From a virus (taxonomy: Duplodnaviria > Heunggongvirae > Uroviricota > Caudoviricetes), in IMG/VR virus record IMGVR_UViG_3300046523_000117: a stretch of DNA of 64,000 nt; one strand, 5' to 3'. Below the pieces are notes generated by a model. That model was given only the letters and a program-made list of their open reading frames with translations, was not told the DNA's origin and ran no database searches. Below are positions 1 to 64,000 of this stretch, piece by piece (positions within the stretch are counted from its first letter, which is position 1; every line of letters begins with the position of its first letter). Both the position numbers and the translations under genes were made by a program.

Positions 1-52
1 TGCTCGCCTAGCCGAAATTGCATCATAGGCTTGTCAACATCAGGGAACCGGT

Positions 53-271
53 TCACGCCGCCACCGCCCCGGACACAAGGCGCTTTAGTCGGGCTTTGCA
101 GTTAGTCCAGCTTCGATAATCGGACGGTGTGGAACTGGTAAAAATCGGACTGTTACCCGGCAACATAAACTTTAGGTGTTTGTTCTTGGTTAGTTCCACA
201 CTATATCCGATCCCTTCGGCAAACTTGACTAGTTCGCGCATATCCGAATTTTTAATAAATTGCTTGCACAT
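53..271 (-). CDS. HicA-like (YcfA family) mRNA-interferase toxin-like small protein (putative)
   Basis: ORF 53..319 trimmed to the internal ATG (MCKQF...) directly after the stop of the upstream gene. The motif RELVKFAEGIGYSVELTKNKHLKF resembles the HicA GW..x..GSHH.F core. Confidence 0.35.
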   Translation of the reverse strand: MCKQFIKNSDMRELVKFAEGIGYSVELTKNKHLKFMLPGNSPIFTSSTPSDYRSWTNCKARLKRLVSGAVAA

Positions 272-273
272 AG

Positions 274-621
274 TTAAACCCCTTTGATTTCGTGAACTAA
301 TTCTAGAACTTGCGAACAATTCGCTAATTCATCACCTAACCGGATACTACCATAATCTTTAGATGCAACATACCACAACTTACGGAACAATCCAGAGTTC
401 GCATAGTCCGGGTGTGTATAGGCCGATACAATACGGCCTAGCTTGCTACTCTGAGCTTGTATCAGGATCACCGCGACGTTTCGCCCGTGAACCTGATAAA
501 CGTATCGACTAGAGCCGTTAAACGTCTTAAACAGCATTACAGACGTTCCAGCGATATAGCCCGTTTCCTTATCGGTAATGGTCGGACACTTACCGCACGG
601 CTCTAATAGATCCTTTTCCAT
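274..621 (-). CDS. hypothetical protein (115 aa), possible partner of the HicA-like gene
   Basis: minus-strand ORF; its stop abuts the start of the downstream HicA-like gene. Confidence 0.5.
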   Translation of the reverse strand: MEKDLLEPCGKCPTITDKETGYIAGTSVMLFKTFNGSSRYVYQVHGRNVAVILIQAQSSKLGRIVSAYTHPDYANSGLFRKLWYVASKDYGSIRLGDELANCSQVLELVHEIKGV

Positions 622-632
622 AACTCCCCCGA

Positions 633-1073
633 TTAAATCGCCTTGATGATATCCGCGTTCTTTTCAAACCAGACCGCCAACTTTTGCAGGGCTTCGGCTG
701 GGGTCTTGCCTTTGATCTTGCGGAACTTCAAACCGGCTTCCCGCAACTGCCAAGAGCCAATGCCTTGTTGGATTTCAAACGTTTTTGCAACCGTTCCCGA
801 ACTGTTGCCGTTAAGTTGTAACAGGAACCGCATATAACCGCTAGCATTCATCAGGATTTTAGACGCGCAATCGTCACGGCTGGCGACGTTGGCGAATTCA
901 ATTTCTACATTGTCACCCAACAACTTGCGGGGATACGCACGGGCAATAAAGAACGGGAACACTTGTTCCATTTTGTTGTTAAAGGCTTGGATACCTTCGG
1001 CGGCATTGGCTACAGCTTCGGCTATCAATTCGGCTTGGGATTTGATAACTGTTACAAAATTTTGTTCGGTCAT
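633..1073 (-). CDS. hypothetical protein (146 aa)
   Basis: ORF 633..1148 trimmed to MTEQNF, preceded by AGGAAAcaaaatc; the track start MHQM lies inside the upstream repeat. Confidence 0.5.
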   Translation of the reverse strand: MTEQNFVTVIKSQAELIAEAVANAAEGIQAFNNKMEQVFPFFIARAYPRKLLGDNVEIEFANVASRDDCASKILMNASGYMRFLLQLNGNSSGTVAKTFEIQQGIGSWQLREAGLKFRKIKGKTPAEALQKLAVWFEKNADIIKAI

Positions 1074-1080
1074 GATTTTG

Positions 1081-1158
1081 TTTCCTGTTGTTGGTTTCGA
1101 TATGGTCAGTTTACAGGGTTTTGAATCAAGGTCAAGCATTTGATGCAAATATTTTTAG
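1081..1158 (-). promoter_or_regulatory. PeSL-like early promoter cassette, class B (no GGGG hairpin)
   Basis: GTTTCGATATGGTCAGTTTACAGGG...AAGCATTTGATGCAAATATTTTT; located between a terminator and the next gene start. Confidence 0.55.
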
Positions 1159-1188
1159 AAATAAAAAGCCCCTAGAATCAGGGGCTTA
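1159..1188 (-). terminator. rho-independent terminator (minus-strand oriented)
   Basis: AAAAAGCCCCTAGAATCAGGGGCTT on the plus strand gives a hairpin followed by a U-run on the minus strand, just downstream of gene 1192..1401. Confidence 0.7.
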
Positions 1189-1191
1189 GGA

Positions 1192-1401
1192 TCATTCGAC
1201 TAATTCTAAGTCGTCTTGATTCCAATACTTGCAGCCGTGCAAATCTTGATCTAACCAACATTCGCCGTCGTCACCGTAACAGGCCCGAATCTGCGCCGTG
1301 TGGTTGTCTTCCCGACCTTCTGGGCATACATGATTTAAATGGGCATGTGAACCCGGTTTCAGTCGCACTGTATCGCCTTTCTTTAGGATTCGGTCTGCCA
1401 T
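1192..1401 (-). CDS. hypothetical protein (69 aa)
   Basis: minus-strand ORF. Confidence 0.5.
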   Translation of the reverse strand: MADRILKKGDTVRLKPGSHAHLNHVCPEGREDNHTAQIRACYGDDGECWLDQDLHGCKYWNQDDLELVE

Positions 1402-1411
1402 GATTAACCCC

Positions 1412-1615
1412 TTATGCCCGTGCGTATACGTTGCCGGACGTGCGAACCGATCCGCCGCGTTCGATATGAGCCGCTGTAAATGGTGCCGACAACCCGAAAG
1501 AGTGCTGAGCTACAGGCACGCCCGGATTTTCTGGGCTATCCACTTGAAAGAAGGCACCGGACAGGCTACCGCGTACCACGTTAACTATCACGCCGTTGAT
1601 TTTGATCTTTTGCAT
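1412..1615 (-). CDS. hypothetical protein (67 aa)
   Basis: minus-strand ORF; 10 nt from the next gene. Confidence 0.45.
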   Translation of the reverse strand: MQKIKINGVIVNVVRGSLSGAFFQVDSPENPGVPVAQHSFGLSAPFTAAHIERGGSVRTSGNVYARA

Positions 1616-1626
1616 TTTGTAGCCCC

Positions 1627-1694
1627 TTGCTTAGTTGGTATGGTCAGTATAGCAGGGGTTGCATCAAATACAACCCCTTTGCATCAATTATTTT
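1627..1694 (-). promoter_or_regulatory. PeSL-like cassette, class A
   Basis: GGTATGGTCAGTATAGC AGGGGTTGcatcaaataCAACCCCT TTGCATCAATTATTTT. Confidence 0.6.
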
Positions 1695-1936
1695 GCCCGG
1701 CTTGCATCTTTCATGATAACGCGACCGCTTGGGGTTGTCGCAATCACCACGTTAGCCAGCTTTTCAGGGTTGCTCGACAGGTGCTGTTTAAGGCCCGGTT
1801 GGGTCTTGCCTTCGATCACGTCACCGGCTGGGGTTTGAATGATGAAACTATAAACCGAATTCCCGTTACCAGTGGCGTGCGAGAATTCAAATTTCTTGAC
1901 TTCTACTAGGTCGAAGGTTTGGCGAGTGGTTTGCAT
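1688..1936 (-). CDS. hypothetical protein (82 aa)
   Basis: minus-strand ORF. Confidence 0.5.
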   Translation of the reverse strand: MQTTRQTFDLVEVKKFEFSHATGNGNSVYSFIIQTPAGDVIEGKTQPGLKQHLSSNPEKLANVVIATTPSGRVIMKDASRAK

Positions 1937-2000
1937 GTTCGTATTCCCTGTTTCGGTTGGTGTGAAAGAAGTATAACAGCTATTTGATGCAATGCAAACT
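1937..2000 (-). promoter_or_regulatory. PeSL-like cassette, class B
   Basis: CCCTGTTTCGGTTGGTGTGAAAGAAGTATAACAGCTATTTGATGCAATGCAAAC. Confidence 0.55.
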
Positions 2001-2345
2001 TTATTTTGAATACACGTAACCAGTCCAATCCTCGACTAATTTTAAATCCTTGCCTTCTAAATCCGTTGGATAGAACCAGTATCCCCGGTTATATTCCAGC
2101 TCGACAATACGACCGGACGGCAGTTGTATACGGGTCCGGGTGTTTAGATATGGTTCACCCTCGACAAAATCCGTTTTAGTTTCCGTTTCAGGTCGGCAGC
2201 GAGCCGCGCCCATTTCTTCGGCCACAAATACCGCTTTAGCTTCACACATTGATTTAGTCAAATGCATGGCTTCGATAGTTTCGACGGTATCCATTGGGCT
2301 TGTAGCCCCGGCAACCAAAACTAAACCCATCAATGTATACAACAT
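2001..2345 (-). CDS. secreted hypothetical protein (114 aa)
   Basis: N-terminal signal-peptide-like MLYTLMGLVLVAGATSP. Confidence 0.5.
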   Translation of the reverse strand: MLYTLMGLVLVAGATSPMDTVETIEAMHLTKSMCEAKAVFVAEEMGAARCRPETETKTDFVEGEPYLNTRTRIQLPSGRIVELEYNRGYWFYPTDLEGKDLKLVEDWTGYVYSK

Positions 2346-2346
2346 A

Positions 2347-2556
2347 TCAAGCCCCTTCTGTTATTGGTTTGTCCAGAATATCGACAGCGGTACAAACTGC
2401 CATATAGTCGTGTTCGCCTTTGCCGACGTTGAAAGTATTCCCGACATAATAGGCTAGGATTTCAGAATCGGTTATTTTCCCGTTCATGCTACCACCTTCG
2501 GACCATACCGCCCCGTCTTCGCCTTTCCAGTGTGTTCTAAACGATCTTAAAGCCAT
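2347..2556 (-). CDS. hypothetical protein (69 aa)
   Basis: ORF trimmed to MALRS, preceded by AAGGGGAttcaatc; the upstream part of the track ORF is the repeat. Confidence 0.45.
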   Translation of the reverse strand: MALRSFRTHWKGEDGAVWSEGGSMNGKITDSEILAYYVGNTFNVGKGEHDYMAVCTAVDILDKPITEGA

Positions 2557-2624
2557 GATTGAATCCCCTTGAATATGGTTCATTCTAGCAAGGGGCTGCA
2601 TTTGATGCAACCCCTATTTTTGAA
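2557..2624 (-). promoter_or_regulatory. PeSL-like cassette, class A with flipped loop
   Basis: TTCTAGCAAGGGGCTGcatttgatgCAACCCCTATTTTT; -10 TAGAAT on the minus strand. Confidence 0.55.
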
Positions 2625-2918
2625 TCAGTCCAGATAAATTTTGGTAGCGATTACGCCAGCTTCCCGCAACTTGTCGTGACCTTTGACAGTGATATACGCG
2701 AAGTGTAACAGCGATTCGCCGGGGATACTGGTACGCGAGTCGGCCCGGTTCCGTATTTCTTCGGATTCCAGTTTGATGCGCAGAGACTTGCACAGGGCTT
2801 TAACCGTGGCGTCATTCGAATTGTCCCAAACAAGGGAAAACTTTTTGTAGCAGAATTCGGAATAAATCAGTTTGTCAACCGGTTGTGCTTCGCCCATTTC
2901 AGGATAATAACCGCTCAT
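2625..2918 (-). CDS. hypothetical protein (97 aa)
   Basis: ORF trimmed to MSGYY, preceded by AGAAGGGGctacaaa. Confidence 0.5.
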   Translation of the reverse strand: MSGYYPEMGEAQPVDKLIYSEFCYKKFSLVWDNSNDATVKALCKSLRIKLESEEIRNRADSRTSIPGESLLHFAYITVKGHDKLREAGVIATKIYLD

Positions 2919-3010
2919 TTTGTAGCCCCTTCTGGTTTGTTTTGCTTCGATATGGGTTATTCTAGCAGCTATTTGATGCAATGCAAGCATTTGATGCAAT
3001 TATTTTCAGA
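2919..3010 (-). promoter_or_regulatory. PeSL-like cassette, class B
   Basis: GCTATTTGATGCAATGCAAGCATTTGATGCAATTATTTT, directly after terminator 3014..3045. Confidence 0.55.
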
Positions 3011-3013
3011 CAA

Positions 3014-3045
3014 CAAAAAGCCCCGGTTTATCTGGGGCTTTTCAA
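3014..3045. terminator. bidirectional rho-independent terminator
   Basis: AAAAAGCCCCGGtttatCTGGGGCTTTTC. Confidence 0.7.
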
Positions 3046-3055
3046 TGGTTCGCGA

Positions 3056-3328
3056 TTAGATCAGGTCGGCCAGCTTGTAACCCATTGCAGCCTCGACCAT
3101 AGGCGTGATGGTCCGGGACGATTCACCGTAAACAATCACGCCACCTTTCGGCATCCATGTCAATTGGTCAGGCTTGAAAACATCAATTCGCATGATGTTA
3201 TTCTTTTTCGAGTTCGCGACATACGCCCGACCATGCCCGTCTTTTTCTGCTTTTTCTTGGGCTTCGATCAACCCGGCCAGAATACGATCTTGCATTACCG
3301 GGTGTTTTAGGCTGGTTTGGGTCAACAT
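3056..3328 (-). CDS. hypothetical protein (90 aa)
   Basis: minus-strand ORF. Confidence 0.5.
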   Translation of the reverse strand: MLTQTSLKHPVMQDRILAGLIEAQEKAEKDGHGRAYVANSKKNNIMRIDVFKPDQLTWMPKGGVIVYGESSRTITPMVEAAMGYKLADLI

Positions 3329-3400
3329 GATGATAATTCCGTTTCGGTTGGTATGAGTGGATTATGTTCTGAAATAATCCACTAGTCAAGGGGTTTTAAA
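3329..3400 (-). promoter_or_regulatory. PeSL-like cassette, degenerate
   Basis: CCGTTTCGGTTGGTATGAGTGG...CAAGGGGTTTTAAATCAAATTTGATTC. Confidence 0.4.
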
Positions 3401-3598
3401 TCAAATTTGATTCAGTGTATCCGCTAGAGCTTCGGCGGCAGCCTTGCTTAGTCCGGCCTGTATACATTCGTCAGACTCGCTCATAACCATCCAGCGGCCC
3501 GACAACGGGTTAAACTCGGCCCGGTATACTACAAACTGGCCTATAACGGCGTGTAGGGGCTTAGGCGAGCTTGTAGGGGTAGACATAACCGGCAACAT
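3401..3598 (-). CDS. hypothetical protein (65 aa)
   Basis: minus-strand ORF. Confidence 0.45.
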   Translation of the reverse strand: MLPVMSTPTSSPKPLHAVIGQFVVYRAEFNPLSGRWMVMSESDECIQAGLSKAAAEALADTLNQI

Positions 3599-3669
3599 AG
3601 GAAAATCTCCGAAAAGTTAAAAGCAAGTCAGACTAACAGGGGTTAACCGGATGTCAACCCCTCATTTGA
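3599..3669 (-). promoter_or_regulatory. PeSL-like cassette, variant hairpin
   Basis: AGGGGTTaaccggatgtcAACCCCT then CATTTGATCAAAT. Confidence 0.45.
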
Positions 3670-3945
3670 TCAAATCTTGATCGTTTCCCATGCTTTGCCG
3701 AAGTTCCATAGGGTTTTAGGGTAGTCGCGGTTGCGCTCAAAGGCGATAAGGCTAACCATGCCGTTTGCCTCGACAATGACAAACGCAACACTTTGAACCA
3801 AAATATTTGATTCCAACAACCGGCGAGCCGAACCGCGAGCGTCAAACATGGTAACCACAAGTTCCCGGCTTTCGATCTTGACCAGTGTATCTAGGTCAAA
3901 CAATGCGCGGAGTGGGTTGGTTTTAGCTGGGAGACGAAAGGACAT
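3670..3945 (-). CDS. hypothetical protein (91 aa)
   Basis: minus-strand ORF. Confidence 0.5.
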   Translation of the reverse strand: MSFRLPAKTNPLRALFDLDTLVKIESRELVVTMFDARGSARRLLESNILVQSVAFVIVEANGMVSLIAFERNRDYPKTLWNFGKAWETIKI

Positions 3946-4021
3946 TTTGATAACTCCGGTTCGGGTTGGTGTATGGCTATTCTAGCAAGGGGTTACAATT
4001 GATGCAACCCCTATTTCGATT
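3946..4021 (-). promoter_or_regulatory. PeSL-like cassette, class A with flipped loop
   Basis: TTCGGGTTGGTGTATGGCTATTCTAGCAAGGGGTTacaattgatgcAACCCCTATTTCGATTTTATTT. Confidence 0.6.
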
Positions 4022-4468
4022 TTATTTCAAACCGTTAAACAGTGTTTGCAGGTTTGGTAAATTCAATTCAGAAAACAGCCAGTCGTTAGCCTGATGGATA
4101 AAATCCCCCTCATAACCCGAGCCGATAAAATCCATGCCAACCAAACCCCAGAGGGATTCGATATTGATCCATTCCTCGGTTGGAATCGGGCGAACCTGCA
4201 TCACCGCCCCATAAACCCCTTGAGAGTTCACACGGGCGCGAAACGCTCTCTTTTGGCGTGCCAGTGTGGTTACTTCGATATCCGGGTTAGCTTCCGGGTT
4301 GTAGCAGTCCCCGCAAAGATCCTCAAAACTATAATTATCGTCTTCGACCAAAACGATTCGGAACAACCCGAGCATAAACGCCGAAGTCACACGGGTTACG
4401 TCGGTATTCTTACCCACTGTTTTCAAAACTTCTTTCGTTATGTTCTTGCCGTTGTCTGCATAGTTCAT
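4022..4468 (-). CDS. hypothetical protein (148 aa)
   Basis: minus-strand ORF. Confidence 0.55.
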   Translation of the reverse strand: MNYADNGKNITKEVLKTVGKNTDVTRVTSAFMLGLFRIVLVEDDNYSFEDLCGDCYNPEANPDIEVTTLARQKRAFRARVNSQGVYGAVMQVRPIPTEEWINIESLWGLVGMDFIGSGYEGDFIHQANDWLFSELNLPNLQTLFNGLK

Positions 4469-4546
4469 GATGTTGCCCCTGTTTTGGTTGGTGTATGGTC
4501 AGTATAAAGGGTTTGCATCAATTGTCAAACCCTTTTGCATCAAATT
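4469..4546 (-). promoter_or_regulatory. PeSL-like cassette, class A variant
   Basis: CCCCTGTTTTGGTTGGTGTATGGTCAGTATAAAGGGTTTGcatcaattgtCAAACCCTTTTGCATCAAATTTTAC. Confidence 0.6.
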
Positions 4547-4852
4547 TTACAAATGAGTATCCAGACCAGTGACGCGGGTAAATTCGCTTTGCAGCATGTC
4601 GCAATAGATACCCTCGACTTTGCAAACCATTTTCAGGTTAACGCCGCGAGTGTAATAGAATTCGATGTCATACAAATCCGCTGGGGTCAAGATGATTTTA
4701 ACCAAATTGATTTTATCTTTTGCGAAATTAGAAGGCATTTTGAACTGTAGGAAGTTTTCACCACCAACAAATTGCTTGACACCACACATTACAGCGAACT
4801 TGTGGCCGCCGAGTTGTTGGCGGATGGTTTCGGCTATGATCAATTTGGACAT
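4547..4852 (-). CDS. hypothetical protein (101 aa)
   Basis: minus-strand ORF. Confidence 0.5.
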   Translation of the reverse strand: MSKLIIAETIRQQLGGHKFAVMCGVKQFVGGENFLQFKMPSNFAKDKINLVKIILTPADLYDIEFYYTRGVNLKMVCKVEGIYCDMLQSEFTRVTGLDTHL

Positions 4853-4927
4853 TTTCGTATTCCCTGTTTTGGTTGGTGTGTGGTTAGTATAGCAGGGGTT
4901 GCATCAAATACAACCCCCTATTTGATT
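4853..4927 (-). promoter_or_regulatory. PeSL-like cassette, class A
   Basis: CCCTGTTTTGGTTGGTGTGTGGTTAGTATAGCAGGGGTTGcatcaaataCAACCCCCTATTTGATTTTATTTG. Confidence 0.6.
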
Positions 4928-5131
4928 TTATTTGTGGTTCAAACGATCCAGATAGCCAGACGCATAGTAATACGCGCCCATATTGCAAGGCTTGAACCCA
5001 ACCGGGTTTTCCAAATTGAATTTTTCGATACACGCGGCCAACCCCATGCCCGCGATATCAGCAGCGGCAGATTCCCAACCTTTCATGTAGTCCGGTTGAT
5101 GTTCGGTATGGGTTACAGTGCGAGGGGCCAT
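4928..5131 (-). CDS. hypothetical protein (67 aa)
   Basis: minus-strand ORF. Confidence 0.45.
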   Translation of the reverse strand: MAPRTVTHTEHQPDYMKGWESAAADIAGMGLAACIEKFNLENPVGFKPCNMGAYYYASGYLDRLNHK

Positions 5132-5210
5132 TTTTGAAACTCCGGTTTGGTTGGTGTATGATCAGTATAGCAGGGGTTGCATCAAATACAACCCCTTTCT
5201 ATCAAATTAT
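5132..5210 (-). promoter_or_regulatory. PeSL-like cassette, class A
   Basis: GTTTGGTTGGTGTATGATCAGTATAGCAGGGGTTGcatcaaataCAACCCCT. Confidence 0.6.
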
Positions 5211-5534
5211 TTAAAAATTGTAGTCGTAGAATTTGCGCGGGGCTTCGGCTAATACATGCTTGCCGTAGGCACTGTGAAAGTAACCATCTTTACGCAACCG
5301 GCAACGAATAACCGGGGCGGATTCATCACTGGCATAAATCCATTTTTGGGTTTGTTGGTTTGTACAATGACCAGCAAAGCCACCGGGGATAATGTTCGGC
5401 TTCCAGCTTGGATCTAGGGTTGCCGTCATAGAGCGGACTTCGATAGTCTTTTCGCTTATGACCTTGACAATTTCGAATGGTTGGATATCGCTGTAACCGT
5501 GCATGTTCGCGAATTTCATTTCTGTCATGTCCAT
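5211..5534 (-). CDS. hypothetical protein (107 aa)
   Basis: minus-strand ORF. Confidence 0.5.
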   Translation of the reverse strand: MDMTEMKFANMHGYSDIQPFEIVKVISEKTIEVRSMTATLDPSWKPNIIPGGFAGHCTNQQTQKWIYASDESAPVIRCRLRKDGYFHSAYGKHVLAEAPRKFYDYNF

Positions 5535-5625
5535 TTTATTTCTCCGGGGTTGTTTTGTTTCGATATGGTTAGTCTACGCCTAATTTGATGCAATGCAAGC
5601 ATTTGATGCAAATATTTTAAAATAA
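5535..5625 (-). promoter_or_regulatory. PeSL-like cassette, class B
   Basis: TTGTTTCGATATGGTTAGTCTACGCCTAATTTGATGCAATGCAAGCATTTGATGCAAATATTTT. Confidence 0.55.
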
Positions 5626-5749
5626 TTTTTGGCACATCAATTGCATAGACAAGAATCATGCCAACTCAAATCTCGCCCACCCTCCCTGTTTACCTCTGAG
5701 CCTCCCCAGTAACTATAGAATAGCACACTCAAAACAGAATACAACCCCG

Positions 5750-5780
5750 GAACAAAAATAAACCCGACTTTCGCCGGGTC
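5750..5780 (-). terminator. putative rho-independent terminator (minus-oriented)
   Basis: AAAAATAAACCCGactttcgcCGGGT on the plus strand, read as hairpin plus U-run on the minus strand after gene 5796..6005. Confidence 0.45.
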
Positions 5781-5795
5781 TATTGGTTTGATGCA

Positions 5796-6005
5796 TTACG
5801 CCGGTTTTTTGATGTCGTGGCCCCAGTCGTCAACCGTATTAGGCCCATCGTATACAGCCGCGTATAAGGTCGTAACCGCACTAACCCGGATACCAACCCC
5901 ACAACACAACGCAACGCCTACCAGTGGCTTGCGGCCCGCTTGCACGTTGTATTCCACCGGGCTGTTTAACTTCAATTCTTGCTTACAGTGTGGGCATTCC
6001 ATCAA
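5796..6005 (-). CDS. Zn-ribbon-like small protein (69 aa)
   Basis: CPHCK...CC cysteine pairs. Confidence 0.5.
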   Translation of the reverse strand: MMECPHCKQELKLNSPVEYNVQAGRKPLVGVALCCGVGIRVSAVTTLYAAVYDGPNTVDDWGHDIKKPA

Positions 6006-6008
6006 ATA

Positions 6009-6338
6009 CTACTCCGGGTTTTTGAAAACGTCCGGGTCTTCCCGTTCCATTTCTTCAAGGGTTTGAATCCGGGGAACCTTGATCCCGTTGGCGACAATAT
6101 AAACTTTCAGGGTCAGTTCATAGTCGTTATTGCGCAGGCTATTCAAATAAGCCTTTACAGAGTCGGACAACACGCCTTCGCCTTTCTCAATGAATTCATC
6201 CAGCTTTATCGCTGCATCTGTCATGGTCGGGCCTGTATAGATTTGGAAGCTTGCAACGTGCTGCATATCACCTTTAAGGTTTGGATAGAAAACATCTATA
6301 CAGGTTTTGTAGTAGCCGGGGGTTGATGTCATTGGCAT
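6009..6338 (-). CDS. hypothetical protein (109 aa)
   Basis: minus-strand ORF, 3 nt after the upstream gene. Confidence 0.5.
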   Translation of the reverse strand: MPMTSTPGYYKTCIDVFYPNLKGDMQHVASFQIYTGPTMTDAAIKLDEFIEKGEGVLSDSVKAYLNSLRNNDYELTLKVYIVANGIKVPRIQTLEEMEREDPDVFKNPE

Positions 6339-6341
6339 GGT

Positions 6342-6512
6342 TTATGCTCCAGTATATGGGGTCAGGTCGCGTTCATGAAAAGAGCCAGCATCACCGCCGA
6401 TAGTACCGAACCGGCAGCTATACCAGCCATTGGCACGAACTTCGGTGATAGTCAACCAAAAAGGACCATCAGCCATAACTTTGTCTTTAATCGAGAATTT
6501 GTTATCTAGCAT
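6342..6512 (-). CDS. hypothetical small protein (56 aa, below the ORF-track cutoff)
   Basis: Found by hand translation: MLDNKFSIKDKVMADGPFWLTITEVRANGWYSCRFGTIGGDAGSFHERDLTPYTGA. It fills the gap between a PeSL and gene 6009..6338. Confidence 0.4.
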   Translation of the reverse strand: MLDNKFSIKDKVMADGPFWLTITEVRANGWYSCRFGTIGGDAGSFHERDLTPYTGA

Positions 6513-6585
6513 GATGGCGGTTCCTTGTTGGTGTATGGTCAGTATAGCAGGGGTTGCATCAAATACAACCCCTTTGCATCAATTT
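6513..6585 (-). promoter_or_regulatory. PeSL-like cassette, class A
   Basis: CCTTGTTGGTGTATGGTCAGTATAGCAGGGGTTGcatcaaataCAACCCCTTTGCATCAATTTTTAC. Confidence 0.6.
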
Positions 6586-6828
6586 TTACAGGTATTCGGC
6601 CATATAGGCAGACAGTTCAACCAATACAGGCGTTTTATCGGGGCTATTGAACTGGATAAAATCGTTTGCGCAAAACACATAGACACTATGGTAAGTGTCG
6701 GTTTCGCGGGTCTTCCAGATATCTAAACGGATTTCCCGGCCTTGAGGCGTGACCATTTCAGCCTCAAAAATTTTATCCGCAAGCCCGGTACTGATTTGTT
6801 TCAGGGGTTTAACATCACCGATAGCCAT
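6586..6828 (-). CDS. hypothetical protein (80 aa)
   Basis: minus-strand ORF. Confidence 0.5.
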   Translation of the reverse strand: MAIGDVKPLKQISTGLADKIFEAEMVTPQGREIRLDIWKTRETDTYHSVYVFCANDFIQFNSPDKTPVLVELSAYMAEYL

Positions 6829-6913
6829 TGCGCAAATCCTTGTATTGGTTGGTGTATTAGGATTATGGCATCAACGGCAATAGCTGTCAAGCTATTTGAT
6901 GCAATTATTTCAA
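6829..6913 (-). promoter_or_regulatory. PeSL-like cassette, class B / degenerate
   Basis: TTGTATTGGTTGGTGTATTAGG...GCTATTTGATGCAATTATTTCAATT. Confidence 0.4.
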
Positions 6914-7117
6914 TTAAATTTCATGTTCGAATTTGTGCCCGACATTTTCCCAATAGGTCGCGGTGACCTCATAACCATCCTTCGCCGGGAAACGCTCTCT
7001 AAGGACATTTAACAGCATGATTGCGCTGGTTTCGGTAACCGCCGACCTTTCAGCCGTGGCGAATAGGTGACGGCCTTTATAACTTACGTTGATTTCGTAA
7101 TGCGATTGATTAGCCAT
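6914..7117 (-). CDS. hypothetical protein (67 aa)
   Basis: minus-strand ORF. Confidence 0.45.
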   Translation of the reverse strand: MANQSHYEINVSYKGRHLFATAERSAVTETSAIMLLNVLRERFPAKDGYEVTATYWENVGHKFEHEI

Positions 7118-7118
7118 G

Positions 7119-7409
7119 TCAAGCCCCTTTCATCCAGTTATTCAGTGTACGAATAGAATCACCACGCGGGCGACTCTGATAGGCAAACGAGTATTCTAAC
7201 CAGTCCCACGCCTTACCAGCACGAACCATGCCCATTAGGCGTTCCAGCTTACCGATACGACGATAAACCTTTGCAGTGACCAACCGGGGGCTTTCCCACT
7301 GATAACCATCCTCAGAACCCACACGCACGAACCCATGCTTTTCTAGCAGTGTGTCGCGTTCGGCTTCAAGGGCTTTGTAGTATGCGGTTCGAATGGTTGC
7401 CATGATCAA
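7119..7409 (-). CDS. hypothetical protein (96 aa)
   Basis: minus-strand ORF, 1 nt after the upstream gene. Confidence 0.5.
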   Translation of the reverse strand: MIMATIRTAYYKALEAERDTLLEKHGFVRVGSEDGYQWESPRLVTAKVYRRIGKLERLMGMVRAGKAWDWLEYSFAYQSRPRGDSIRTLNNWMKGA

Positions 7410-7464
7410 ATCCCTGTTTCGGTTGGTATGGGGTTAGTATAACCCCATTTGATGCAATTGCAAA
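7410..7464 (-). promoter_or_regulatory. PeSL-like cassette, variant
   Basis: CCCTGTTTCGGTTGGTATGGGGTTAGTATAACCCCATTTGATGCAATTGCAAATTAATTTTTAG. Confidence 0.5.
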
Positions 7465-7713
7465 TTAATTTTTAGGGATTTTGTCACCCGGCAAATACTG
7501 GCGAACAATCCCGTCATTGCACAACCGTACAAGGTTGCCCAGTTCGTCGCGGTATTGAGCTAAGCACGAATCGCCACGGATTTGACGGACTTTGTTAGTC
7601 ATGATCCGTTGATCATTGCGCGGCAGTTTGGCATAGATTTCAGTTGCATTTTTGTCGGCTATTGCTTGATCGACAAACTGAGTTAGCAACAGTTGTTTTT
7701 TGAATTCGTGCAT
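7465..7713 (-). CDS. hypothetical protein (82 aa)
   Basis: minus-strand ORF. Confidence 0.5.
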   Translation of the reverse strand: MHEFKKQLLLTQFVDQAIADKNATEIYAKLPRNDQRIMTNKVRQIRGDSCLAQYRDELGNLVRLCNDGIVRQYLPGDKIPKN

Positions 7714-7788
7714 TTCAAAACCCTCTTTTCGTTTGGTGTGATAGAAGTATAATAGGGGATTGCATCAAATGCAACCCCCTATTTGATT
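7714..7788 (-). promoter_or_regulatory. PeSL-like cassette, class A
   Basis: TCGTTTGGTGTGATAGAAGTATAATAGGGGATTGcatcaaatgCAACCCCCTATTTGATTTTATTTTG. Confidence 0.6.
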
Positions 7789-8118
7789 TTATTTTGGGTC
7801 TTCGACTGGTTTATGTTTACCAGTAGTCGAAAGAATCCGCACGTTTTCAACTTCGGATATCGGTACAGTTTCACCCTTGCGGATTTCGTTCACGCCGTCC
7901 TCTTTCGTGATTTTGTTCGGCATGTATTCACTAATGGTATAGTGCGCAGCCTTCGGCAGTTCCACACGACACACGACAGTCATAACCCCATCAGGTTTGT
8001 GGCGATTCAAAGTGCTAACCCCTATATAACGGGCAGCCTCCTTTATGGCGCCTTCACGGGTGTCAGCAACACCCCAGCCGTAGGCGGTTGATGCATAATA
8101 GTGGTGATTCATTTTCAA
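7789..8118 (-). CDS. hypothetical protein (109 aa)
   Basis: minus-strand ORF. Confidence 0.5.
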   Translation of the reverse strand: MKMNHHYYASTAYGWGVADTREGAIKEAARYIGVSTLNRHKPDGVMTVVCRVELPKAAHYTISEYMPNKITKEDGVNEIRKGETVPISEVENVRILSTTGKHKPVEDPK

Positions 8119-8495
8119 ACCCCTTTGATTTTCTGGATTGCACCATTGGAAAAGTAAACCACAATATTAGATAACAGTTCCCCGATATCATCCTTTGTAT
8201 TTGGTTCACGCACATAAAAATCAATGATAGCCCGCCCATCGTCTGAGAGTTCCACGCCTTGGGTGAATTGTGACCAGTCAACAGGCGACCACAAATCAGT
8301 ATCAGACCAATTATCGCCAGTTAGATCAGTTACACGGGCGATATTGATATGGGTGTCTTTATCGCGATTGGTCAGGCTTACACGCTCGCCAACTTCGATT
8401 GTTACACGCTTGCGACCAACTTCCTTGCGAGCCGCTTCACGTATTTGAAAGCATTCTTTAGTGCTAGGCTTCCAAACGTTATTGATGATCGACAT
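8115..8495 (-). CDS. hypothetical protein (126 aa)
   Basis: minus-strand ORF with a 4-nt start/stop overlap with the downstream gene. Confidence 0.5.
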   Translation of the reverse strand: MSIINNVWKPSTKECFQIREAARKEVGRKRVTIEVGERVSLTNRDKDTHINIARVTDLTGDNWSDTDLWSPVDWSQFTQGVELSDDGRAIIDFYVREPNTKDDIGELLSNIVVYFSNGAIQKIKGV

Positions 8496-8569
8496 TTCAA
8501 AAATTCCCTGTTTCGGTTGGTGTATGATCAGTATAATAGGGATTGCATCAAATGCAACCCCTATTTGAT
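8496..8569 (-). promoter_or_regulatory. PeSL-like cassette, class A
   Basis: CCCTGTTTCGGTTGGTGTATGATCAGTATAATAGGGATTGcatcaaatgCAACCCCTATTTGATTTAAAT. Confidence 0.6.
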
Positions 8570-8788
8570 TTAAATCTGGTGTGGTGTAAACGTCATACCT
8601 TTAGCCGGACCATCAACCCCCATGCAAACAGATTGGGCCTTGATTGCAGCAGCTTGGGCCTGTTCGAAGGTATCAAACTGCATAGCCAGCTTGATAGAAC
8701 CCATGCAAGCGGTCCCCCACGTATCGCACCACTCATGCAAATAATCAGAACCGGATATCCCATAGGTACGCTTTACTACATAAGCCAT
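8570..8788 (-). CDS. hypothetical protein (72 aa)
   Basis: ORF trimmed to MAYVV, preceded by AAAAGGGGtttgatc. Confidence 0.5.
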   Translation of the reverse strand: MAYVVKRTYGISGSDYLHEWCDTWGTACMGSIKLAMQFDTFEQAQAAAIKAQSVCMGVDGPAKGMTFTPHQI

Positions 8789-8863
8789 GATCAAACCCCT
8801 TTTCGTTTGGTGTGATAGCAGTATAGCAAGGGGTTGTATTTGATGCAACCCCCTTTGATGCAA
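8789..8863 (-). promoter_or_regulatory. PeSL-like cassette, class A with flipped loop
   Basis: TTTCGTTTGGTGTGATAGCAGTATAGCAAGGGGTTGtatttgatgCAACCCCCTTTGATGCAATTATTTTT. Confidence 0.6.
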
Positions 8864-9073
8864 TTATTTTTCCCAATCATGCAAAGTTGTGGTGATTTCC
8901 TCAAACCCATTACCTGCATCATCAAACCAGCACCGCACAACCGCACGACGCCCAGCTATGACCGTTTCGATTTTCGGGTCTTCAACCAAACCGGAAACAT
9001 CACCCAACACTTCAACCGATACGCGATTGGTCCAATTGGTGATTTTTACAAACTTCACGATTTGGTTTGACAT
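8864..9073 (-). CDS. hypothetical protein (69 aa)
   Basis: minus-strand ORF. Confidence 0.45.
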   Translation of the reverse strand: MSNQIVKFVKITNWTNRVSVEVLGDVSGLVEDPKIETVIAGRRAVVRCWFDDAGNGFEEITTTLHDWEK

Positions 9074-9148
9074 TTTGTAGTCCCTGTTTCGGTTGGTGTA
9101 AGATCATTCTATAGGGGTTTGCATCAAATTGCAAACCCCTATTTGATT
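9074..9148 (-). promoter_or_regulatory. PeSL-like cassette, class A (11-bp stem)
   Basis: CCCTGTTTCGGTTGGTGTAAGATCATTCTATAGGGGTTTGCAtcaaatTGCAAACCCCTATTTGATTTTATTTG. Confidence 0.6.
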
Positions 9149-9598
9149 TTATTTGTGGTTCTTTTTGGCTTCGGTCAGGTCAGCAATCAATTTGTTTTGT
9201 TGGTTGACTTCCCATTCAATTTGGTCTACCACATAAACCGCTTGACCTTTTTCGTTTGCACCGTTTTGAACTTGACGGGCCTTCGCTTGTGCTATCCGCA
9301 AATCATTGTAACGGGTTGCGTTTTGGACAGTAGCCCAGCCAGCGGTGTCGCCTTCAAACTTGACACATACACGCAATTTGCCAGTGATAACCATGTAACC
9401 GGTTGGGTTAGTTGCTTTGAAAGCTTCCAGCCGTGCTATGTAGCCTTGCGATTCGGTAATCATGCCGTTAATCATGTCAATCATTGGGTTTACCTTCTGG
9501 TTTAGGTGTTTCAGGCACAGGGCGAACGTGGCTGCATAGTTGTCACCCGGTTGAATGATTTCTTTAGTCAACTTGTGGGCTTGGGCAAATGCGTTCAT
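9149..9598 (-). CDS. hypothetical protein (149 aa)
   Basis: minus-strand ORF. Confidence 0.55.
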   Translation of the reverse strand: MNAFAQAHKLTKEIIQPGDNYAATFALCLKHLNQKVNPMIDMINGMITESQGYIARLEAFKATNPTGYMVITGKLRVCVKFEGDTAGWATVQNATRYNDLRIAQAKARQVQNGANEKGQAVYVVDQIEWEVNQQNKLIADLTEAKKNHK

Positions 9599-9690
9599 GT
9601 TCGTATTCCCTGTTTCGGTTGGTGTAAGGTCAGTATACGCCTAATTTGATGCAATGCAACCCATTTGATGCAATTATTTTAAAATAGTTG
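9599..9690 (-). promoter_or_regulatory. PeSL-like cassette, class B
   Basis: TCCCTGTTTCGGTTGGTGTAAGGTCAGTATACGCCTAATTTGATGCAATGCAACCCATTTGATGCAATTATTTTAAAATAG. Confidence 0.55.
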
Positions 9691-9771
9691 TGGGAAATAT
9701 TCGTGCCAATACCTTTTTGGGGTCGTCAATCCATTTTCTCATATTTTTCTAGGGGATGTCAATACCAACAG

Positions 9772-9800
9772 ACAAAATAAAACCCGGACAATGCCGGGTC
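9772..9800 (-). terminator. putative rho-independent terminator (minus-oriented)
   Basis: ACAAAATAAAACCCGGacaatgCCGGGT on the plus strand, read as hairpin plus U-run on the minus strand after gene 9810..10061. Confidence 0.5.
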
Positions 9801-9809
9801 AAGGTGTTG

Positions 9810-10061
9810 TTACATCACTCGGTTTATCGGATCAATACTAAACAATACTTGCTCATGTAGTGCGGTTTGACAGTCTTGCAGAGTCTTGAATCGATGTTCA
9901 AAGATGGTAACGCCGAGTTTATCCTTGACTGAATAACCGTTATCATGTGCATCGATAACAAAGGTCAGGCAATGCGTCCCCAACATATCAAAGTTAATAA
10001 CAACGTCGGCATGGTAACGCCCGACATATAAGCCACGTAACAAGATCCTATCAATACGCAC
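9810..10061 (-). CDS. hypothetical protein (83 aa)
   Basis: minus-strand ORF. Confidence 0.5.
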   Translation of the reverse strand: MRIDRILLRGLYVGRYHADVVINFDMLGTHCLTFVIDAHDNGYSVKDKLGVTIFEHRFKTLQDCQTALHEQVLFSIDPINRVM

Positions 10062-10069
10062 AAAACCCC

Positions 10070-10282
10070 CTAGAACGCTGTCAGGCGAACGAAAGAACCA
10101 CCCTTTACCAGATCATGTACCAGTTCAGCGCCTTGCACAGCCAGTTCATAGGAACCGTCAATTTGCAGCCAGTGAGTTGAACCCTCATGATAGCTATCGG
10201 TAATCACCCCGATAGTTTCCATGTCTTGGTTGGTTCTGGCTTCTTCGCCCATCAACGCCTTGTGATTATATGTCATGTTCAA
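10070..10282 (-). CDS. hypothetical protein (70 aa)
   Basis: minus-strand ORF. Confidence 0.45.
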   Translation of the reverse strand: MNMTYNHKALMGEEARTNQDMETIGVITDSYHEGSTHWLQIDGSYELAVQGAELVHDLVKGGSFVRLTAF

Positions 10283-10476
10283 ACCTCCTTTACAACAAAC
10301 GCATCAAAGGGATAATCATGCGAAACGTTACCGGTCTTGGTTTCGATAGTCAAGGTGATCCACCCGTCGTGATCCTCGAAACAACGGCTTACTAGTTTGC
10401 CCATGACCAGTTCGCCACTAACTACCATAGCGATGATGTTACCAATTTTTGCATCAACCGCGTTTATCAATTGCAT
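10279..10476 (-). CDS. hypothetical protein (65 aa)
   Basis: minus-strand ORF with a 4-nt overlap. Confidence 0.45.
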   Translation of the reverse strand: MQLINAVDAKIGNIIAMVVSGELVMGKLVSRCFEDHDGWITLTIETKTGNVSHDYPFDAFVVKEV

Positions 10477-10545
10477 GTTTGTCGCTCCCTTGTTGGTGAT
10501 TAGATTCTAGCAAGGGGCTGCAATTGATGCAACCCCTATTTGATG
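10477..10545 (-). promoter_or_regulatory. PeSL-like cassette, class A with flipped loop
   Basis: CCCTTGTTGGTGATTAGATTCTAGCAAGGGGCTGcaattgatgCAACCCCTATTTGATG. Confidence 0.55.
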
Positions 10546-10716
10546 TTATTCGATAGACCAACCGGCAATATCAGACATCAACCATTTAGCATCAGACCGG
10601 CCAGACTTGCGGTTAATGATGTTGATGGATTCGCCGTTGAATTCCACCCGGTACAGAATCAACGAATAAGAATTTGTCCCGGCATCCTCAAACAGCAAAC
10701 GAAAGAGTATAGGCAT
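10546..10716 (-). CDS. hypothetical small protein (56 aa, below the ORF-track cutoff)
   Basis: hand translation MPILFRLLFEDAGTNSYSLILYRVEFNGESINIINRKSGRSDAKWLMSDIAGWSIE. Confidence 0.4.
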   Translation of the reverse strand: MPILFRLLFEDAGTNSYSLILYRVEFNGESINIINRKSGRSDAKWLMSDIAGWSIE

Positions 10717-10718
10717 GA

Positions 10719-10937
10719 TTATTCCCCCAAAAACTTTGCATAGGCAGCTTCACGTTTAGCGGTGCATATGTCTTTTGAATCGGTCAATTGGACTTTTTCA
10801 GCACAGCCAGCCGAATAGCCAGCCTGAAACGTTTTATAGCCATTCGGTTGGGTTGTTGCATTGAATGGGTTTTCTTTATAGTAACCCAGCGAGCCGGCCC
10901 GATAAGCGTATTCAAAGATTTCTTTTTGACTGGCCAT
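10719..10937 (-). CDS. hypothetical protein (72 aa)
   Basis: minus-strand ORF. Confidence 0.45.
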   Translation of the reverse strand: MASQKEIFEYAYRAGSLGYYKENPFNATTQPNGYKTFQAGYSAGCAEKVQLTDSKDICTAKREAAYAKFLGE

Positions 10938-11014
10938 TTCGATATTCCCTGTTTCGGTTGGTGTGATAGCAGTATAAAAGGGATTGCATCAAATTACAAC
11001 CCCTTTCTATCAAA
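10938..11014 (-). promoter_or_regulatory. PeSL-like cassette, class A
   Basis: TTCCCTGTTTCGGTTGGTGTGATAGCAGTATAAAAGGGATTGcatcaaattaCAACCCCTTTCTATCAAATTATTTT. Confidence 0.6.
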
Positions 11015-11326
11015 TTATTTTCCGGCTTTAGTCATCATGACCAGTTCGTTATGGTTACGGCAGATCATGGCCGCGTTAGGGATTTGATTCATCCAGTCCT
11101 CAAACCCATGCTTGACAAACCGAGATTTCATCACATCCAGAACCGCGAATTTCATTTCTTCAACGGTTGGGGATTCTTCCAGCACAGCCCGACGATAATC
11201 ATCGGCAGTTGCATAACCGTTGGTTACAAAGTAACGCATACGATCATTAGCCGACGCCTTCTTACCTTCAAACCATGCCGCTTTGACTTGGGTTTGTATG
11301 TTCGCTGGGAGGCTGGAAAGTTTCAT
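11015..11326 (-). CDS. hypothetical protein (103 aa)
   Basis: minus-strand ORF. Confidence 0.5.
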   Translation of the reverse strand: MKLSSLPANIQTQVKAAWFEGKKASANDRMRYFVTNGYATADDYRRAVLEESPTVEEMKFAVLDVMKSRFVKHGFEDWMNQIPNAAMICRNHNELVMMTKAGK

Positions 11327-11405
11327 GTCATTAACCCTGTTTCGGTTGGTGTATGGTCAGTATAGCCCCTGTACATTCAGAGTCAAGCAATTTGATGCAA
11401 TTATT
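11327..11405 (-). promoter_or_regulatory. PeSL-like cassette, class B
   Basis: ACCCTGTTTCGGTTGGTGTATGGTCAGTATAGCCCCTGTACATTCAGAGTCAAGCAATTTGATGCAATTATTTT. Confidence 0.55.
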
Positions 11406-11409
11406 TTAA

Positions 11410-11445
11410 GAAAAGAAAAAGCCCCTAGAATCAGGGGCTTATTTT
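11410..11445. terminator. rho-independent terminator
   Basis: AAAAGAAAAAGCCCCTAGAATCAGGGGCTTATTTTAG. Confidence 0.7.
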
Positions 11446-11833
11446 AGAATTCTTCTTTTCGTTCCATATCCCGGAAATATCCTTGACTGTCAAGGGTTTG
11501 ATATGCATTAGAGCCGTATCTAGGATCAGTTTCAATCCAGTGCATAGGGTCAAGCTTACCGCCTGCATTCACGAATAACCGGATTCTTTCGGCCAATGCT
11601 TCGGCCTTGTTAGATGATTCTTCGCGAAGGTCTTCAAAAAACACCATGCCGTCGCAGTCCTCACCGCCTTCTATACGCTTAGCAGCATCAAAGCGGGCAG
11701 TATGTATCCACCGTTGGCCGTTAGGGGCTTCGGCTTCAATGTAATAGCGTTCGGCTATGAATGCTTCGCCGTCCTCAGTTAAACCGTAGTTAAACAGATC
11801 AGATGCAACCCCGATTTCTAAAGCCATGATCAA
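11444..11833 (-). CDS. hypothetical protein (129 aa)
   Basis: minus-strand ORF. Confidence 0.55.
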   Translation of the reverse strand: MIMALEIGVASDLFNYGLTEDGEAFIAERYYIEAEAPNGQRWIHTARFDAAKRIEGGEDCDGMVFFEDLREESSNKAEALAERIRLFVNAGGKLDPMHWIETDPRYGSNAYQTLDSQGYFRDMERKEEF

Positions 11834-11895
11834 AACCCCTTTGTTTGGTGTATGGTTATTCTAACAGACCACATCCAACCGTCAAGGGTTTGATG
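11834..11895 (-). promoter_or_regulatory. PeSL-like cassette, degenerate (last copy)
   Basis: CCCCTTTGTTTGGTGTATGGTTATTCTAACAGACC...GGGTTTGATGCAATTATTTTCAAATT. Confidence 0.4.
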
Positions 11896-12111
11896 CAATT
11901 ATTTTCAAATTAGCCGATAGATTGCAACACCTACCGGAATGCAATAGAAAGGACACGCCAGAACAAACCAACCCCAGCGAGTTCTAGACGGTATAGGAGG
12001 CGTGATATTACGGCACCAGCCTATCACCAGCAAAACCAATCCAATGGCAGCCATCGACGCCATAGAGCTGTTAAAATTCATATGTTAATAAACCCTCAGA
12101 ATCGCCCAAAT

Positions 12112-12294
12112 TCAGCCAGAATAATACCCTTTATAAACCTCAGTCCCGGCCACGGTTAAGACAATTAGAATAGAAACAATAATAGACAACCGGAATTGCC
12201 CCCGAGCTTGTGTATCTGTACTAGAACGAAAACCCCAGTAACTAAAACAACCAATAACCAAATTCATCAATCCAAAACCAATCATAGAATTCAT
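12112..12294 (-). CDS. small membrane protein (60 aa)
   Basis: hydrophobic; stop/start overlaps chain it with its neighbours. Confidence 0.45.
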   Translation of the reverse strand: MNSMIGFGLMNLVIGCFSYWGFRSSTDTQARGQFRLSIIVSILIVLTVAGTEVYKGYYSG

Positions 12295-12476
12295 TGATTC
12301 GCCCCAGATCGTTTAAACCATGCACAATATACAACATAAGCACAGGAAACAATAGCAATCAACAAACCAGAATCAAAAGCAATAACCTGCCAAAAGGAAT
12401 GTCTAGGCATATGGTTAATCGCATAGACAATAACCATATTAGAAACAATACAAACGATAAACGCAATATAGAACAT
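12291..12476 (-). CDS. small membrane protein (61 aa)
   Basis: hydrophobic; 4-nt overlaps on both sides. Confidence 0.45.
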   Translation of the reverse strand: MFYIAFIVCIVSNMVIVYAINHMPRHSFWQVIAFDSGLLIAIVSCAYVVYCAWFKRSGANQ

Positions 12477-12742
12477 TATTGACCACGCATCCCAATATCA
12501 TGGGGAATAAAAGAATCACCGATAACCCGGCATTCATATAGGTGAACCAATCCACCATTAGGCAGCTTGTAATAGTTCATATTGTGTCGGGTACAGTCAA
12601 ACTCCTTATTGATGTTAGCCAATAAGAAAGCCTTGTTATCAGCAGTATAATGCCCATAACCAAACAAACCACAGGAACGCCATAGAGCTTTACCGTGTAG
12701 CTTGATACGGGTTAATTTTTTAGGTGATAGATCCATGATCAA
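12476..12742 (-). CDS. hypothetical protein (88 aa)
   Basis: minus-strand ORF in the overlapping chain. Confidence 0.45.
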   Translation of the reverse strand: MIMDLSPKKLTRIKLHGKALWRSCGLFGYGHYTADNKAFLLANINKEFDCTRHNMNYYKLPNGGLVHLYECRVIGDSFIPHDIGMRGQ

Positions 12743-12924
12743 CCCCAGATAATCATTAGAGAGTCATACACAACATATACGTTTAGGCATACGGATACAT
12801 TCAAACCAATGAGTGAACCACGCCAGACAATCAAATTAGGTTTGTCTTGAGCTACCCACAAACCAATCCCGGATAGAATGATAATGACCAATGCTGCAAT
12901 GACCAGATAGAACGCCAAATCCAT
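12739..12924 (-). CDS. small membrane protein (61 aa)
   Basis: hydrophobic; first gene of the overlapping chain. Confidence 0.45.
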   Translation of the reverse strand: MDLAFYLVIAALVIIILSGIGLWVAQDKPNLIVWRGSLIGLNVSVCLNVYVVYDSLMIIWG

Positions 12925-13372
12925 GATGAATCCCCTATCAGTGAGTTACTAGACAATAGATTAGCACATTAGAAACAGAATACAAGGGTTATTTGCATCT
13001 AAATCAACCCATATATTGGGATTGATCAAAATATAATCTATATCGATTTGGAAGGTATTTTATAGGAGGAATATCAGGGGAATAGATATAGGATAGGGAA
13101 TCCACGCGGGGCTTATAGAATAAGGCTTATGGTTGAATGAATCGATGGGGAATAGGTTAGGAATTGATGGTGTATCGATTTCAATACAGTGGAATGAAAA
13201 CGTTACAGTAATTTTAGGGGTTTGTTCATGCTTCCTAGTGAGTGTGTTATATTTTGATGCATTTATTTTTGCATCAAATCCTGCAATAGCATCAAATTGC
13301 AGCAGATTTCACCACAAGTCCCTAGCATGATTCGAAATAATTCACTAGTATTCCATCAAATTGCAGCAGATT
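12925..13372. other. 448-bp non-coding region with short direct repeats and a 9-bp-arm palindrome
   Basis: GGGAATAG x3; TTAGGAATTGATGG; ATCAAATTGCAGCAGATTTCACC x2; TTTGATGCAtttattttTGCATCAAA at ~13246..13273. Confidence 0.6.
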
Positions 13373-13603
13373 TCACCGATACACGGTTTTGGTCTGATTC
13401 CCCGGCAGCATCAGCCACACAATAAACGATACAACAGACAGAACCATCATACCGATATAGACCATTCCCCCGTGGTGGATAATTTGATCCATTTGAACTA
13501 GGCGTAAATGCGGTGGGGTTCTATCCCATGCTGCGAATATACCTAAGAACGCCATAGGCATACTACTAACTACCAGAAAGATTGCGATATAAAAGAGTTT
13601 CAT
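13373..13603 (-). CDS. small membrane protein (76 aa)
   Basis: two hydrophobic helices. Confidence 0.5.
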   Translation of the reverse strand: MKLFYIAIFLVVSSMPMAFLGIFAAWDRTPPHLRLVQMDQIIHHGGMVYIGMMVLSVVSFIVWLMLPGNQTKTVYR

Positions 13604-13666
13604 AAGTCACCGTTTGGGTTAGGAGGTTTGATTAGATGATAGACTACCAAAACAGAATGTCAAGTA

Positions 13667-13695
13667 AAACAAAAAGCCCCGGTTAAGGGGCTTTG
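13667..13695. terminator. rho-independent terminator
   Basis: CAAAAAGCCCCggttaaGGGGCTTTG. Confidence 0.65.
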
Positions 13696-13713
13696 ACTAC
13701 CTATCAGGATCTA

Positions 13714-14211
13714 TTAGACTGGTGTACTCGGTACGGTTCCTGCTTTATAAATCAGTTCCCGCTGGCCGCGACCTTCTGGGAGTTTTTCACCGTATCGGGT
13801 CACAATGCCTTGAGCTTCCAGATAGTTGACAGCGTTCCGGGTTTGGATTCTATCAGCTTTCATTGCTTCGGTCACTTCGGCAATGGTGAAATAAGTAATT
13901 TCTTTCGTTTGCAACGCTTCAATGATAGCGTTACGGATTTCGAGTTGTTCGGCGCTTGGGTTACGACCTGCCGAGCCTTTAGAGTCATTGGCCGGGTCAC
14001 CAGCTCCATTCGGTTGGGTTGCAGCCTTGGAAGCCCTTCCAGAAGCTTTAGGAGGCTTCGAGCCTTGAGCCCCGCCGATACTCGCCAAAGCTTCTTTGGC
14101 TTTGATCAGTGCCGATTCAGCGGAGTCTACCGCCATGTTTGCGAGTTCCAGAACGTTAACCACGTTAGCGGCTTGGGTATTCTGGGTTGCTGCTTTAGAT
14201 ACTTGGCGCAT
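13714..14211 (-). CDS. putative DNA-binding protein (Ala/Lys-rich N-terminal region, C-terminal winged-helix-like region), 165 aa
   Basis: the low-complexity KAAT/KPPKASGRASKAA region is histone-H1-like; no confident family assignment. Confidence 0.5.
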   Translation of the reverse strand: MRQVSKAATQNTQAANVVNVLELANMAVDSAESALIKAKEALASIGGAQGSKPPKASGRASKAATQPNGAGDPANDSKGSAGRNPSAEQLEIRNAIIEALQTKEITYFTIAEVTEAMKADRIQTRNAVNYLEAQGIVTRYGEKLPEGRGQRELIYKAGTVPSTPV

Positions 14212-14412
14212 TTTTGAAACTCCTAAACAATCAAATTGGGTTGGTCGGTTGATAATGCGAACCTAGGCAATTGATGATTAGTGCGTGAATCTTGTTACAA
14301 GTTCCTTTAAATCTGTATTCCCTTTCGGTGATGTCATTATGGTCATGGGGTTCTATGGTGTCAAGCCCCAGAACAAAATATTTTTGATTCAATTCCTAGG
14401 ATTGGATCACAT

Positions 14413-14446
14413 ACGAAAAAGCCCCGGTTTCCCGAGGCTTTTCAAT
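14413..14446. terminator. rho-independent terminator (imperfect stem)
   Basis: GAAAAAGCCCCGGtttcCCGAGGCTTTTC. Confidence 0.55.
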
Positions 14447-14458
14447 GCTTTACAGTTT

Positions 14459-14836
14459 TTACTTTTCGAACGTGGTGATATGTACAACCCGATCAAAGCT
14501 AAAACCGTCTTCCCTTGCTTTCTTGATTGCAGCCACTTCGGCTACCGCATCCGTTAACGCTTGAACCTCATACGTTACTTCTACCGGTTCGCCCCACTTT
14601 CTATGCTGTATTTCCCTGCATTCTATCGTAATGCGTTTATAGACCTTTGTAGGTCGTTCTAGCCTTGGTGCTGGAAGCTTCGCCACCAACGGACCTTTAT
14701 GTTTCCCTAGCTTCTTATCCCGCTTAGCTCGTTTGGCTTGTCGCTTAGCTTCTTCGGCTTCAAGCTTTTGTTGGTGTGCGTATGCTTCCAAATTAGCCCA
14801 CGCTTTTATTTCGGCTTCCAGATCCTTATAACTCAT
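14459..14836 (-). CDS. basic coiled-coil protein (125 aa)
   Basis: minus-strand ORF; KR-rich. Confidence 0.5.
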   Translation of the reverse strand: MSYKDLEAEIKAWANLEAYAHQQKLEAEEAKRQAKRAKRDKKLGKHKGPLVAKLPAPRLERPTKVYKRITIECREIQHRKWGEPVEVTYEVQALTDAVAEVAAIKKAREDGFSFDRVVHITTFEK

Positions 14837-15400
14837 TGCTAACCCCTATATGGTTTGGTTGGTGTATGCCCATTCTATACCATAGAGCATACAAGTCAAG
14901 CATATGATGCAATTAATTTGTACTGATTCAATCAAACCATAACACTACTAGGATAGGAACAGAATCAATATGATGCATTGGGTAGGGTTTGATGCAATCG
15001 GCCCGTGTGCGTGACTACAGGGGCTTACGTGGTGTATTGGATATGATGCAAAGGATTAGGAATTGATGCAATGCGATGGGGACTATTGTGTACCGGATGA
15101 ATGGTAATAGAATCGACTAGTGTATTAGGAATTGATATGGTAGACTAGTGATGGTGGGAGGACTATTGTGTTTCGATAGGGGGTGCTAGTGTGGGAGGGG
15201 TGCCAGGGGTGCCGGGGAGGGGTGAAAATTAAGGTTCCATACCTATGGATTCCTTGGCAGTTTAGTGGATGTGAGTAAGTTATTAGACACCCTCCCCGAT
15301 TCCAAAAAATTTCCATATGTACAGAAATCGACAAAAAGTTTCCTAGATGTCGATTCCAAAAAAATTTTCCACCAAAAAATTCGGCTTCAAAACTTTTTCC
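14837..15400. other. 564-bp non-coding region with iteron-like repeats, a G-quadruplex-capable G-rich tract and an inverted repeat
   Basis: ATATGATGCA x3; TTAGGAATTGAT x2 (a third copy at 13165); GGACTATTGTGT x2; GGGAGGGGTGCCAGGGGTGCCGGGGAGGGG at 15190..15225; GAAATCGACA...TGTCGATTCC; GATTCCAAAAAA(A)TTT(T)CCA x2. Confidence 0.6.
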
Positions 15401-15643
15401 CTATACTTTCTCAGGGGCCAGCAAGCATTCCGGGGTATCATACTTTTCAGCAATCTCCCGAATGGTTTCGATGTATTCATCCGATGGCAGATGCTGGTAG
15501 TAAGCAAGCAATCTCGTTATATGCTCCCGGAACCTTTCATCCCCTCGCTTGAGGAAATACATCATATCCATGATCGCATATTCCCGCATGGAGCTTTCCG
15601 GGGATTCTTGGAGCTTCATGATTTTCTTGCTCCGACATCCCAT
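15401..15643 (-). CDS. hypothetical protein (80 aa)
   Basis: minus-strand ORF. Confidence 0.5.
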   Translation of the reverse strand: MGCRSKKIMKLQESPESSMREYAIMDMMYFLKRGDERFREHITRLLAYYQHLPSDEYIETIREIAEKYDTPECLLAPEKV

Positions 15644-15843
15644 CCGATGATAGCTCTTTCGAACCCCGGCTGGGCATCTTGGTAGTTCATTGAAAACTTT
15701 GGACCCCTCGCCCCGCAGTCATGGCATTCTACCCAACATTTACCCCAATGATGATTAGGGGAGGTTTTACCTTGACAGAATGGGCATACCGATAATACTG
15801 GGTACTTGGCTTCGATTGCATCTAAAGCACTGCCTATGCACAT
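15616..15843 (-). CDS. Zn-ribbon-like hypothetical protein (75 aa)
   Basis: CPFCQ...CHDC. Confidence 0.45.
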   Translation of the reverse strand: MCIGSALDAIEAKYPVLSVCPFCQGKTSPNHHWGKCWVECHDCGARGPKFSMNYQDAQPGFERAIIGWDVGARKS

Positions 15844-16016
15844 TCTTCTATTACCTCGAATGCATCAAATAGAAACCATGTATCATATCCAGCTACCGTA
15901 ATTCTTGGTGGTAGCCTTGGATCGACATTGGTAATCACATAAACCCCACCTACCACTAATTCACCCACACAGGGATGAATCCGCCGAACTTCTTTACCGA
16001 TCAATTCTTTCATCAC
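15834..16016 (-). CDS. hypothetical protein (60 aa)
   Basis: minus-strand ORF. Confidence 0.4.
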   Translation of the reverse strand: MMKELIGKEVRRIHPCVGELVVGGVYVITNVDPRLPPRITVAGYDTWFLFDAFEVIEECA

Positions 16017-16201
16017 ATACCCCTATAGGAACATTTGAAGGTATGGGAATAATTCAGGGTGTCAACCCCACATTCCGAACACCGATATTGTTCAATCAAT
16101 TTCTTATTGAACGCTATGGTCCTTGCTCTGGCCTTGGCTAACCTTTCTTCCGGGGTGCCCATCCTTGCAAGGATCTTATCAAACAAATCATCGGTGGTCA
16201 T
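16013..16201 (-). CDS. hypothetical protein (62 aa)
   Basis: minus-strand ORF; CSEC motif. Confidence 0.4.
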   Translation of the reverse strand: MTTDDLFDKILARMGTPEERLAKARARTIAFNKKLIEQYRCSECGVDTLNYSHTFKCSYRGM

Positions 16202-16373
16202 TTGATCAATTTCCCTTCACTATCCAGATATTGCGATCCGGTGATGGTCTTGGTCCGACCACATTTGATGCATTGGATATCTTGGTAACCCCACAGAGGA
16301 ATTCCAAAAATACCGCTATACCAAAAACTGATTGACTTATATCGATGGTCGCACATAAACCGGGAGAAGAATT

Positions 16374-16577
16374 TCATTCAAGCACCTTCTTGATTCGATT
16401 CAGCTTTCTATTGGCTTCTTTCAATTGATCACGCTGAATATCACGGATACGATGATTTTCGTATATCAGCCCAATCATAGACAACATGATGTCAGGATCA
16501 ATTTCCAGCATTTGCCCTGCTTCCTTCGCTTTCAATGCACGGGCTTGCATGAATCCGTAATCAATCAACAGATTCAT
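16374..16577 (-). CDS. hypothetical protein (67 aa)
   Basis: minus-strand ORF. Confidence 0.45.
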   Translation of the reverse strand: MNLLIDYGFMQARALKAKEAGQMLEIDPDIMLSMIGLIYENHRIRDIQRDQLKEANRKLNRIKKVLE

Positions 16578-16777
16578 CCAATCACCGCATCAGGGTCTTC
16601 CAGCTTATGGATGTTATCGAGGAATTCGACTGGCCTATCACTTACATACCATTCATGTCGATTCATGTTAAAGAATTCCAATACATTCCAAGCCAGACGA
16701 TAGAACATTTCATCATGGAATGCATTTGGATAGACACAATGTGTAGCACCCTTGGGATACTTTCTGATTTTGGTCAT
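16574..16777 (-). CDS. hypothetical protein (67 aa)
   Basis: minus-strand ORF with a 4-nt overlap. Confidence 0.45.
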   Translation of the reverse strand: MTKIRKYPKGATHCVYPNAFHDEMFYRLAWNVLEFFNMNRHEWYVSDRPVEFLDNIHKLEDPDAVIG

Positions 16778-17268
16778 TGGGGATTTTCCAGTTCGACAAT
16801 CCGGTATTTCAAATCAAGGATAGTTTGCTCATGTTTGTGAGCCAAACTACGCCATTGGGATTTGATCATATTGGCATCATTCAACTTTGTTTCAAGTTCC
16901 TTGATGTGTTGTTCCTTCAAATTCCGATGATACCGTGCAAGGTTCTTCTGTTCAATTTCAGCATCCCGATCAGTGGTCATAGCGTCAAGCAGGAAATTCA
17001 GGTTGAACAATTCCTTTCTGTGCTGTTCGCTTTTGGCATTGATGGTATTGCACAGCTCTTGCGGAATCACCGCTGGCCTGACATCATTCAGGTATTTGCT
17101 CAATTCATCCCGAAGGGTTTTCAGGGATTCATAATCTGTGATAATGGTTCGACCATGATCCGGGACTTTGCAGAACAGAGCGTGTTTGAAACTCCCTATC
17201 GGGGCTATCGAAATTCTACCATCAAATTGATTGTAGACATCTTTGATTTGTACTTTCATTCCGAACAT
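16774..17268 (-). CDS. coiled-coil hypothetical protein (164 aa)
   Basis: minus-strand ORF. Confidence 0.5.
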   Translation of the reverse strand: MFGMKVQIKDVYNQFDGRISIAPIGSFKHALFCKVPDHGRTIITDYESLKTLRDELSKYLNDVRPAVIPQELCNTINAKSEQHRKELFNLNFLLDAMTTDRDAEIEQKNLARYHRNLKEQHIKELETKLNDANMIKSQWRSLAHKHEQTILDLKYRIVELENPQ

Positions 17269-17489
17269 GTCCTGACTGTAGAATCTGGATTGAATGCTGG
17301 GGCCATTGCAATACTACGATCATAGAAGGTCACGTAATACACAACACCTTTCTTACAGGTTTCCCCTGCAACATCCACTCGATACTGACCTATATCAGAG
17401 AACCGGGCGGCTATTTGTTTTTCAGATGCTTGTTCACATCCACTGAGCAACATTGCCGCTGCCATAACCAAAATGAAATATTTCATCAC
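17256..17489 (-). CDS. putative lipoprotein (77 aa)
   Basis: MMKYFILVMAAAMLLSGC lipobox. Confidence 0.5.
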   Translation of the reverse strand: MMKYFILVMAAAMLLSGCEQASEKQIAARFSDIGQYRVDVAGETCKKGVVYYVTFYDRSIAMAPAFNPDSTVRTCSE

Positions 17490-17674
17490 ATCGCCTTTAT
17501 ATGATCTTGAATCAATCGCTTGACAAATTTTGAACTGGCCGTATCAATCAAATCAAGGTGTGGAATATAACCTTCGAATTCTTCTTTGGTAGTCCCGTCC
17601 GCAACCATGTCTTGGAACATGGCCCGCAGGTCTGCCATATGCTGAATGATTTCTTGATTCATTATTTGATCCAA
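17486..17674 (-). CDS. hypothetical protein (62 aa)
   Basis: minus-strand ORF. Confidence 0.4.
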   Translation of the reverse strand: MDQIMNQEIIQHMADLRAMFQDMVADGTTKEEFEGYIPHLDLIDTASSKFVKRLIQDHIKAM

Positions 17675-18159
17675 TTCTTATACGGATTATCTGATAGGTT
17701 TGAATTGTAGTATTTCGGATCACCTGTAACTTCTTTGGTAACCCATGCCGGGATTATGATCGATTCTGTTTCGGAAGTCAACTCGACTTCTGCTACGATC
17801 AGTCCGGTGTTGTCACCGTGGAAAATATCAATTTCCCAGATTTTGTCATTGAGGTTTACGACATACCTTGACTTGTCGATGATTCCGGTGCATAGCAACA
17901 TCAACTGCTTGGCTTCTTCGACATCAATTTCCTTTTCCCATTCAAACCGGGATAGGCCGTCATCCGTCGATTTACCCTTTACAGTAATGAATCCACGATA
18001 GCTACCCAATCGGATTCGAACAGTTCGATTGGGATCTTGGCTCAAATAACCTTGGGTAATCCTGATTAGTGTCAATTGGCTGGGATTAACTTGCTTACCC
18101 AGCATCGTGCTATCAACCAAAAACTTACGTTCGATTTCTATCATTGCTCTGCGAACCAT
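17662..18159 (-). CDS. CYTH-domain (triphosphate tunnel metalloenzyme, CyaB/ThTPase-like) protein
   Basis: N-terminal EIERKFLV ExExK signature, ~165 aa size and acidic beta-strand pattern typical of CYTH. Confidence 0.6.
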   Translation of the reverse strand: MVRRAMIEIERKFLVDSTMLGKQVNPSQLTLIRITQGYLSQDPNRTVRIRLGSYRGFITVKGKSTDDGLSRFEWEKEIDVEEAKQLMLLCTGIIDKSRYVVNLNDKIWEIDIFHGDNTGLIVAEVELTSETESIIIPAWVTKEVTGDPKYYNSNLSDNPYKNWIK

Positions 18160-18581
18160 TCTGTAATGGATTTCCAGTATCGATCAGACGCTACAAGGAA
18201 TTCAGCCCACAACAGGATATTATGCTGGTGGGTATCCTCAGTCCATTCACCGCCATTGTATGTATCGCCATATAGGTCGTACAACAATTCTTGATCAATG
18301 CACTTATTACCGGCTTGAATCAAATCGATCAATTCATTGGATCTTTCGGTAAACCCTTTACCCAGCAACCAAAATGCCCACGACACGTCCTTAACCTTAT
18401 CGTGCATGTAATAGTCGGTAAAGCTTTCCCCGGCATTCATTTCCCATTCACGGATTTTAACCGCTAGGACTTCCGCTGATCTTTCCATTAACCTTTCGCC
18501 TTCATTAACAATTCCATCAATTCGAATGCTTCTGTGATTTGCTTGTGGTATTGAGCTTCTGGATCGATCTTTGTACACCAC
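18141..18581 (-). CDS. hypothetical protein (146 aa)
   Basis: minus-strand ORF. Confidence 0.5.
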   Translation of the reverse strand: MVYKDRSRSSIPQANHRSIRIDGIVNEGERLMERSAEVLAVKIREWEMNAGESFTDYYMHDKVKDVSWAFWLLGKGFTERSNELIDLIQAGNKCIDQELLYDLYGDTYNGGEWTEDTHQHNILLWAEFLVASDRYWKSITEWFAEQ

Positions 18582-18736
18582 CCACGATCACAGGATTTGA
18601 TTACCGGCTTTGACCCCGGCTTTACATCAATTCGCTGGTATTCGATGGTTCGACCGGCCTTGAGAACCTTCCAATAGCCTTTGTGGTAGCCGAGAACAAT
18701 ATCCCCGACTTCAATACCATGACCTCTTACTTCCAT
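18488..18736 (-). CDS. hypothetical protein (82 aa)
   Basis: minus-strand ORF; its overlap with 18141..18581 suggests the true start lies further in. Confidence 0.4.
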   Translation of the reverse strand: MEVRGHGIEVGDIVLGYHKGYWKVLKAGRTIEYQRIDVKPGSKPVIKSCDRGWCTKIDPEAQYHKQITEAFELMELLMKAKG

Positions 18737-18936
18737 GCTTTCACCTTGATTACATCAAAGATATAGACCGGCCAGAGCAAGGCTAATCCCAGATAGAAGA
18801 ATTTGTTGTAATGGTCATGCAGAATCAGGAACGCGGCAGACAATACCCACCCAATTCCATAAATGACTGCGATGATAATCAATATGATCCAAATCATTTG
18901 GACACCTTCGGCTGTGGGATAAAACCACCCAAACAA
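18727..18936 (-). CDS. small membrane protein (69 aa)
   Basis: hydrophobic. Confidence 0.45.
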   Translation of the reverse strand: MFGWFYPTAEGVQMIWIILIIIAVIYGIGWVLSAAFLILHDHYNKFFYLGLALLWPVYIFDVIKVKAWK

Positions 18937-19100
18937 TTCAGCGGGTCATATCCGGGTTTGGTAGAAGCATTGATAATACACTTCGGGAATTTGAGAAAAT
19001 CCTCGATGTCTTTGGTTGGGTCCGACAATTGGGTAACCAATTCTTGGTATTGCTTCAATTGCTCAGGGGTCATATTGGCGTGGCTCATTTTTCGGTACAA
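18894..19100 (-). CDS. hypothetical protein (68 aa)
   Basis: minus-strand ORF. Confidence 0.4.
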   Translation of the reverse strand: MYRKMSHANMTPEQLKQYQELVTQLSDPTKDIEDFLKFPKCIINASTKPGYDPLNCLGGFIPQPKVSK

Positions 19101-19267
19101 CTTGTCATGACCGAAACAGACATTTCAGTCCAATTAGCGGCTCTGGTGAAATCCTTGTGTAATTGCGTTTCCGCAGATGTACAGGCTTCGTGGCCGTTGT
19201 ACTCATGGGATTGCAGAACCATGCCTTTCGGGTCTGTCAACAGAACCCACAAAATAAATATTTTCAT
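19085..19267 (-). CDS. hypothetical protein (60 aa)
   Basis: minus-strand ORF. Confidence 0.4.
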   Translation of the reverse strand: MKIFILWVLLTDPKGMVLQSHEYNGHEACTSAETQLHKDFTRAANWTEMSVSVMTSCTEK

Positions 19268-19476
19268 TCAATTTCCTTTGGTACAGGTTTGGGTAACGCC
19301 GCGTAAACCCTTTGGGCGAATTCAAGTGGTAGGTGTGGGATTGCTTCTTTTAGGAGAACACACAACTCCCCAGCGGCCAAGGCTACTTTGAATAGTTCCT
19401 TGACATCGACATATTGACCTTGAGTATCAGGGTACAATCCACCAACACCGTCACGAACTTCTCTATACCGAATCAT
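19264..19476 (-). CDS. hypothetical protein (70 aa)
   Basis: minus-strand ORF. Confidence 0.45.
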   Translation of the reverse strand: MIRYREVRDGVGGLYPDTQGQYVDVKELFKVALAAGELCVLLKEAIPHLPLEFAQRVYAALPKPVPKEIE

Positions 19477-19922
19477 GGATTATGCCCTAATAATGTGTAG
19501 GCATGATTGAGTCGTTCTTTCAGGCCAATGATTCGTTGGGATTGTTCATCCCGTTGTATCCGAGCGGTAGCCTTCATCGACTTTTCAGCGTCACGATCAG
19601 CGGTCATGGTTTCGAGTTGCAATTTCAACTTCTCGATTTCAGTCGCGTAGTAATGTTCGTTCTTGGCAAGGTCTTCATTCGCAACCCCGGACGCCATATT
19701 GTATTCATGGAGTTGGGTCCGCATGTCGGCGGTGTCCTTGATATGTTCCAAAGTCATCAACCGACGAGCTTCGGAAACCTGAGCTTCGACAAACACGTCA
19801 ACCGCATCGGCCTTGACCCATTTACCTTCCGGGGTTTCCTTAATTGATAGAACCCCGACATAGCTTGGCTCGCCCCAACTGGTGGTGTAATCCGCGTAAG
19901 CCGAAATATCGTATTTGATCAT
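19473..19922 (-). CDS. coiled-coil hypothetical protein (149 aa)
   Basis: minus-strand ORF. Confidence 0.5.
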   Translation of the reverse strand: MIKYDISAYADYTTSWGEPSYVGVLSIKETPEGKWVKADAVDVFVEAQVSEARRLMTLEHIKDTADMRTQLHEYNMASGVANEDLAKNEHYYATEIEKLKLQLETMTADRDAEKSMKATARIQRDEQSQRIIGLKERLNHAYTLLGHNP

Positions 19923-20221
19923 TACATCAATTCCATCAAATAGTCTTCGGTAAGATCGCAGAACCCTCTAGGCCAAGCATTCAATCTTGCCCCGGAATCT
20001 GGATACATCATTTTATCTTGAAACTTGAACCCTACGTCGGTGGCTTGTACCACACCACGTTTGATCAAAACCCGGAATGCGTCAAAGATCATCGTTTGGG
20101 AGAACTTGACTTCGTGGATAGCATTCGAGTCGTTGGCCCGTTCTACAAAGCTTTGGGCGGTTTCCATTGCCTTGACATCAGGAACACAAATCCCATCTGG
20201 GTGATATTCTAAAATAATCAT
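19922..20221 (-). CDS. hypothetical protein (99 aa)
   Basis: minus-strand ORF. Confidence 0.5.
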   Translation of the reverse strand: MIILEYHPDGICVPDVKAMETAQSFVERANDSNAIHEVKFSQTMIFDAFRVLIKRGVVQATDVGFKFQDKMMYPDSGARLNAWPRGFCDLTEDYLMELM

Positions 20222-20355
20222 TTCTTCAATCTCTTTTTACCCATGCGGGTTTTACACTCTGGGCATTTTGATCCAATAGCGACTATAGCTTTGTCGCAGG
20301 AACAATACCCTTTACCCAATTTGGGGGATTTGGCTTGGATTCGATTTCTGCCCAT
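20218..20355 (-). CDS. Zn-ribbon micro-protein (45 aa, below the ORF-track cutoff)
   Basis: hand translation MGRNRIQAKSPKLGKGYCSCDKAIVAIGSKCPECKTRMGKKRLKK; TGATG and ATGA overlaps with both neighbours. Confidence 0.45.
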   Translation of the reverse strand: MGRNRIQAKSPKLGKGYCSCDKAIVAIGSKCPECKTRMGKKRLKK

Positions 20356-20555
20356 CACCACCCGCCGCAGATGTTGATACCCATGACTTCGGGCTTACCA
20401 TCTAGTCGATCAATGATTTGAAGTGTTTCCGACAATCTGGAATAACACACATCAATCCCTTCACCATTTAGCTTGATGCTGAAATGGCCGTACTGGTTTT
20501 GATATACATCATATCCCTTGTACCAAATAACCACAGGGGAAATTGCAATGATCAT
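20355..20555 (-). CDS. hypothetical protein (66 aa)
   Basis: minus-strand ORF. Confidence 0.45.
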   Translation of the reverse strand: MIIAISPVVIWYKGYDVYQNQYGHFSIKLNGEGIDVCYSRLSETLQIIDRLDGKPEVMGINICGGW

Positions 20556-21037
20556 TTACCCACCATTACATCAATGTCCTTGACAACTGCATCAATTTCC
20601 GCGAACCACATGTCAGTCGTTGGGTGGGATTTCGAATTGCGGATGTCTTGGATCAACTCACGGAACCGGGTGATTTGCTGATCCCGACGATTCAATTCCT
20701 TGTACAAGGCTCTATCAGTGCGATCCCCGTACTTCGAGAACCGCATTAACCAGTGAGCTTGCTCGTTCTGGATCTTACACAGAGCAAAGTGATAGTTAAT
20801 GCTTCGGCGTTTTTCATCCGGGTACAGGCTGTGCATTCGTTCTTGATCTAGTTTGAGCTTCCGAATTTCTTCTTGGGCGTCAAGTAATAGCTGTTCATCG
20901 ATCAAATTAACGATCTTGGTATTTTGGTCTTTACCGAACAGACGTTCAATAACATCACGATCATCAATACCACACAAATGCAACTTGTTGGTTTCGATAT
21001 TCAATAAGGCCCAACCTACTACATTAGTCGTGGTCAC
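20552..21037 (-). CDS. hypothetical protein (161 aa)
   Basis: minus-strand ORF (GTG start in the track). Confidence 0.5.
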   Translation of the reverse strand: MTTTNVVGWALLNIETNKLHLCGIDDRDVIERLFGKDQNTKIVNLIDEQLLLDAQEEIRKLKLDQERMHSLYPDEKRRSINYHFALCKIQNEQAHWLMRFSKYGDRTDRALYKELNRRDQQITRFRELIQDIRNSKSHPTTDMWFAEIDAVVKDIDVMVGK

Positions 21038-21103
21038 TATCCCAGTCCTCTTGATTACGACGACGCTCTGCCAATTCCTCGGCGTCTTGCCATTCTTGTT
21101 CGG

Positions 21104-21217
21104 TCAATCCAAACTCCTTGTGGGTGAACCACATTTAGGGCAGGTATAGTTTGGCCCCATGAATCGATAGTGTGCCCACCAGCCACACGCGGTACTAACG
21201 CAAGCTACATAACCCAT
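21104..21217 (-). CDS. Zn-ribbon micro-protein (37 aa)
   Basis: hand translation [37 protein letters not shown]; TAATG overlap with the upstream gene. Confidence 0.35.
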   Translation of the reverse strand: MGYVACVSTACGWWAHYRFMGPNYTCPKCGSPTRSLD

Positions 21218-21504
21218 TAGCTAATCTCAATTGGTCTAGTGTATTGGCCCCAATCATCGGATTCTGTAAGCAGAACCGAATCAATGACCTTGTAAGGTTC
21301 CCCTCGTTCTTTCAGGAATTGAATCCCGCCGATACAGGGTTTCGAGTTGTCTTTGTGACATGCCCACGTTTTACCATGATGCACCCGCATGGTGCGGATG
21401 TCCCAAGGCTCTGGAAGGCAGCCGTAGTTTTGAACCTGTTCACTTGCCTCTGTCCATGCGAACGGGCAAGTTGCGTCCGGGTCATCGTGATCGCAAACGC
21501 TCAT
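21217..21504 (-). CDS. hypothetical Cys-rich protein (95 aa)
   Basis: minus-strand ORF. Confidence 0.5.
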
Positions 21505-21661
21505 TTGATGTTTCTCAGTCTAAGCGGATCAACAACCGACCAATAAGCCCGATAGGCTCGAACGTACTCCACGTAGAAGTCGTCAACTTGATCGGACCCT
21601 GTATTGTCCTGATAGTCCAATTGAGCGACAACCAGTTTCATTCGAAGGTCTTCGGTATCCA

Positions 21662-21922
21662 TTAACAATGAATCTCGATTTTAGTAGCCACTGGGTTACC
21701 GTTAACGATTTCCATGATATGGGATAACCGACCGATAGCATTGGAAACCATTGAACATTCTTCACGCCACTTTGTACCATCCCATTGAACTGGAATAGAC
21801 CAGATGGTTGCGTACTGTCCGGGGAACTTCTTATAAACCATACGGTTTCTAGTTCCACTGGCGGATACGGCTCTCAGAACCGTACCAATCGGAATATCAT
21901 CAATATGTAAATGAAGTGTCAT
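21662..21922 (-). CDS. hypothetical protein (86 aa)
   Basis: minus-strand ORF. Confidence 0.45.
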   Translation of the reverse strand: MTLHLHIDDIPIGTVLRAVSASGTRNRMVYKKFPGQYATIWSIPVQWDGTKWREECSMVSNAIGRLSHIMEIVNGNPVATKIEIHC

Positions 21923-22494
21923 TAGCCCACCAACAGGTCTGGACCGTCGATATGTTCAATCCACAGACGTTCCAGCTTCTGGTAATCCGCGATACCCAGA
22001 TAGATTTCCGGCTCGTTGACCAAAAGCATCAATTCCTCAAGGAAATTCAGATTGTGCTTTTTGGTGACTACGGCCTGATACGGCAGCAGGCGGTAGTCGC
22101 TCCACTTCTCAAGGTGCGATGGAGTCAGGTTTTCCAGAACATCCCAGTCGAGGTTCGTCCAGAATTCGTAATTGAAGTCTTCAACAGAACGGCTCAGCTC
22201 GTAGACGTTGATTGAAGTCCGATCACCAACCTTGATGAACCCGAACCATGTGATAGGTTCATACTTGACATTGCGTACCCGAGCGACGGAATAGTCCCGC
22301 CATGCTTTACCAGAATCTCGGTACGCATCCAGCTCAAGGATCTTGACCCCACGATTTACATCAAACTCGGCTTGGGCGACGATATCCTGTTCGGCCAATT
22401 CCGCATTCAGTTTCTGGAGGTACATCAACAAGGCACTGACCTTGCCGTTCAAGTCGGAACCGCTGATTTTCACATAACCGTCAATATTTTTCAT
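21922..22494 (-). CDS. hypothetical protein (190 aa)
   Basis: minus-strand ORF. Confidence 0.55.
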   Translation of the reverse strand: MKNIDGYVKISGSDLNGKVSALLMYLQKLNAELAEQDIVAQAEFDVNRGVKILELDAYRDSGKAWRDYSVARVRNVKYEPITWFGFIKVGDRTSINVYELSRSVEDFNYEFWTNLDWDVLENLTPSHLEKWSDYRLLPYQAVVTKKHNLNFLEELMLLVNEPEIYLGIADYQKLERLWIEHIDGPDLLVG

Positions 22495-22928
22495 ACTTCA
22501 ACCTTATCAATTCGAATTTTGTACCCAATATCCGGGGTATCAAGTTCCCAGAAATTACGACGGGTTTCTGGGATGTTCATGCTACGTGCAAAACTATGGG
22601 CGGCTAGTGAAACTTCATCCCATTCCATAGACGGAAAATCAATTTCCCCTACGCACACGCCATTGAAATACTGGGTGAACACTAATTGAAACAATGGGTC
22701 TGGGGTTACTTGTTCCAGATATTGTTTCTCAACCCGGCATTCCGCATATGATTTCCCAAAGTCTTCTGGGGTGAACCAATACGACACAATCGTATTGTCT
22801 TTGTACTTCCAGTATGCGCGATCCGCGTATACCACATCACCCTTCTTGGCGAAGAAATAATCTTGGATGTACACCAATTTGATCATTTCCCGCTGGGCGA
22901 CCGGTTCGAAGTCGCAATCACACGTCAT
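22491..22928 (-). CDS. hypothetical protein (145 aa)
   Basis: minus-strand ORF. Confidence 0.55.
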   Translation of the reverse strand: MTCDCDFEPVAQREMIKLVYIQDYFFAKKGDVVYADRAYWKYKDNTIVSYWFTPEDFGKSYAECRVEKQYLEQVTPDPLFQLVFTQYFNGVCVGEIDFPSMEWDEVSLAAHSFARSMNIPETRRNFWELDTPDIGYKIRIDKVEV

Positions 22929-23145
22929 CGGATTTCAACCATTCGAAGAATCGTTCGAACAATTTGGCTTCGAGCATACCAGCAAAACCGTAGCACACCG
23001 TAGCAAACATCAAAACGAATGATGTCATAGCCCCGACGAACCCCAGACCGAAGCTATCAATTTGTGGGAAGTAAAACATCCCAACCCAGCTCAAGACGAA
23101 TAACAACCCAACGCCGATCCATTTATGTTTCGATTTCAATTTCAC
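22918..23145 (-). CDS. small membrane protein (75 aa)
   Basis: two hydrophobic helices. Confidence 0.5.
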   Translation of the reverse strand: MKLKSKHKWIGVGLLFVLSWVGMFYFPQIDSFGLGFVGAMTSFVLMFATVCYGFAGMLEAKLFERFFEWLKSDDV

Positions 23146-23591
23146 AGTTCAATATCCGGTGTTTGTGGTAGATAGGCCCAACGTGGGTAACAGACCTTGT
23201 ACATATTCCAGTGAGTCAGGGAAATGATATCCCAACGCTTCTTGTCAACCACCCAGACAATGATGTTACCCCAAGCATCACATAGCTCAAATTCGGGTTG
23301 GTATTCACCGTCAGATGGATAGGTCGCTTGAAGCTTCGCAGCACGGTTCTTATCCATGCTCATTTTCTTCAATTTCAAGGTTCGGATTCGGTCGATGATC
23401 TTTTCGAATTCCATCGCCTTATCCTTCAACGCTTCCTGTTCCGGGGTTTCCGGTTGGTCGCAATCTGGGCAGTCGTCCAGACGATAAAGTGGGCGTTGAC
23501 ACCCGATACAAGGATGCATTTGATTTGCTGCCATGTTGATTCCTCCTTTCGATTTGAGAATTCTACCACGATTCAATTCTATGTCAAACAC
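23142..23591 (-). CDS. Zn-ribbon protein (149 aa)
   Basis: HPCIGCQRPLYRLDDCPDCD. Confidence 0.5.
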   Translation of the reverse strand: MFDIELNRGRILKSKGGINMAANQMHPCIGCQRPLYRLDDCPDCDQPETPEQEALKDKAMEFEKIIDRIRTLKLKKMSMDKNRAAKLQATYPSDGEYQPEFELCDAWGNIIVWVVDKKRWDIISLTHWNMYKVCYPRWAYLPQTPDIEL

Positions 23592-23599
23592 TTTTGAAA

Positions 23600-23633
23600 T
23601 AAAAAAGCCCCGGAAATCCGAGGCTTTTGTATC
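23600..23633. terminator. rho-independent terminator
   Basis: AAAAAAGCCCCGGaaatCCGAGGCTTTTG. Confidence 0.6.
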
Positions 23634-23636
23634 AAA

Positions 23637-23873
23637 TTACTCTGGCACTTCCATCCCTAACAGATTGGTCAGTGCAGATTGAATAGCTTCCGCAAACTCA
23701 AAGTCATCCTGATTCAGAGGTTCAACGCCGACGTTGAAAATGCGATCATCTTGGTTCATCAACAGGGTCGCTTCGACGCTGAATTGCTGAACAGCTTGGT
23801 CTACAGTATCAGCGTCAATCACCGAAGTGATTAAATCATATTCTGATGTTACGACCGATACACCAACGATCAC
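23637..23873 (-). CDS. acidic hypothetical protein (78 aa)
   Basis: minus-strand ORF. Confidence 0.45.
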   Translation of the reverse strand: MIVGVSVVTSEYDLITSVIDADTVDQAVQQFSVEATLLMNQDDRIFNVGVEPLNQDDFEFAEAIQSALTNLLGMEVPE

Positions 23874-24157
23874 ACCACGGCCTTATCGGCGGTTTTGGTA
23901 ACTGGGGTTGGGTCAAGCTTGAGGTGCTTGTAGATCCAATCACGCACTTCATAAGCAAACCCTTGGTCTTCCTGATTCACTGCGGTAACCATCGCGTTTG
24001 AAAACATTTCCTCCGGCGCACTTAACCCCGAAATACGGTTAAGTTCAAATCCGGCGATATGTTCGGCAATGTGTTCATCTGCCAAATCGTCGGGGGTCAG
24101 TTTATGGATGGTTTGCATCAATTGTTTGTCGGTTGCGATTGCGATTGCAATAATCAT
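23870..24157 (-). CDS. hypothetical protein (95 aa)
   Basis: minus-strand ORF. Confidence 0.45.
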   Translation of the reverse strand: MIIAIAIATDKQLMQTIHKLTPDDLADEHIAEHIAGFELNRISGLSAPEEMFSNAMVTAVNQEDQGFAYEVRDWIYKHLKLDPTPVTKTADKAVV

Positions 24158-24696
24158 TCTTTATTCTCAGTTGGTGTGGTATCGCATTTAGGATACCCGC
24201 ATTGAAGGTTGTGGAAAGGACATCCACCTTTTTGTTTCTTGTGTGGGCATAGACCCCATACAGGATCGGCGGCTGGTTCCGGGTATTTGGGTAAAATGTT
24301 CCAAGGAGAATCCCAACGGCTGGCGGTTGCGCGCCCACGGTCATGATCCCTGTTGTAACGCCATCCACCATCAGAGAACCGGGCGGTTTCATAGCCTCTG
24401 GTGTCACTGAGCTGGATGCATTCGACTTCTGTACCGCGAAGGGTTTTGAACTTATCCCCGATCTTGAACGGAATCGATCCACTCATACCTTTGGAGAAAT
24501 TCGTAACCCCGGCCATTTCCAGAATACCGGTGCATTGAAACATTTCATCAATTGATTCTTTGACTGGTTTGGTATCCAGCAGTTCAATTGGCACGTAGCC
24601 TTCGCCTTTACACACCGCACAATCAATCGATTTGTTCAAATCATATTCAAATTGACGGTGACCGTTGCAGGCGTGGCATTTGTACAGAGTAGTCAT
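24154..24696 (-). CDS. DnaJ-type zinc-finger (CxxCxGxG) protein (180 aa)
   Basis: CHACNGHR ... CAVCKGEG repeats. Confidence 0.5.
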   Translation of the reverse strand: MTTLYKCHACNGHRQFEYDLNKSIDCAVCKGEGYVPIELLDTKPVKESIDEMFQCTGILEMAGVTNFSKGMSGSIPFKIGDKFKTLRGTEVECIQLSDTRGYETARFSDGGWRYNRDHDRGRATASRWDSPWNILPKYPEPAADPVWGLCPHKKQKGGCPFHNLQCGYPKCDTTPTENKE

Positions 24697-24959
24697 CAGT
24701 AGAATGCTCGACTATCGGATGGGGATTGGGCACATTCCAATTTGAATTTATCAAATTGCCCCCAACCCGGACTTTCAGCCTGCCAGACGTAATCATTCTG
24801 GATGGTCAACCATTCGCGTGGGAACTGAGTCTGTGCGACAACTGCGCGTGCGTCTTTGCATTCTTGCATCGAATCGAACGCGGTGACATCGAGACTATGG
24901 GTCTGGGAATTGCCAACACCGTGCCAGACGGCCACCAACAACAGGAATTTAAGCATCAC
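24696..24959 (-). CDS. secreted hypothetical protein (87 aa)
   Basis: signal-peptide-like N-terminus. Confidence 0.45.
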   Translation of the reverse strand: MMLKFLLLVAVWHGVGNSQTHSLDVTAFDSMQECKDARAVVAQTQFPREWLTIQNDYVWQAESPGWGQFDKFKLECAQSPSDSRAFY

Positions 24960-25134
24960 GTCTCACTTCAAATGTTTGGACAATATTCAGGTCTTGGAGC
25001 TTCGCATCACGCCAGTGCAAAGCGGTTTCTGAATCCATACCGTTGCACGTAGCATATTCTTCCGAATATTCGACTTGAAGAACCAGCTTACCGAAAAAGG
25101 TACTGCGATAGCGGTATTTTCCGGTAAGTGTCAT
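24949..25134 (-). CDS. hypothetical protein (61 aa)
   Basis: minus-strand ORF. Confidence 0.4.
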   Translation of the reverse strand: MTLTGKYRYRSTFFGKLVLQVEYSEEYATCNGMDSETALHWRDAKLQDLNIVQTFEVRRDA

Positions 25135-25340
25135 TACGCCAACTCGACCGTCGATGTAAGCTGTGTGATCGAAGCTGCGCCGATACCTTCAACTGCGACA
25201 GTTAGCTTTACAGCCTTGACGGTATACACCGCACCATCAATCTCAAATGGGGTTTTGAGTGTTGGTGTGAAAGTTTCGTGGTGAATCCACAGAACCTTAT
25301 CTTGATGTTTAAAAACTGTACTCATTCTATTATTACTCAA
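25134..25340 (-). CDS. hypothetical protein (68 aa)
   Basis: minus-strand ORF. Confidence 0.4.
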   Translation of the reverse strand: MSNNRMSTVFKHQDKVLWIHHETFTPTLKTPFEIDGAVYTVKAVKLTVAVEGIGAASITQLTSTVELA

Positions 25341-25734
25341 ATTTCAGGGTTGGACAAAACTTTTCTTTCTTGGCTTTGATGTAAGCCATGACAATGTTCG
25401 GTTCTTTCAGTACAGGGGAATACGGATTGCATTCCCGGTATTTCTTCAGCAGGTAACGACCACCGAGGATCACACCAGCTAAGGTATAGATTGCCCAGAT
25501 AATCACACCCACGGCCAATTGGTTTGCACTGATCGCGATGATACCCATCAGTGCCAACAGTACGTGCAATGGAGCCCAGCCGAAAAGAATAGCCACACCC
25601 ACCGCAACAAAGCAGAGTAATAGGCTGATCACGATATAGGTCAAAAGCTGCCGAACGTATGGGCACAGACTATCGCTTGGTGATACGTCGAACCAACTGA
25701 TCAGTTTGTAATGCCACGATGTTTTCTTGATAAT
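25333..25734 (-). CDS. membrane protein (133 aa)
   Basis: ORF 25333..25950 trimmed to MIIKKTSW; three hydrophobic helices; the upstream part of the track ORF looks non-coding. Confidence 0.45.
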   Translation of the reverse strand: MIKKTSWHYKLISWFDVSPSDSLCPYVRQLLTYIVISLLLCFVAVGVAILFGWAPLHVLLALMGIIAISANQLAVGVIIWAIYTLAGVILGGRYLLKKYRECNPYSPVLKEPNIVMAYIKAKKEKFCPTLKFE

Positions 25735-25781
25735 CATTCTTGAATCTCTTGGGTTGGGTTGAGTTTGGTATGGGATTGATT

Positions 25782-26009
25782 CTACACACCATTCTGTTTC
25801 GATGCAAGCACTTCGGCAATTTTGTTTCGAACATCTTCTTCGGTAAACAACCGAACAGCATCCTTCGGCCCGGTACTCCAATGCGAAGCATAGGAATAGA
25901 AGAATTCGGAACCTTGCAGTTCTACCGGAACCGGGGATTCCCATCGCCACCCGGCGACCTTCATGCCCATCACGGTTTCACCCACAAGGGTACGAACGAT
26001 ATCCGTCAC
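25782..26009 (-). CDS. hypothetical protein (75 aa)
   Basis: minus-strand ORF. Confidence 0.45.
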   Translation of the reverse strand: MTDIVRTLVGETVMGMKVAGWRWESPVPVELQGSEFFYSYASHWSTGPKDAVRLFTEEDVRNKIAEVLASKQNGV

Positions 26010-26227
26010 TTGACCAGCCTTTCAGCGATTTCGAAATACGTCGATTCAACCGTACCGAACAGTTGACGGCTGGACAGCTTGATTACACCCATGCCGCCAA
26101 TGCGAATGGTCAGGTCGAAGCCGTCTTTATAGACCGCAGAGACTTCATTCAGGTCAATCATCGCCGCTGGCCCGATTTCCATCATATTCTGAGGACGCTC
26201 GACCAAATTTCTAAGCCACGTTTTCAT
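26006..26227 (-). CDS. hypothetical protein (73 aa)
   Basis: minus-strand ORF. Confidence 0.45.
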   Translation of the reverse strand: MKTWLRNLVERPQNMMEIGPAAMIDLNEVSAVYKDGFDLTIRIGGMGVIKLSSRQLFGTVESTYFEIAERLVK

Positions 26228-26523
26228 TTACCACCATCCGCAAGAAAATGATCAATTACAAAGTCATCACCAAGGGCGAGTTTGAAATGTTCAAGGGTAT
26301 GATCATCCGAACCCAAACTCCAAACTTCATTGCCCCGGTCGTAATCTGGGTGTTTCAGGGCCAGTATCGTGTTCGCTGTGAACATAACACGTTCCGGGGT
26401 AACCTTACCTTCCATGCAACTGAATACCCGATCTACGATTTCGGCCCCACATAGACACACGGTTTTGCTGGTGAAGTCGATATAGACACCGGGTTGATAT
26501 GTATCAGTCATTCTGATTCTCAC
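26224..26523 (-). CDS. hypothetical protein (99 aa)
   Basis: minus-strand ORF. Confidence 0.45.
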   Translation of the reverse strand: MRIRMTDTYQPGVYIDFTSKTVCLCGAEIVDRVFSCMEGKVTPERVMFTANTILALKHPDYDRGNEVWSLGSDDHTLEHFKLALGDDFVIDHFLADGGK

Positions 26524-26695
26524 AAAGCTGGATATAGTGTTCCGTCAGGTCACCAAGGAATTGAAGCAATTGCGGGCCTGACAGTTCACCCGCGTCTTGT
26601 CTGATGATCCCAGCCTTTGTCACAGCGTCTTTGATTGAATCTGCAAAGATATCCCGCTGTTGTTCTGGGGTTGGGTCAAGATTAGTCGTATACAT
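26504..26695 (-). CDS. hypothetical protein (63 aa)
   Basis: minus-strand ORF. Confidence 0.4.
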   Translation of the reverse strand: MYTTNLDPTPEQQRDIFADSIKDAVTKAGIIRQDAGELSGPQLLQFLGDLTEHYIQLCENQND

Positions 26696-26960
26696 GCCGT
26701 TCCCATGAGTGCATTACATCACCGCGTCTATTTGATGATTCGAGGTGGAAACTAAAAGTGTCATCACCGATTTCGAATTCACCATGATATTCACCACCCG
26801 GAGTTCCCGGCCCGTAGGAGGAACTTCCGGTGATTCGAACACCATCCACTTTGCCGTCATTCCACATCGCATCGCCTATTCGTTCGAAAATGTCAATGCC
26901 ACCATCGAACGAATGTTCTTCAACGAATTCTTGGAATTCCCAGCAATCGTCACTCGCCAT
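26682..26960 (-). CDS. acidic hypothetical protein (92 aa)
   Basis: ORF 26682..27146 trimmed to MASDDCW to remove the overlap with the upstream gene. Confidence 0.4.
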   Translation of the reverse strand: MASDDCWEFQEFVEEHSFDGGIDIFERIGDAMWNDGKVDGVRITGSSSYGPGTPGGEYHGEFEIGDDTFSFHLESSNRRGDVMHSWERHVYD

Positions 26961-27439
26961 TAATAACCGTAGTCCGACCACATCGATTCCCGGCGAAAAT
27001 TCAGCCGAGTCGCGTTTTGACGTTCTTCGTGGGTCAGGCAACCGGAATTCATCCGATCTGCATAACGCTGGGCTTGGTTTCGGGTCTTGAAAACCCGATG
27101 GAAATTGTAATGCTGTTTCCCAACCGCAACACCAGAATCCCGACACGAATGTTTATTGTGATACAGCGTAGGGTTACCCGTAGCCCAATGATTACGCCAC
27201 TCGGTAGTTTTGTACCAAAGCGCATCGGCAAGAATTGTTCGCATAATACCTTCGCCGCTAAGCGGTTTCAGGTAAGCCCGCGACTGAATGGTGTATTGCT
27301 CTACCCGAGCATTACCACCTTTCGATTCGAGCGGAAACGCCATGACGTAATACAGGGTCTTGCCTTGACGGAAATCTTTGACTTTTACGTTTTTCATGAA
27401 ATCGCTACCGTAATATTGATCATGGTGTACAGCTTCCAA
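26960..27439 (-). CDS. hypothetical protein (159 aa)
   Basis: minus-strand ORF. Confidence 0.5.
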   Translation of the reverse strand: MEAVHHDQYYGSDFMKNVKVKDFRQGKTLYYVMAFPLESKGGNARVEQYTIQSRAYLKPLSGEGIMRTILADALWYKTTEWRNHWATGNPTLYHNKHSCRDSGVAVGKQHYNFHRVFKTRNQAQRYADRMNSGCLTHEERQNATRLNFRRESMWSDYGY

Positions 27440-27585
27440 CTACCAGCAGCACCGAGAATCATCATGATCACCCCGACGATCCCCAATTCCTTCTGGAACT
27501 GGCTGGCGATGAATGTCATGAGGAACCCGCAGAACAGAAGCCAGATGACAACCGCCCACATAATGATGTAACCAAGAGCCCACAT
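27394..27585 (-). CDS. small membrane protein (63 aa)
   Basis: hydrophobic. Confidence 0.45.
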   Translation of the reverse strand: MWALGYIIMWAVVIWLLFCGFLMTFIASQFQKELGIVGVIMMILGAAGSWKLYTMINITVAIS

Positions 27586-27926
27586 TATTGTGCAGCCTCA
27601 TGAATTTGATGCTGGATTTGATGCAACCAGTCAGTCATACCACCGAAGGTCTGGATTTCATCGCAGGTATCGCCATCACCGAGAATATCGATGAACTGAT
27701 CAGCCAAGTCTGGCGAAACATCCTCAATTTCATCGCGGAGTGCAAGTGAAAGCCAAAATGGGCCGAATACGGTCTGGTCTGGAAACTGGGCGTTATAACC
27801 CGGCGTGAATTCACCCACCGCACATGCATTCCAACCATTGGTATGATCGATTTTACGAACCGGATCTTGTTCGGAACAGAATTTGACAAACGCATCGAGC
27901 TTCGGGGTTACAGAGAGGGACATCAT
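27585..27926 (-). CDS. acidic hypothetical protein (113 aa)
   Basis: minus-strand ORF. Confidence 0.5.
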   Translation of the reverse strand: MMSLSVTPKLDAFVKFCSEQDPVRKIDHTNGWNACAVGEFTPGYNAQFPDQTVFGPFWLSLALRDEIEDVSPDLADQFIDILGDGDTCDEIQTFGGMTDWLHQIQHQIHEAAQ

Positions 27927-27986
27927 TCATTCCTTGCTGTTTTGATTTCGAGTAGAATACCAGATTCTGTTCCGGGTGCAAGCATT

Positions 27987-28517
27987 TTATTTCGAATATT
28001 TTCTCTGCCACTTGGCGAGTTTCTTTTTCATGATCGGATAAATCACATCCGGGTCAAGTTCACCAAGCTCTGTGTGGATCATGTCGTAGCCGCAAAGGAT
28101 CAAATCAATAGCTTCACCTACGATACCATCGACTCCAGCAGGGCCGGGTTTGGTTCCGTGGGCGATTCGAACCTCTACGGAAAGCTCTCCCAGTTCTTCG
28201 AGGGCGCTAGCCAGAACATCTTTCTGGTGTTCTCTTGTGTTTCCGACGATTCGGGCGACTTTCTGGATTTCAACAAGCGGATCGAAAGCTTTGATTTCTT
28301 CGACGTAGGCATCATGTCGTTTGGTCGCGCATTCAAAACAATAAGCAGCTCGCTTATCGACGCCATTCCAACAGTCTTTGCAGCCGGTGCAGCGAAACAT
28401 ATATTCACCGGGGGCAAATCCAAATCGAAGAAGGTGTTCCCACTCGGCACGACTGGTGAATGTTTGGACTTCACGAATGACTAACCCTGTATTGGTTGTT
28501 ACTGTAGTTTGTGACAT
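27987..28517 (-). CDS. Zn-ribbon + MazG-like nucleotide pyrophosphohydrolase domain protein (176 aa)
   Basis: C-x2-C...C-x2-C N-terminal ribbon; EELGELSVEV ... EAIDL matches the MazG EExGE motif pair. Confidence 0.5.
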   Translation of the reverse strand: MSQTTVTTNTGLVIREVQTFTSRAEWEHLLRFGFAPGEYMFRCTGCKDCWNGVDKRAAYCFECATKRHDAYVEEIKAFDPLVEIQKVARIVGNTREHQKDVLASALEELGELSVEVRIAHGTKPGPAGVDGIVGEAIDLILCGYDMIHTELGELDPDVIYPIMKKKLAKWQRKYSK

Positions 28518-28726
28518 TCCATCAATCTCATTTTGTTGTGGAAATCGGCTTTCTCACGTAGATAAACCTGATGTGTTCCGACATCCCGGTACATCACCAC
28601 TTCGATGTGTTTCAGGATACCAGCACATTTGATGGTATCGTGTTCCGTGGCATCCAACACCAGTTCATACACACCACCCTTGTTCTTGCCATTTCCGATG
28701 TATTCGTATCGTGGCATCTTAGACAT
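28499..28726 (-). CDS. hypothetical protein (~75 aa)
   Basis: ORF 28499..28804 trimmed to an internal Met to avoid an 86-nt overlap. Confidence 0.4.
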   Translation of the reverse strand: MSKMPRYEYIGNGKNKGGVYELVLDATEHDTIKCAGILKHIEVVMYRDVGTHQVYLREKADFHNKMRLMECHKLQ

Positions 28727-29210
28727 GGGCATCATCCGGTTCCAGCAACATGAAAACTTTCGTGCCAGATTTCGTAAACGTGAAGTTAAATTCATAGAAA
28801 CCATCCGGCGACATCAGAATCTGGCTTTTACCAACACGCTTGAAGAAATCATTTGCATGATCGCCTTTCAATGTGTATCGCATACCCGCACGGGATTTGA
28901 AATAGAGCTGAATGCTACTGGTGCCGTTGTGAATTGCATCAAACTCGAATTCACCACGCATAACCGGAATATGATCCAATTGTTCGTAGTCTTCGAGGGT
29001 TTTATCGGTTTTACGCCAATAATGCCCGAAATTGTACACAGGGGCGGGCAGACCATTGGCGATTGCATCATAAGTAGCTATCAGCTTCTCTTTGATGTCT
29101 GTGTGGTCGTGTTGATACAGGGTGTCGTCGTCAGTCAGAATATCCCCTGTGCTTTTCTGACGAATCAGGCGCCATGCCTTACTGGGAGTTTTTTGGCGAA
29201 TAGTTCTCAT
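28719..29210 (-). CDS. hypothetical protein (163 aa)
   Basis: minus-strand ORF. Confidence 0.5.
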   Translation of the reverse strand: MRTIRQKTPSKAWRLIRQKSTGDILTDDDTLYQHDHTDIKEKLIATYDAIANGLPAPVYNFGHYWRKTDKTLEDYEQLDHIPVMRGEFEFDAIHNGTSSIQLYFKSRAGMRYTLKGDHANDFFKRVGKSQILMSPDGFYEFNFTFTKSGTKVFMLLEPDDAHV

Positions 29211-29548
29211 GCTTTCTCTTTCAATACAAAACCAAATGATAAAACGTAACGGGTGCCTTTAATGATAGGCGTTACGCTGTGTCGATGAATATCGGGACGG
29301 AACAGACAGAAAATTCTGTTCTTGATGATTGAACCGGTGGTTTGGAATTCCCCACCAATCTCGGCTGGTTTGACAAAGATGTTCAATCGGAAATGGCGAA
29401 GACCGGTTTCAACCGGATCGACGTGCCATTTAATGCAACTACCTTGACGGAATCGCAGAAGCCAGACATCGAATTTCTTACCTTGCAAAAGCCGGAGTGT
29501 GTCGTACCCACTGTTTTGTCGCCCGTTCTGCCACTTTAGCCAAGCCAT
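29207..29548 (-). CDS. putative 2OG-Fe(II) oxygenase-like (double-stranded beta-helix) protein (113 aa)
   Basis: WHVDP (HxD) ... H ... RYVLSF (RxS) arrangement. Confidence 0.35.
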   Translation of the reverse strand: MAWLKWQNGRQNSGYDTLRLLQGKKFDVWLLRFRQGSCIKWHVDPVETGLRHFRLNIFVKPAEIGGEFQTTGSIIKNRIFCLFRPDIHRHSVTPIIKGTRYVLSFGFVLKEKA

Positions 29549-29678
29549 TTCGAATCATCCCCATATTGATGCAATAGGTGCAAAGATCCAGATCGGCAAC
29601 ATAAACACCAGTATGAATGGTTCTGTTACACCGATCACAAACCGTTGCCCATTGAGTGTTGCCGATCTGGATTTTCAT
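29478..29678 (-). CDS. Zn-ribbon hypothetical protein (66 aa)
   Basis: CDRC...CTYC. Confidence 0.4.
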   Translation of the reverse strand: MKIQIGNTQWATVCDRCNRTIHTGVYVADLDLCTYCINMGMIRNGLAKVAERATKQWVRHTPAFAR

Positions 29679-30070
29679 TAGCCGTGGACGCCCATCATGT
29701 GGACGTGGAACATTTCAGGGCTGATGTTATCATCACCGGACTCGATCCAAACACGATACGAAAACCCATTGATTTCGTCATCGTGATAGAGCTGCCAATC
29801 CGTGCAGAGTTGTTCCATTTTCTCGGTGATATCGAATCCGAGCGAATCCGACATTGCCCGTACAACTTGGCTGGTATCGGCACACAGAGACTCCAGTGAT
29901 TCCGAATAAACTTCATCGACAATCAGGCAACCGACCGCACACATCAAGCCATTGTCGCCCCGATAGGCACAGCTTGGGGTTTGCGAACCGCCATAGGCGG
30001 TTTTCGACTGCTTACGCTGTTTGGTTAGGTGGTCCCGGATCTTTTCCGAGATTAGAATCAAATTCGACAT
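29678..30070 (-). CDS. hypothetical protein (130 aa)
   Basis: minus-strand ORF. Confidence 0.5.
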   Translation of the reverse strand: MSNLILISEKIRDHLTKQRKQSKTAYGGSQTPSCAYRGDNGLMCAVGCLIVDEVYSESLESLCADTSQVVRAMSDSLGFDITEKMEQLCTDWQLYHDDEINGFSYRVWIESGDDNISPEMFHVHMMGVHG

Positions 30071-30205
30071 GCTTTAAATCTCACAACGCCTAAGAGGCTC
30101 TGTAAGCCTCTGTAAGCCATTTAATCAAATTCCCAATACCATCGCATAGGGAATGGTTTAAAAACGTCTGTAACCGCGACACAGCTCGTTGCTGGCGCTA
30201 TTGCA

Positions 30206-30415
30206 TCAAACCTTCGGCGGTGTTTTAGTGTTTCTAGTCTTGAGCCACCCGAGGGTACTCGCGACCATGCAGCCCAAAAACAGAAAGAAGCATGACGTAC
30301 CGATCAAAAAATTGTTCTCAACCGGAACCCAGCCGATTATGTACAGGCTGAATGCTATCCCCATCATTGATAGCGTCATATTGATGTAATGCAAACTCTT
30401 TAGATATGTACCCAT
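30206..30415 (-). CDS. small membrane protein (69 aa)
   Basis: two hydrophobic helices. Confidence 0.45.
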   Translation of the reverse strand: MGTYLKSLHYINMTLSMMGIAFSLYIIGWVPVENNFLIGTSCFFLFLGCMVASTLGWLKTRNTKTPPKV

Positions 30416-30529
30416 GCTTCTTCCACCATTAATTTGATATTATTCGATATTATTCCTTACCCAACCGCTTGTCGGGTTGTTACGCCAATGATACACCTGA
30501 TTTGGTTGAATCTAAACAGAATTCGAAAT

Positions 30530-31234
30530 TTAATTTTGAATATTGTGGGTATACAACACAAAATTGATAGGTTCGGGATGCTTCATCACCATACCCGCCG
30601 TAACGGCTCGGATATTGTTGAAAGCCTCTTTCGCCGGTCGCTGTGTAATCCCAAGCATTTCCAAAACATAACCACGGGTGTTCATGTCATTCCACGGCTT
30701 TTGATCGGGCCAGACCTTACCCAATAGTTTATGTTCACCTTCGTAATGGAAACGATCATTGGATTCTGCGATAATACCTAACCGCCGATCTAGTTTGACA
30801 ACACCACGGATCAATTGTTCCTTCTGGCGTTTCTGTTCCTTATAACCATTGTCGCCGGGTTTGAACCCACGGTCATCGAACGCACCACGATTGTAATACT
30901 TTCGAATCCATTCTGGTGAAATTGCAGAGACGAATTCAAACTCACTCTTGCGGCGCAGAAAATGTTCGTGGGTAATCGGGGAATCCCCAACACTCCAAGC
31001 CTTTTCCGCTGTCAACTGGCGAGTTGTCCGGTACACAAACACCGGGTCACTCGGAAGCATCATGATCGCTGACATACAATGCCCAGCAGTCGGAGCCACA
31101 CAAATACGCTTAACACGCGGTTCGTCCTCACCAGCCGAATACGGCAAGCGTGGGGACAATTCCATCGTATTACCCATAAAGTCTTGGGTGACAAAATACC
31201 AGTAGCGCTTAGTCTTTTGAATTCGTTTGCTCAT
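30530..31234 (-). CDS. hypothetical protein (234 aa)
   Basis: minus-strand ORF. Confidence 0.6.
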   Translation of the reverse strand: MSKRIQKTKRYWYFVTQDFMGNTMELSPRLPYSAGEDEPRVKRICVAPTAGHCMSAIMMLPSDPVFVYRTTRQLTAEKAWSVGDSPITHEHFLRRKSEFEFVSAISPEWIRKYYNRGAFDDRGFKPGDNGYKEQKRQKEQLIRGVVKLDRRLGIIAESNDRFHYEGEHKLLGKVWPDQKPWNDMNTRGYVLEMLGITQRPAKEAFNNIRAVTAGMVMKHPEPINFVLYTHNIQN

Positions 31235-31884
31235 TAGATTTTACCAGTTGCGCGCAACTCGCTCAGGTTGAACTGCGGAAATGATGTAATGAATTGATCA
31301 ATTGGCATTGGGTTATTGATCAGGTTTTCCATACCATGCGATTTGACGGTGGACAGGGAATCACCCTTGCCGCAATACCAGCTATAACTAGTTTCAAACC
31401 CATCGACATAGGACCGGTTATAAGAACCCGGCAAATACCCTTTGGCGATCTTTTTCAGGTAATAAGCCTTCTCACCATCAAAATAATTACGGTCTTTCAA
31501 CCACTCGGAACGTGATTCCCCGAACATGTCTTGGGAATTGCCATTCAGTTTCATAACAACACCGGACCAAACATTGGTGTTACGGTCTTGTACAATCGCG
31601 ATCAGGTAACGCCAAGTAACTTTCGGCTTTTCAATCGGCTTGTTCGGGTCGAGTTTGTCTTTATACTTCGCCCGTTCCGAATCCATCCAACCGGTTTTAC
31701 CCGAAACGTGGAATTGTTCCGTAGAAACCATCAACTGTGCGGGACCATACAGACCACAACTGGTTCGAACCATCGTCGGGGTATACCCAGTCACGACGCC
31801 CTTACTGAAACTGCGATTGTTCACTGCTACGACGAAATCACCGATCTTGATAGGTACTTCCAAAAAATCCTTGTATTCCATCAT
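31234..31884 (-). CDS. hypothetical protein (216 aa)
   Basis: minus-strand ORF. Confidence 0.6.
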   Translation of the reverse strand: MMEYKDFLEVPIKIGDFVVAVNNRSFSKGVVTGYTPTMVRTSCGLYGPAQLMVSTEQFHVSGKTGWMDSERAKYKDKLDPNKPIEKPKVTWRYLIAIVQDRNTNVWSGVVMKLNGNSQDMFGESRSEWLKDRNYFDGEKAYYLKKIAKGYLPGSYNRSYVDGFETSYSWYCGKGDSLSTVKSHGMENLINNPMPIDQFITSFPQFNLSELRATGKI

Positions 31885-32078
31885 TTACGCATATCCGCCA
31901 ATTTCTCAAAGTGCTTTACCGCAAGTTCTTTTGTTTTGAGTGGGTTCTTCGCCCCGAAGAAACATGGGTCTTTCAATTCTGATTTGATCTGGGAGTCTTT
32001 CCAACTCGCCAGCAGCTTGCGACCGTGTGGGGTGGCTGCCAGAGCCAAACGAACATTCTTAACCAAAATATCAAACAT
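31881..32078 (-). CDS. hypothetical protein (65 aa)
   Basis: minus-strand ORF. Confidence 0.45.
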   Translation of the reverse strand: MFDILVKNVRLALAATPHGRKLLASWKDSQIKSELKDPCFFGAKNPLKTKELAVKHFEKLADMRK

Positions 32079-32083
32079 GCTTC

Positions 32084-32284
32084 TTACTCTCCCATACGAT
32101 CAGTAATACGTTCGGACCAATCGATAGTGCGTTCAACAATGCCCGCGATATCGTGAAAATAGGACTCTACGTCGGATAACATCAAATCTTCTACAGCCTG
32201 CCCGGTGCGAACGGAAAAGTCTTCCATTACAGCACGGGTTGGATCGGATTCAATCTTTGTATCAAATTCTGTGAAAAGGATCAT
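32084..32284 (-). CDS. acidic hypothetical protein (66 aa)
   Basis: minus-strand ORF. Confidence 0.45.
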   Translation of the reverse strand: MILFTEFDTKIESDPTRAVMEDFSVRTGQAVEDLMLSDVESYFHDIAGIVERTIDWSERITDRMGE

Positions 32285-32619
32285 TTATACTTCCCGGCCA
32301 TATGACCTTTGCTGGTCGCGTGCCACCCGTCACAGTTTTTGCAGTGATAGACATTGGTTGCTGCGTGTTTGCCTTTTGATTTGACCATACCCACAGATGT
32401 AACAAGTCTTGCATCAGCTTCGGAGGCGTAACGTTTCTTGAAGCAGATGAATTGATTCGAACCGAGATTCCAACCCACAATCCGACCATCAAACAGAACT
32501 TCGGACACATTGAACCGTTCGTACAGGGATTTAACTTTCTGACGGCGAAGGTTTGGGTCACGATATTCGCGATAGGTAGCAACGGCGAGGTCGCGACTGA
32601 ATTGGGTGGTTGAGTACAT
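32281..32619 (-). CDS. hypothetical protein (112 aa)
   Basis: HCKNCDGWH motif. Confidence 0.5.
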   Translation of the reverse strand: MYSTTQFSRDLAVATYREYRDPNLRRQKVKSLYERFNVSEVLFDGRIVGWNLGSNQFICFKKRYASEADARLVTSVGMVKSKGKHAATNVYHCKNCDGWHATSKGHMAGKYK

Positions 32620-32742
32620 AATTTGCTCCTAATTCTGTTTCGATGATGGCGTATCTGCCTTGTGTGGTTATCATACCGTGTTTTCATTCAGTTTCAAACA
32701 CTTTCGGGACAAATATTTCTGTTTCAATTCAATCAGTAGGCA

Positions 32743-32770
32743 ACAAAAAGCCCGGACGAACCGGGCTATT
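32743..32770. terminator. rho-independent terminator
   Basis: CAAAAAGCCCGGacgaaCCGGGCTATTG. Confidence 0.55.
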
Positions 32771-32774
32771 GAAA

Positions 32775-33305
32775 TTACTTGCCGTAGCTGACAAACATCG
32801 GGTCAATTTCTCTCCGATGCTTCTTCATACCACTTTGCCACCACGGATCTGTGAAACCATACCGTTTCCGGTAGTGCTGCACACCAAGCAGGGTGTATTG
32901 CCAATCAGCCGGGTCAAACCCAGCTTTGTCATCAACGATAATTGATGTATAAAACTTTGCATCAAAGTATCCAGTCTTGGTGTTAGCCTCAAGAGGATTG
33001 GTATTGACAGCCAGAACCTTGATACCCGCATCTGCGAAGAATTTAACCACTGCCGGAATTTCTTCCGGTTGTAGCGAACTCCAGAGGATGAAATAGGTTT
33101 CATCAAAATCTGAGAGCTGTTTCAAGATACCCGGAATGTCCGGGTGAATCCATTCGTAGGTGTTTTGCTGGTAGTTACCATGCAGCACCGTACCATGCAG
33201 GTCTAACGACCAGTAGATACGCTGCCATCCACGTTCTTGGGATACCCGATACGCACGATCAATTGCTTTGAGAAGTGACAAATTCTTTAATCTTCGCGGA
33301 GCCAA
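32775..33305 (-). CDS. HAD-like phosphatase / 5'(3')-deoxyribonucleotidase-like protein (176 aa)
   Basis: WSLDLHGTV resembles a HAD motif I; weak. Confidence 0.35.
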   Translation of the reverse strand: MAPRRLKNLSLLKAIDRAYRVSQERGWQRIYWSLDLHGTVLHGNYQQNTYEWIHPDIPGILKQLSDFDETYFILWSSLQPEEIPAVVKFFADAGIKVLAVNTNPLEANTKTGYFDAKFYTSIIVDDKAGFDPADWQYTLLGVQHYRKRYGFTDPWWQSGMKKHRREIDPMFVSYGK

Positions 33306-33483
33306 TCACACGATCACCAGCTTCTGTAATCATGGTTGGGAGTGAACGGATTGTGTTTGCCTGAGCTACGTCCGGGAACTGATCGATATCGATGTATTCG
33401 TAGGCTACGCCCTGTGCATCCAGAAACTGTTTGGCGGTTTTGCAGTTACCGCACCATTCAGCGCCAAAAATCTTATGTGTCAT
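33259..33483 (-). CDS. glutaredoxin/NrdH-like thioredoxin-fold protein
   Basis: CGNC active-site motif at the N-terminus; ~74 aa; SLP cis-Pro region. Confidence 0.65.
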   Translation of the reverse strand: MTHKIFGAEWCGNCKTAKQFLDAQGVAYEYIDIDQFPDVAQANTIRSLPTMITEAGDRVIGSAKIKEFVTSQSN

Positions 33484-33700
33484 TACTGTTTTCTAAACCT
33501 GTGTTGATTCGATGTAATGCGCAGTCCAGCAAGTCGATGTGGTCTTGATCGACTGGTTTACCCAATTCCATCAATTCACGTAGAGCTTCAAGGGCTCTGG
33601 TCGCTTGTTCGATTTGCATTACATTCGAGATTGATATTTCGATTATTTGTGGATCACTCATTTGTACCGCCCTTCCGGTAGAAGCTCTTTCGGATACCAA
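33473..33700 (-). CDS. hypothetical protein (75 aa)
   Basis: minus-strand ORF. Confidence 0.45.
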   Translation of the reverse strand: MVSERASTGRAVQMSDPQIIEISISNVMQIEQATRALEALRELMELGKPVDQDHIDLLDCALHRINTGLENSNDT

Positions 33701-33972
33701 AGGGCCATACGTGGTATTTTGATGGTTTGCTTCAATCGGGCCGGGGTATAAGACCGGATTACGTCACGCTGAAAAATATCTTCATAGATTGGGGTGTGTT
33801 CGTGGACGGCTACATAGCCTTCTTTCGGATAACCTTCAACAAGGTACAAACGCCCTTCGTTGTGTTGATCCATTCGAATGAACCATTCACCCGGAACCAC
33901 ATCCCTACCATATCTGTCAACAAGCATTACCGACATCCATTCTGTTTTGGTACGACCATAATACCATACCAA
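33658..33972 (-). CDS. hypothetical protein (104 aa; TTG start in the track, start uncertain)
   Basis: minus-strand ORF. Confidence 0.45.
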   Translation of the reverse strand: MVWYYGRTKTEWMSVMLVDRYGRDVVPGEWFIRMDQHNEGRLYLVEGYPKEGYVAVHEHTPIYEDIFQRDVIRSYTPARLKQTIKIPRMALWYPKELLPEGRYK

Positions 33973-33989
33973 AACAGAATTACAAACAG

Positions 33990-34301
33990 TTAGTGGAAAT
34001 ATATGCTCATATTAGGATGGGTTTCATCCACGAACTGAATGTAGCCGGGTGGGAGGATTACACCACGGGATGGCGTTTGGATACAGGACTTGCGTTCACC
34101 AACCACATAATACGGGCCAATGAATGCATAAGGCGGCTGTGAATCGCGCAATCGACCTAATTTGTGGGTACTGATATTTCCCTTCTTTTCATCGATCTTT
34201 CGAACCACATGAATTTGGGTGACCGCCGACCGACCACTGAGGGATGAATAAACAACGATGTCACCAACTTTATACGGTTGGTCGATTTTATCAATTATAG
34301 G
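33990..34301 (-). CDS. hypothetical protein, paralog of the next gene (~103 aa)
   Basis: ORF trimmed to MPIIDKID; shares M..PI.D......VG...Y and V(I/V)LP(D/P)GY with 34291..34566. Confidence 0.45.
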   Translation of the reverse strand, partial: PIIDKIDQPYKVGDIVVYSSLSGRSAVTQIHVVRKIDEKKGNISTHKLGRLRDSQPPYAFIGPYYVVGERKSCIQTPSRGVILPPGYIQFVDETHPNMSIYFH

Positions 34302-34566
34302 CATAAAGTTCTTCGCGGGTGTTGAAGTAGCCATCAGGTAGGACAACAGCGGATGCTGGGAATTTGAGGCAAACTGTCTTGTCACCCCCACGGTAGAATG
34401 GTTCGCCTATCTCTTTCTGATAATATTCAATCGCAGAAATGGTATCGCTATTTCGATTAAGCTTGGCAACCTTGTAAACACCCATACCACCAGACGATGT
34501 GGCATACGCGATGAAATGACCGACCATAATTTCACGGTCGGCGTAATCTAGAATTGGTTCCATCAA
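34291..34566 (-). CDS. hypothetical protein, paralog of the previous gene (91 aa)
   Basis: MMEPILDYADREIMVGHFIAY ... VVLPDGY. Confidence 0.45.
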   Translation of the reverse strand: MMEPILDYADREIMVGHFIAYATSSGGMGVYKVAKLNRNSDTISAIEYYQKEIGEPFYRGGDKTVCLKFPASAVVLPDGYFNTREELYAYN

Positions 34567-34577
34567 ATTATTCCGAG

Positions 34578-34612
34578 CAATAAAAAAGGCGGCTAACGCC
34601 GCCCTTTTAGGG
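34578..34612. terminator. rho-independent terminator
   Basis: ATAAAAAAGGCGGCtaacGCCGCCCTTTTAG. Confidence 0.7.
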
Positions 34613-34620
34613 GGTTGTGA

Positions 34621-34956
34621 TTATTCTTGGGTTTGTGCGACCGGTGCCGGTGTCTGGATCACAGTCGGTGACGTGCTGATTTCGACCATTCGATCACATG
34701 CCAACGACCGGGCGACTTCTTCACAGTCGTATCGGTTTTGTTTGGTCTTCGGACCATTCAGATAGCATTGGTTGAACTGTTGGATCACCAATTGCTTCTG
34801 AATCAGGGATGAACAGTTATAGAACACCCGTGTAGAGTCTGTGCGATTTTCACTGTGATTGACTTCTTCTTTCGAAGCACAACCACCCAGAGTGACAAGG
34901 GCCAGAGCCAGTACAATCAATTTACCTTTCATGCGGAATTTCCTTTTGTTATCCAA
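34621..34956 (-). CDS. lipoprotein (111 aa)
   Basis: MKGKLIVLALALVTLGGCAS signal peptide plus lipobox. Confidence 0.6.
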   Translation of the reverse strand: MDNKRKFRMKGKLIVLALALVTLGGCASKEEVNHSENRTDSTRVFYNCSSLIQKQLVIQQFNQCYLNGPKTKQNRYDCEEVARSLACDRMVEISTSPTVIQTPAPVAQTQE

Positions 34957-35560
34957 TCGGATCAGTGAGAACTAGTTGACCGGTGGGGCGAATCATCCAG
35001 TTTGACCCGTGACAATCCACTTTCGCATCCGGTAACCCAGCCATCCAAATCACGATATCTGCTAGGTTGTTTGTATTGTAGTTACGGTTCCCGCGCATGT
35101 CAAACTGATTCCGCAAAAAATCTGCAATTTTCTTTCGTTTACCATTCAGGGTTTTAAACTGATTGATAAACCATTGATTTCTACAGAGTTTTACGACATT
35201 CGACATTCCGACACTATGAACGATTTCGCTTTCATAGAGCCGTTCCATACAGGCTATTGCTCGACCATCATCCACAAACATATTATAAATTTTTGGCATC
35301 AATGGATTTGAGTCCATATGCCGGGTGACATGCTCTGCGTACTGAATCCAAGGGTCAGACCCTTTCCACGACAGTTTGAACACCCGCTCAGAATCGATTT
35401 GCCCAATCACCGACGAGTAAAACCCGGTTCCGTGATATTTCCATCCAACCGGCATCAAGCGTTGAAGCTCTAGGGTTTCGTGGAAGACGCGGGGAGCGTG
35501 TTGCATTGCTCCCTGCAAATCACCAGCAATCAGACAATCAATTAGTTTTGCGACATCCAT
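34949..35560 (-). CDS. atypical protein-kinase-like fold protein (203 aa)
   Basis: HGTGFYSSV Gly-loop-like, VFKLS Lys, DCHGSNWMI (DxHxxN catalytic-loop-like), LVLTDPIG (DFG-position); paralog of 35542..36375. Confidence 0.45.
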   Translation of the reverse strand: MDVAKLIDCLIAGDLQGAMQHAPRVFHETLELQRLMPVGWKYHGTGFYSSVIGQIDSERVFKLSWKGSDPWIQYAEHVTRHMDSNPLMPKIYNMFVDDGRAIACMERLYESEIVHSVGMSNVVKLCRNQWFINQFKTLNGKRKKIADFLRNQFDMRGNRNYNTNNLADIVIWMAGLPDAKVDCHGSNWMIRPTGQLVLTDPIG

Positions 35561-36375
35561 GAAAACTTAGTGCCTTGCTCCAGTTGCGTGTAGCCATTCA
35601 AAATGTCACAGATTGGGTCAGTCAGGACCGGGAAGCCATCGCGATGCATGACGTTGCTTGAGCTGATATCGTCACAGCCACGTACAGAATTTCGGTGGTC
35701 TTCGTAAACCCTAGCAGCAACAATTGCATCAATCGGACTGTGCTTAATGAACTGCCCGAACGTAAATTCGGCATTTTCCATGTAGCGGTCCACGTCGAAG
35801 TCTTCGAAAAAGGATTCGTCGGCCAGATCACCGAGCGAACCATCCTCAAAGGACAGGCCGACGCCAAGATGCAGATGCTCTACCACAGCGATGTACAGAT
35901 GTCCACGTTGTTCAATCGATTTGATGTTAGGGATATACGGGTTCCCTTGGTGCTGCGTGCAAGTCTTCATCCAACCAAACCCACCATCTACAGGCGAATA
36001 AAAGTTGTCCCGGCAGTTGACTTTCAACACCCACTCAGGGCCGAGGCTAAACACCTCTGCGAAAGATCCATTGCCGATGAAAATAAAGCACTTAGCAAGC
36101 ACTTCGGAGATAAATTCGAGGTCATACCCACTATCAGGTACGCCATCTACCGGAGTAAACTCACTGCCGAGTTTATCCTTGGTCGCATACTTGCCGAAGA
36201 TTTGAATCAAATTCTTCGGCAAGTTACGGATATCATCTTGTACGGCCTTGACATCAGCAACTGCTTGATGTACTAGATCGTCGTAGGACGGACCAATTTT
36301 AACTACACCACCTGCAAAGGAAATGCAAAAACTATCTGCACACCCCATATCTGCAACCGCTGCAACTGCGCCCAT
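35542..36375 (-). CDS. atypical protein-kinase-like fold protein (277 aa)
   Basis: IGNGSFAEVF glycine loop, WVLKV lysine, VMHRDGFPVLTDPI catalytic/DFG-like segment. Confidence 0.5.
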   Translation of the reverse strand: MGAVAAVADMGCADSFCISFAGGVVKIGPSYDDLVHQAVADVKAVQDDIRNLPKNLIQIFGKYATKDKLGSEFTPVDGVPDSGYDLEFISEVLAKCFIFIGNGSFAEVFSLGPEWVLKVNCRDNFYSPVDGGFGWMKTCTQHQGNPYIPNIKSIEQRGHLYIAVVEHLHLGVGLSFEDGSLGDLADESFFEDFDVDRYMENAEFTFGQFIKHSPIDAIVAARVYEDHRNSVRGCDDISSSNVMHRDGFPVLTDPICDILNGYTQLEQGTKFSWMSQN

Positions 36376-36402
36376 TCCGTTTTAGCCCCAATGCCCTAGG
36401 TT

Positions 36403-36603
36403 TTATGTTGGTTGTTTTTTGTGCAGCTTGTAATCTGCTGGGCAGTGTTTGTTCCAGATCGAAGCGTCCAGATCCAAAATTCCCTGTTGACGACAAAGTG
36501 TCTCGAACGATGTTCTCCCCGCGTGGTACACCTTGCTGTCATCGCTATATTGATAGAACCAATCGTGCTTTGCAAGCAGTTTTTCGTAATCAGACAGTAA
36601 CAT
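36403..36603 (-). CDS. hypothetical protein (66 aa)
   Basis: minus-strand ORF. Confidence 0.45.
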   Translation of the reverse strand: MLLSDYEKLLAKHDWFYQYSDDSKVYHAGRTSFETLCRQQGILDLDASIWNKHCPADYKLHKKQPT

Positions 36604-37072
36604 TCAGGGTAAATTCCGCTTTTTCAAGTTCGAGCCAAGCTTTGTGGTAGGTCTGGACGCGGGCGATGTCGCTAGGACGCACGCCCTTGAGCCGGGTGAT
36701 GCACGAATTGTGCTGTAGGTCACCTTTTTTGATCCGAATAATATCTACCCGACCTGCGGTAATCAGTCGCTGAATGAAATCCTCATAGGGTTCATCCTTA
36801 CGACGGGTCAACAGATCCAGACCAGATTCGAATTCTTCCAGAACGTCATATGCTCTGGCTTGGACCAACAAATGTTGAACCATTTCTGGGTGGTCTTCCT
36901 TGACATCATGACAAACCGCCAGTGCAAGGCTTACCGGGTTGGTAACGCCAAGTTTCCGTGCATTTTCCATGACGGTAATACAGTGCAAAATGTATGCCTT
37001 ACCGCCCTTGTCTACATCAAATTGATGTGCCATCGCAGCTACTGCAAAAACACCACCCAGAAGAGTTCCCAT
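36590..37072 (-). CDS. HD-domain hydrolase, RelA/SpoT-type (small alarmone hydrolase-like)
   Basis: YILHCITVMENARKLG...SLALAVCHDVKEDH matches the Rel/SpoT HD signature (HP...AALLHDVxED); 160 aa single domain. Confidence 0.6.
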   Translation of the reverse strand: MGTLLGGVFAVAAMAHQFDVDKGGKAYILHCITVMENARKLGVTNPVSLALAVCHDVKEDHPEMVQHLLVQARAYDVLEEFESGLDLLTRRKDEPYEDFIQRLITAGRVDIIRIKKGDLQHNSCITRLKGVRPSDIARVQTYHKAWLELEKAEFTLNVTV

Positions 37073-37434
37073 TACTTGACTTCCTGTGCCTTGGATACGT
37101 TAGGGAACCAGCTAAAGAACTGGACGCGCACGCCATTGGTCTTGAATGTGTACTTGGTGTCTTTCTTGATTTCACCGTACATGTCAGCGGAATTGAATTT
37201 CCAATTCAGCCACGAATCACGGTTTTCCAGAACACCTTTGTCGGTATAGATCAGGTACTTGCAATTACCCTGAGACGAACAACGCTCGCCCTTGTCGGTT
37301 ACGGTCGCGGTTACTTCGTCGCTGGTCGCCAGATACAGAACAGCTTTGGCACCACCGAACAACAGAAAGATCGCCAGAACTGTACCGTAGAGCAACAGTT
37401 CAACCGCCGAATTACCTTTTTGACTTTTCATCAA
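37072..37434 (-). CDS. membrane-anchored / periplasmic hypothetical protein (120 aa)
   Basis: N-terminal TM AVELLLYGTVLAIFLLFGGA. Confidence 0.5.
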   Translation of the reverse strand: MMKSQKGNSAVELLLYGTVLAIFLLFGGAKAVLYLATSDEVTATVTDKGERCSSQGNCKYLIYTDKGVLENRDSWLNWKFNSADMYGEIKKDTKYTFKTNGVRVQFFSWFPNVSKAQEVK

Positions 37435-37439
37435 ATCCC

Positions 37440-37739
37440 TTACTTCGTGTAGTGGCTGGCAATCGCCAACAGATTATTAAGCTCTTTGGACAGTTCAACC
37501 TTGTCCAGCTTTGGTTCGTTTTCAACCGTACTGATCAGAGCCATGATGTTTTTGCGTTCTTCGAACGAAATCGGCAGGTTATCGGCAACCCAGCTAAGGA
37601 TTGTAATAGCCGAAACAGTTGCGGTTTCATAGAAGGTCTTGCGGGCCATCAGATCCCGAACATCACCGATATTCAGTTTGATCTTTTGGGAATCGGCGGT
37701 AGCCGAGTATTGAACCAGTGTGTCGTTAAGTTTGCTCAT
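37440..37739 (-). CDS. hypothetical protein (99 aa)
   Basis: minus-strand ORF. Confidence 0.5.
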   Translation of the reverse strand: MSKLNDTLVQYSATADSQKIKLNIGDVRDLMARKTFYETATVSAITILSWVADNLPISFEERKNIMALISTVENEPKLDKVELSKELNNLLAIASHYTK

Positions 37740-37791
37740 GAGCCTATTCTATATCAGTTTTGAGTTGTTTTAAACAGAATCGAAAAATATT

Positions 37792-38094
37792 TTATCGATA
37801 GCTGGATTCGTAGGTGCCGGTAATGCCGATTTCGATTGTGAAATCATCACCCATATTGAATTCGTTGAATTCCCATCCACTTAGATACAGCAAATCCCGA
37901 CCGTTGGCTTCGAAGAAATCCCAACATGCGGGAGAAACCTTTACATCAAATTCCAGCTTTAGGGATTTGCGATTCAACCCAGTAACCGGGGCATTCACCA
38001 TCGCCTTTGCAATGGCTTCCCGAGCTTCGTTAAGGTGAATCTGTACACGCTGCGAAAAGATCGTAACCGGCGTTGGTACTGAAACCTGATTCAT
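37792..38094 (-). CDS. hypothetical protein (100 aa)
   Basis: minus-strand ORF. Confidence 0.45.
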   Translation of the reverse strand: MNQVSVPTPVTIFSQRVQIHLNEAREAIAKAMVNAPVTGLNRKSLKLEFDVKVSPACWDFFEANGRDLLYLSGWEFNEFNMGDDFTIEIGITGTYESSYR

Positions 38095-38629
38095 TCTGCA
38101 TCAATTCCTGTGCGTAGATTTTATAAAGGGCTTCCCGATCTTGGGGCTCCCAGAGATTGAACGTGGTGATTCTCAAGCCCTTGGCCAGATTGAACGCTGT
38201 AGCCGTACCACCCTTGACCGTTCGGCCTCTTGGTGGGGCACACGCGACAACCAAATCAGCCTTTGACTTTAGGTCGTCACCCAATACCTGAAACACGTTG
38301 CGGGTATGGGCGTTCTGTGCGAATTCATCAATTTCATCAAATCTTGGATGTATTCTTCTGGCGATGTCCTGAGCTTCAAACCACAAGTCCCCAAATTCGC
38401 TGGGGACTTTGAAACAATCAGCATTGGATCGACCATTGAAATTTGGTTCAGGTAGATAAATCGTTTTCCGATCCGATTCTACAAACCCCAATTCCCAAGC
38501 GCTATCCGCGCCTCTAGCACCACCAGACCGCAGATGCCAGCCTTTATTAGCGAGGACTGTAGCGAGGTTCTGACAAATCTTAAATTGGATTGCATCAATT
38601 TCCCTCGAACCGATTCCAGTAACGATCAA
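38030..38629 (-). CDS. DprA/Smf-like (SLOG superfamily) Rossmann-fold protein (199 aa)
   Basis: IVTGIGSREID ... LRSGGARGADSAWELG ... VVACAPPRGRTVKGGT parallels DprA GxGxxG / SGGARGID motifs; standalone domain. Confidence 0.5.
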   Translation of the reverse strand: MIVTGIGSREIDAIQFKICQNLATVLANKGWHLRSGGARGADSAWELGFVESDRKTIYLPEPNFNGRSNADCFKVPSEFGDLWFEAQDIARRIHPRFDEIDEFAQNAHTRNVFQVLGDDLKSKADLVVACAPPRGRTVKGGTATAFNLAKGLRITTFNLWEPQDREALYKIYAQELMQNESGFSTNAGYDLFAACTDSP

Positions 38630-38898
38630 AGCTGTTCCATCAAAAGACGAATCAGTTCATCACCGTCTACGTTGGTGCCTTTCATGTCAGTCAAGAAGCC
38701 TTTCAGGGCTACCGGGTTGACAGGTTGAACCAGAACATAATCGGTTTGGTCATCGAACTTGGTGTAATGCGACTTCATGTTTTCAGTGAAGCGGCGTTTG
38801 ACAATCGATGTGCTGTGTCCAACTTGACCGTATTGATAACCGTCTTGGGCACGAACAGAAGCATAACCTTTTAGAAACAAATTTTCTATCTTTTTCAT
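38626..38898 (-). CDS. hypothetical protein (90 aa)
   Basis: minus-strand ORF. Confidence 0.45.
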   Translation of the reverse strand: MKKIENLFLKGYASVRAQDGYQYGQVGHSTSIVKRRFTENMKSHYTKFDDQTDYVLVQPVNPVALKGFLTDMKGTNVDGDELIRLLMEQL

Positions 38899-38926
38899 AT
38901 TAAAAACCCGGCTTTCGCCGGGTTCC
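38898..38926. terminator. rho-independent terminator
   Basis: TTAAAAACCCGGCtttcGCCGGGTTCCTTATT. Confidence 0.55.
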
Positions 38927-38941
38927 TTATTCAGTTTTGAA

Positions 38942-40291
38942 TTATTGAGCTACTTTCATATCCAGCAGAAGGTCTTTTGCCGCTTTGGCACCTACCACGT
39001 TCATGAAATTGGCGGTTTCGGTTTGACGACCGTTATCACCAGCACCACCCATAACCAGTTGTGGAACCTTGGCTTTGGAGTATGCATCAGCCCAAACTTT
39101 TTCGATTTCGACACGGGCTTGCAGTTTCTGAGTCAAAGCACCGTCAGCGAGGATCACGGCTTTCTTGGCGTAGGCTTCCGCTTCGGCCTTTTCTTTCGTG
39201 GTCTTTGCATCAATTTGAGCTTGTTCAAACTTGATTTGAGAAGTTGCTTTCTCAATCGAAGCCTTTTCTTGCTCACGGGAAGCGTTGGTCAGAGCCAGTT
39301 GTTTTTCAGTTTCGGCGTTGGTGGTACGAATTACCTGATCTTTCATGGTCAGTTGACGTTGTGTTTCAACTTCCATTTCACCGTTTGCAGTAGCAAGTTT
39401 CTTTTGTTCGTCGGCAGTGATACGGCCTTGGCGAGCATAAGACAAATCAGCTTGCGATTGTTGAACTTTCTTCATGCGCTCTTTGAACTGAGGCGATGGA
39501 TCGATGTTCAAAATGTTCGCATCGGCAACAGTTACACCCAGTTTCGAGAACTGACGCTCCAGACGAATCGGCAGACCAGATTTTGCATCCAATACCTTTT
39601 CGGTAATTACAACGGTAGTTGTATCGGCACCGAATGAACCTTGTTCTTTACCATTCTGGGCAACAGCGCCTTGAGTGGCATCACGGGTATTCTTGACTTG
39701 CTTTTCAATTCGCTTGACGACATACGCACCGTCTGCAATTTGATCTTGGAAGCTCTGGCGGAATTCTGTTGCACCACCGTTGTAGTAATCGTCAGCCGAC
39801 ATCAACTGTGCAGTCGATTGCAGCGTGGATTTCATGACCGGCATGATCGATTGAAGAACAAAATTGTCGGGGCTGCGATAAGTACGAGCCAGTTGCAGGA
39901 ACTGTTCACCGTCCGGCAGTGCAACACGAACGTTCGCATCAACAGTAGCAACTACACCACCGAGGAAGGTCACCGGGAATGCTGGAATCAGAGAAGAACC
40001 CAATCCATCAAAATCACCCTTGGGTAATGTTGCGGTATCCAGTACAGATTGAACCGACATCTGGCGAGGCCACGGGGTTACCGTACCAAAACCGATGTAG
40101 GTGTAACCGGTGGTGCTTACAACCTTTTCACCTTGGGTTGGGAACTTGGTCATAACCTGAGTGATGTAACCGGCGCTGTTGTAATAGAACATGCTGCTAA
40201 ACATGAGCCAAACGAACAGAATTGCCGCTACAACGACCGCAGCCGTCCAACCGAGTTTCTTGTTTACTTCAAATCCGAGAATATTGCTCAC
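38942..40291 (-). CDS. SPFH/band-7 (stomatin/flotillin-like) membrane protein with long C-terminal coiled coil (449 aa)
   Basis: N-terminal TM (WTAAVVVAAILFVWLMF), SPFH-like core, Ala/Glu/Lys/Gln-rich flotillin-like tail. Confidence 0.55.
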   Translation of the reverse strand: MSNILGFEVNKKLGWTAAVVVAAILFVWLMFSSMFYYNSAGYITQVMTKFPTQGEKVVSTTGYTYIGFGTVTPWPRQMSVQSVLDTATLPKGDFDGLGSSLIPAFPVTFLGGVVATVDANVRVALPDGEQFLQLARTYRSPDNFVLQSIMPVMKSTLQSTAQLMSADDYYNGGATEFRQSFQDQIADGAYVVKRIEKQVKNTRDATQGAVAQNGKEQGSFGADTTTVVITEKVLDAKSGLPIRLERQFSKLGVTVADANILNIDPSPQFKERMKKVQQSQADLSYARQGRITADEQKKLATANGEMEVETQRQLTMKDQVIRTTNAETEKQLALTNASREQEKASIEKATSQIKFEQAQIDAKTTKEKAEAEAYAKKAVILADGALTQKLQARVEIEKVWADAYSKAKVPQLVMGGAGDNGRQTETANFMNVVGAKAAKDLLLDMKVAQ

Positions 40292-40440
40292 TAATCTTTC
40301 CTTTGTTTTGTTTGTGGTCCTAATGACCGGGTTACATGTACATCATACTACGTTTTGAATCTGTTTCAAACACTTTCGAAACTTTATTTTTTGTCGCGTT
40401 CTGTTTCGATGTCGCCATTCTATAGATTCAAAACACATTG

Positions 40441-41247
40441 TCAATGGATTCTGTAAAAACTTTTTTCGAGAAATCCGGTGTCGTCTTGATCTGGGTAGCC
40501 ATACGGGTTGCAGATAACGTTGGTGTCGCCAATCATGTAGTCATGAACGATATGGACGTGACCGTGGCACCAGAAATTGATGTTAGGTCGATCCAGAATG
40601 AATTCGCTCAAATCGCTGTGATAGCCGAAGTTCATGTAATATTCGTTGGCAAATTTCGGGTCGAGGCTTTTAGCACTTGGTGGGTGATGGGTCACGACCA
40701 CACAAGGTTCCATCGAATTGCCGACTTCTTCTGCGATGTATTCCAGATCCTTTTTATGCTCGGCTTGCCAGTGACGCGGCTTGAACTTCCCATAATGATC
40801 GAATTTTTCATCGTGGTAGTCGATTACCCGGAAATCGTTCATCCCGGTACTCAGGGTGAATTCCACCACCGGGTTACCGCGATCCATATTGGTCCAGAGC
40901 GTAGCCCCAACGAATCTAATTCCATCAATTACCACAGAGTCACGAATCAGGAAGTGGATGTTATCCAAGCCTTCTGGGTTCATTTTCTGGAAATTGAACA
41001 GGTTGGTAATCGGTTTGATTACGCTGCCGTAGTATTCGTGGTTCCCCGGAACGTACACAACCGCTTTGAAGCGGTTTCCGTATTCGGTCAACAGGGGTGC
41101 GACGTTCTCAGCACGTTTCAGGGTGTGAAAATCCCCGGCGATTACCAGAACACGTTCTTTGTCACCGTTGATATGCGGCAACGACGGCATTGCAAATGAG
41201 GCGTACCACTCAAGGTGGCAATCGCTAATAAGTCTGAATTCCATCAA
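40441..41247 (-). CDS. calcineurin-like metallophosphoesterase (class-III phosphodiesterase-like)
   Basis: GDFH ... GNHEYYG ... H ... GHVHIVHD motif set. Confidence 0.65.
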   Translation of the reverse strand: MMEFRLISDCHLEWYASFAMPSLPHINGDKERVLVIAGDFHTLKRAENVAPLLTEYGNRFKAVVYVPGNHEYYGSVIKPITNLFNFQKMNPEGLDNIHFLIRDSVVIDGIRFVGATLWTNMDRGNPVVEFTLSTGMNDFRVIDYHDEKFDHYGKFKPRHWQAEHKKDLEYIAEEVGNSMEPCVVVTHHPPSAKSLDPKFANEYYMNFGYHSDLSEFILDRPNINFWCHGHVHIVHDYMIGDTNVICNPYGYPDQDDTGFLEKSFYRIH

Positions 41248-41498
41248 TTACTCCACTTTACCCGGATGACGCAGGTATGAATTCTGTTTTTCTTGTCCAT
41301 ATATTCGATATGGGTCAGGATCGCTTTGTTGCCGACTCGATCTGTAAAGTTTTCTTGCCACTCTTTCACGACAGAACACCCATTCTGTTTGTAGAATGGG
41401 ATGTGTGGAATGACTTTGATTACCTTTCCGGCCATCAAGCCGTCAGGTTCACTGACATTTTTCAAGGGCTTTGTCATACAGATCACCGGCACAATCAA
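41244..41498 (-). CDS. hypothetical protein (84 aa)
   Basis: minus-strand ORF with a 4-nt overlap with the phosphoesterase gene. Confidence 0.45.
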   Translation of the reverse strand: MIVPVICMTKPLKNVSEPDGLMAGKVIKVIPHIPFYKQNGCSVVKEWQENFTDRVGNKAILTHIEYMDKKNRIHTCVIRVKWSN

Positions 41499-41649
41499 TC
41501 AAATCCTGTTGATGGTGGTCGTAGTGCAGATTCGAAGAAGCGTTATCGCCGGATCGGTCAGCAAGGCAGTAATTCAAAATGAATTGAAATTTACGTTCGT
41601 TGAATTCCGAGCTAGCTTGCGGGAGGCTATCGCCAATTTCGTCGTACAT
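41449..41649 (-). CDS. acidic hypothetical protein (66 aa)
   Basis: minus-strand ORF. Confidence 0.35.
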   Translation of the reverse strand: MYDEIGDSLPQASSEFNERKFQFILNYCLADRSGDNASSNLHYDHHQQDLIDCAGDLYDKALEKCQ

Positions 41650-41702
41650 TCTTAATTCCTCATTAGAAACAGAATCATATCACAGTTTCGATTCATTCTA
41701 AA

Positions 41703-41735
41703 CAAAAAAGGAGCCTTTCGGCTCCTTTTTATTTG
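41703..41735. terminator. rho-independent terminator
   Basis: CAAAAAAGGAGCCtttcGGCTCCTTTTTATTTG. Confidence 0.75.
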
Positions 41736-41741
41736 CATCAA

Positions 41742-43259
41742 TTACGGAATGCGAATTTCGCTAAACGCCCACTCCATAATGTGGTCACCGTCTTCCCACA
41801 CCGTAACCATTTGGTCAACGATTGTGTGATTGGTTTCTTGCAGCTCGATACGATCCGAGAAGAATTTCCCGTTCGAATCTTTGAACGTGGTCACACGACC
41901 TTTCTTGGACCGTTTAACCGAGTCGGTATCCGGGTCTTTGTACAGGTCACGCCACACACCATCTACACACAGTGCAGACGCTTTCATGGCGAATTTGAGC
42001 CAATCACGGTCGCAGTGTTGCAGAAGGGCACCACCCATACCGAAAACGATGTTATCGGCAGAGTAACCAAGTGCGAACATGTTCGCATAGATTTGACGAA
42101 TGCTGGATTCGTTGATGCCGTCGCCTTGCAGAACACGGATGCAATCTGGCAGGACTTTGTAACCTTTGCTGTTGATCGTGTAACCAAAACCTTCCATCAA
42201 AATGCCGATGATTTCTACCGGGATTTCGGTTGCTACACCGGAATCTGGGCGCAGTACAAACGTACCACCAGAATTCATGATTCGAGTTTTGATCGGATCA
42301 GTTGCACACCACTTGGCGAAGCGGCGAATGCTATAAGTATCACCCACACAGGCTACGATGCCTTTGTGTTTTTCCAGCAGTTGGATCGCCATTTCCAGAG
42401 CGTTGGAATCGTCGCGGGTTTCAGCGTCAGAGTTTGCACAAACAACACTGTGTTCCGTTGCACGAACCGAGAAGGCGGGCATTTCGCCTTTCTTCACGCC
42501 GTAGAACTGTTTCAATTCGATGATAGCTTGAATGGTATCAGTACCCATCCAACCGGCCATCAAGTGAGCAGCACCGCCGATGCGAGCAGATTCGACACTG
42601 GACACACCACGGAAACCGAAGTCGTGCAGCTTGAATTGACTACCAACGCCTTCATCAACCGATTCGCGGAAAGCTTGTTCAACCACTTGACGGATGCTGT
42701 ACGAAACAGAAGCCACGGTGATTGGATACCACGCTTGCAGGAACAGCGGTTCGAAGTACGAAACCAGCCATGCAAAGTCCGGGTGGGTGTTTTCAACAGT
42801 CCACAGAACGTTGCCGGTCGGAACAATCGTGCCTTCTTTCAGGCAGCGAATGCGCAGTGGCAGACGGCCTTTGAATTTTGTCACGATTGCTTCCCAACCT
42901 TTACGGTTGAAAACGTTCGGACCCATGTGCAGTTCTACCAGTTCTTCGGCTTCGTCCACATCCTGCATGGTCAGACGACCAGAGAAGTGACGTTTCAGAA
43001 TGGCTTGCAGGCCGACAAATACGGTGTAGGTGTAACCTTCGTTGACACCGCGTACTTCGTGCTGGTCAGATCCACGCGATTCCCCGTAGGAATACAGGTA
43101 CTGTGCCCCGGCTGGGATCATTTCCCAGTGGTCGCCTTTGTACGAATCGGATTTCAGGATCAGGTTGTTTGGGTTGAAATCAAGATTAATATTGAGACTG
43201 GTCATTCTTTCGAACTCCTCGAAAATTGAATTAGTTGTTTTGTTGCGCAGCACGACCAA
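41742..43259 (-). CDS. nadV: nicotinamide phosphoribosyltransferase (NAMPT/NadV)
   Basis: 505 aa; conserved NAMPT blocks (DSYKGDHW, GYTYTVFVGLQAILKRHF, LPLRIRCLKEGT, FGFRGVSSVESA, GTDT). Confidence 0.85.
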   Translation of the reverse strand: MVVLRNKTTNSIFEEFERMTSLNINLDFNPNNLILKSDSYKGDHWEMIPAGAQYLYSYGESRGSDQHEVRGVNEGYTYTVFVGLQAILKRHFSGRLTMQDVDEAEELVELHMGPNVFNRKGWEAIVTKFKGRLPLRIRCLKEGTIVPTGNVLWTVENTHPDFAWLVSYFEPLFLQAWYPITVASVSYSIRQVVEQAFRESVDEGVGSQFKLHDFGFRGVSSVESARIGGAAHLMAGWMGTDTIQAIIELKQFYGVKKGEMPAFSVRATEHSVVCANSDAETRDDSNALEMAIQLLEKHKGIVACVGDTYSIRRFAKWCATDPIKTRIMNSGGTFVLRPDSGVATEIPVEIIGILMEGFGYTINSKGYKVLPDCIRVLQGDGINESSIRQIYANMFALGYSADNIVFGMGGALLQHCDRDWLKFAMKASALCVDGVWRDLYKDPDTDSVKRSKKGRVTTFKDSNGKFFSDRIELQETNHTIVDQMVTVWEDGDHIMEWAFSEIRIP

Positions 43260-44316
43260 TCATGGTCATGATGATGTTGTGATGGTCTTCGAAAAAGTCA
43301 GCCGCGTGTTCCGGGGCAGCGATTTCAGAGATTGGAACCCAGAACGCTTTATCAGCGTCATCGGAACCGTAAACCCGTGGCAAGCTACCGTCATGATTTG
43401 TATCAATCTTGAAAGTAAATGCGAAGGTCATGAGCCGACCGCGAAGGGAACGTTTCGGATTATCGAACCGCTTTTCGTCAATGATCGACTTGCGCAGCAC
43501 CTTTTCAGGCACATGCAGTTTTGTTTCTTCATCCAGTTCACGAATCGCACCGTCTTCAACCGTTTCATTGGTATTGACGAATCCACCGGGTAGAGCAAGT
43601 TTGCCCTTACCGGGAATGTTTTTACGACGAATCAACAGGATGTGGCTTTTGCACAGAACTACCGCGTCTGCGGTTACGTCGTTGATCGGGTATTTGGCCC
43701 GACGATGTGCGGGATACGCTTTGTGGAAATTGTATTCGGCCAGCAGTTCCCGGAACATATCAGAACTGATGAATTTTGTGTTGACATAATCCCAGACACC
43801 GGAAGGCATCATTGGGCCAGCGTCACCAAAATACCCTTCGAACATCAGTTCGCGGATTTTGGTTGCCGCCATTTCTTCGTCGCCGTGCATTTTAGCACCG
43901 GATTCGATGAAATCCCATGTTGGGAACAAATCGAGATAGAATGAACTATCATCTTTCTTGTGCCCAACGATTGCGATTTTCGGAGCTTTGATGCCGGAAA
44001 TGTAACGAGTCGAAAGACGCATTACCTCGGCAGCCCACAAATCGTTCGATGGCATGTCGTTGATGAAACTGATTCCAACGCCTTTGATACCAGCGTCGAT
44101 GGTTGCCAATTCAACCATAGCCGAACGATCACGATTACCGAATGGGTTACGTTCATCACGCGGGGCGTTTGCACTCCCCAGAATCACGACCACTCGATCA
44201 GCAATCGAATCTGCCAGTTTGATGTTGTCCAAATGGGCGTTGTGCAGTGGAGCCATTCGCCCGATGAAAATTGCTAGGTCGTACTTTTTAACGTTGGTCA
44301 CTACTGATCCCCTCAA
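43231..44316 (-). CDS. natV: bifunctional NMN adenylyltransferase / Nudix (ADP-ribose pyrophosphatase) NatV-like
   Basis: The N-terminal cytidylyltransferase fold carries an HxGH-like motif (GRMAPLHNAH). The C-terminal Nudix box is GGFVNTNETVEDGAIRELDEETKL. The gene overlaps nadV. Confidence 0.8.
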   Translation of the reverse strand: MRGSVVTNVKKYDLAIFIGRMAPLHNAHLDNIKLADSIADRVVVILGSANAPRDERNPFGNRDRSAMVELATIDAGIKGVGISFINDMPSNDLWAAEVMRLSTRYISGIKAPKIAIVGHKKDDSSFYLDLFPTWDFIESGAKMHGDEEMAATKIRELMFEGYFGDAGPMMPSGVWDYVNTKFISSDMFRELLAEYNFHKAYPAHRRAKYPINDVTADAVVLCKSHILLIRRKNIPGKGKLALPGGFVNTNETVEDGAIRELDEETKLHVPEKVLRKSIIDEKRFDNPKRSLRGRLMTFAFTFKIDTNHDGSLPRVYGSDDADKAFWVPISEIAAPEHAADFFEDHHNIIMTMIGRAAQQNN

Positions 44317-44324
44317 TGTGTGAC

Positions 44325-44385
44325 TATTGAAACAGAATGGAATTGCGGATGCAACCCCTATTCTGTTTTTATTTTAGCTCTGTGC
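44325..44385. repeat. degenerate PeSL remnant / 8-bp inverted repeat
   Basis: AACAGAATggaattgcggATGCAACCCCTATTCTGTTTTTATTTTAG. Confidence 0.4.
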
Positions 44386-44859
44386 CCGAATCAGCCAGCC
44401 ACGTAGGTAAACACCCAGAGACGGTTTGGTTGCGACCAGTCCTTTGTAGTAATCAGCCTGAATTATACGGAATGAAGCCAAGAACCGTTCCGCGTCAGTG
44501 TTATTCAGTGCTGCAATAGATGCAGGGCCGAAAATCCCGTCTTCTGTCAGGTTCTTACCGTTTTGGTTCAAGGCTTTCTGGGCAAATCGATGCGCTCGTT
44601 TAGCTCCGACGTTGATAGCGGTATCAAAGATTTTGGTAGCCGCGTCATCATTGCTAATGGTGTCGTATCGGTTTGGCAGCCACCAGTCGTGTAGGTAGAT
44701 GCGTTTCGCGTCTTCTACAGTCAGGTTTTTGATGTCTTCATTCGGATACGAACGCTTGGAAATACCATATTTGGTTTCCCCACCCGGATCTGTATCGGAA
44801 TCTACATAACCACCTTCGTGGGCCAGAACGATTTTAATTGCTTTTTCAAAATTTGACAT
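44374..44859 (-). CDS. GH108-family muramidase-like protein (161 aa), candidate endolysin
   Basis: LAHEGGYVDSDTDPGGETKYGIS (catalytic EGGY motif) plus a C-terminal peptidoglycan-binding-like region. Confidence 0.65.
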   Translation of the reverse strand: MSNFEKAIKIVLAHEGGYVDSDTDPGGETKYGISKRSYPNEDIKNLTVEDAKRIYLHDWWLPNRYDTISNDDAATKIFDTAINVGAKRAHRFAQKALNQNGKNLTEDGIFGPASIAALNNTDAERFLASFRIIQADYYKGLVATKPSLGVYLRGWLIRAQS

Positions 44860-44904
44860 TAGTGATGTCCTCCAAAGGTATTTACCCTTGGAGGATTACA
44901 TCAA

Positions 44905-45948
44905 TTATGCGAAATCGAGGGTGAGCCATACCGGTTTGATTACCGATGCCGCGTGGGCACCGACTCGCTTACCAAGGACGTTCCATTCTTCGGTTTCTTG
45001 GGCCTTGTACCCATGATCTTTTTCGAAGTCTTCCAGAGCGTCACGGGTGAAATCCCCTTGCAGCCTACCGAACGACTTCTGGTCGTATACAGATTTTGAT
45101 ACAACCGCGTTAACCCGGTTCTCGCTCATGTAAGAGCAGACCTTATCCAGCAGAGCCTGTTGCTCGTCTGACAGGTTCACCGCCGACTTGATTTTTACTT
45201 CCTTGACCTTTTCACCGTACAGATGGTTCTTTTGTTTCAGAATCACCCGTTCTTCGCCCATATAGAAGTCTTCTTCATACCCGCAGATCACAAAACCTTC
45301 CGCGTAGTCAACCGGGGCTTTCTCACGATGTTCTGTTTCAAGACCAAATGCTTGTGGCACATGGGTATAGAACAACGGATCAATTTTGATCAGTTCTTCC
45401 AGCGTACCGATTTTGATGATCGGAGCATGACGCATACGGTCTTCGAACGACAAGCGAGCGATGAAGTTTGCATCAAATAGCAGGTCAACCAAATCCATGA
45501 ACGGAACGTAACGGCTGATACCGGTATCGAACGTCAGTTTCAGGTCGAATGCCATGAATTCGTTATCAGGGTGGTAGTTCACACCACCTTGAACTTTCTT
45601 GGCGGATTGAGCGCTAATCCCGTTATACGAACCACCGAAAATTTCACCGAACAGATTGATTTGAACCAGACCGGGGAACTCGCTCTTGACCAGACCAAAC
45701 AGAGCTTGGACAACTGGTTTGTATCGGGAGAAGAACCGGGAATGACCATAGAAGGTTTCAAGTTCATCGATCAAATCGTTACGGCTGGCAACCCGAATAG
45801 TAGTTCCGTCAGCAATCCACGAAAAGTTGGCACCGTGGATTTTCTCCACCGCCACCATCTGAGCATCCCCAACATGCATAGCGCATTTGTCGAGGAATCG
45901 TTGTTGGTAAGAGTTTTCGATGGAACTGTATTTAACAAATTCGCTCAC
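44905..45948 (-). CDS. rnlB: RNA ligase 2 (Rnl2, T4 gp24.1-like)
   Basis: The GTG start is preceded by AAAGGA. (V)SEFVKYSSIENSY...EKIHGANFSW aligns with the T4 Rnl2 MFKKYSSLENHY...EKIHGTNFSL KxHG ligase motif I. Confidence 0.8.
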   Translation of the reverse strand: MSEFVKYSSIENSYQQRFLDKCAMHVGDAQMVAVEKIHGANFSWIADGTTIRVASRNDLIDELETFYGHSRFFSRYKPVVQALFGLVKSEFPGLVQINLFGEIFGGSYNGISAQSAKKVQGGVNYHPDNEFMAFDLKLTFDTGISRYVPFMDLVDLLFDANFIARLSFEDRMRHAPIIKIGTLEELIKIDPLFYTHVPQAFGLETEHREKAPVDYAEGFVICGYEEDFYMGEERVILKQKNHLYGEKVKEVKIKSAVNLSDEQQALLDKVCSYMSENRVNAVVSKSVYDQKSFGRLQGDFTRDALEDFEKDHGYKAQETEEWNVLGKRVGAHAASVIKPVWLTLDFA

Positions 45949-45958
45949 AATAGATCCT

Positions 45959-46291
45959 TTATTTCTTTGGACGACCAGAATTAAGCCGGTCGTATAACAA
46001 TGTTTGTTGCAACTGGGTGATAGGCACATCCCCGTTTGCATGACCAAGTATTTTGTCCACGATGATATCTCGAAGACGTTTCATCGATGATTTGTTGAAC
46101 TTCCCTTCATCCGTATCAATACTGATGTTCACATATCCAATGTTGTTGGAATGCTTAAAAAATATCGTCAGGTAATCGTGGATAATGTCAAAGATTGTTT
46201 CTGGTGTTTCTGCGTAATACCGCGTAATTGTTGACGTAGTAACAGTCGGAGCGACTGTCACCACTTCAAATCCAACAATTAGGGCTCTCAC
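45959..46291 (-). CDS. hypothetical protein (110 aa)
   Basis: minus-strand ORF. Confidence 0.45.
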   Translation of the reverse strand: MRALIVGFEVVTVAPTVTTSTITRYYAETPETIFDIIHDYLTIFFKHSNNIGYVNISIDTDEGKFNKSSMKRLRDIIVDKILGHANGDVPITQLQQTLLYDRLNSGRPKK

Positions 46292-46566
46292 TCGGCCAAT
46301 CCCATGAGCGCACCGGCAAGGATATTAAATTTGACTTGATCTAGCATCAGATTACATCCAGCGTTGTCTTGATTAGTCATAAAACTAACCCCTTCTTCAC
46401 TATCAGAGTTATCCTGTTCACCCACGATCATTACAAAGTCACATTTGCCGGTAAGAATCTCGCCGTACATTTCATCCAGAGCTTTTTTAATTTCTGGGGT
46501 AATCTTTTCTGATGGCTTGGCAGCCGACACCAATTGAAACACTTTCTTATCTGTCATACTTCGCAC
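46288..46566 (-). CDS. hypothetical protein (92 aa)
   Basis: minus-strand ORF. Confidence 0.45.
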   Translation of the reverse strand: MRSMTDKKVFQLVSAAKPSEKITPEIKKALDEMYGEILTGKCDFVMIVGEQDNSDSEEGVSFMTNQDNAGCNLMLDQVKFNILAGALMGLAE

Positions 46567-46575
46567 CGGTTTAGA

Positions 46576-47433
46576 TCAAAAATTACCCGGCGCAACTTGG
46601 TAGCAGCGAAGCCCCATGCTACGCCAAGTCCTCACAACTTGATCACGGTCATCAAACACACCTTTTACGTTGTAATACGGTGCGATGTAACGGTGATACA
46701 AATCGTGTTTTACAGCAGAATCTTTGATATGCGATCCTTCTGGACGCATACGCAATCCATCGTAAGGCAAATCATATCGCCACAACCAATCCATAGTTTC
46801 TTCGCGACAAACTTCATCACGACCAGAAACACCGATCAGTTTATTACCAGCCGCTTCCAGAATTTTCAGAACTTCGATTACATCCGAATGCGGTTTATCA
46901 TGTCCGACTTTCTTCCAATCGAATGGGCCACGAACTCCAGTCATATCGGCAACGGTGCCGTCGATATCGTAAAGGAATGCGTCAGCTTTCAATGGATCAT
47001 ATGCCGGTGCCATAATCGGGAATTGATCCCGATACATAGCGTACATTTGTTGCACCACACCCACAGGTACAACTTTGGTCTGATCATCGCGATTTGCATT
47101 GCGTTGGATCAAATCATCAAGCAGCAGATACGGTGCAACATGAACAATTTGAATCTCAGCACCGAAGCTAGACCCAAATTTGATCAAATGTTCGCGGGTA
47201 GTCGGATTGATATTCGTATCAGATACAAATACATTCAGGTCACTCAGCAGAGCATTTCGAATCAGTTGTTCGTGTTCGTAAGTCACATGCTTTTCATCAA
47301 CGCCGTTTCCGTACCAAGATCCGTAGAGCTTTTTACGCAACAGGTCGCGTTCAACCTGTACATACCCTTGCGACACAAATTTATGCGCAAGGGTGGACTT
47401 ACCGGAGCCGGGGACTCCGATAGTCAGAACCAT
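46576..47433 (-). CDS. pseT: polynucleotide 5'-kinase/3'-phosphatase (Pnk/PseT-like)
   Basis: MVLTIGVPGSGKST P-loop at the N-terminus as in T4 Pnk; DxDGT-type phosphatase half (LYDIDGTV); the track start was TTG, so it is trimmed to the ATG one nt after the rnlA stop. Confidence 0.8.
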   Translation of the reverse strand: MVLTIGVPGSGKSTLAHKFVSQGYVQVERDLLRKKLYGSWYGNGVDEKHVTYEHEQLIRNALLSDLNVFVSDTNINPTTREHLIKFGSSFGAEIQIVHVAPYLLLDDLIQRNANRDDQTKVVPVGVVQQMYAMYRDQFPIMAPAYDPLKADAFLYDIDGTVADMTGVRGPFDWKKVGHDKPHSDVIEVLKILEAAGNKLIGVSGRDEVCREETMDWLWRYDLPYDGLRMRPEGSHIKDSAVKHDLYHRYIAPYYNVKGVFDDRDQVVRTWRSMGLRCYQVAPGNF

Positions 47434-47434
47434 T

Positions 47435-48568
47435 TTAGTCAGACGATGTTCCTTCAAATTCTTTCAAGATATAATTGGAATAGTTCTTTTGCATGAACTC
47501 TTTGGCCTGTGTTTCCCAATCACGCCCAACAAATCGGGACATTTGGATGTTAAACACCCAATCGGAATATTCGGCCTTCGCAGCAATGGCGTAGTCTTTT
47601 TGAGACAGATCCTTGTTACGGTCATGAAATGATTCTACCACAGAACAGGTATGGTTATAAACAGAACTGATAGAAATTTCGTAAGCATTGATTTTGTCCA
47701 ATACCGCTTGGTCGTCCGAGAACAAAACCTTGAGGTCGTCAATCTGTTCCGAAAGAATCAGTTCGATCAACGCACGGGTGTTCTGTACGTTGTCCTTGTT
47801 ACGGTGCAACGCCAGATACCACGGGCATTTCATTTTGAAGTAAACCCCATTTTTGGTCAGGGCTACAACGCCTTCGGTGCCGGTCAGGTTGTTGATTGCG
47901 GTTGCCAGCAAGCCGGTGTACTGGAATTCTTCAACCCAGATATCATCAACCCCGGCCAGACCCAAATCATCAATCAGGTCTTGTCCGTAAACAGTTCCGG
48001 TATGATTGTCAATGATGCTCAGGCCAATCAGTTTTGGTTGTTGATAACCGACCACGATACGGTTCCACGGCGCACACCATTCAAGATTAGTCGTGAAGTC
48101 GCGGGATGCGAGGAACCGCAGATCCGCCAGCAAGGCTGGTTGGGTCTTGAGGAACGCCATTGCATCATTACATTGAACCGATCCGGTAGAACCTTTCGAT
48201 TTCAGACGCAATTCGCCGTTGGTATGCAGGTAGGTAGACATCAACGAACCGTCTTCCTTGACCATGCACATTGCCAAATCATCCATCGGCAATTCCATCG
48301 TGAATGGATTTTCACCCAGATTGAAGAATTTCTTCGGAGGACGGCAAACCAAATCGTCAAAGTTGCCTTTGCGATCTACCAGAAACATGGTGCCACGACA
48401 TTCCAGCGCACCGGGTTTGCAGAAATCCGAATAGCTTGCCAGACGGTAGTTAAAGATCCGGTACATACGTTCCGGGTCGTCCGCTGGGAAGTCTTTGAAG
48501 AAGAATGCATCACCGGTCAGGGTCAATTGCATCAATTGATCGTAAAGCTGGAATGGGTTGGTGGACAT
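47435..48568 (-). CDS. rnlA: RNA ligase 1 (RnlA, T4 gene 63-like)
   Basis: 377 aa; YRIFNYRLASYSDF ... LECRGTMF ... KKFFNLGENPFTM ... VKEDGSLMSTYL match T4 Rnl1 blocks including the KxDG nucleotidyl-transfer motif. Confidence 0.85.
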   Translation of the reverse strand: MSTNPFQLYDQLMQLTLTGDAFFFKDFPADDPERMYRIFNYRLASYSDFCKPGALECRGTMFLVDRKGNFDDLVCRPPKKFFNLGENPFTMELPMDDLAMCMVKEDGSLMSTYLHTNGELRLKSKGSTGSVQCNDAMAFLKTQPALLADLRFLASRDFTTNLEWCAPWNRIVVGYQQPKLIGLSIIDNHTGTVYGQDLIDDLGLAGVDDIWVEEFQYTGLLATAINNLTGTEGVVALTKNGVYFKMKCPWYLALHRNKDNVQNTRALIELILSEQIDDLKVLFSDDQAVLDKINAYEISISSVYNHTCSVVESFHDRNKDLSQKDYAIAAKAEYSDWVFNIQMSRFVGRDWETQAKEFMQKNYSNYILKEFEGTSSD

Positions 48569-48585
48569 ACAAACTCCGAATTTGA

Positions 48586-48921
48586 TTAAATTTCTTGCAG
48601 CCAGAAATGTTGGGTATTGCCATTGAGGGGTTCCAGCACCGCACCATCGACCACATTTTGATCCAAGGTAAACAACCTATCATCAAATTGACGGGCGAAC
48701 AGATGCACAGGATTTGATTCCGAGTCTTCGGTAAGGAAGTAATCAATTACTTCACCATCCGGGATCGTAACCGTCTCATATATTGGGACGTAGTAGAATT
48801 CAGACGGGCTCCATTGAACAACCCGCTTGAACGACAGCTTGGCAACACCGGGAGCAATCTTTACCCGGTATTTTTTCCGGGGCTCATTTACAATCGGCCC
48901 CAGACGACTTTCAGTGGTCAT
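48586..48921 (-). CDS. hypothetical protein (111 aa)
   Basis: minus-strand ORF. Confidence 0.5.
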   Translation of the reverse strand: MTTESRLGPIVNEPRKKYRVKIAPGVAKLSFKRVVQWSPSEFYYVPIYETVTIPDGEVIDYFLTEDSESNPVHLFARQFDDRLFTLDQNVVDGAVLEPLNGNTQHFWLQEI

Positions 48922-49301
48922 GCAGCACCCGCCAGATAGCGTCCGATATGATTGATGGAATTGATCGTTTCTTGAACAACCGTGTTCATGTCCGTAATGA
49001 TTTTGTTCATTTTCGGAGCCTGCAACAGCTCAGACTTTTTCAGGTAGATCACGGTTTCGCTACCGTTTCGCAGGTAGTCTTCGACGGTGAAGAATGGTTT
49101 CTTCGATTCATAGAACTCGAATCGGAAAATAACCCCGTGCTTCTGGTCTGCCTTTTCGTACATACGAATTTTATGCTTCGGGAATTCAATCCACGACACA
49201 TAGCCTTCATCGTCTTCACGGAACTTAGCGACACCGCTGCATTCCAGAAGGTTTCTGTTCTGGAGAATTCGAGTCACCAACAACACTGCCGAATGGGTCA
49301 T
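48918..49301 (-). CDS. hypothetical protein (127 aa)
   Basis: minus-strand ORF. Confidence 0.5.
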   Translation of the reverse strand: MTHSAVLLVTRILQNRNLLECSGVAKFREDDEGYVSWIEFPKHKIRMYEKADQKHGVIFRFEFYESKKPFFTVEDYLRNGSETVIYLKKSELLQAPKMNKIITDMNTVVQETINSINHIGRYLAGAA

Positions 49302-49309
49302 ACCTACTC

Positions 49310-49990
49310 CTAACCGTTTTTACTGACATAAAATGTGTGGGAACCAATCTTTGCGGTCTTATTGAACGCATAGACCCACTTTGGTTTTGATGTAACCTTT
49401 GACTCGTTAAGGTAATGCGTAGCCCCACGGGTGATGTCTTTCAAGTCACCTTCGTAAGCCACCCACGCCACATAACCAGCCATATATTTTGAATCGGTAT
49501 CAGTCATCCGCCGATCTTTCAACTGGCACATATAACTAAACTGACACACCCACCCGGTTTTCTTGTTGTATTTCTTCTGATTCACAACACCCGCAATAGA
49601 GCCGGGATACCCTTCGGTGTTGGTTCGATTCATCACGACATTGGCGACCGCTTTCATGCCCTTCAAACCGCCCCCGCGATCCTCAAAATAGGTCGCTTCC
49701 GCTAATTTGTAGCATTCCCAGTGTTTGAAACATTTTTGTGAGTACGCAAACATCTGGTCATCAGATGGTGTGTAATCAAATGTCGGTTTCGAAACAGATT
49801 TAGGCTTTGCTTCAACCTCTTTCTGTTTTGGAACAACTGGTTTAGAGACAGCTTTATGCTGTTCGGTCAATTCAATTTCGTTGAGTTGCCGCGCCTGATC
49901 CGGTACATCTGCTTTGTGTAGCTGCGCGACCAACAAAACTGATAGGCAGGCTGATACCACGATCAGCCCCTGTTCAATCCGTTTGGTCAT
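49310..49990 (-). CDS. membrane-anchored cell-wall hydrolase, SleB/Hydrolase_2-like (226 aa)
   Basis: N-terminal TM/signal-anchor (GLIVVSACLSVLLVAQL), Lys/Pro-rich linker, C-terminal MKAVANVVMNRTNTEGYPGSIAGVVNQKKY SleB-like block. Confidence 0.6.
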   Translation of the reverse strand: MTKRIEQGLIVVSACLSVLLVAQLHKADVPDQARQLNEIELTEQHKAVSKPVVPKQKEVEAKPKSVSKPTFDYTPSDDQMFAYSQKCFKHWECYKLAEATYFEDRGGGLKGMKAVANVVMNRTNTEGYPGSIAGVVNQKKYNKKTGWVCQFSYMCQLKDRRMTDTDSKYMAGYVAWVAYEGDLKDITRGATHYLNESKVTSKPKWVYAFNKTAKIGSHTFYVSKNG

Positions 49991-50001
49991 TTTCTTTTCT
50001 C

Positions 50002-50292
50002 TTATTCGAGCAGAATCGCATACGGCTCAGAAGTGATTTTTTCGTAGATATGCATCAAACGGTCTTCTGGGCATCGAGCCATCAACTGGCGATAGCTCAT
50101 GTACGTGAAACGTGCCCCGGTAATGGACACCGGGGGATTTGGCAGTTCATTGACAAATGCAACAAAATGCTCGTCGTTATTCGCGGTATCGTCCATACCA
50201 AATTTGAACAAAACACCGCGAATGACTAGCAGGTCTTCGATAATGGTTTCACGTTTGACTTGTTGGATTTCACGCTTTGACAATTCAGACAC
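50002..50292 (-). CDS. hypothetical protein (96 aa)
   Basis: minus-strand ORF. Confidence 0.5.
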   Translation of the reverse strand: MSELSKREIQQVKRETIIEDLLVIRGVLFKFGMDDTANNDEHFVAFVNELPNPPVSITGARFTYMSYRQLMARCPEDRLMHIYEKITSEPYAILLE

Positions 50293-50355
50293 TTACAACA
50301 ACCCCCGGTAAAAACGGCCCGATCATTCAGGCCGTGCGATTAATGCTGGAACAGA

Positions 50356-51654
50356 TTAAATCTGTTCCAAATCTTCTATGAACAACCCAGCAGGGGTCGC
50401 ATTCTTCCAGTAATTCCGTTTCGAGTCAAGGGCTTTCGCCTTGCCCATCTGGACTACAATTTCATCCTTGGTCAGCGAGTAGAATTCCATTCCTAATAGA
50501 CTCGGAACAATATCCTTGTCGAAGGTCGCAGTCAACTCCTTTGTGAGTGCTGCTTTGGTTTTCCCTTTAAAATCAAGCTGTTGGCCGAGGATCATACCGA
50601 TAAATTTGATCTTTGCAACCGCCACCTTGAAATTATGTTCCGATTCCGCCAATTGTTTTGCAATCCTATCAGAATAGAATGGCAAACGGAAGTCGCAAAA
50701 CTCCCGGACAACCTCATGCGGCCCGCTGAATTTCCGTAGCTTACGATCCTGATCCAGTACCGTAAGGTTTTCTGTGAACGACGACCGAAGCTTGAACATT
50801 TTGATCAATTCTTCATTCGACTTTGTATCAAATCCACGCTTCAAATCCACACTGAATCTAAAGCCGTGGTCGCCGCAGTCCTCGTCATACCGCAGGATGA
50901 TTCCATTCTCTTGCAGCTCGTCGAGGACTCTGATATAGCCAACCCGGTCGTATTTGAACGGGACTTCACTGATGATGGCTGTAGTCTTACCTTTCAGTTC
51001 GATAATACCAACCTGATCAAAGCCACCTTTTGGGTTGCGTTCGATCTTACCCTTGAACCCGTAAAAGGTTGGGGTTACATCAATTGTGCTGATATCCTTA
51101 CCCTGAACATATTTGATGCACAGATTTTTTACATCATTTAACGCATACGGCGGAATGTCGGTGGCATAGCCAGTCGCAACCCCGGAAACCCCGTTAACCA
51201 GAACCATAGGAATGATCGGCAGGTAATATTTCGGTGGAATGTGTTCCGGGTCTTCATGGGCTGGACAAAGATCGTTGTCTTTGAACAGCTTTTGGACCAT
51301 CGGGTGAACCTGTGCGAACACATACCGAGGCGCGGACGGTTCTTGAACCAGCCGGTCGCCAAAGTTACCATCACCAAGCAGGCACGGTTGATTGTTAGAC
51401 CAATCCGCAGCCATCTTTTGAGCGGTTTCCTGAGCGGCTGCATCGCCGTGGTGATAACCGTATTCAGCAATCGCCGCCAGCGATGAAACCTTGAGCCAAC
51501 GATTTGATGCATTCTTAAACGCTGAATACATAATGAATCGCTGCGATGGTTTGAACCCGTCGATCAATGAAGGGATGGCCCGCTCACTGATCGTGTACAG
51601 GGAGAAATCACGCCAAGGCCCAGCGGCAAATTGACTTAATGTAGTTTCGGTCAT
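50356..51654 (-). CDS. 52: DNA topoisomerase II medium subunit (gp52, GyrA-like)
   Basis: 432 aa; GyrA N-terminal-like breakage-reunion region; adjacent to gp39. Confidence 0.85.
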   Translation of the reverse strand: MTETTLSQFAAGPWRDFSLYTISERAIPSLIDGFKPSQRFIMYSAFKNASNRWLKVSSLAAIAEYGYHHGDAAAQETAQKMAADWSNNQPCLLGDGNFGDRLVQEPSAPRYVFAQVHPMVQKLFKDNDLCPAHEDPEHIPPKYYLPIIPMVLVNGVSGVATGYATDIPPYALNDVKNLCIKYVQGKDISTIDVTPTFYGFKGKIERNPKGGFDQVGIIELKGKTTAIISEVPFKYDRVGYIRVLDELQENGIILRYDEDCGDHGFRFSVDLKRGFDTKSNEELIKMFKLRSSFTENLTVLDQDRKLRKFSGPHEVVREFCDFRLPFYSDRIAKQLAESEHNFKVAVAKIKFIGMILGQQLDFKGKTKAALTKELTATFDKDIVPSLLGMEFYSLTKDEIVVQMGKAKALDSKRNYWKNATPAGLFIEDLEQI

Positions 51655-53477
51655 ACGTCACCAATTAATTTCTTACGGGCGTCACCAAATTTATTGTATG
51701 CGCCATACATTGCATCAAATAGAAGCGGATCATCGATTTGTACAGTTATCATTACCGGGCTTGCCAGAATGTCTTTGTACTCAGTTTTGCGCAGCGATCC
51801 AAGACCTTTGATGTATCGAATTTCATAACCCTTCAAACCACTAGCCGCTGCATCATAATCGGCTTTATCATAGAAGTATTTCCGTTCATCTTTCTTGGTT
51901 GCCACGTAAAGAGGCGTCCGAACGATTTTGATTCTATTCTGGTAATACAGATCCGGCCATAGCCAGAAGAAATTCAGCAACAGACCTTGGATGGAAAATC
52001 CATCAATATCTTGGTCAGTCATAATCGCAATCGTACCGTAATCCGGTTCAATTGCTTTTTGACCAATTTTCAAATTAAGGATATTGATCAAATCACCAAG
52101 CTCTTTGGTTTTCAGAATCTCAGTGGTGGTCATGCCGGTAATGTTTGGGATCTTACCGCGCAGTGGATACCCACCGTAAATCTTCGCCAGATCCTGTGTA
52201 CGGGCCGAAATGAACGGACCAATAGCAGAATCGCCTTCTGTAATGAATAGGGTCTTAGCACTCGCTACACGACCTGTAGCGGGGATATGTTTTTCAACCT
52301 TCTTGGACTGCAAGGCTTTTTCAGCCATTGTCGCAGCCCGAGCATCCGCAGCCATTTGTTTGGCTAGCTGTGCCTGAATGATCGGCATAATCAAAGCTTC
52401 ATTTTTCATGATGCCTTGAGCCAGCTTGTCGAACTTGACATTGGCAAACAAACCGGATACTTCACCACGCGGGTTGGTGATTCGTTCCTTGGTCTGAGAA
52501 TCGAATTTCATGTTCTTCATGCCACGTATCACAGAAACCACTTGTAAATGGCTCCGAATCTGACCGGGGGTAACTTCGAGCTTGTGTTTCTTTTTAATCA
52601 ATTCCCGTAGGGGGTCAATCAGTTGACCAATCGCATAATCAATATGCGTACCACCCTGACTGATGTTCAACCCGTTGACCAGAGACAGGCAGCGGAATTC
52701 TTCATCCTTACAATTCATGATACCAAGAATGATGGAATCATCATGGTGCAGAACGTTTTCAACAGAGAACTTATCCACCCATGCTTTAGCCGTGCCAGTC
52801 TTGATAGGCTCGCCATTGAGCTTGAACGTGATTGCCGGGTAGCAAATCGCCAGATTGACCAGACGGCTTTTAATCAAACCCATCATGGTTGCATCAATCA
52901 TCTGGACACCAAACCGAGGGAAATCCGGTTCGATATAGACTTCGGTGAATTTCTTGGTCGATTTCTTGACCGAAACGTCACGGATAGTCGCATTGTCTTC
53001 ACAGGTAACCACCAGATGCATTTTACCATCCGAGGTTGTACCTATGAATTTGGAACTGAATATGTTAGCCAGTGCAGAACCCACGCCGTTCATACCGATT
53101 GTGTCGCGGTCTGTATCAGAACCAAAGTTCGAACCAGCCTTGGTTTTACACCACGCGGCCACAGGGGTATAGATTTTCTCGCCGTCTAGGTCATCGACTA
53201 GGACAACAGGGATACCGCGACCGTTATCTTTGATCCAAAAGCTCTTTGCATCAACTTTGATATCAATAGCGTTAGCGAATTCGCCATTGGTCCGAATGTG
53301 TTCATCGATTGAGTTGTCAATCAGTTCGTTGATGATCTTGAACAGACCCGGTACAAATTTCGCACTTGTCCACTGATAATTCAGGAACAGGGACTGGGTT
53401 TCTTCGACCACAGATCCGCAGTACATCCCCGGTCGGAGCAGGATGTGGGCCTTATCATCTAGAATCTTGAAGCTCAT
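51651..53477 (-). CDS. 39: DNA topoisomerase II large subunit, fused gp39+gp60 (GyrB-like ATPase + TOPRIM)
   Basis: 608 aa; ELIDNSIDE GHKL ATPase motif at the N-terminus; the TOPRIM region continues in the same ORF with no separate gene 60 and no bypass element. Confidence 0.85.
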   Translation of the reverse strand: MSFKILDDKAHILLRPGMYCGSVVEETQSLFLNYQWTSAKFVPGLFKIINELIDNSIDEHIRTNGEFANAIDIKVDAKSFWIKDNGRGIPVVLVDDLDGEKIYTPVAAWCKTKAGSNFGSDTDRDTIGMNGVGSALANIFSSKFIGTTSDGKMHLVVTCEDNATIRDVSVKKSTKKFTEVYIEPDFPRFGVQMIDATMMGLIKSRLVNLAICYPAITFKLNGEPIKTGTAKAWVDKFSVENVLHHDDSIILGIMNCKDEEFRCLSLVNGLNISQGGTHIDYAIGQLIDPLRELIKKKHKLEVTPGQIRSHLQVVSVIRGMKNMKFDSQTKERITNPRGEVSGLFANVKFDKLAQGIMKNEALIMPIIQAQLAKQMAADARAATMAEKALQSKKVEKHIPATGRVASAKTLFITEGDSAIGPFISARTQDLAKIYGGYPLRGKIPNITGMTTTEILKTKELGDLINILNLKIGQKAIEPDYGTIAIMTDQDIDGFSIQGLLLNFFWLWPDLYYQNRIKIVRTPLYVATKKDERKYFYDKADYDAAASGLKGYEIRYIKGLGSLRKTEYKDILASPVMITVQIDDPLLFDAMYGAYNKFGDARKKLIGDV

Positions 53478-53487
53478 TAGGGATTCC

Positions 53488-53522
53488 TTTAAAATAGAAA
53501 AGGCATTCTATCACGAATGCCT
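53488..53522. terminator. bidirectional rho-independent terminator
   Basis: TAGAAAAGGCATTCtatcacGAATGCCTTTTCTTC. Confidence 0.7.
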
Positions 53523-53537
53523 TTTCTTCTAAACACA

Positions 53538-54182
53538 TTACAGGTCAGTGATTTCCATTTGACCCATTGCAAGCTTGACGCAGTTCTGCATTTCGATGAC
53601 AGCCTTAGCGATGTCGTGTCGTGCATCGTGCATACGGAAACCCGGAATTGTTTTGTATTCCCGGTCGTCCTTGTACAGCGTGGTCGCGGTCAGATCCATC
53701 AAAGCCCCGGAAATGAACGAACGGATATCACGGGAGTTCCAGAAGGCACCCGGCAATTTCATTCCAACGGTCGCCATCGCATCATCCATAATCGGGATAT
53801 CGAAATCCTGACCACGGCAGAACCGATAGGTACGCTTCTCGCTGCCTTTGTTGATTCCACGTTCGGCCAGATATTCGATAATCTGTTTCGAACCTTCTTC
53901 GAGGCTCACATCTTTCGCAGACGGCATCAGCTCACGGCGAACAACGTCGTCCTGTTTCTTCCACCAATTCAAGGTATCTGGATCGATCTTACGTCCAGCA
54001 TCCTTCTGTTGCTTCACGCTGAATTTGATGTAAAGAGCATCGTTGACATATTCGTCAAACGTTTTTGTTTCGTTGAAGTCGAAAACCAGAAACGCCGCCG
54101 ATACGATTACACAACCTGCTTTGGTGCCCAAGGTTTCAATGTCGAAACCGTACAGTTTGCTATCGTTACCGACTGTAAGCAT
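53538..54182 (-). CDS. dexA: exonuclease A (DexA, DEDD 3'-5' exonuclease)
   Basis: YGFDIETLG exo motif I, ~214 aa as T4 DexA. Confidence 0.75.
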   Translation of the reverse strand: MLTVGNDSKLYGFDIETLGTKAGCVIVSAAFLVFDFNETKTFDEYVNDALYIKFSVKQQKDAGRKIDPDTLNWWKKQDDVVRRELMPSAKDVSLEEGSKQIIEYLAERGINKGSEKRTYRFCRGQDFDIPIMDDAMATVGMKLPGAFWNSRDIRSFISGALMDLTATTLYKDDREYKTIPGFRMHDARHDIAKAVIEMQNCVKLAMGQMEITDL

Positions 54183-54763
54183 TACTGACCACCAACCATA
54201 TGCAGGTCGGCTTCTTTGACGAAAATACCGTCGATCATTTTGCCTTTACGGTCTTTGATCACGTTGTAGGATGCCAGCAAAGCGTCATCAAAACCTTCTT
54301 CGACCAGCAGGCAGCCAGACAGGGCGCTTACCAAACCGAGTGCATGACCCAGAGCTTCTTTCGCCAGTGGTGCGTTTTTCTTCGCGATACCGGTTGCCAG
54401 CTTACCGAACTGGGTAGACATCGCACGGATATACGCCGAATATTCGGTTTCGTCATCGAAGTAAACGAAAGTACGTTCCATGCCTACAGCATATTCAAAA
54501 CATTCTTCGATGGTAGTACCCATCTGAGACGCCAGAATGGTCAGAACAACCGCTGTATCACCGAGGCCATCTTTGATTTCGGCATAATTGTCTTCTTCCA
54601 TGCCAAGTGTAACTTCACCGAATTCTTCACACAGTTTCACGAACTGCGCTTGCGGGGTTGCACCCAGAATCAGGTTGCGGTCGCTACCCCACTGACGAAT
54701 AAGATCAAATACAGGTACGGTTGCTTCATTAATTGGGGATGTCATAAGGGTGCTTTTTTCCAA
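54182..54763 (-). CDS. MazG-like (all-alpha NTP pyrophosphatase) protein in the position of T4 gp56 dCTPase
   Basis: KLCEEFGEV...E / DGLGDTAVVLTIL MazG-type motifs; location between dexA and gene 61. Confidence 0.55.
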   Translation of the reverse strand: MEKSTLMTSPINEATVPVFDLIRQWGSDRNLILGATPQAQFVKLCEEFGEVTLGMEEDNYAEIKDGLGDTAVVLTILASQMGTTIEECFEYAVGMERTFVYFDDETEYSAYIRAMSTQFGKLATGIAKKNAPLAKEALGHALGLVSALSGCLLVEEGFDDALLASYNVIKDRKGKMIDGIFVKEADLHMVGGQ

Positions 54764-55764
54764 AGGTTAAATTCAAGTTGGGCTTGTAGCCCTGTCACAA
54801 TATTTGATTCAAAATACCGCTGAATCTCGCGGGCTTTCACGCCGTTCTGGACGCAAAGGTTTACGTCCTTCCAAGGGTATTTCCAATTCCGCCAGTTCAC
54901 GAACCGGGCTTTGCGATCAATCAATTGTTGATATCGCCGCAGAACCGAGACGTTACGGGGTTCATTGTCTAAAACGAAAATCCAGTCGTAACCCGCAGGG
55001 AGTTCGCCGGGGTTGACCGATCCACCAAAGATGCCCGTAGCGTTAGCCAAGAACATTGCATCAAATGCACCTTCCAACAGGAATAGCGGTTGATCCTTTT
55101 TGGCCCGGTCCATGCCCCACAATTTGAGGCAATCTTGAACCTTCACGGTCAGGTATTTCTTTTCTTCCACTTCCGGGTCGAGGCTTCGCCCCTGAAAGCA
55201 GATCAATTCCCGCTTCTCGTTGTAAGCGGGAATCACAATCCGAGCTTCCTCGGACTTGATTGTTTTGTACGTGTCTGGTTCGAACTGATTCGTCAGCTCT
55301 TTCCAGCTTTCACAGAAATACAGCTTTTCCAACCAATGCGTAGGCAGTTGTCGGTTTTCAATGTATTGCCGTGCAAAATGATCGTGTGGCAGGCTTGCAA
55401 TCGTCGGCAGGTCGTGAACCAATTCTGGGTCACCCGCATGACGCACCGGCTTTTCTTCCGCAACAGAAGTTTGCCGTTTGCCGTTACCATACTCCCGGAA
55501 CTTTTCCAAGGCCCATTCAGAATACAATGCTGGGTCTTGACGTTTCAGGAAGAACCCGAAATCAGATCCGCAGGTATCATCGTTAAAGCAGTGGAACCGG
55601 GTTTTGTTATCGGTACTGAAAAACCATGCACGCGACTTATACTTATTTTTAGCCGAGTCGCCGCAGATTGGACATCTAAAGTTATAACGACCGGGCGATT
55701 TCTGCTTGAACTGATCTAATCGGAGGGAAACCCGTCCGATGTACGCTTGGTCTATATGATCCAT
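54742..55764 (-). CDS. 61: DNA primase (gp61)
   Basis: N-terminal Zn-binding CPICGDSAKNKYKSRAWFFSTDNKTRFHCFN as T4 gp61; TOPRIM region. Confidence 0.85.
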   Translation of the reverse strand: MDHIDQAYIGRVSLRLDQFKQKSPGRYNFRCPICGDSAKNKYKSRAWFFSTDNKTRFHCFNDDTCGSDFGFFLKRQDPALYSEWALEKFREYGNGKRQTSVAEEKPVRHAGDPELVHDLPTIASLPHDHFARQYIENRQLPTHWLEKLYFCESWKELTNQFEPDTYKTIKSEEARIVIPAYNEKRELICFQGRSLDPEVEEKKYLTVKVQDCLKLWGMDRAKKDQPLFLLEGAFDAMFLANATGIFGGSVNPGELPAGYDWIFVLDNEPRNVSVLRRYQQLIDRKARFVNWRNWKYPWKDVNLCVQNGVKAREIQRYFESNIVTGLQAQLEFNLWKKAPL

Positions 55765-55769
55765 CTTAC

Positions 55770-56051
55770 CTACTCAAAGAATTGATCCAATCTTGGGTTA
55801 GCCAATTCAATCAAAATATCACCGTGGCATTTCTTCGGTTTGCACCAGCAAATCAAATCCTTGCCGCAGAGTTCATGAATGTCCTTGATCAACCCAGACG
55901 AATAAAGGTACGCACGAAACTTGTGAATCACTTCCGTGCGATTTCCATCAATTCCAATTTCATATGGATTCTCCCATTTCGAAGGGCGTCCGATATAGAC
56001 AGCCCCACGCGGGAGATTAGACTGGTTTCGGTTCCAGACTTGGATACACAT
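55770..56051 (-). CDS. hypothetical protein (93 aa)
   Basis: minus-strand ORF. Confidence 0.5.
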   Translation of the reverse strand: MCIQVWNRNQSNLPRGAVYIGRPSKWENPYEIGIDGNRTEVIHKFRAYLYSSGLIKDIHELCGKDLICWCKPKKCHGDILIELANPRLDQFFE

Positions 56052-56415
56052 GCTTTTCTACGAATTTGAGATAATCACGTTCGTATCGACCGGATCGCAA
56101 ACCGCCGACATGTCCACCATCCACCCGGACATCAACAGTCGCATTGGAAATCGAGACGATGGAAACCAATTCCAAACGTGGTTGGTCAGGAACCTTCACC
56201 CACCACTTTTGATTGACCGTAGGCACTTGCTTGACGGGCACTTCACCACTGGTAGAACTTGCTGTACGGGTAGAACCAGCACGGTTCGGAAAATATCGAT
56301 CCAGCAGTACACGATCCGATGGGGAAGTTGATTCCCGCAACATACGTTCAACCTGATCCCAATCGATAATAAAATGGTTCGGGACATTGAAACGGTTCAA
56401 ATCGTTCATGTGCAT
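56017..56415 (-). CDS. hypothetical protein (132 aa)
   Basis: minus-strand ORF. Confidence 0.5.
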   Translation of the reverse strand: MHMNDLNRFNVPNHFIIDWDQVERMLRESTSPSDRVLLDRYFPNRAGSTRTASSTSGEVPVKQVPTVNQKWWVKVPDQPRLELVSIVSISNATVDVRVDGGHVGGLRSGRYERDYLKFVEKHVYPSLEPKPV

Positions 56416-56717
56416 TATTGAACTACCGGGGCAACTGGTTTGACGCCGATCAGTGCGGCCAGATTGGTTTGCGCGGCTGTAGCCTGATCGATTTCTTCTT
56501 GGCTGGTCTTGTTGGCTTGTGCCAGAGCTTCGATCTGCGCTTCGTTTTCAGCGATCTTGGTGGTGTGTGCTGCGACTGCCGATTTCAGATCGGTAATCAG
56601 GGAATTGATACCAGAGAGAATCTGGGATACTGGTTTGGTAGCTTCGTTGTTACCAAACAGCGAGGAAAAGGAGAAGGGCTTGCTCATAATGTATGTATCC
56701 GGTTGGGTTGTTGTCAC
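56415..56717 (-). CDS. coiled-coil hypothetical protein (100 aa)
   Basis: minus-strand ORF. Confidence 0.5.
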   Translation of the reverse strand: MTTTQPDTYIMSKPFSFSSLFGNNEATKPVSQILSGINSLITDLKSAVAAHTTKIAENEAQIEALAQANKTSQEEIDQATAAQTNLAALIGVKPVAPVVQ

Positions 56718-56853
56718 AAGAGAATTGAACTATACCACCGATCCGATAGATTCTAAACAGAATCGCTCAGAATTTGTTTTGGGAGGCTTTACACCGAACC
56801 CCATACCATCGCATGGAATTTGATGTAAAGCGTCTCAGAACTGATTTGCGGGC

Positions 56854-58296
56854 TTACCACTGTACCTTTGCGGCCTCTGGGTTGTCAGGCTTCTTACGTC
56901 GCCCCGGCACCTTCGAATCATTCGCTATAGAAGCCGACTGATGCTGGGATTGAGGCTTGTTAGGTTGCTCTGCCACTTCTGCGAATCCATTATTAGGAAG
57001 CTCAGACCAGCGTTGTAGACCTTTATCCACGGCAATGAAGAACCGGGACCATTTCGACTTGTCACCGTATCGGGATTTGACCTGCTTGAACATCTGTTGA
57101 CCTTGCTGGGCCAATTCGTCGGTTTCAACGATACCCAGAATAAAGTCAGCAGTGTGAACCAGACCAGCCGATTCAGCGGTATCGCCCATGTCGATGTCGC
57201 TCTTTTCCCACGAACCACGGGTAGTCTGTGCAGCGGACCAGATGCAGGTATTGGTTTCGATAGCCATACCGCGTAATTCCTCTGCAATCGCCTTCACGTA
57301 GCCGTAAGAGTTTTCACCACCGTAGCCCACCCGAGAACTGGCACAGATCCCGAGGTAGTCAATGATGATGACTTGTGGAACGAAATTCTTCTTGGTTTTC
57401 AGCTCTTGCAGCAGGGTACGGAAATGCCCTACGTGCGCAGCCCCAGTTGGGAACTGTTTGAAGAACAGCTTACCTAGAGTCTTTTCCTTGAGCTTGGCGA
57501 TTCGTTGGCCGAAATACTCTTTAGGAATTGCATCCAAATCATCCATGCTGACATTCAGCAGGTTTGCATCAATACGTTTACCAATGGATTCTTCCGACAT
57601 TTCCATCGAAATATAAAGAACGTTCAAGCCCTGATTCAGATAGCCAGCGGCCAAATGGCACAGTCCAAGAGACTTACCGGCGTTGGAGCCAGCGAGAATC
57701 AGGTTAAGGGTTTTGTACTCGGCACCACCTTTGGTGACCCTGTTCAAAATCTCAATATCGAACGGAATCTTGGCTTCTTTGTTGTGATACGACTCGTAAC
57801 GAGTTTCCCAGTCTTCCATGTAGTTATGGCCGACCGATGTATCAAAACAGACGCCCAATGCATCACGCAGCATATCAGGAATGCAACCGATGTCTGCAAG
57901 CTTTTTGTTTCGTTTGTCCGGGGACATTTCAGCGTTAGCCTTAATTTCCAGTGCATCTTTCAATGCATTGTACAAAGCTTGCTGCTTACAGAAATTCTCG
58001 GTTTCTTCAACCATGAAATCTGTAAGGGATAGATCCGGCCCCGCGCCCTTGAGGTTGTCGATTTGAGCCGACAGAGTTTCATATACCCCTTCATTCAGGG
58101 ATGTATCTTTCTCAAGTAGCAGTTTCAGAACAGTAGGGTCAGGACGTTTGTTGTACTTGTCGCCAAACCCTCTGATATACGAAAACATACGCTGATCAGC
58201 GAAGTCCGAAAAGTATTCTTTTTTCAGATGTGGAATGACTGTACGAAAATAATCTTCGTTGTAAATCAAATTTTGGAAGATACTTTCTTCGATCAT
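56854..58296 (-). CDS. 41: replicative DNA helicase (gp41, DnaB-like)
   Basis: 480 aa; Walker A GSNAGKS; DnaB-family architecture. Confidence 0.9.
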   Translation of the reverse strand: MIEESIFQNLIYNEDYFRTVIPHLKKEYFSDFADQRMFSYIRGFGDKYNKRPDPTVLKLLLEKDTSLNEGVYETLSAQIDNLKGAGPDLSLTDFMVEETENFCKQQALYNALKDALEIKANAEMSPDKRNKKLADIGCIPDMLRDALGVCFDTSVGHNYMEDWETRYESYHNKEAKIPFDIEILNRVTKGGAEYKTLNLILAGSNAGKSLGLCHLAAGYLNQGLNVLYISMEMSEESIGKRIDANLLNVSMDDLDAIPKEYFGQRIAKLKEKTLGKLFFKQFPTGAAHVGHFRTLLQELKTKKNFVPQVIIIDYLGICASSRVGYGGENSYGYVKAIAEELRGMAIETNTCIWSAAQTTRGSWEKSDIDMGDTAESAGLVHTADFILGIVETDELAQQGQQMFKQVKSRYGDKSKWSRFFIAVDKGLQRWSELPNNGFAEVAEQPNKPQSQHQSASIANDSKVPGRRKKPDNPEAAKVQW

Positions 58297-58305
58297 GCTA
58301 CACCT

Positions 58306-58542
58306 TTAATCTATATCAATTGGTTTGTTGTTTAGTTCATCGCGTTCAACTTCACGGCGCAGAAGGTCTTGGAATGCTCGGTTAAGCATCAGCTCGATTT
58401 CTTCGTTCGTGAACTTGCGTTCTTTGTCGATACACACCCAAGTGCATCGAAGCTGGCCGGTATCATCGATACCAGCCTCCGTAACTCCGATATTCTGCCC
58501 GTTTAGATCAAACAGAATATAATGCTGTTGGGCATCAGTCAT
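58306..58542 (-). CDS. hypothetical protein (~78 aa)
   Basis: ORF trimmed to MTDAQQHY to avoid overlapping uvsX. Confidence 0.45.
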   Translation of the reverse strand: MTDAQQHYILFDLNGQNIGVTEAGIDDTGQLRCTWVCIDKERKFTNEEIELMLNRAFQDLLRREVERDELNNKPIDID

Positions 58543-59629
58543 TCTTGGACTCTTTGAGGAAGTCTGTGAATTCCGCCTCATGGTTTGTATCCATTTCGGT
58601 CGCTTTCAACATATACGTGTCTTCAACGAAATCACGGAACGACTTACGGCGCATGATTTCCATCAAATAGTTGTTGGTAGCTTCCAGCTCGGCACGACGG
58701 AATTTCTTCCCTTCGTACAGGACTTCCCCGGTATCCTTGTTCACCAATTGATAGAATCCTTTGGTTGGGCTGATAATCGACCCTTCCTCAAGACCCAGCT
58801 CAAAGATGCCGGACATCGGTTGCACACCACCCGCGAACGATACGTGGATTGGGAACTTGGATTTTTCAACCACGAATCGCGATTTCTCGATGATCAGTGT
58901 GAATTTGAATCCGGTTAGGTCTGTACCGTCTTTATCTTGCGACTTGGAGATAAACAGAACTGTGTTCGAGGACAACATACCGCCCTGACCACCACCCATG
59001 ATTTGTTTCGGATACATACCCTGTTCGTTGTACGTGTGGTTAATCACGATACAAGGGATGTTCTTCGACTGGAAATGCGGGGTGATAATACGGAACATCG
59101 ATTTCAGTTGTTTCGCACGAGTCATGTCAGCAGCGCTGTTTTCACTCAATGCGTCATCAACTTCTTTCTTCGAAGCCAAGTTACCGATGGAATCCACCAA
59201 GAACACAACCTTTTCGCCACGCTTGATGTTGTCCAGCAACTGGGCGAATTCGAATTTCAGTTGTTCGATGTTGTAAATCGGTACGTGCATAACACGGCTC
59301 GAATCAATACCAAACGATTTCAGGTATTCGTCGGTGATACCAAACTCGGAGTCCAACAGAACGCACATGGCGTCTTTATGTTTCCGCAGATAGGCCGCAA
59401 CCAACAGCAACGCGAAGTTGGTTTTAAAGTGTTTCGATTCCGCCGCAATGGACAGAATACCCGATGGAAGTCCACCGGTAATTTTGCCGCTCAACGCCAC
59501 GTTCAAGATCGGAACGGATGTTGGGGCAAAATCTTTCTCATTGAACAACGTCGATTCCGACAGTACCGCAACATCCTCGCGGGTTGTAGCTTTTAACAGA
59601 CGTTGCATCAAATTCGATTTTTCGCTCAT
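58535..59629 (-). CDS. uvsX: UvsX recombinase (RecA-like)
   Basis: 364 aa; RecA core. Confidence 0.85.
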   Translation of the reverse strand: MSEKSNLMQRLLKATTREDVAVLSESTLFNEKDFAPTSVPILNVALSGKITGGLPSGILSIAAESKHFKTNFALLLVAAYLRKHKDAMCVLLDSEFGITDEYLKSFGIDSSRVMHVPIYNIEQLKFEFAQLLDNIKRGEKVVFLVDSIGNLASKKEVDDALSENSAADMTRAKQLKSMFRIITPHFQSKNIPCIVINHTYNEQGMYPKQIMGGGQGGMLSSNTVLFISKSQDKDGTDLTGFKFTLIIEKSRFVVEKSKFPIHVSFAGGVQPMSGIFELGLEEGSIISPTKGFYQLVNKDTGEVLYEGKKFRRAELEATNNYLMEIMRRKSFRDFVEDTYMLKATEMDTNHEAEFTDFLKESKND

Positions 59630-59635
59630 ACTTAC

Positions 59636-62158
59636 TCACATAAAGAAGTCTTCAAGACAGATGGAATCTTTGTATTTCCATCCAATTGCATCACAAATTG
59701 TTGCTAGTGGTTTGATGAATGATTTCTCAAACATCAAATTCCGATCCAAATACCGAAGTACCGTATCTGGGTCCATCGCTTCCGGGATTCGCGAACCTGC
59801 AAGGTAGGCAAATGTTTCGGAACCGTATTTATTCGGAGTTCTCAGGCGAACCATAGCGATTTTCTCGCCTTCTTTGATCGGGTCTACACCATCGGTCTTC
59901 TGGGCCAACCGGTTGTGGGCCAGAACGCCTTTAATGTGTCCGGGGCATCTGAAACCCGGCAGCAAACCCGGCAAGCTGTACTTCTGTAGGTTGTTTGCGG
60001 AGGACACCCCGGCAATCTCCCTGTAATCCACGGTCTGATAGTGTTTCTCAGCCGCTGTAACCAATTGAATCAAATCCTCACGCTTTTCCCCAAGGATCAT
60101 ATCGATTGCATCTTTCAATGCAGTTCGAACGTAAGCCGGGGTACTACCACGCTGGGTTTCAATCCCCATGATTTTTGTTTCTGGTTCCTTGTAGCGGTAA
60201 CCTTCCATGTCCCACACCCAAAGGGCATAACGTTTCTTCGCGATAAAAAACCCGGTCGAAGAAATCGCTTCACGCTTCATGTACATGACAGAATCGTAAT
60301 GGTTCATGTAGGTAGCTAATTCGGCGTACCATTTGTTCAACAGTGGCTGTACTTTCTTCTCAGCGAATTGATCCAACATGTTCACGGTGTCATTGATGGA
60401 ACGATCTGGGTAGAACTTTTGAACCAAATCATCAAAACACACGTAGCAAGAGTCAGTATCGATTGCCACAACCCGATCTTTCTTCGGACCACCAATTGCG
60501 TTGTTCAACATTTCATTGAAGTGGTTAGCCGACCATTTGATGATAACCTGACCGGTTAGGGTCACAGCCTCGGCGTTGCGAAGGTCGTAGTACCGGAAGA
60601 ATGCGTTACCCAATGCACCATATGCAGAGTTGATCGCGATCTTTGCTGCTTTCTGCAACAGGTCATACTTACGAACGTCATCGTCATTGCCAGCGTGCTT
60701 GGCTTCTTTCATCAAATTCTTGAAAGTCTTCCGTTGGTTGAATACCAGTTCAACTACGGTTGGAATCACGCCACGAATATCTTTGCGGTAGCGAGTGCCG
60801 TTAGCACCAATCGAATATTGCTCGCGGTCCAGCTTCACGTTGCCATTAACGAAATCGTCAACGTTCGCGGTGTAATACTGATCAACGATGGTTTCAGGAC
60901 TGATATTTAGCTGACGAATAATCCCCGGATACAGGGATTCCAAGTCGAACGACATTATCCATTTCCAGAACCCTACCAACGGGTCTTTTACATACGCACC
61001 TTCAAACGCTGACGGTGTGCTACGACGCTTCATCGGTACAATTTTTTTCAACTTCCGAAGGTGGTTGAAAATAATCGAATCCCACTGTTTGATAGGCGAA
61101 TAGCCGTCCTCAAACGTCATCCCGGCATCATAGGTCATGTACATCATTAGATCGATCAGCAGAAGCTTATCGTTGATGCGCTTGACCAGTTCAACGTCCA
61201 CGATGTTGTAATCTAGGTAGCGTTGCGGATCTTTGATCGCCAGTTCTACTAGAGAGCCTTCAAAGTCCAGCTTGGTTTCGCCAAGTTCAATGGTTGCAAT
61301 TGCACCCAGTCGGAAACTAGAACGCGGCTCAAGTACGAACTTCTTGTACAGCTCAATGTAATCAAGCTGTGCGATACCCAGCAATTTGATGATTTGACGC
61401 TGGCCGTTCTGGTTATCCTGCATGGTCTTGATTTCAGAACGACCATACGGGCTCAGGGAATCAGCTACAGACTCGCCTAGGACCATTGTGATACGGCGGT
61501 GCAGATACGGGATGTCGAAGCTGTTGGAATACCAGCCAGTTACGATATCCGGGAAATTCTCTCTCCAGTCTTGTACAAACTCTTGGAGCATTTCCTTTTC
61601 GTTTACAAACTTGTGAAACCTTACCTTTGCCAGCAACTCAGGCTTGAGAGACGATTTGGTCTTAGACCATTCTCGATACGAATACACGTCGTAACGATCA
61701 TCGATGTTGTCATACATCGTGATTGCATCAACGGGCCATTTGCATATCTCTGGATCTGGGAACCCGTCTGCCTTGGCGGTCGATGGGTCATTTGGATCGG
61801 TATAGGTCGCGGCATGAACTTCGATGTCGAGGTTCTTGATACGGACTAGTTTCGTATCTGGTTTTTGATCGCCAAACACGTCTGAAATAAATGCGAGGGT
61901 GAAGTTATCCATCCCGTTCACAACACCGTTCGACACAGCTTGAGTATCACGAATGTAAGCCGATGCTTCATACATGTTATCAAAGTGCATTGGCAGTTGG
62001 TTTACACCGTAAATGTCGGTATAGCCGGTCTGCTTATGGGTTGGAACAAACAGCGTGGGGGAATAATTGTACTTCTCACGAAACGGGATACCATTTTCGT
62101 ACCCACGAACAAATATGTGCTGACCGATTCGATCAACAGCAGTAAAAAATCTTGACAC
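59636..62158 (-). CDS. 43: DNA polymerase (gp43, family B)
   Basis: 840 aa; N-terminal exonuclease and pol motifs; collinear with RB69/T4 gp43. Confidence 0.9.
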   Translation of the reverse strand: MSRFFTAVDRIGQHIFVRGYENGIPFREKYNYSPTLFVPTHKQTGYTDIYGVNQLPMHFDNMYEASAYIRDTQAVSNGVVNGMDNFTLAFISDVFGDQKPDTKLVRIKNLDIEVHAATYTDPNDPSTAKADGFPDPEICKWPVDAITMYDNIDDRYDVYSYREWSKTKSSLKPELLAKVRFHKFVNEKEMLQEFVQDWRENFPDIVTGWYSNSFDIPYLHRRITMVLGESVADSLSPYGRSEIKTMQDNQNGQRQIIKLLGIAQLDYIELYKKFVLEPRSSFRLGAIATIELGETKLDFEGSLVELAIKDPQRYLDYNIVDVELVKRINDKLLLIDLMMYMTYDAGMTFEDGYSPIKQWDSIIFNHLRKLKKIVPMKRRSTPSAFEGAYVKDPLVGFWKWIMSFDLESLYPGIIRQLNISPETIVDQYYTANVDDFVNGNVKLDREQYSIGANGTRYRKDIRGVIPTVVELVFNQRKTFKNLMKEAKHAGNDDDVRKYDLLQKAAKIAINSAYGALGNAFFRYYDLRNAEAVTLTGQVIIKWSANHFNEMLNNAIGGPKKDRVVAIDTDSCYVCFDDLVQKFYPDRSINDTVNMLDQFAEKKVQPLLNKWYAELATYMNHYDSVMYMKREAISSTGFFIAKKRYALWVWDMEGYRYKEPETKIMGIETQRGSTPAYVRTALKDAIDMILGEKREDLIQLVTAAEKHYQTVDYREIAGVSSANNLQKYSLPGLLPGFRCPGHIKGVLAHNRLAQKTDGVDPIKEGEKIAMVRLRTPNKYGSETFAYLAGSRIPEAMDPDTVLRYLDRNLMFEKSFIKPLATICDAIGWKYKDSICLEDFFM

Positions 62159-62203
62159 TCATAATCCTTGCAAGCGTAAGGGCGATGCATACCCAATTAT
62201 ACA

Positions 62204-62245
62204 ATAAAAAAGCCGTGTCTTAAACACGGCTCTCAGTTTTATTTG
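62204..62245. terminator. bidirectional rho-independent terminator overlapping the regA stop
   Basis: ATAAAAAAGCCGTGTcttaaACACGGCTCTCAGTTTTATTTG. Confidence 0.7.
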
Positions 62246-62612
62246 CGCCGATGTTGTACTTGTAAACCTTTTTCCAGCCACCTTCATTTGCTTCTGTGTA
62301 AGAGATAATCCTAAACAAGTTGCGTCTTTCGGATGTTGCTAGATTTGGATTAACAATTCGGCATAGCTTCCACTCTTGTAAGAGCTTGGCAATGTCGTTT
62401 CGACGTTCGGTGTCTTCTTCTGTCATCAGGGCAACACGCCCATCCAGTTCCAGAAGTTCTTTAAAGTGGACGATATAAACTTTTCCACGTTTGTTCAAGA
62501 TATGACAAGACTGGTAAATTACCTTGGACTTGTTATTTGCAATACCAATTCGAGTCAGCGTTTCCCGGATCTTGGGAAAGCTATCCTCTTGGCTCAGTTC
62601 AATTTCAATCAT
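62220..62612 (-). CDS. regA: translational repressor RegA
   Basis: MIEIELSQEDSFPKIRETLTRIGIANNKSKVIYQSCHILNKRGKVYIVHFKELL closely matches T4 RegA MIEITLKKPEDFLKVKETLTRMGIANNKDKVLYQSCHIL. Confidence 0.9.
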   Translation of the reverse strand: MIEIELSQEDSFPKIRETLTRIGIANNKSKVIYQSCHILNKRGKVYIVHFKELLELDGRVALMTEEDTERRNDIAKLLQEWKLCRIVNPNLATSERRNLFRIISYTEANEGGWKKVYKYNIGANKTESRV

Positions 62613-62628
62613 CGTGAAATACTCCTAA

Positions 62629-63033
62629 TCACCGAGTATTTACAGCGTTCCGACCACCGAAGTTTGTAACCTTGGCTCGGAGAATTTTCAATTGATCCGT
62701 GCTTAGTCGCTCACAGAGTTCCGAGGCTTTTTGCATACTGACCTTGTAATAGGTCACTACGTCATCCAGATACTCATGTTTCTCGTTCTTTACCCACTTG
62801 CCATACCGCTTTGTTTTGCGAAGCCCATGATACAAATAGTCATATTGCATCTTATTAGGTAGCTTCGAATGCCGATTCAGAAATTCGACAAACGGCATAG
62901 AATCTAATGTCGCACTTAGCGTCCGGTTGATAACGAACGGCAAATACTGCCGTTCGATCAATGGGCTAACCATGATATATTTCTTGTCGTTGATTGAATT
63001 CACAAAATCGAACGGCGAGAATTTTTCACTCAC
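62629..63033 (-). CDS. 62: clamp-loader small subunit gp62 (C-terminal ~134 aa; GTG start in the track)
   Basis: KTKRYGKWVK vs T4 gp62 RGKRYGKWAK; lies between regA and gene 44 as in T4. Confidence 0.65.
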   Translation of the reverse strand: MSEKFSPFDFVNSINDKKYIMVSPLIERQYLPFVINRTLSATLDSMPFVEFLNRHSKLPNKMQYDYLYHGLRKTKRYGKWVKNEKHEYLDDVVTYYKVSMQKASELCERLSTDQLKILRAKVTNFGGRNAVNTR

Positions 63034-63214
63034 GAATAATCTCCATCACTTCGATTTTCGTGAAGTCCGGGATCATATTGCCATTAAAGATCAATCGCCA
63101 CGTTCCATCCGGGAGTTCATCCAAGTGGATCATCCGTTTATCGGTTTTAATGGCAGTGACCTTTGACAGTTCCAGAACTAAATCCGTTCCTGTCAATTTG
63201 ATCGCCCGTCTCAC
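63026..63214 (-). CDS. hypothetical 62-aa ORF between gene 44 and gene 62 (possible detached or frameshifted N-terminal part of gp62)
   Basis: ATGA overlap with the gene 44 stop; 8-nt overlap in another frame with the gp62 ORF. Confidence 0.35.
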   Translation of the reverse strand: MRRAIKLTGTDLVLELSKVTAIKTDKRMIHLDELPDGTWRLIFNGNMIPDFTKIEVMEIIRE

Positions 63215-64000
63215 ACGAATTCCACGTTCGTCATTAGTTGAACCATTAGCCAGTTCATGTGAATTTCAAGATCCGGCACACGGCTATACGCTTCCTGATT
63301 CATACCGATGATTTCAATCATGGTCGGAATACTGGCAGGCTTCGCCAAGGTGTACAAAGTGTCATAGATCGCACGAATGAACGTCGGATAGTCGCTCGCG
63401 AACTTCGGAACCAATGCCCGAATTTCGTTGAACTTCTTCGCTTTCAAGTGACCAATCATGACTTCGACATCAGAACCGGAAGTAACCCGGCCTAAAATAC
63501 CTTCGTCAATCACACCTTTCATCGAATAGGTCTGCAACGTTACCAACATCGCCCGGTTGTCTGGGAACTTACGTTTCACCAGCTCAGCCACGGCCATCTT
63601 GCTATCAACCTGAATGCCTTCTTTAGCCAGAATTTCAAGGCAGCGCATAATCTGGCCTTTCATCATCGTAGCTTTTTCAGCTTGCGGGATCGAAAATTCG
63701 TATTGCATCATTCGGCTTCTGATCGGTTCAATGATCTGATTCACGTAGTTGCACGTCAGAATGAATCGGCACGATACCGAGAATTCTTCGATGATCCCAC
63801 GGAAAGCTTTTTGAGCCGCGTCCGACAGGTTATCAGCTTCGTCCAGAATGATTACCTTGCAATTCGACATCATCGAAATCGTTGATGCGAACTTGGTTAC
63901 ATCATTTCGAAATACGTCAATACCGGACTCTTTAGAGGCGTTGATGAACAACACATCGGCATCGAGTTCGTTGCAGATAGCTTGGGCTACCGTCGTTTTT
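63211..64000 (-). CDS. 44: clamp-loader large subunit gp44 (AAA+), 5'-truncated by the window end
   Basis: The reading frame stays open to the window end. KTTVAQAICNELDADVLFINAS matches T4 gp44 KTTVAKALCHDVNADMMFVNGS. DEAD Walker B is present and a sensor region follows. Confidence 0.85.
   Translation of the reverse strand, partial: KTTVAQAICNELDADVLFINASKESGIDVFRNDVTKFASTISMMSNCKVIILDEADNLSDAAQKAFRGIIEEFSVSCRFILTCNYVNQIIEPIRSRMMQYEFSIPQAEKATMMKGQIMRCLEILAKEGIQVDSKMAVAELVKRKFPDNRAMLVTLQTYSMKGVIDEGILGRVTSGSDVEVMIGHLKAKKFNEIRALVPKFASDYPTFIRAIYDTLYTLAKPASIPTMIEIIGMNQEAYSRVPDLEIHMNWLMVQLMTNVEFV

What the first reader, a model, noticed from the sequence alone, without database searches (positions are those of the whole stretch)
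34621..44316. Candidate composite counter-defence / nucleotide-signalling island adjacent to the NAD+ salvage genes
Within ~10 kb, and all co-oriented, the phage encodes a lipoprotein, two kinase-like proteins, an alarmone-hydrolase-like HD protein, a periplasmic or membrane protein, a DprA/SLOG-like protein, a flotillin-like scaffold and a cyclic-nucleotide-phosphodiesterase-like enzyme. It then encodes NAMPT (nadV) and an NMNAT-Nudix fusion (natV). Every identifiable enzyme in this stretch acts on a nucleotide or nucleotide-derived messenger (ppGpp or ppApp, cNMP, NAD+, ADP-ribose, ATP). No T4 core gene interrupts it. It is bounded by strong terminators at 34578 and 41703. That concentration is unlikely by chance. 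It suggests a previously uncharacterised accessory module dedicated to neutralising nucleotide-based host immunity (Thoeris, DSR, CBASS, Pycsar, toxSAS/CapRel-type systems) or to reprogramming host signalling. Only the nadV-natV part has a described function.
Basis: inference. Interest (0 to 1): 0.75.

Follow-up and report, generated by a model that had tools for sequence, protein, structure and literature searches.

The report
Phage accessory genes, not one island
This stretch of a T4-like Pseudomonas phage really does hold the NAD+-rebuilding pair plus several probable host-takeover and anti-defence genes, but they are inherited as fixed genome backbone in one phage lineage, not as a self-contained island.

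Summary
They are a lipoprotein, two T7-kinase-like protein kinases, an Aph1-like (p)ppApp-hydrolase-type HD protein, a membrane protein and a DprA-family Rossmann protein. They also include an SPFH protein, a calcineurin-type phosphodiesterase, and NAMPT plus NMNAT-Nudix (the published NARP2 pathway). Both terminators are real.

The 'island' reading is not supported:
- The same gene order is kept in all eight related loci I examined (seven phages), and it runs on without a break into RNA repair, AsiA, topoisomerase and DNA polymerase. Only the left edge is a real boundary, where a hypervariable region begins.
- Outside this lineage the genes scatter or are absent. Around 80 unrelated NAMPT loci, NMNAT is present in 75, the HD protein in 8, the phosphodiesterase in 7 and the DprA-like gene in 4. 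The kinases, SPFH and lipoprotein are present in none.
- The stretch has an internal terminator and several promoter-like sites, so it is not one transcription unit.
- Nearly every identifiable enzyme elsewhere in the window also acts on nucleotides or nucleic acids, so the claimed enrichment is not special.

Best reading: a lineage-specific early-gene arm that carries several independent accessory genes. Interest is modest.

The parts
34578..34603 (-). Intrinsic terminator after the lipoprotein gene. It is the left boundary of the conserved arm.
   Evidence: GGGCGGC-GUUA-GCCGCC followed by U6. The fold energy is -17.9 kcal/mol; 1 of 200 shuffles folds as well.
34621..34956 (-). g1, small lipoprotein. 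The likely true start is the internal MKGKL.
   Evidence: Lipobox LGGC follows a hydrophobic signal peptide. Weak lipoprotein-family matches cover the signal peptide. It is 60-79% identical in all clade members.
34949..35560 (-). g2, T7-kinase-like protein kinase A. It has the kinase domain only.
   Evidence: phrog_15752, E 7e-12. Aligned with T7 gp0.7 it keeps the GxG loop, the catalytic Lys, D-x4-N and a DPI motif in register with DPV of T7K. It evolves fast: 32% identity to Milchi. It is split in L173, and L171 has only one kinase.
35542..36375 (-). g3, T7-kinase-like protein kinase B, a distant paralogue of g2.
   Evidence: phrog_15752, E 2.5e-6. It has the same motifs as g2. Pairwise, g2 and g3 share only the catalytic-loop/DPI stretch.
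36403..36603 (-). g4, 66-aa ORF of unknown function.
   Evidence: Conserved in L004, L005 and L171. No family assignment.
36590..37072 (-). g5, small HD-domain alarmone hydrolase of the Aph1 (p)ppApp-hydrolase type.
   Evidence: Best solved relative is 7SMG, a (p)ppApp hydrolase, E 1.4e-13, ahead of Rel/SpoT hydrolase domains at E 3e-4 or weaker. phrog_990, E 1.4e-26. The HD metal motif is kept, and 4 of the 6 Aph signature residues are kept (alignment read against PMC10083569).
37072..37434 (-). g6, small protein with an N-terminal membrane or signal segment.
   Evidence: phrog_301 'secreted protein', E 1e-21. No homologue detected in L171.
37440..38094 (-). g7 (37440-37739) and g8 (37792-38094), small ORFs of unknown function. 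A sigma-70-like site lies at 37746-37774.
   Evidence: No family hits. g7 is kept in L004, L005, L007 and L008. g8 is found only in L004.
38030..38629 (-). g9, stand-alone DprA-family (SLOG superfamily) Rossmann-domain protein.
   Evidence: phrog_768, E 2.5e-54. Pfam DprA scores 23.5 bits, below the 29.6 cutoff. AF2 model pLDDT 90. Foldseek top hits are H. pylori DprA, then MoCo carrier, ShosA, LOG and ThsA-SLOG, with TM about 0.5. The profile's best PDB hits are DprA, E 1e-3.
38626..38898 (-). g10, 90-aa ORF of unknown function.
   Evidence: Conserved within the clade. No family hit.
38942..40291 (-). g11, membrane-anchored SPFH/Band 7 (flotillin-like) protein.
   Evidence: Pfam Band_7, E 2.4e-11, above cutoff. 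phrog_11908, E 1e-64. It has an N-terminal hydrophobic segment and an Ala/Glu/Lys-rich C-terminal region. It is 54-86% identical across the clade. It is rare in sequenced phages: 28 records.
40342..40444 (-). Two tandem sigma-70-like promoter sites in the 149-bp gap upstream of g11.
   Evidence: TTGACA-16-TAGAAT (11 of 12) and TTGAAA-16-TATGAT (10 of 12). These are consensus matches only.
40441..41247 (-). g12, calcineurin-type metallophosphodiesterase with unresolved substrate.
   Evidence: Pfam Metallophos, E 2.3e-11. phrog_1649, E 7.6e-53. AF2 model pLDDT 95. Foldseek top hit is PptH (6UNC, TM 0.64), then MPPED2, Rv0805, GpdQ, Mre11 and Dbr1. Profile against PDB: Lmo2642 E 1.5e-3, PptH E 2e-3.
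41244..41649 (-). g13 (41244-41498) and g14 (41449-41649), small ORFs of unknown function.
   Evidence: g13 matches phrog_18660, E 1.7e-10, and is kept in L004, L171 and L173. g14 is found only in L004.
41674..41730 (-). Intrinsic terminator (41703-41730) directly followed by a promoter-like site (41674-41702). Together they split the region into two transcription units.
   Evidence: AAAAAGGAGCC-GAAA-GGCUCCUUUUUU. The fold energy is -17.6 kcal/mol, z -4.7; 0 of 200 shuffles fold as well.
41742..43259 (-). g15, nicotinamide phosphoribosyltransferase (NAMPT, nadV), the first enzyme of NARP2.
   Evidence: Pfam NAPRTase E 3.4e-37 and NAMPT_N E 1.5e-24. NCBIfam PRK09198 scores 497 bits, above the 405 cutoff. 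phrog_448, E 4e-142.
43231..44316 (-). g16, bifunctional NMN adenylyltransferase / Nudix hydrolase (natV), the second enzyme of NARP2. It overlaps g15 by 29 nt.
   Evidence: Pfam CTP_transf_like plus NUDIX. Full-length alignments to the NCBIfam PRK05379 models reach 292 bits, below the equivalog cutoff of 409.

Best explanation
The region is the distal end of the conserved early-gene arm of a T4-like Pseudomonas phage, related to phages Milchi and Astolliot. It is not a discrete island.

It has at least two transcription units: natV-nadV, ending at the 41703 terminator, and g14 to g1, which has internal sigma-70-like promoter sites and ends at the 34578 terminator.

Its larger genes most likely act independently, early in infection, on different host targets:
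- NAMPT plus NMNAT-Nudix rebuild NAD+ (NARP2). The pathway is shown for homologues; its role here is inferred.
- The two T7-kinase-like kinases phosphorylate host, and possibly defence, proteins. This is inferred from intact catalytic motifs.
- The Aph1-like HD enzyme removes 3'-pyrophosphate from (p)ppApp-type nucleotides made by toxic alarmone synthetases. This is inferred from homology and signature residues.
- The DprA-family protein most likely binds single-stranded DNA or a recombinase. This inference is weak.
- The phosphodiesterase, the SPFH protein, the membrane protein and the lipoprotein have no assignable target. The three envelope proteins probably affect the cell envelope or superinfection.

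The genes sit together because the lineage inherited them vertically in this order, next to the hypervariable region where accessory genes accumulate. They do not form one machine.
For: (1) Collinearity. The order lipoprotein, kinase(s), HD, DprA-like, SPFH, phosphodiesterase, NAMPT, NMNAT, GH108 endolysin, Rnl2 is kept across the related loci: Milchi, L004, L005 (a contig-end fragment that stops in the SPFH gene), L007, L008, L171 and L173; for Astolliot, five of these genes lie in the same relative positions. NAMPT identity ranges from 88% down to 61%. The order then continues through PNKP, AsiA, topoisomerase II, primase, helicase, UvsX and DNA polymerase.

(2) Only the left edge is a boundary. 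Of about 106 ORFs in window 1-34400, only about 15 have a Milchi homologue. From 34621 rightwards nearly all larger genes do.

(3) Change is piecemeal, not as a unit. L171 has one kinase and no detectable g6 homologue. L173 has a split kinase A. The small ORFs g4, g8, g13 and g14 come and go. L171 has an HNH-domain gene inserted, and L171, L173 and probably Milchi carry an extra gp30.3-like gene.

(4) Scatter outside the lineage.
- 80 NAMPT-anchored IMG/VR loci with 10 kb flanks: NMNAT in 75, HD in 8, phosphodiesterase in 7, DprA-like in 4; kinases, SPFH, lipoprotein and g6 in 0.
- 77 HD-anchored loci: NAMPT in 7 (NMNAT in 8), phosphodiesterase in 5, DprA-like in 2, SPFH in 1, kinases in 0.
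- RSP15 has the DprA-like gene 18-22 kb from the HD and phosphodiesterase genes, with tail genes between them.
- phiN3 has SPFH and DprA-like 67 kb apart.
- A KVP40-type phage has the phosphodiesterase beside topoisomerase, with no NARP2 within 20 kb.

(5) Record counts in 50,697 phage genomes differ by three orders of magnitude: kinase A 2, SPFH 28, phosphodiesterase 197, HD 236, DprA-like 1524, NAMPT superfamily 2010.

(6) Transcription signals. There is an internal terminator at 41703, and promoter-like sites in the intergenic gaps at 41674-41702, 40342-40444 and 37746-37774.

(7) Function by homology and from the papers cited above.
Against: - Three or four candidate counter-defence functions within 10 kb is more than a random 10-kb slice of a phage genome would hold. 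From my own recollection, not checked here, anti-defence genes are known to cluster.
- The HD gene recurs next to NARP2 elsewhere, inside the operon in several loci, and in Aeromonas phage Ah1. Phosphodiesterases recur next to HD genes. Some functional coupling between these three is therefore possible.
- No expression or phenotype data exist.
- All functions except NARP2 rest on distant homology: 17-37% identity to characterised proteins.
Confidence: 0.7

Rival explanations
1. One reading: the block is one dedicated module that neutralises nucleotide-based immunity (Thoeris, DSR, CBASS, Pycsar, toxSAS), and its parts were selected to stay together.
For: - NARP2, a T7K-like kinase and a small alarmone hydrolase each have an anti-defence precedent (10.1101/2024.02.11.579819; PMC13645617; PMC9712102).
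- All genes are co-oriented, early-type and conserved together within the lineage.
- The kinases, the HD protein, g6 and the DprA-like protein evolve about twice as fast as the core genes: 27-45% identity to Milchi against 71.5% for DNA polymerase. This fits an arms race.
Against: - The block is not found as a unit outside one lineage.
- The right boundary is arbitrary.
- An internal terminator and several promoter-like sites break it up.
- Three members are envelope proteins with no link to nucleotides.
- The kinases act on proteins.
- The phosphodiesterase is not related to the known cyclic-nucleotide-degrading anti-defence enzymes. Acb1 is a 2H phosphoesterase and Apyc1 has a metallo-beta-lactamase fold (my own knowledge), whereas g12 has a calcineurin fold.
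- The DprA-like protein keeps DprA-family motifs, not LOG or ThsA ligand-binding motifs.
Confidence: 0.12
2. Extended NARP2: the Aph1-like HD hydrolase, and perhaps the phosphodiesterase, are accessory enzymes of the NAD+/adenylate restoration pathway. They could recover ATP or ADP from (p)ppApp, or dephosphorylate an NAD-derived product. This would parallel the published phosphatase extension of NARP1 (10.64898/2026.01.28.702374).
For: - An HD gene lies within 10 kb of NAMPT in 8 of 80 unrelated NARP2 loci. It sits directly upstream of NMNAT in L114, L126, L129, L139 and L150, and between NMNAT and NAMPT in L093.
- In Aeromonas phage Ah1 the HD gene lies 2.2 kb downstream of NAMPT.
- The phosphodiesterase lies within 10 kb of NAMPT in 7 of 80 loci, and directly adjacent to the HD gene in L080.
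- The flanking genes Rnl2 and GH108 serve as internal controls. They are never near NARP2 in those 80 loci.
Against: - All NARP2-linked HD proteins elsewhere are 66-100% identical to one another and only 30-35% identical to the window protein. They amount to about one further lineage plus Ah1, not many independent events.
- Grouping loci by HD identity of 90% or more leaves NAMPT linked in only 2 of 57 groups.
- Backbone genes such as DNA ligase, RNA ligase and UvsW are equally frequent NARP2 neighbours.
- About 90% of NARP2 loci have no HD gene nearby.
- In the window a terminator separates NARP2 from the other genes.
Confidence: 0.12
3. Mostly housekeeping. The HD enzyme, the phosphodiesterase, NARP2 and the DprA-like protein tune nucleotide pools, recombination and the stringent response for phage replication, and have no specific anti-defence role.
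For: - NARP2 raises NAD+ even in cells that lack a defence system (10.1101/2024.02.11.579819).
- DprA-like proteins are proposed as additional ssDNA-binding proteins in large phages (PMC7824862).
- The region lies within the nucleotide-metabolism, RNA-repair and replication arm.
Against: - Homologues of three components have experimentally shown anti-defence effects (papers cited above).
- The kinases, the HD protein and g6 evolve fast, which is unusual for housekeeping enzymes.
Confidence: 0.15

Closest known systems
NARP2 (NAD+ reconstitution pathway 2) of Vibrio phage KVP40: Nampt plus bifunctional Nmnat/Nudix
   Same: Same two enzymes, same domain architectures, adjacent and overlapping genes. 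NMNAT accompanies NAMPT in 75 of 80 related loci, which matches the published 94% (10.1101/2024.02.11.579819).
   Different: NAMPT-anchored relatives outside this lineage share 41-53% identity with the window protein. The host is probably Pseudomonas. No activity has been tested.
T7 protein kinase gp0.7 (T7K), a hyperpromiscuous anti-defence kinase
   Same: Glycine-rich loop, catalytic Lys, D-x4-N catalytic loop and the family-specific DP(V/I) motif in place of DFG are all in register (PMC13645617).
   Different: There are two tandem, highly diverged copies. Both lack the C-terminal shut-off/DNA-binding domain that directs T7K to nucleic-acid-binding proteins. They sit in a T4-like phage, not in the groups that paper lists (Autographiviridae, jumbophages, prophages). 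Identity to T7K is about 17-20%.
Aph1 (PDB 7SMG), a (p)ppApp-specific small alarmone hydrolase, and phage SAHs such as PaSpo of phage SSU5
   Same: Same single-domain HD fold and size. It is the best PDB match, E 1.4e-13. The HD metal motif is kept, as are Aph signature residues D24, R96, R119 and Y134. D24 and R119 are the two residues whose substitution let Aph1 also hydrolyse ppGpp (PMC10083569).
   Different: Two signature positions differ: D116 is Cys and K133 is Thr. There is no adjacent (p)ppApp synthetase toxin, so the protein is not an immunity protein for a phage-borne toxin.
DprA/Smf Rossmann domain, and the DprA-like antitoxin ShosA
   Same: SLOG/DprA fold and the SGGxxGxD, RN and GGT motifs.
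   Different: It has only the Rossmann domain, with no SAM or winged-helix domains. It scores below the Pfam and NCBIfam DprA cutoffs. Some relatives are fused to DUF4326. Function is unknown.
Counter-nucleotide and NAD+-centred systems of jumbo phages (PMC7824862), and hyperplastic accessory regions of T4-like genomes
   Same: Same general picture: large phages carry an HD-alarmone hydrolase, NAD+ salvage and phosphoesterases among their early accessory genes.
   Different: Here they sit in a roughly 170-180 kb T4-like phage and are fixed in order within one lineage.

Membership tests
NARP2 | NAMPT-type phosphoribosyltransferase (NAMPT_N plus NAPRTase domains) | tested here: met
   Pfam E 1.5e-24 and 3.4e-37. 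NCBIfam PRK09198 scores 497 bits, above the 405 cutoff.
NARP2 | Bifunctional NMN adenylyltransferase plus Nudix protein encoded next to NAMPT | tested here: met
   CTP_transf_like and NUDIX domains in one 361-aa protein. The genes overlap by 29 nt. The full-length PRK05379 match scores 292 bits, below the equivalog cutoff of 409.
NARP2 | Restores NAD+ and overcomes NAD+-depleting defence systems | not testable with these tools
   This needs infection assays and NAD+ measurement.
T7K-like phage protein kinase | Kinase catalytic core: Gly-rich loop, catalytic Lys and D-x4-N loop | tested here: met
   Columns G44, G46, K62, D182 and N187 are invariant across the g2 family, the g3 family and T7 gp0.7.
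T7K-like phage protein kinase | DPV-type motif replacing DFG | tested here: met
   D200 and P201 are invariant. The motif reads DPI in g2 and g3 and DPV in T7 (motif defined in PMC13645617).
T7K-like phage protein kinase | C-terminal shut-off/DNA-binding domain | tested here: not met
   g2 ends 2 residues after DPI and g3 ends 22 residues after it. T7 gp0.7 continues for about 145 more residues.
Aph1-type (p)ppApp hydrolase | HD metal-binding motif in a single-domain protein of about 150 aa | tested here: met
   H30, H55-D56, D118 and H121-N122 are invariant in alignment A1. The protein is 160 aa.
Aph1-type (p)ppApp hydrolase | Six Aph-specific residues (D24, R96, D116, R119, K133, Y134) | tested here: inconclusive
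   Four are kept: D21, R102, R127 and Y142 of g5. D116 is Cys124 and K133 is Thr141 (alignment read against PMC10083569). The homologues in KB57 and RSP15 keep Asp at the D116 position.
Aph1-type (p)ppApp hydrolase | Hydrolyses ppApp but not ppGpp | not testable with these tools
   This needs an enzyme assay.
DprA / SLOG superfamily | Rossmann-like SLOG fold with DprA motifs | tested here: met
   AF2 model pLDDT 90. Foldseek probability is 1.0 to DprA, MoCo carrier, ShosA and LOG, with TM 0.35-0.54. The SGG, RN and GGT columns are invariant.
DprA / SLOG superfamily | Passes the curated DprA family thresholds and has the full DprA architecture (SAM plus Rossmann plus winged helix) | tested here: not met
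   Pfam 23.5 bits against a 29.6 cutoff. TIGR00732 20.7 bits against 191. The protein is 199 aa with the Rossmann domain only.
Class III cyclic-nucleotide phosphodiesterase (CpdA/Rv0805 type) | Calcineurin-fold binuclear metal site | tested here: met
   Pfam Metallophos is above cutoff. The D-x-H, GD, GNHE and GHxH columns are invariant or nearly so. AF2 model pLDDT 95.
Class III cyclic-nucleotide phosphodiesterase (CpdA/Rv0805 type) | Specific relationship to cNMP phosphodiesterases over other metallophosphoesterases | tested here: inconclusive
   The top fold hit is the phosphopantetheinyl hydrolase PptH (TM 0.64). MPPED2, Rv0805, GpdQ, Mre11 and Dbr1 follow at TM 0.47-0.54. Profile E-values are 1.5e-3 for Lmo2642 and 2e-3 for PptH. 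There is no NCBIfam match.
SPFH / flotillin | Band 7 domain with a membrane anchor | tested here: met
   Band_7 scores 44.4 bits against a 23.6 cutoff. An N-terminal hydrophobic segment is visible in the sequence.
Anti-defence island (a co-inherited cluster) | The cluster recurs as a unit in unrelated phage backbones, or is gained and lost as a unit among relatives | tested here: not met
   It is present and collinear in all eight related loci examined (L005 only in part), as part of a longer backbone. In unrelated phages only pairwise proximities appear, at 3-10% of loci, and none involve the kinases, SPFH or the lipoprotein.

The most novel reading that the evidence does not exclude
The Aph1-like HD hydrolase, possibly with a calcineurin-type phosphodiesterase, is a recurrent accessory of phage NAD+ reconstitution loci. 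It would extend NARP2 by recovering adenylates from (p)ppApp or by dephosphorylating an NAD-derived product. This would parallel the phosphatase extension of NARP1 against aRES. In this Pseudomonas lineage it would be combined with a duplicated, domain-trimmed T7K-like kinase pair as a multi-layer early counter-defence arm.
Probability: 0.12. Interest if true: 0.6.

Novelty: new member of a known kind. Interest (0 to 1): 0.3.

Why it matters
If the individual predictions hold, this phage lineage would offer in one place several testable things. These are a NARP2 pathway, the first T7K-like kinases reported in a T4-like phage (two copies, without the DNA-binding domain), and a lytic-phage (p)ppApp-type hydrolase that has no cognate toxin. 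That would make it a useful test bed for Pseudomonas defence systems. It does not reveal a new kind of system. The clustering is explained by vertical inheritance of an accessory-gene arm, and each recognisable component belongs to a family already described.

Tried and rejected
- DNA-level search of the block in INPHARED found only nadV/natV of Milchi and Astolliot at about 75% identity, so no close sequenced relative exists there.
- Pfam alone missed the kinases and the HD protein. PHROGs, PDB matches and motif alignment were needed.
- The automatic terminator scan did not list the two terminators. They were confirmed by reading the sequence and by folding.
- I considered that the NARP1-associated phosphatase Adpp might be the g12 family. 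[quoted passage not shown]
- I considered NARP3 (PnuC plus NadR). No such genes are in the block.
- I considered g9 as a ThsA-like SLOG sponge for Thoeris signals. DprA ranks above LOG and ThsA by both sequence profile and fold, so this stays speculative.
- I considered that the 'thymidylate kinase' next to the HD gene in Mydovirus phages is a kinase-HD pairing like g3-g5. It has no detectable similarity to g2 or g3.
- Unbiased clustering of NARP2 and HD neighbourhoods gave no dominant shared partner from the block.
- PDB sequence searches for g2 and g11 returned nothing significant.
- A literature search for phage SPFH function found nothing decisive.

Full report
**What is there.** The window is part of a T4-like phage. 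Its nearest sequenced relatives are Pseudomonas phages Milchi and Astolliot (DNA polymerase 71.6% amino-acid identity). At the DNA level only nadV/natV match them, at about 75%. The region 34621-44316 is filled by sixteen co-oriented minus-strand ORFs.

- g1 is a lipoprotein, with a signal peptide and an LGGC lipobox and weak lipoprotein-family hits over the signal peptide.
- g2 and g3 match the PHROG of the T7 gp0.7 kinase, E 7e-12 and 2.5e-6.
- g5 is a 160-aa HD protein. Its best solved relative is the (p)ppApp hydrolase 7SMG, E 1.4e-13, well ahead of Rel/SpoT hydrolase domains.
- g6 is a small protein with an N-terminal hydrophobic segment (phrog_301 'secreted protein').
- g9 belongs to the phage 'DprA-like' family phrog_768, E 2.5e-54.
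- g11 is a 449-aa membrane-anchored SPFH/Band 7 protein.
- g12 is a calcineurin-type metallophosphoesterase.
- g15 and g16 are NAMPT and NMNAT-Nudix.
- Six small ORFs (g4, g7, g8, g10, g13, g14) have no assignable function.

**Closer tests of the labels.**

Kinases. The g2 and g3 families align with T7 gp0.7, and the glycine-rich loop, the catalytic lysine, the D-x4-N catalytic loop and a DP motif are invariant. The motif reads DPI here and DPV in T7. That DPV-for-DFG replacement is the published hallmark of T7K homologues (PMC13645617). Both proteins stop just after this motif, so they lack the C-terminal shut-off/DNA-binding domain of T7K.

HD protein. I read the phmmer alignment to 7SMG against the six residues that distinguish Aph-type (p)ppApp hydrolases (PMC10083569). 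Four are kept in g5: D24, R96, R119 and Y134. These include the two (D24 and R119) whose mutation let Aph1 also act on ppGpp. D116 is Cys and K133 is Thr. An adenosine-type alarmone hydrolase is therefore the best prediction, but not a secure one.

Phosphoesterase. The AF2 model is confident (pLDDT 95). Its nearest folds are the phosphopantetheinyl hydrolase PptH (TM 0.64), then MPPED2, Rv0805, GpdQ, Mre11 and Dbr1. Profile matches to PDB are weak: Lmo2642 at 1.5e-3 and PptH at 2e-3. 'Cyclic-nucleotide phosphodiesterase-like' is allowed by these data but is not diagnostic. A mycobacteriophage metallophosphoesterase has been reported to act on host DNA (PMC12287305).

DprA-like protein. g9 has a SLOG/DprA Rossmann fold (pLDDT 90). 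DprA ranks first by fold and by profile, ahead of MoCo carrier, ShosA, LOG and ThsA-SLOG. It falls below the curated DprA thresholds and lacks DprA's other domains. A few relatives are fused to DUF4326. DUF4326 is linked by context to NAD+/ADP-ribose systems in PMC7824862.

**Transcription signals.** The one at 34578-34603 folds at -17.9 kcal/mol and the one at 41703-41730 at -17.6 kcal/mol. Each is followed by a U run and is more stable than nearly all shuffles.

The second terminator lies inside the claimed region and separates natV-nadV from the remaining genes. A promoter-like site follows it immediately (41674-41702). Two strong sigma-70-like sites lie in the gap before g11 (40342-40444), and another lies before g7 (37746-37774). 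The region is therefore at least two transcription units, and probably three or four. These promoter matches are consensus matches only.

**Is it a unit? Within the lineage.** I recovered eight related loci from seven phages:
- Milchi and Astolliot.
- Four IMG/VR contigs: L004, L005, L007 and L008.
- Three assembly contigs: L171 and L172, which are the same phage, and L173.

NAMPT identity to the window ranges from 88% down to 61%. Where a locus covers the region, it keeps the order lipoprotein, kinase(s), HD, DprA-like, SPFH, phosphoesterase, NAMPT, NMNAT, GH108 endolysin, Rnl2. L005 is a contig-end fragment that stops in the SPFH gene, and for Astolliot I saw only the positions of five of the genes.

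A gene-by-gene comparison with Milchi shows two things.
- The collinear, conserved stretch does not stop at 44316. It continues through Rnl2, PNKP, AsiA, topoisomerase II, exonuclease, a MazG-like gene, primase, helicase, UvsX and DNA polymerase.
- To the left of 34600, only about 15 of about 106 small ORFs have a Milchi homologue.

The left edge of the block is thus the edge of a hypervariable region, and the right edge is arbitrary. Changes inside the block are piecemeal:
- L171 has one kinase and no detectable g6 homologue.
- L173 has a split kinase A.
- Small ORFs come and go.
- L171 has an HNH-domain gene inserted.
- L171, L173 and probably Milchi carry a gp30.3-like gene that the window lacks.

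The block is never gained or lost as a unit. The kinases, g6, HD and DprA-like proteins are much more diverged from Milchi (27-45% identity) than the polymerase (71.5%), NAMPT (81%) or SPFH (64%). This fits proteins that face the host.

**Is it a unit? Outside the lineage.**

NAMPT-anchored scan. A scan of IMG/VR with 10-kb flanks gave 80 loci in 65 groups, at 41-53% identity. NMNAT is present in 75, HD in 8, the g12-type phosphoesterase in 7 and the DprA-like gene in 4. None has a kinase, SPFH, lipoprotein, g6, Rnl2 or GH108 homologue.

HD-anchored scan. Among 77 loci outside the lineage, NAMPT is nearby in 7 (NMNAT in 8), the phosphoesterase in 5, DprA-like in 2 and SPFH in 1.

The HD-NARP2 pairing is the most striking. 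In several loci the HD gene sits directly upstream of NMNAT, or between NMNAT and NAMPT. In Aeromonas phage Ah1 it lies 2.2 kb downstream of NAMPT. However, all NARP2-linked HD proteins elsewhere are 66-100% identical to one another and only 30-35% identical to the window protein. The pairing therefore represents perhaps two or three independent events.

Unbiased clustering of neighbours supports this caution. DNA ligase, RNA ligase, UvsW and an AAA ATPase are as frequent around NARP2 as the HD gene is. Elsewhere, the commonest neighbour of the HD gene is a 193-aa small metallophosphoesterase that the window lacks.

Individual genomes show scatter:
- RSP15 has the DprA-like gene 18-22 kb from an HD-ATPase-phosphoesterase cluster, with tail genes between them.
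- phiN3 has SPFH and DprA-like 67 kb apart.
- Mydovirus phages carry the HD gene with none of the others nearby.
- A KVP40-type phage has the phosphoesterase beside topoisomerase, with no NARP2 within 20 kb.

Record counts in 50,697 phage genomes run from 2 (kinase A) through 28 (SPFH), 197, 236 and 1524 to 2010 (NAMPT superfamily).

**Is the concentration beyond chance?** The enrichment argument does not hold. Outside the block, the identifiable enzymes in this window are:
- a CYTH protein (17662-18159),
- Rnl2, PNKP and Rnl1,
- a MazG-like pyrophosphatase and an exonuclease,
- topoisomerase, primase, helicase, UvsX and DNA polymerase,
- two cell-wall hydrolases.

Nearly all act on nucleotides or nucleic acids, so '100% nucleotide enzymes' inside the block is what this genome arm gives everywhere. 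The count also relies on treating protein kinases as nucleotide enzymes, and it ignores three envelope proteins.

**Best explanation and rivals.** I judge it most likely (about 0.7) that this is a vertically inherited early accessory arm. On this reading its larger genes act independently: NARP2 on the NAD+ pool, the T7K-like kinases on host or defence proteins, the Aph-like HD enzyme on (p)ppApp-type products of toxic alarmone synthetases, and the DprA-family protein on ssDNA or a recombinase. The phosphodiesterase and the three envelope proteins have no assignable target. Only the NARP2 chemistry is established, and that in homologues (10.1101/2024.02.11.579819). Everything else is inference from homology.

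The rivals are:
- an integrated anti-nucleotide-immunity module (0.12),
- an 'extended NARP2' in which the HD enzyme and perhaps the phosphoesterase serve NAD+/adenylate restoration (0.12), by analogy with the NARP1 phosphatase against aRES (10.64898/2026.01.28.702374),
- a mainly housekeeping role (0.15).

**Novelty.** Each recognisable part belongs to a described family. The general idea of HD-alarmone hydrolases and NAD+-centred counter-systems in large phages has been published (PMC7824862). The modestly new points are three:
- a tandem pair of domain-trimmed T7K-like kinases in a T4-like phage;
- a toxin-less Aph-type hydrolase in a phage with a T4-type genome, presumably lytic;
- the occasional embedding of such an HD gene in NARP2 operons.

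I rate this a new member of a known kind, interest 0.3.

Noticed in passing
window 44325-44372 (minus strand): A very stable hairpin lies in the 57-bp gap between the GH108 endolysin gene and natV. It folds at -20.1 kcal/mol, z -7.1; 0 of 200 shuffles fold as well. It has no U run after it, so it is not a classic intrinsic terminator. It may be a processing or regulatory site.
   Followed up: partly
window 44905-48568 (minus strand): Directly beyond the claimed right edge lies a complete RNA-repair set: Rnl2 (44905-46047), PNKP with kinase and HAD phosphatase domains (46576-47457), and a T4 Rnl1-type ligase (47435-48568). From my own knowledge of T4, PNK plus Rnl1 counter anticodon nucleases. 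The Rnl1 gene found no Milchi homologue in the 60 kb of Milchi that I searched, but it is present at this position in L171 and L173.
   Followed up: partly
window 1-34400: About 106 small minus-strand ORFs are tightly packed here. Only about 15 have a detectable homologue in the first 60 kb of Milchi. This is a hypervariable (hyperplastic) early region.
   Followed up: partly
window 17662-18159 (minus strand): A CYTH-domain (triphosphate tunnel metalloenzyme) protein, Pfam E 7.7e-16. It is 60% identical to a Milchi protein. It is another nucleotide-acting accessory enzyme, 17 kb outside the block.
   Followed up: no
HD-anchored loci, for example L029:2314-2895: In unrelated phages the commonest neighbour of the small HD hydrolase is a 193-aa protein with calcineurin-type metallophosphoesterase motifs (DLHFGH, GD, GNHD, HGHLH). 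It is present in 19 of 77 loci (16 of 57 groups). In the one locus whose coordinates I checked (L029) it lies about 200 bp downstream of the HD gene. Pfam gave no hit for it. The window has no homologue.
   Followed up: partly
L003 (Aeromonas phage Ah1) 19995-20446: The HD hydrolase gene downstream of NAMPT is split into two annotated CDSs. It is an apparent pseudogene or frameshift.
   Followed up: no
L006 (Ralstonia phage RSP15) 18747-23274: A cluster of an HD hydrolase, an ATPase and three phosphoesterases lies directly next to a 17-gene tRNA array. This hints at an RNA or tRNA-end repair context for some phage HD hydrolases.
   Followed up: no
proteins P0169 and P0202 (relatives of g9): Some members of the phage DprA-like family are fused to DUF4326 (PF14216), a domain predicted elsewhere to link NAD+/ADP-ribose systems with DNA modification (PMC7824862).
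   Followed up: no
L001 (Milchi) 11358-11795: Milchi's annotation has a plus-strand hypothetical CDS here. The conserved homologue of g6 lies on the minus strand (tblastn hit 11750-11388). The deposited annotation is probably on the wrong strand.
   Followed up: no

Follow-up and report, generated by a model that had tools for sequence, protein, structure and literature searches.

A putative small alarmone hydrolase (SAH) gene of the Aph1/PbcSpo type was located at positions 36590–37072 on the minus strand of the analyzed window, a 64-kb stretch of a phage genome with a total size of ~175–185 kb. The original prediction of a stand-alone 160-aa protein at this place was confirmed: the domain occupies residues 3–152 and is accompanied by neither synthetase nor regulatory domains, while the stretch quoted in that prediction, YILHCITVMENARKLGVTNPVSLALAVCHDVKEDH, corresponds to residues 27–61 of the translated ORF. 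The gene is under purifying selection, with a dN/dS ratio of ~0.11 in comparison with a 79%-identical homolog (dN 0.127, dS 1.12), and the strength of this selection argues against an inactive remnant. Megablast of the region 34000–40500 against phage genomes produced no match; in nucleotide terms, the phage is novel.

The SAH gene is preceded by a co-oriented gene (37072–37434, minus strand) for a 120-aa protein with an N-terminal hydrophobic segment, which belongs to phrog_301 ('secreted protein'). The stop codon of this upstream gene overlaps the SAH start codon in the sequence TAATG, suggesting a translational coupling of the two, and a likely ribosome-binding site (AGGAAG, ~8 nt 5' of the ATG), read directly from the sequence, is present within the 3' end of the upstream gene (37078–37086, minus strand). 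Both genes would belong to a single transcription unit, although the upstream gene accompanies SAH only within its own clade and is not conserved outside of it. On the downstream side, a co-oriented ORF of 66 aa (36403–36603, minus strand) shares 14 nt with the 3' end of SAH; it was kept as a 63-aa ORF in two related metagenomic contigs (L003 and L004), was missing from Pseudomonas phage Milchi, and gave no family match. Since the promoter and terminator scan returned counts no higher than expected from shuffled sequences, no operon boundaries are claimed. No tRNA genes were found within the 64-kb window.

Further away, two gp0.7-like kinase paralogs are located downstream of SAH, beyond the 66-aa ORF, and a DprA-like gene (phrog_768, E = 2.5e-54) is located upstream, beyond three small ORFs. 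RNA ligase 1 and PNKP are encoded near the SAH gene, and genes for NAD+ salvage are present in the phage as well. The placement of SAH between a kinase pair and a DprA-like gene was thus described correctly in respect to the neighbors, but none of them is immediately adjacent to it. The further suggestion, that this placement strengthens a counter-defense function, proved weak, because the synteny is limited to the phage's own clade, i.e., Milchi and the two metagenomic contigs: it was not seen around the SAH homologs of PVP-SE1, Aeromonas T4-like phages, Atu_ph07 or Streptococcus phages. With the kinase and DprA-like genes conserved in this clade only, the neighborhood was rejected as general functional evidence.

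[quoted passage not shown] SAH matched PHROG 990 'metal-dependent phosphohydrolase' (E = 1.4e-26) and, as a single sequence, the PDB entry 7SMG, which is Aph1 (E = 1.4e-13). A family profile made of 52 homologs, with Aph1 left out, matched 7SMG '(p)ppApp hydrolase' at full length with E = 1.3e-43 and 151.6 bits, while the values for SpoT/Rel (~4e-15 to 1e-13) and for Mesh1 and PaSAH (~1e-9 to 1e-7) were much poorer, so that Aph1 scored ~90 bits higher than any ppGpp hydrolase. All 23 PDB matches of this profile were RSH hydrolase domains, and in the profile alignment with Rel/SpoT the motifs YiLH-P/C, HDxxED and KxxDxxxN were in register with RelSeq and SpoT column by column, which bears out the original prediction of a RelA/SpoT-type HD small alarmone hydrolase. 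The (p)ppGpp-hydrolase HD signature claimed for it is present and aligned, except that the first His motif reads H-C and not H-P. Similarly, the proposed SAH/Mesh1 architecture is correct in respect to SAH but not to Mesh1, since the protein falls with the Aph1/PbcSpo subgroup by both sequence and fold. A probe consisting of the C-terminal 53 residues of Aph1 (Y90-E143) gave a BLASTP match to SAH residues 96–150 with 40% identity and E = 5e-8; homology to this part was used by Ahmad et al. (2023, PMC10083569) as the criterion separating the Aph-type from other HD hydrolases. Judging from the sequence comparisons, the protein is best assigned to the Aph1/PbcSpo-type group, and not to Mesh1 or SpoT.

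Homologs of SAH numbered 109 in a set of 5.8 billion proteins, and an exhaustive search returned 3,396 matching clusters (50% identity, E ≤ 1e-3); identity to anything outside its own clade was 47% at most. The Pfam model HD_4 (PF13328) did not match SAH even at E ≤ 10. It is present in many of the SAH homologs, and the Javan146 Aph passes it (27.7 bits vs. 27.2); the missing match reflects the limited sensitivity of the Pfam model, and the results on profile and fold carry more weight. In the NCBIfam scan SpoT models appeared only below threshold, and PADLOC returned nothing for SAH.

The AlphaFold2 model of SAH (pLDDT 95.5) consisted of eight long helices and one 4-residue helix at HDxxED. 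Its top Foldseek matches were the four chains of 7SMG (TM 0.78/0.88, the latter value being normalized to 7SMG; rmsd 2.4 Å), followed by other SAHs. The predicted fold is a compact one with eight helices, in which helices 0 and 9 of Rel and PaSAH are missing, and the length of 160 aa leaves no room for extra terminal helices.

The catalytic residues are fully preserved. The metal ligands H30, H55, D56 and D118 coincide with the motifs of RelSeq and SpoT in the alignment and were invariant in all 52 homologs and in 149–150 of the 150 representatives. The ED dyad E59/D60 and N122 are invariant as well and align with LHDVVED and ADRLHN of RelSeq. The signature of Aph1 includes six residues: D24, R96, D116, R119, K133 and Y134 (PMC10083569). 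Four of them are shared by SAH, where D24, R96, R119 and Y134 correspond to D21, R102, R127 and Y142. Three of these, D21, R127 and Y142, were invariant in 52 out of 52 homologs and occurred jointly in 142 of the 150 non-redundant representatives, while the positions of D21 and R127 are occupied by Arg and Thr in RelSeq and SpoT. The two remaining signature positions deviate: D116 is replaced by C124, a Cys found in 8 of the 150 representatives, and K133 by T141 at a position which is Lys or Arg in 136 of them. Moreover, the active-site motifs of SAH are flanked by three cysteines (C31, C54 and C124). A double mutation, D24R/R119A, makes Aph1 gain ppGpp hydrolysis (PMC10083569). The presence of D21 and R127, i.e., the adenine state of these positions, makes (p)ppApp, and possibly a tRNA 3'-pyrophosphate, much more likely substrates than (p)ppGpp, while the substrate range could be shifted by the C124 and T141 deviations.

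A close characterized relative, Aph1 (adenosine 3'-pyrophosphohydrolase 1), originates from a Bacteroides caccae prophage, forms a homotetramer and cleaves pApp, ppApp and pppApp, with ppGpp hydrolysis by the wild type being undetectable (Ahmad et al., 2023, PMC10083569). It is the best match to SAH by sequence and fold, has identical catalytic residues and is likewise a stand-alone compact HD domain (149 aa vs. 160 aa); in both proteins the catalytic Asn is followed by two inserted residues, and both lack the helix insert of Rel/SpoT. On the other hand, SAH is only ~31–33% identical to Aph1, its loops are longer, Aph1 D113 is replaced by H121 and the Pro following the first metal His by C31, and SAH comes from a large lytic T4-like phage without an adjoining MuF-Apk2 toxin or IapK/Tis1 immunity gene. 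In contrast, Mesh1, PaSAH, CgRelH and the hydrolase domains of the long Rel/SpoT proteins share with SAH the superfamily fold, the metal ligands and the ED dyad but are distant from it (E from 4e-15 for SpoT/Rel to 4e-7 for PaSAH; TM 0.5–0.69 with rmsd mostly 4–8 Å); they have at least nine helices, including extra N- or C-terminal ones, have the base-gating positions occupied by Arg and Thr, and hydrolyze (p)ppGpp.

A second relevant relative is gp220 of Salmonella phage PVP-SE1, which is 35% identical to SAH over the whole domain (E = 7e-23). The SAH of PVP-SE1, classified as PbcSpo, neutralized all five of the toxSAS tested: CapRel, PhRel2, FaRel2, PhRel and FaRel (Jimmy et al., 2020, PMC7229694). 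Since gp220 is the only SAH-like place in the PVP-SE1 genome, it is presumably the construct used in that work, and its full-length identity to our protein lends indirect support to a placement of the latter in PbcSpo. Both are stand-alone SAHs of large lytic myoviruses with the same D/R/Y triad, although gp220 belongs to the Vequintavirinae and not to a T4-like lineage, has another gene neighborhood, and keeps Asp at position 124, with Lys at position 141. Another PbcSpo member, ATfaRel from Cellulomonas marina, is dual-specific, degrading ppGpp and ppApp. It also removes the 3'-pyrophosphate from tRNA (Kurata et al., 2021). The PVP-SE1 SAH and ATfaRel are the best functional analogs for an orphan phage SAH.

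From these comparisons, a metal-dependent 3'-pyrophosphohydrolase of the Aph1/PbcSpo type, encoded by an orphan accessory gene and reversing the products of toxSAS, is the reading which we consider fairly probable. As a compact all-helical HD-domain member of the RelA/SpoT-homolog superfamily, the enzyme would depend on Mn2+ or Mg2+, a metal requirement assumed from its homologs. By homology, the metal would be bound by H30, H55, D56 and D118, with the E59/D60 dyad activating water, N122 contacting the ribose and Y142 the pyrophosphate, while D21 and R127 would form a base pocket admitting adenine and keeping guanine out. Removal of the 3'-pyrophosphate would convert pppApp, ppApp and pApp into ATP, ADP and AMP, respectively, plus PPi; a second possible target would be the 3'-pyrophosphorylated A76 of tRNA. 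Expressed during infection by a T4-like lytic phage of ~175–185 kb, SAH would undo the output of toxic host synthetases making (p)ppApp (FaRel or Tas1/Apk type) and might also reverse the action of those pyrophosphorylating tRNA (CapRel, FaRel2 or PhRel type). As a result, ATP depletion or translational arrest, which would abort the infection, would be averted. SAH most likely acts by hydrolyzing (p)ppApp, and possibly 3'-pyrophosphorylated tRNA, blunting a toxSAS-type defense. The counter-defense role itself is a published hypothesis backed by heterologous toxin-neutralization assays on homologs, and none of the papers examined describes a toxSAS system being overcome by a phage SAH in the course of a real infection.

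Two alternative substrate assignments were considered unlikely, each to the same degree. According to the first, SAH would be mainly a (p)ppGpp hydrolase, lowering host ppGpp so that transcription and translation are not throttled by the stringent response during infection. In favor of this, SAH shares homology with the hydrolase domains of SpoT/Rel and retains every catalytic residue, several homologs are annotated as 'guanosine-3',5'-bis(diphosphate) 3'-pyrophosphohydrolase', and ATfaRel lowers ppGpp besides ppApp. Among the purified Aph1 homologs, however, all 12 hydrolyzed ppApp, and a modest ppGpp activity was detected in only two of them (Ahmad et al., 2023, PMC10083569), the remaining 10 being ppApp-only and thus similar to wild-type Aph1. 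Furthermore, the guanine-gating pair D21/R127 is in its adenine state, nearly invariant in the family and different from the Arg/Thr of Rel/SpoT, and the ~90-bit preference of the family profile for Aph1 points in the same direction. According to the second, the clade enzyme, retuned through T141, C124 and the three Cys, would act mainly on the CCA end of tRNA carrying a 3'-pyrophosphate instead of on free (p)ppApp. If true, SAH would represent a third arm of a phage tRNA-repair toolkit together with RNA ligase 1 and PNKP, its purpose being to overcome translation-targeting toxSAS defense of the CapRel, FaRel2 or PhRel type.

An action on some other phosphorylated metabolite, either as a 2'/3'-phosphatase of NADPH or PAPS, like the metazoan Mesh1, or on a 3'-phosphorylated signaling nucleotide of a defense system, seems very unlikely. 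The RSH hydrolase fold is indeed versatile, with Mesh1 reported as an NADPH phosphatase and crystallized with PAPS (9CHY), and both the deviations at C124 and T141 with the three Cys beside the active-site motifs and the NAD+ salvage genes of the phage would fit such a function. However, the Mesh1-type proteins are distant (E ~1e-9 to 1e-7; TM ~0.66 with rmsd 4.7–5.0 Å), the Aph-specific D/R/Y triad of SAH is intact, and the use of such substrates is known for no homolog of the Aph1/PbcSpo subgroup.

Somewhat less credit still was given to a self-immunity function, in which SAH would protect the phage from its own (p)ppApp synthetase toxin, as Aph1 does for MuF-Apk2 in temperate phages. In the latter, the Aph1 immunity proteins are interchangeable, 'universal' neutralizers of (p)ppApp synthetase toxins (Bartoli et al.; PMC12226406). 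The Aph1 proteins of such modules in Streptococcus pneumoniae, Mannheimia and Pasteurella prophages are homologous to SAH with ~29–32% identity, the Streptococcus and Pasteurellaceae members being placed directly 3' of the MuF-synthetase toxin and a small immunity gene; the homologs from Streptococcus prophages have the documented apk2-iapK-aph1 layout, and the SAH and synthetase searches each returned 35 Streptococcus phage records. These modules, however, are operons beside the portal gene of temperate phages of 35–45 kb, while SAH has no such partners. Neither a RelA_SpoT nor a MuF domain was detected by Pfam among the ORFs of at least 176 aa in the window, which covers 64 kb of the ~175–185-kb genome, and PHROGs revealed no synthetase among its unassigned ORFs of 161–234 aa. 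An Apk2-type probe, the Javan146 MuF-SAS, covering one synthetase family, produced only noise in tblastn and phmmer against the window and the syntenic loci (best E = 0.065), and no synthetase or MuF gene was found within 8 kb of the SAH homolog in the two metagenomic contigs. Among 50,697 phage records the same probe matched small temperate phages only and no large lytic phage, and Milchi, a relative with the same synteny and a complete genome, was likewise absent from the matches. The SAH is therefore an orphan, with no cognate synthetase toxin detected in the 64-kb window or in the complete Milchi genome, and most Aph homologs are likewise without linkage to MuF toxins (Ahmad et al., 2023, PMC10083569). 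After these searches, self-immunity was rejected as unlikely, and the absence of a linked synthetase or MuF gene is the reason why the SAH gene is not filed as a member of an apk2-iapK-aph1 immunity module.

Finally, the view that SAH has nothing to do with alarmones, being either an inactive remnant or a generic HD phosphohydrolase (dNTPase or nucleotidase), for which speak the lack of a direct Pfam match and the label 'metal-dependent phosphohydrolase' of many homologs, is largely refuted and has a negligible probability, given that all significant PDB profile matches and the fold matches are RSH hydrolases, that the RSH-specific ED dyad and N122 are invariant, and that the low dN/dS indicates strong purifying selection.

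Taken as an Aph1/PbcSpo-type hydrolase directed against toxSAS products, SAH is a credible, though unremarkable, accessory gene of the phage, probably serving counter-defense. Phage SAHs are a proposed counter-measure to toxSAS defense and (p)ppApp toxins, and the gene described here adds a divergent orphan member from an uncultured T4-like phage lineage, whose cultured relative, Pseudomonas phage Milchi, has the ortholog CDS0072 and makes a genetic test of the counter-defense hypothesis possible. The gene confirms the existing knowledge more than extending it, apart from the C124 and T141 replacements, which make it a natural variant useful for mapping the recognition of (p)ppApp versus (p)ppGpp versus tRNA 3'-pyrophosphate.

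The gene is the 160-aa minus-strand ORF 36590..37072 of the ORF listing, and the peptide quoted in the original prediction corresponds to its residues 27-61. Its ATG overlaps the stop codon of the upstream co-oriented gene as TAATG, and a Shine-Dalgarno sequence, AGGAAG, is located 8 nt upstream of the start. Against a homologue of 79% identity, carried by a 183-kb metagenomic phage contig, dN was 0.127 and dS 1.12; with a dN/dS of ~0.11 the gene is therefore functional and subject to purifying selection. The ORFs listed antisense to it, 36860..37249 and 36994..37452, are most plausibly by-products. The overlapping upstream gene (37072-37434, minus strand) encodes a phrog_301 'secreted protein' of 120 aa whose N-terminus is hydrophobic, and a 66-aa ORF without family match (36403-36603, minus strand) overlaps the hydrolase gene by 14 nt at its other end. 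Both small genes are kept in L003 and L004, two metagenomic phage contigs syntenic with the window at this locus, but not in Pseudomonas phage Milchi.

The assignment to the RelA/SpoT-type HD-domain small alarmone hydrolases (SAH) was upheld: the motifs YiLH(P/C), lHDvvED and KxxDlxxN match RelSeq and SpoT in every column, and the profile misalignment of HD-motif residues with Rel/SpoT, named in advance as evidence against the assignment, was checked for and did not appear. The protein matched PHROG 990 'metal-dependent phosphohydrolase' (E = 1.4e-26) and, below threshold, NCBIfam SpoT (E = 1e-4); the Pfam HD_4 model gave no match to the query. Homologues numbered 109 in a collection of 5.8 billion proteins, and an exhaustive search of 1.84 billion representatives produced 3,396 clusters at E <= 1e-3 and 302 at E <= 1e-10, a similarity which, judged from the sequences, is far above chance. 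In the PDB, the single sequence matched over its full length the 149-aa '(p)ppApp hydrolase' 7SMG (E = 1.4e-13), i.e., Aph1 of a Bacteroides caccae prophage. When a family profile of 52 homologues, from which Aph1 had purposely been left out, was run against the PDB, 23 out of 23 matches were hydrolase domains of RelA/SpoT homologues (RSH): Aph1 (E = 1.3e-43, 151.6 bits), Acinetobacter baumannii SpoT (E = 3.9e-15), Mycobacterium tuberculosis Rel (E = 7e-14), RelSeq (E = 1.2e-13), human Mesh1 (E = 6e-9) and PaSAH (E = 4e-7) among them. The AlphaFold2 model built from the same alignment was of high confidence (mean pLDDT 95.5, pTM 0.90) and all helical, and Foldseek ranked the four chains of 7SMG first in the PDB (TM 0.78 query-normalised and 0.88 target-normalised, rmsd 2.4 Å), followed by CgRelH, Mesh1, PaSAH, SpoT and Rel at TM 0.5-0.69. 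Membership in the RSH small alarmone hydrolases is very probable.

The Aph1 family has been delimited by homology to a C-terminal stretch of 53 residues that lacks the HD motif, and characterized by a six-residue signature consisting of D24, R96, D116, R119, K133 and Y134 (Ahmad et al., 2023, PMC10083569). The Aph1 C-terminal probe aligned with the window protein over residues 96-150 at 40% identity (E = 5e-8); D24, R96, R119 and Y134 correspond to D21, R102, R127 and Y142, and D116 and K133 are replaced by C124 and T141, respectively. By its C-terminal homology, its fold and the D21/R127 pair the protein therefore fits the Aph1 family, and of the six signature residues it keeps four. In the reference alignment, five Aph-type proteins (the query, those of Milchi and PVP-SE1 (gp220), the Javan146 Aph and Aph1) all carry Asp at position 21 and Arg at position 127; RelSeq and SpoT have Arg and Thr there, respectively. 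Common to the aligned Aph-type proteins are also two extra residues inserted behind the catalytic Asn and the lack of the Rel/SpoT helix insert. Of 150 non-redundant representatives, 142 have the D/R/Y triad and 149-150 keep the metal ligands, the ED dyad and the Asn. At position 124 the Cys of the query is a minority state (8/150, vs 100/150 with Asp), and at position 141, occupied by Lys/Arg in 136/150, its Thr falls outside the seven commonest residues. Among the closer homologues, residues 121 and 124 vary together, as H/C vs D/D. Three cysteines of the query clade adjoin active-site motifs: C31 after the metal ligand His30, C54 ahead of the HD motif, and C124. Of the 150 representatives, about 44 are longer than 180 aa and have N-terminal extensions; in two long ones, P0112 (441 aa) and P0113 (319 aa), the query matched in 2-4 separate stretches, which suggests tandem-duplicated or fused Aph-type domains.

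All 12 purified Aph1 homologues hydrolyzed ppApp and two of them had modest activity with ppGpp, and Aph1 itself gained ppGpp hydrolysis only as the D24R/R119A double mutant (PMC10083569). The specificity residues of the window protein are in the adenine state, and it probably prefers adenosine-3'-pyrophosphate. A (p)ppGpp hydrolase that dampens the stringent response, with the two weakly ppGpp-active homologues on its side and D21 and R127 against it, is unlikely, and an action on another phosphorylated metabolite, in the manner of the more distantly matching Mesh1, is considerably less probable still.

In Streptococcus phage Javan146 (locus L007 1722-3899), a 517-aa protein and a 68-aa ORF precede the Aph-type hydrolase. 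The 517-aa protein, annotated as 'capsid and scaffold protein', has a MuF domain at residues 206-295, and its C-terminal domain matches a solved small alarmone synthetase (8VX3, E = 4.9e-12). This is the layout of the published apk2-iapK-aph1 module (PMC12226406). The Javan146 synthetase domain, representing one synthetase family, was used as a toxin probe. It gave 128 matches in the phage collection, all in small temperate phages (84 of Ralstonia, 35 of Streptococcus, and those of Pasteurellaceae); no large lytic phage, Milchi included, was matched, and many of the 84 Ralstonia records carry the domain unannotated. Against the window and the syntenic loci the probe gave only noise (best E = 0.065), and no Pfam RelA_SpoT domain was found in the window ORFs of at least 176 aa. 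With no synthetase detected by either approach within the 64 kb, the window SAH is therefore an orphan, like that of Salmonella phage PVP-SE1. Self-immunity to a phage-borne synthetase, as the Javan146 layout exemplifies, is accordingly a slender prospect. The protein is a conserved, selected and compact Aph1/PbcSpo-type HD-domain enzyme with an intact metal site and ED dyad, without a detectable partner toxin; that it is a generic HD hydrolase or an inactive remnant is hardly credible.

The window, from a T4-like phage, is a region of replication and accessory genes, with genes for family-B DNA polymerase, gp44 clamp loader, UvsX, DnaB-type helicase, primase and topoisomerase II, and with a nucleotide/RNA metabolism set of MazG-like pyrophosphatase, RNA ligase 1, polynucleotide kinase-phosphatase (PNKP), RNA ligase 2, NMNAT-Nudix and NAMPT. 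At the nucleotide level no deposited phage matched, and no tRNA genes are present in the 64-kb window. About 95 small ORFs crowd positions 1-34000, most of them below 150 aa and most on the minus strand, a packing typical of early/accessory regions of large phages; few of those scanned had family matches. The nearest isolate by SAH protein is Milchi (175 kb; 44% identity, E = 6e-46). The neighborhood is ordered as metallophosphoesterase, SPFH protein, DprA-like protein, SAH and two gp0.7-like kinases, all following features being on the minus strand. The 449-aa SPFH/Band_7 protein (38942-40291; Pfam Band_7 E = 2.4e-11, phrog_11908 E = 1.2e-64) has a hydrophobic N-terminal segment and is kept in Milchi and L003/L004. 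The DprA-like protein (38030-38629; phrog_768, E = 2.5e-54) gave weak partial PADLOC matches, confined to residues 6-57, to PsyrA (E = 4.9e-6) and ShosA (E = 6e-3), DprA-like components of defense toxin-antitoxin systems. The T7 gp0.7-like kinase paralogues of 277 and 203 aa (34949-36375; phrog_15752, E = 2.5e-6 and 7.2e-12), without a match in the Pfam scan, lie in tandem with a 19-nt overlap, and the pair is kept in L003/L004 and Milchi. The gene order is the same in Milchi and identical in the 183-kb and a 130-kb contig, but is not kept in PVP-SE1, an Aeromonas T4-like phage, Agrobacterium phage Atu_ph07 or Javan146. The kinase/DprA placement, originally cited in support of counter-defense, is therefore a lineage feature and adds no independent functional evidence.

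Some 10 kb from the SAH lies a T4-style RNA repair set (44905-48568) identified with Pfam: RNA ligase 1 (47435-48568), PNKP (46576-47457) and RNA ligase 2 (44905-46047). In T4, the Rnl1 and PNKP pair mends tRNA cut by host anticodon nucleases. The genes for NAMPT (41742-43259) and bifunctional NMNAT-Nudix (43231-44316), overlapping by 29 nt and kept in Milchi and L003/L004, form an NAD+ salvage pair resembling phage NAD+-reconstitution genes proposed to act against NAD+-depleting defense. Both sets can be counted among recognized or proposed counter-defense gene types, a reading which is partly general knowledge. It is also discussed in PMC12846349. The MazG-like nucleotide pyrophosphatase (54182-54763; phrog_1992, E = 2.5e-46), whose gene lies between that of the primase and an ORF on the plus strand that looks spurious, gives this phage a second candidate for modifying nucleotide pools or signals.

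The stand-alone PbcSpo-subfamily SAH of PVP-SE1 neutralizes the toxic small alarmone synthetases (toxSASs) CapRel, PhRel2, FaRel2, PhRel and FaRel, as do the SSU5 PaSpo SAH and Cellulomonas marina ATfaRel, and incoming phages were proposed to bypass alarmone-based defense through such hydrolases (Jimmy et al., 2020, PMC7229694). The PVP-SE1 genome has one SAH-like locus, gp220, which is presumably the construct assayed and is 35% identical to the window protein across the whole domain (E = 7e-23). Toxins of the (p)ppApp synthetase type are neutralized interchangeably by Aph1 proteins from prophages of Streptococcus, Mannheimia and Pasteurella (Bartoli et al., PMC12226406), and ATfaRel and Mesh1 remove the 3'-pyrophosphate set by toxSASs on the tRNA CCA end (Kurata et al., 2021). 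The literature searched contained no demonstration of a phage SAH countering a toxSAS system during infection. The window SAH would hydrolyze the 3'-pyrophosphate of pApp, ppApp and pppApp and might also act on that of tRNA A76; its retuning toward tRNA 3'-pyrophosphate repair, alongside the neighboring Rnl1/PNKP kit, is doubtful. For a counter-defense role as such the chances appear even, and the combined reading of an RSH-type SAH with adenosine-3'-pyrophosphate preference and a counter-defense function is, on balance, favored.

Phage SAHs of the Aph1/PbcSpo subgroup have been catalogued and shown to neutralize toxSASs since 2020, and the Aph1 structure and specificity rules have been available since 2023. 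The clade of the window SAH is a single 50%-identity cluster, its next relative being 47% identical, and by its sequence the protein is a divergent new member of this subgroup. Unsurprising to a specialist and worth an annotation line, it brings two unexplained signature departures (C124 and T141) and cysteines adjoining active-site motifs, which give studies of specificity a useful natural variant to work with. In an infected cell it would undo what host toxSAS systems or (p)ppApp toxins produce, and such a reversal would preserve ATP and translation for the phage.
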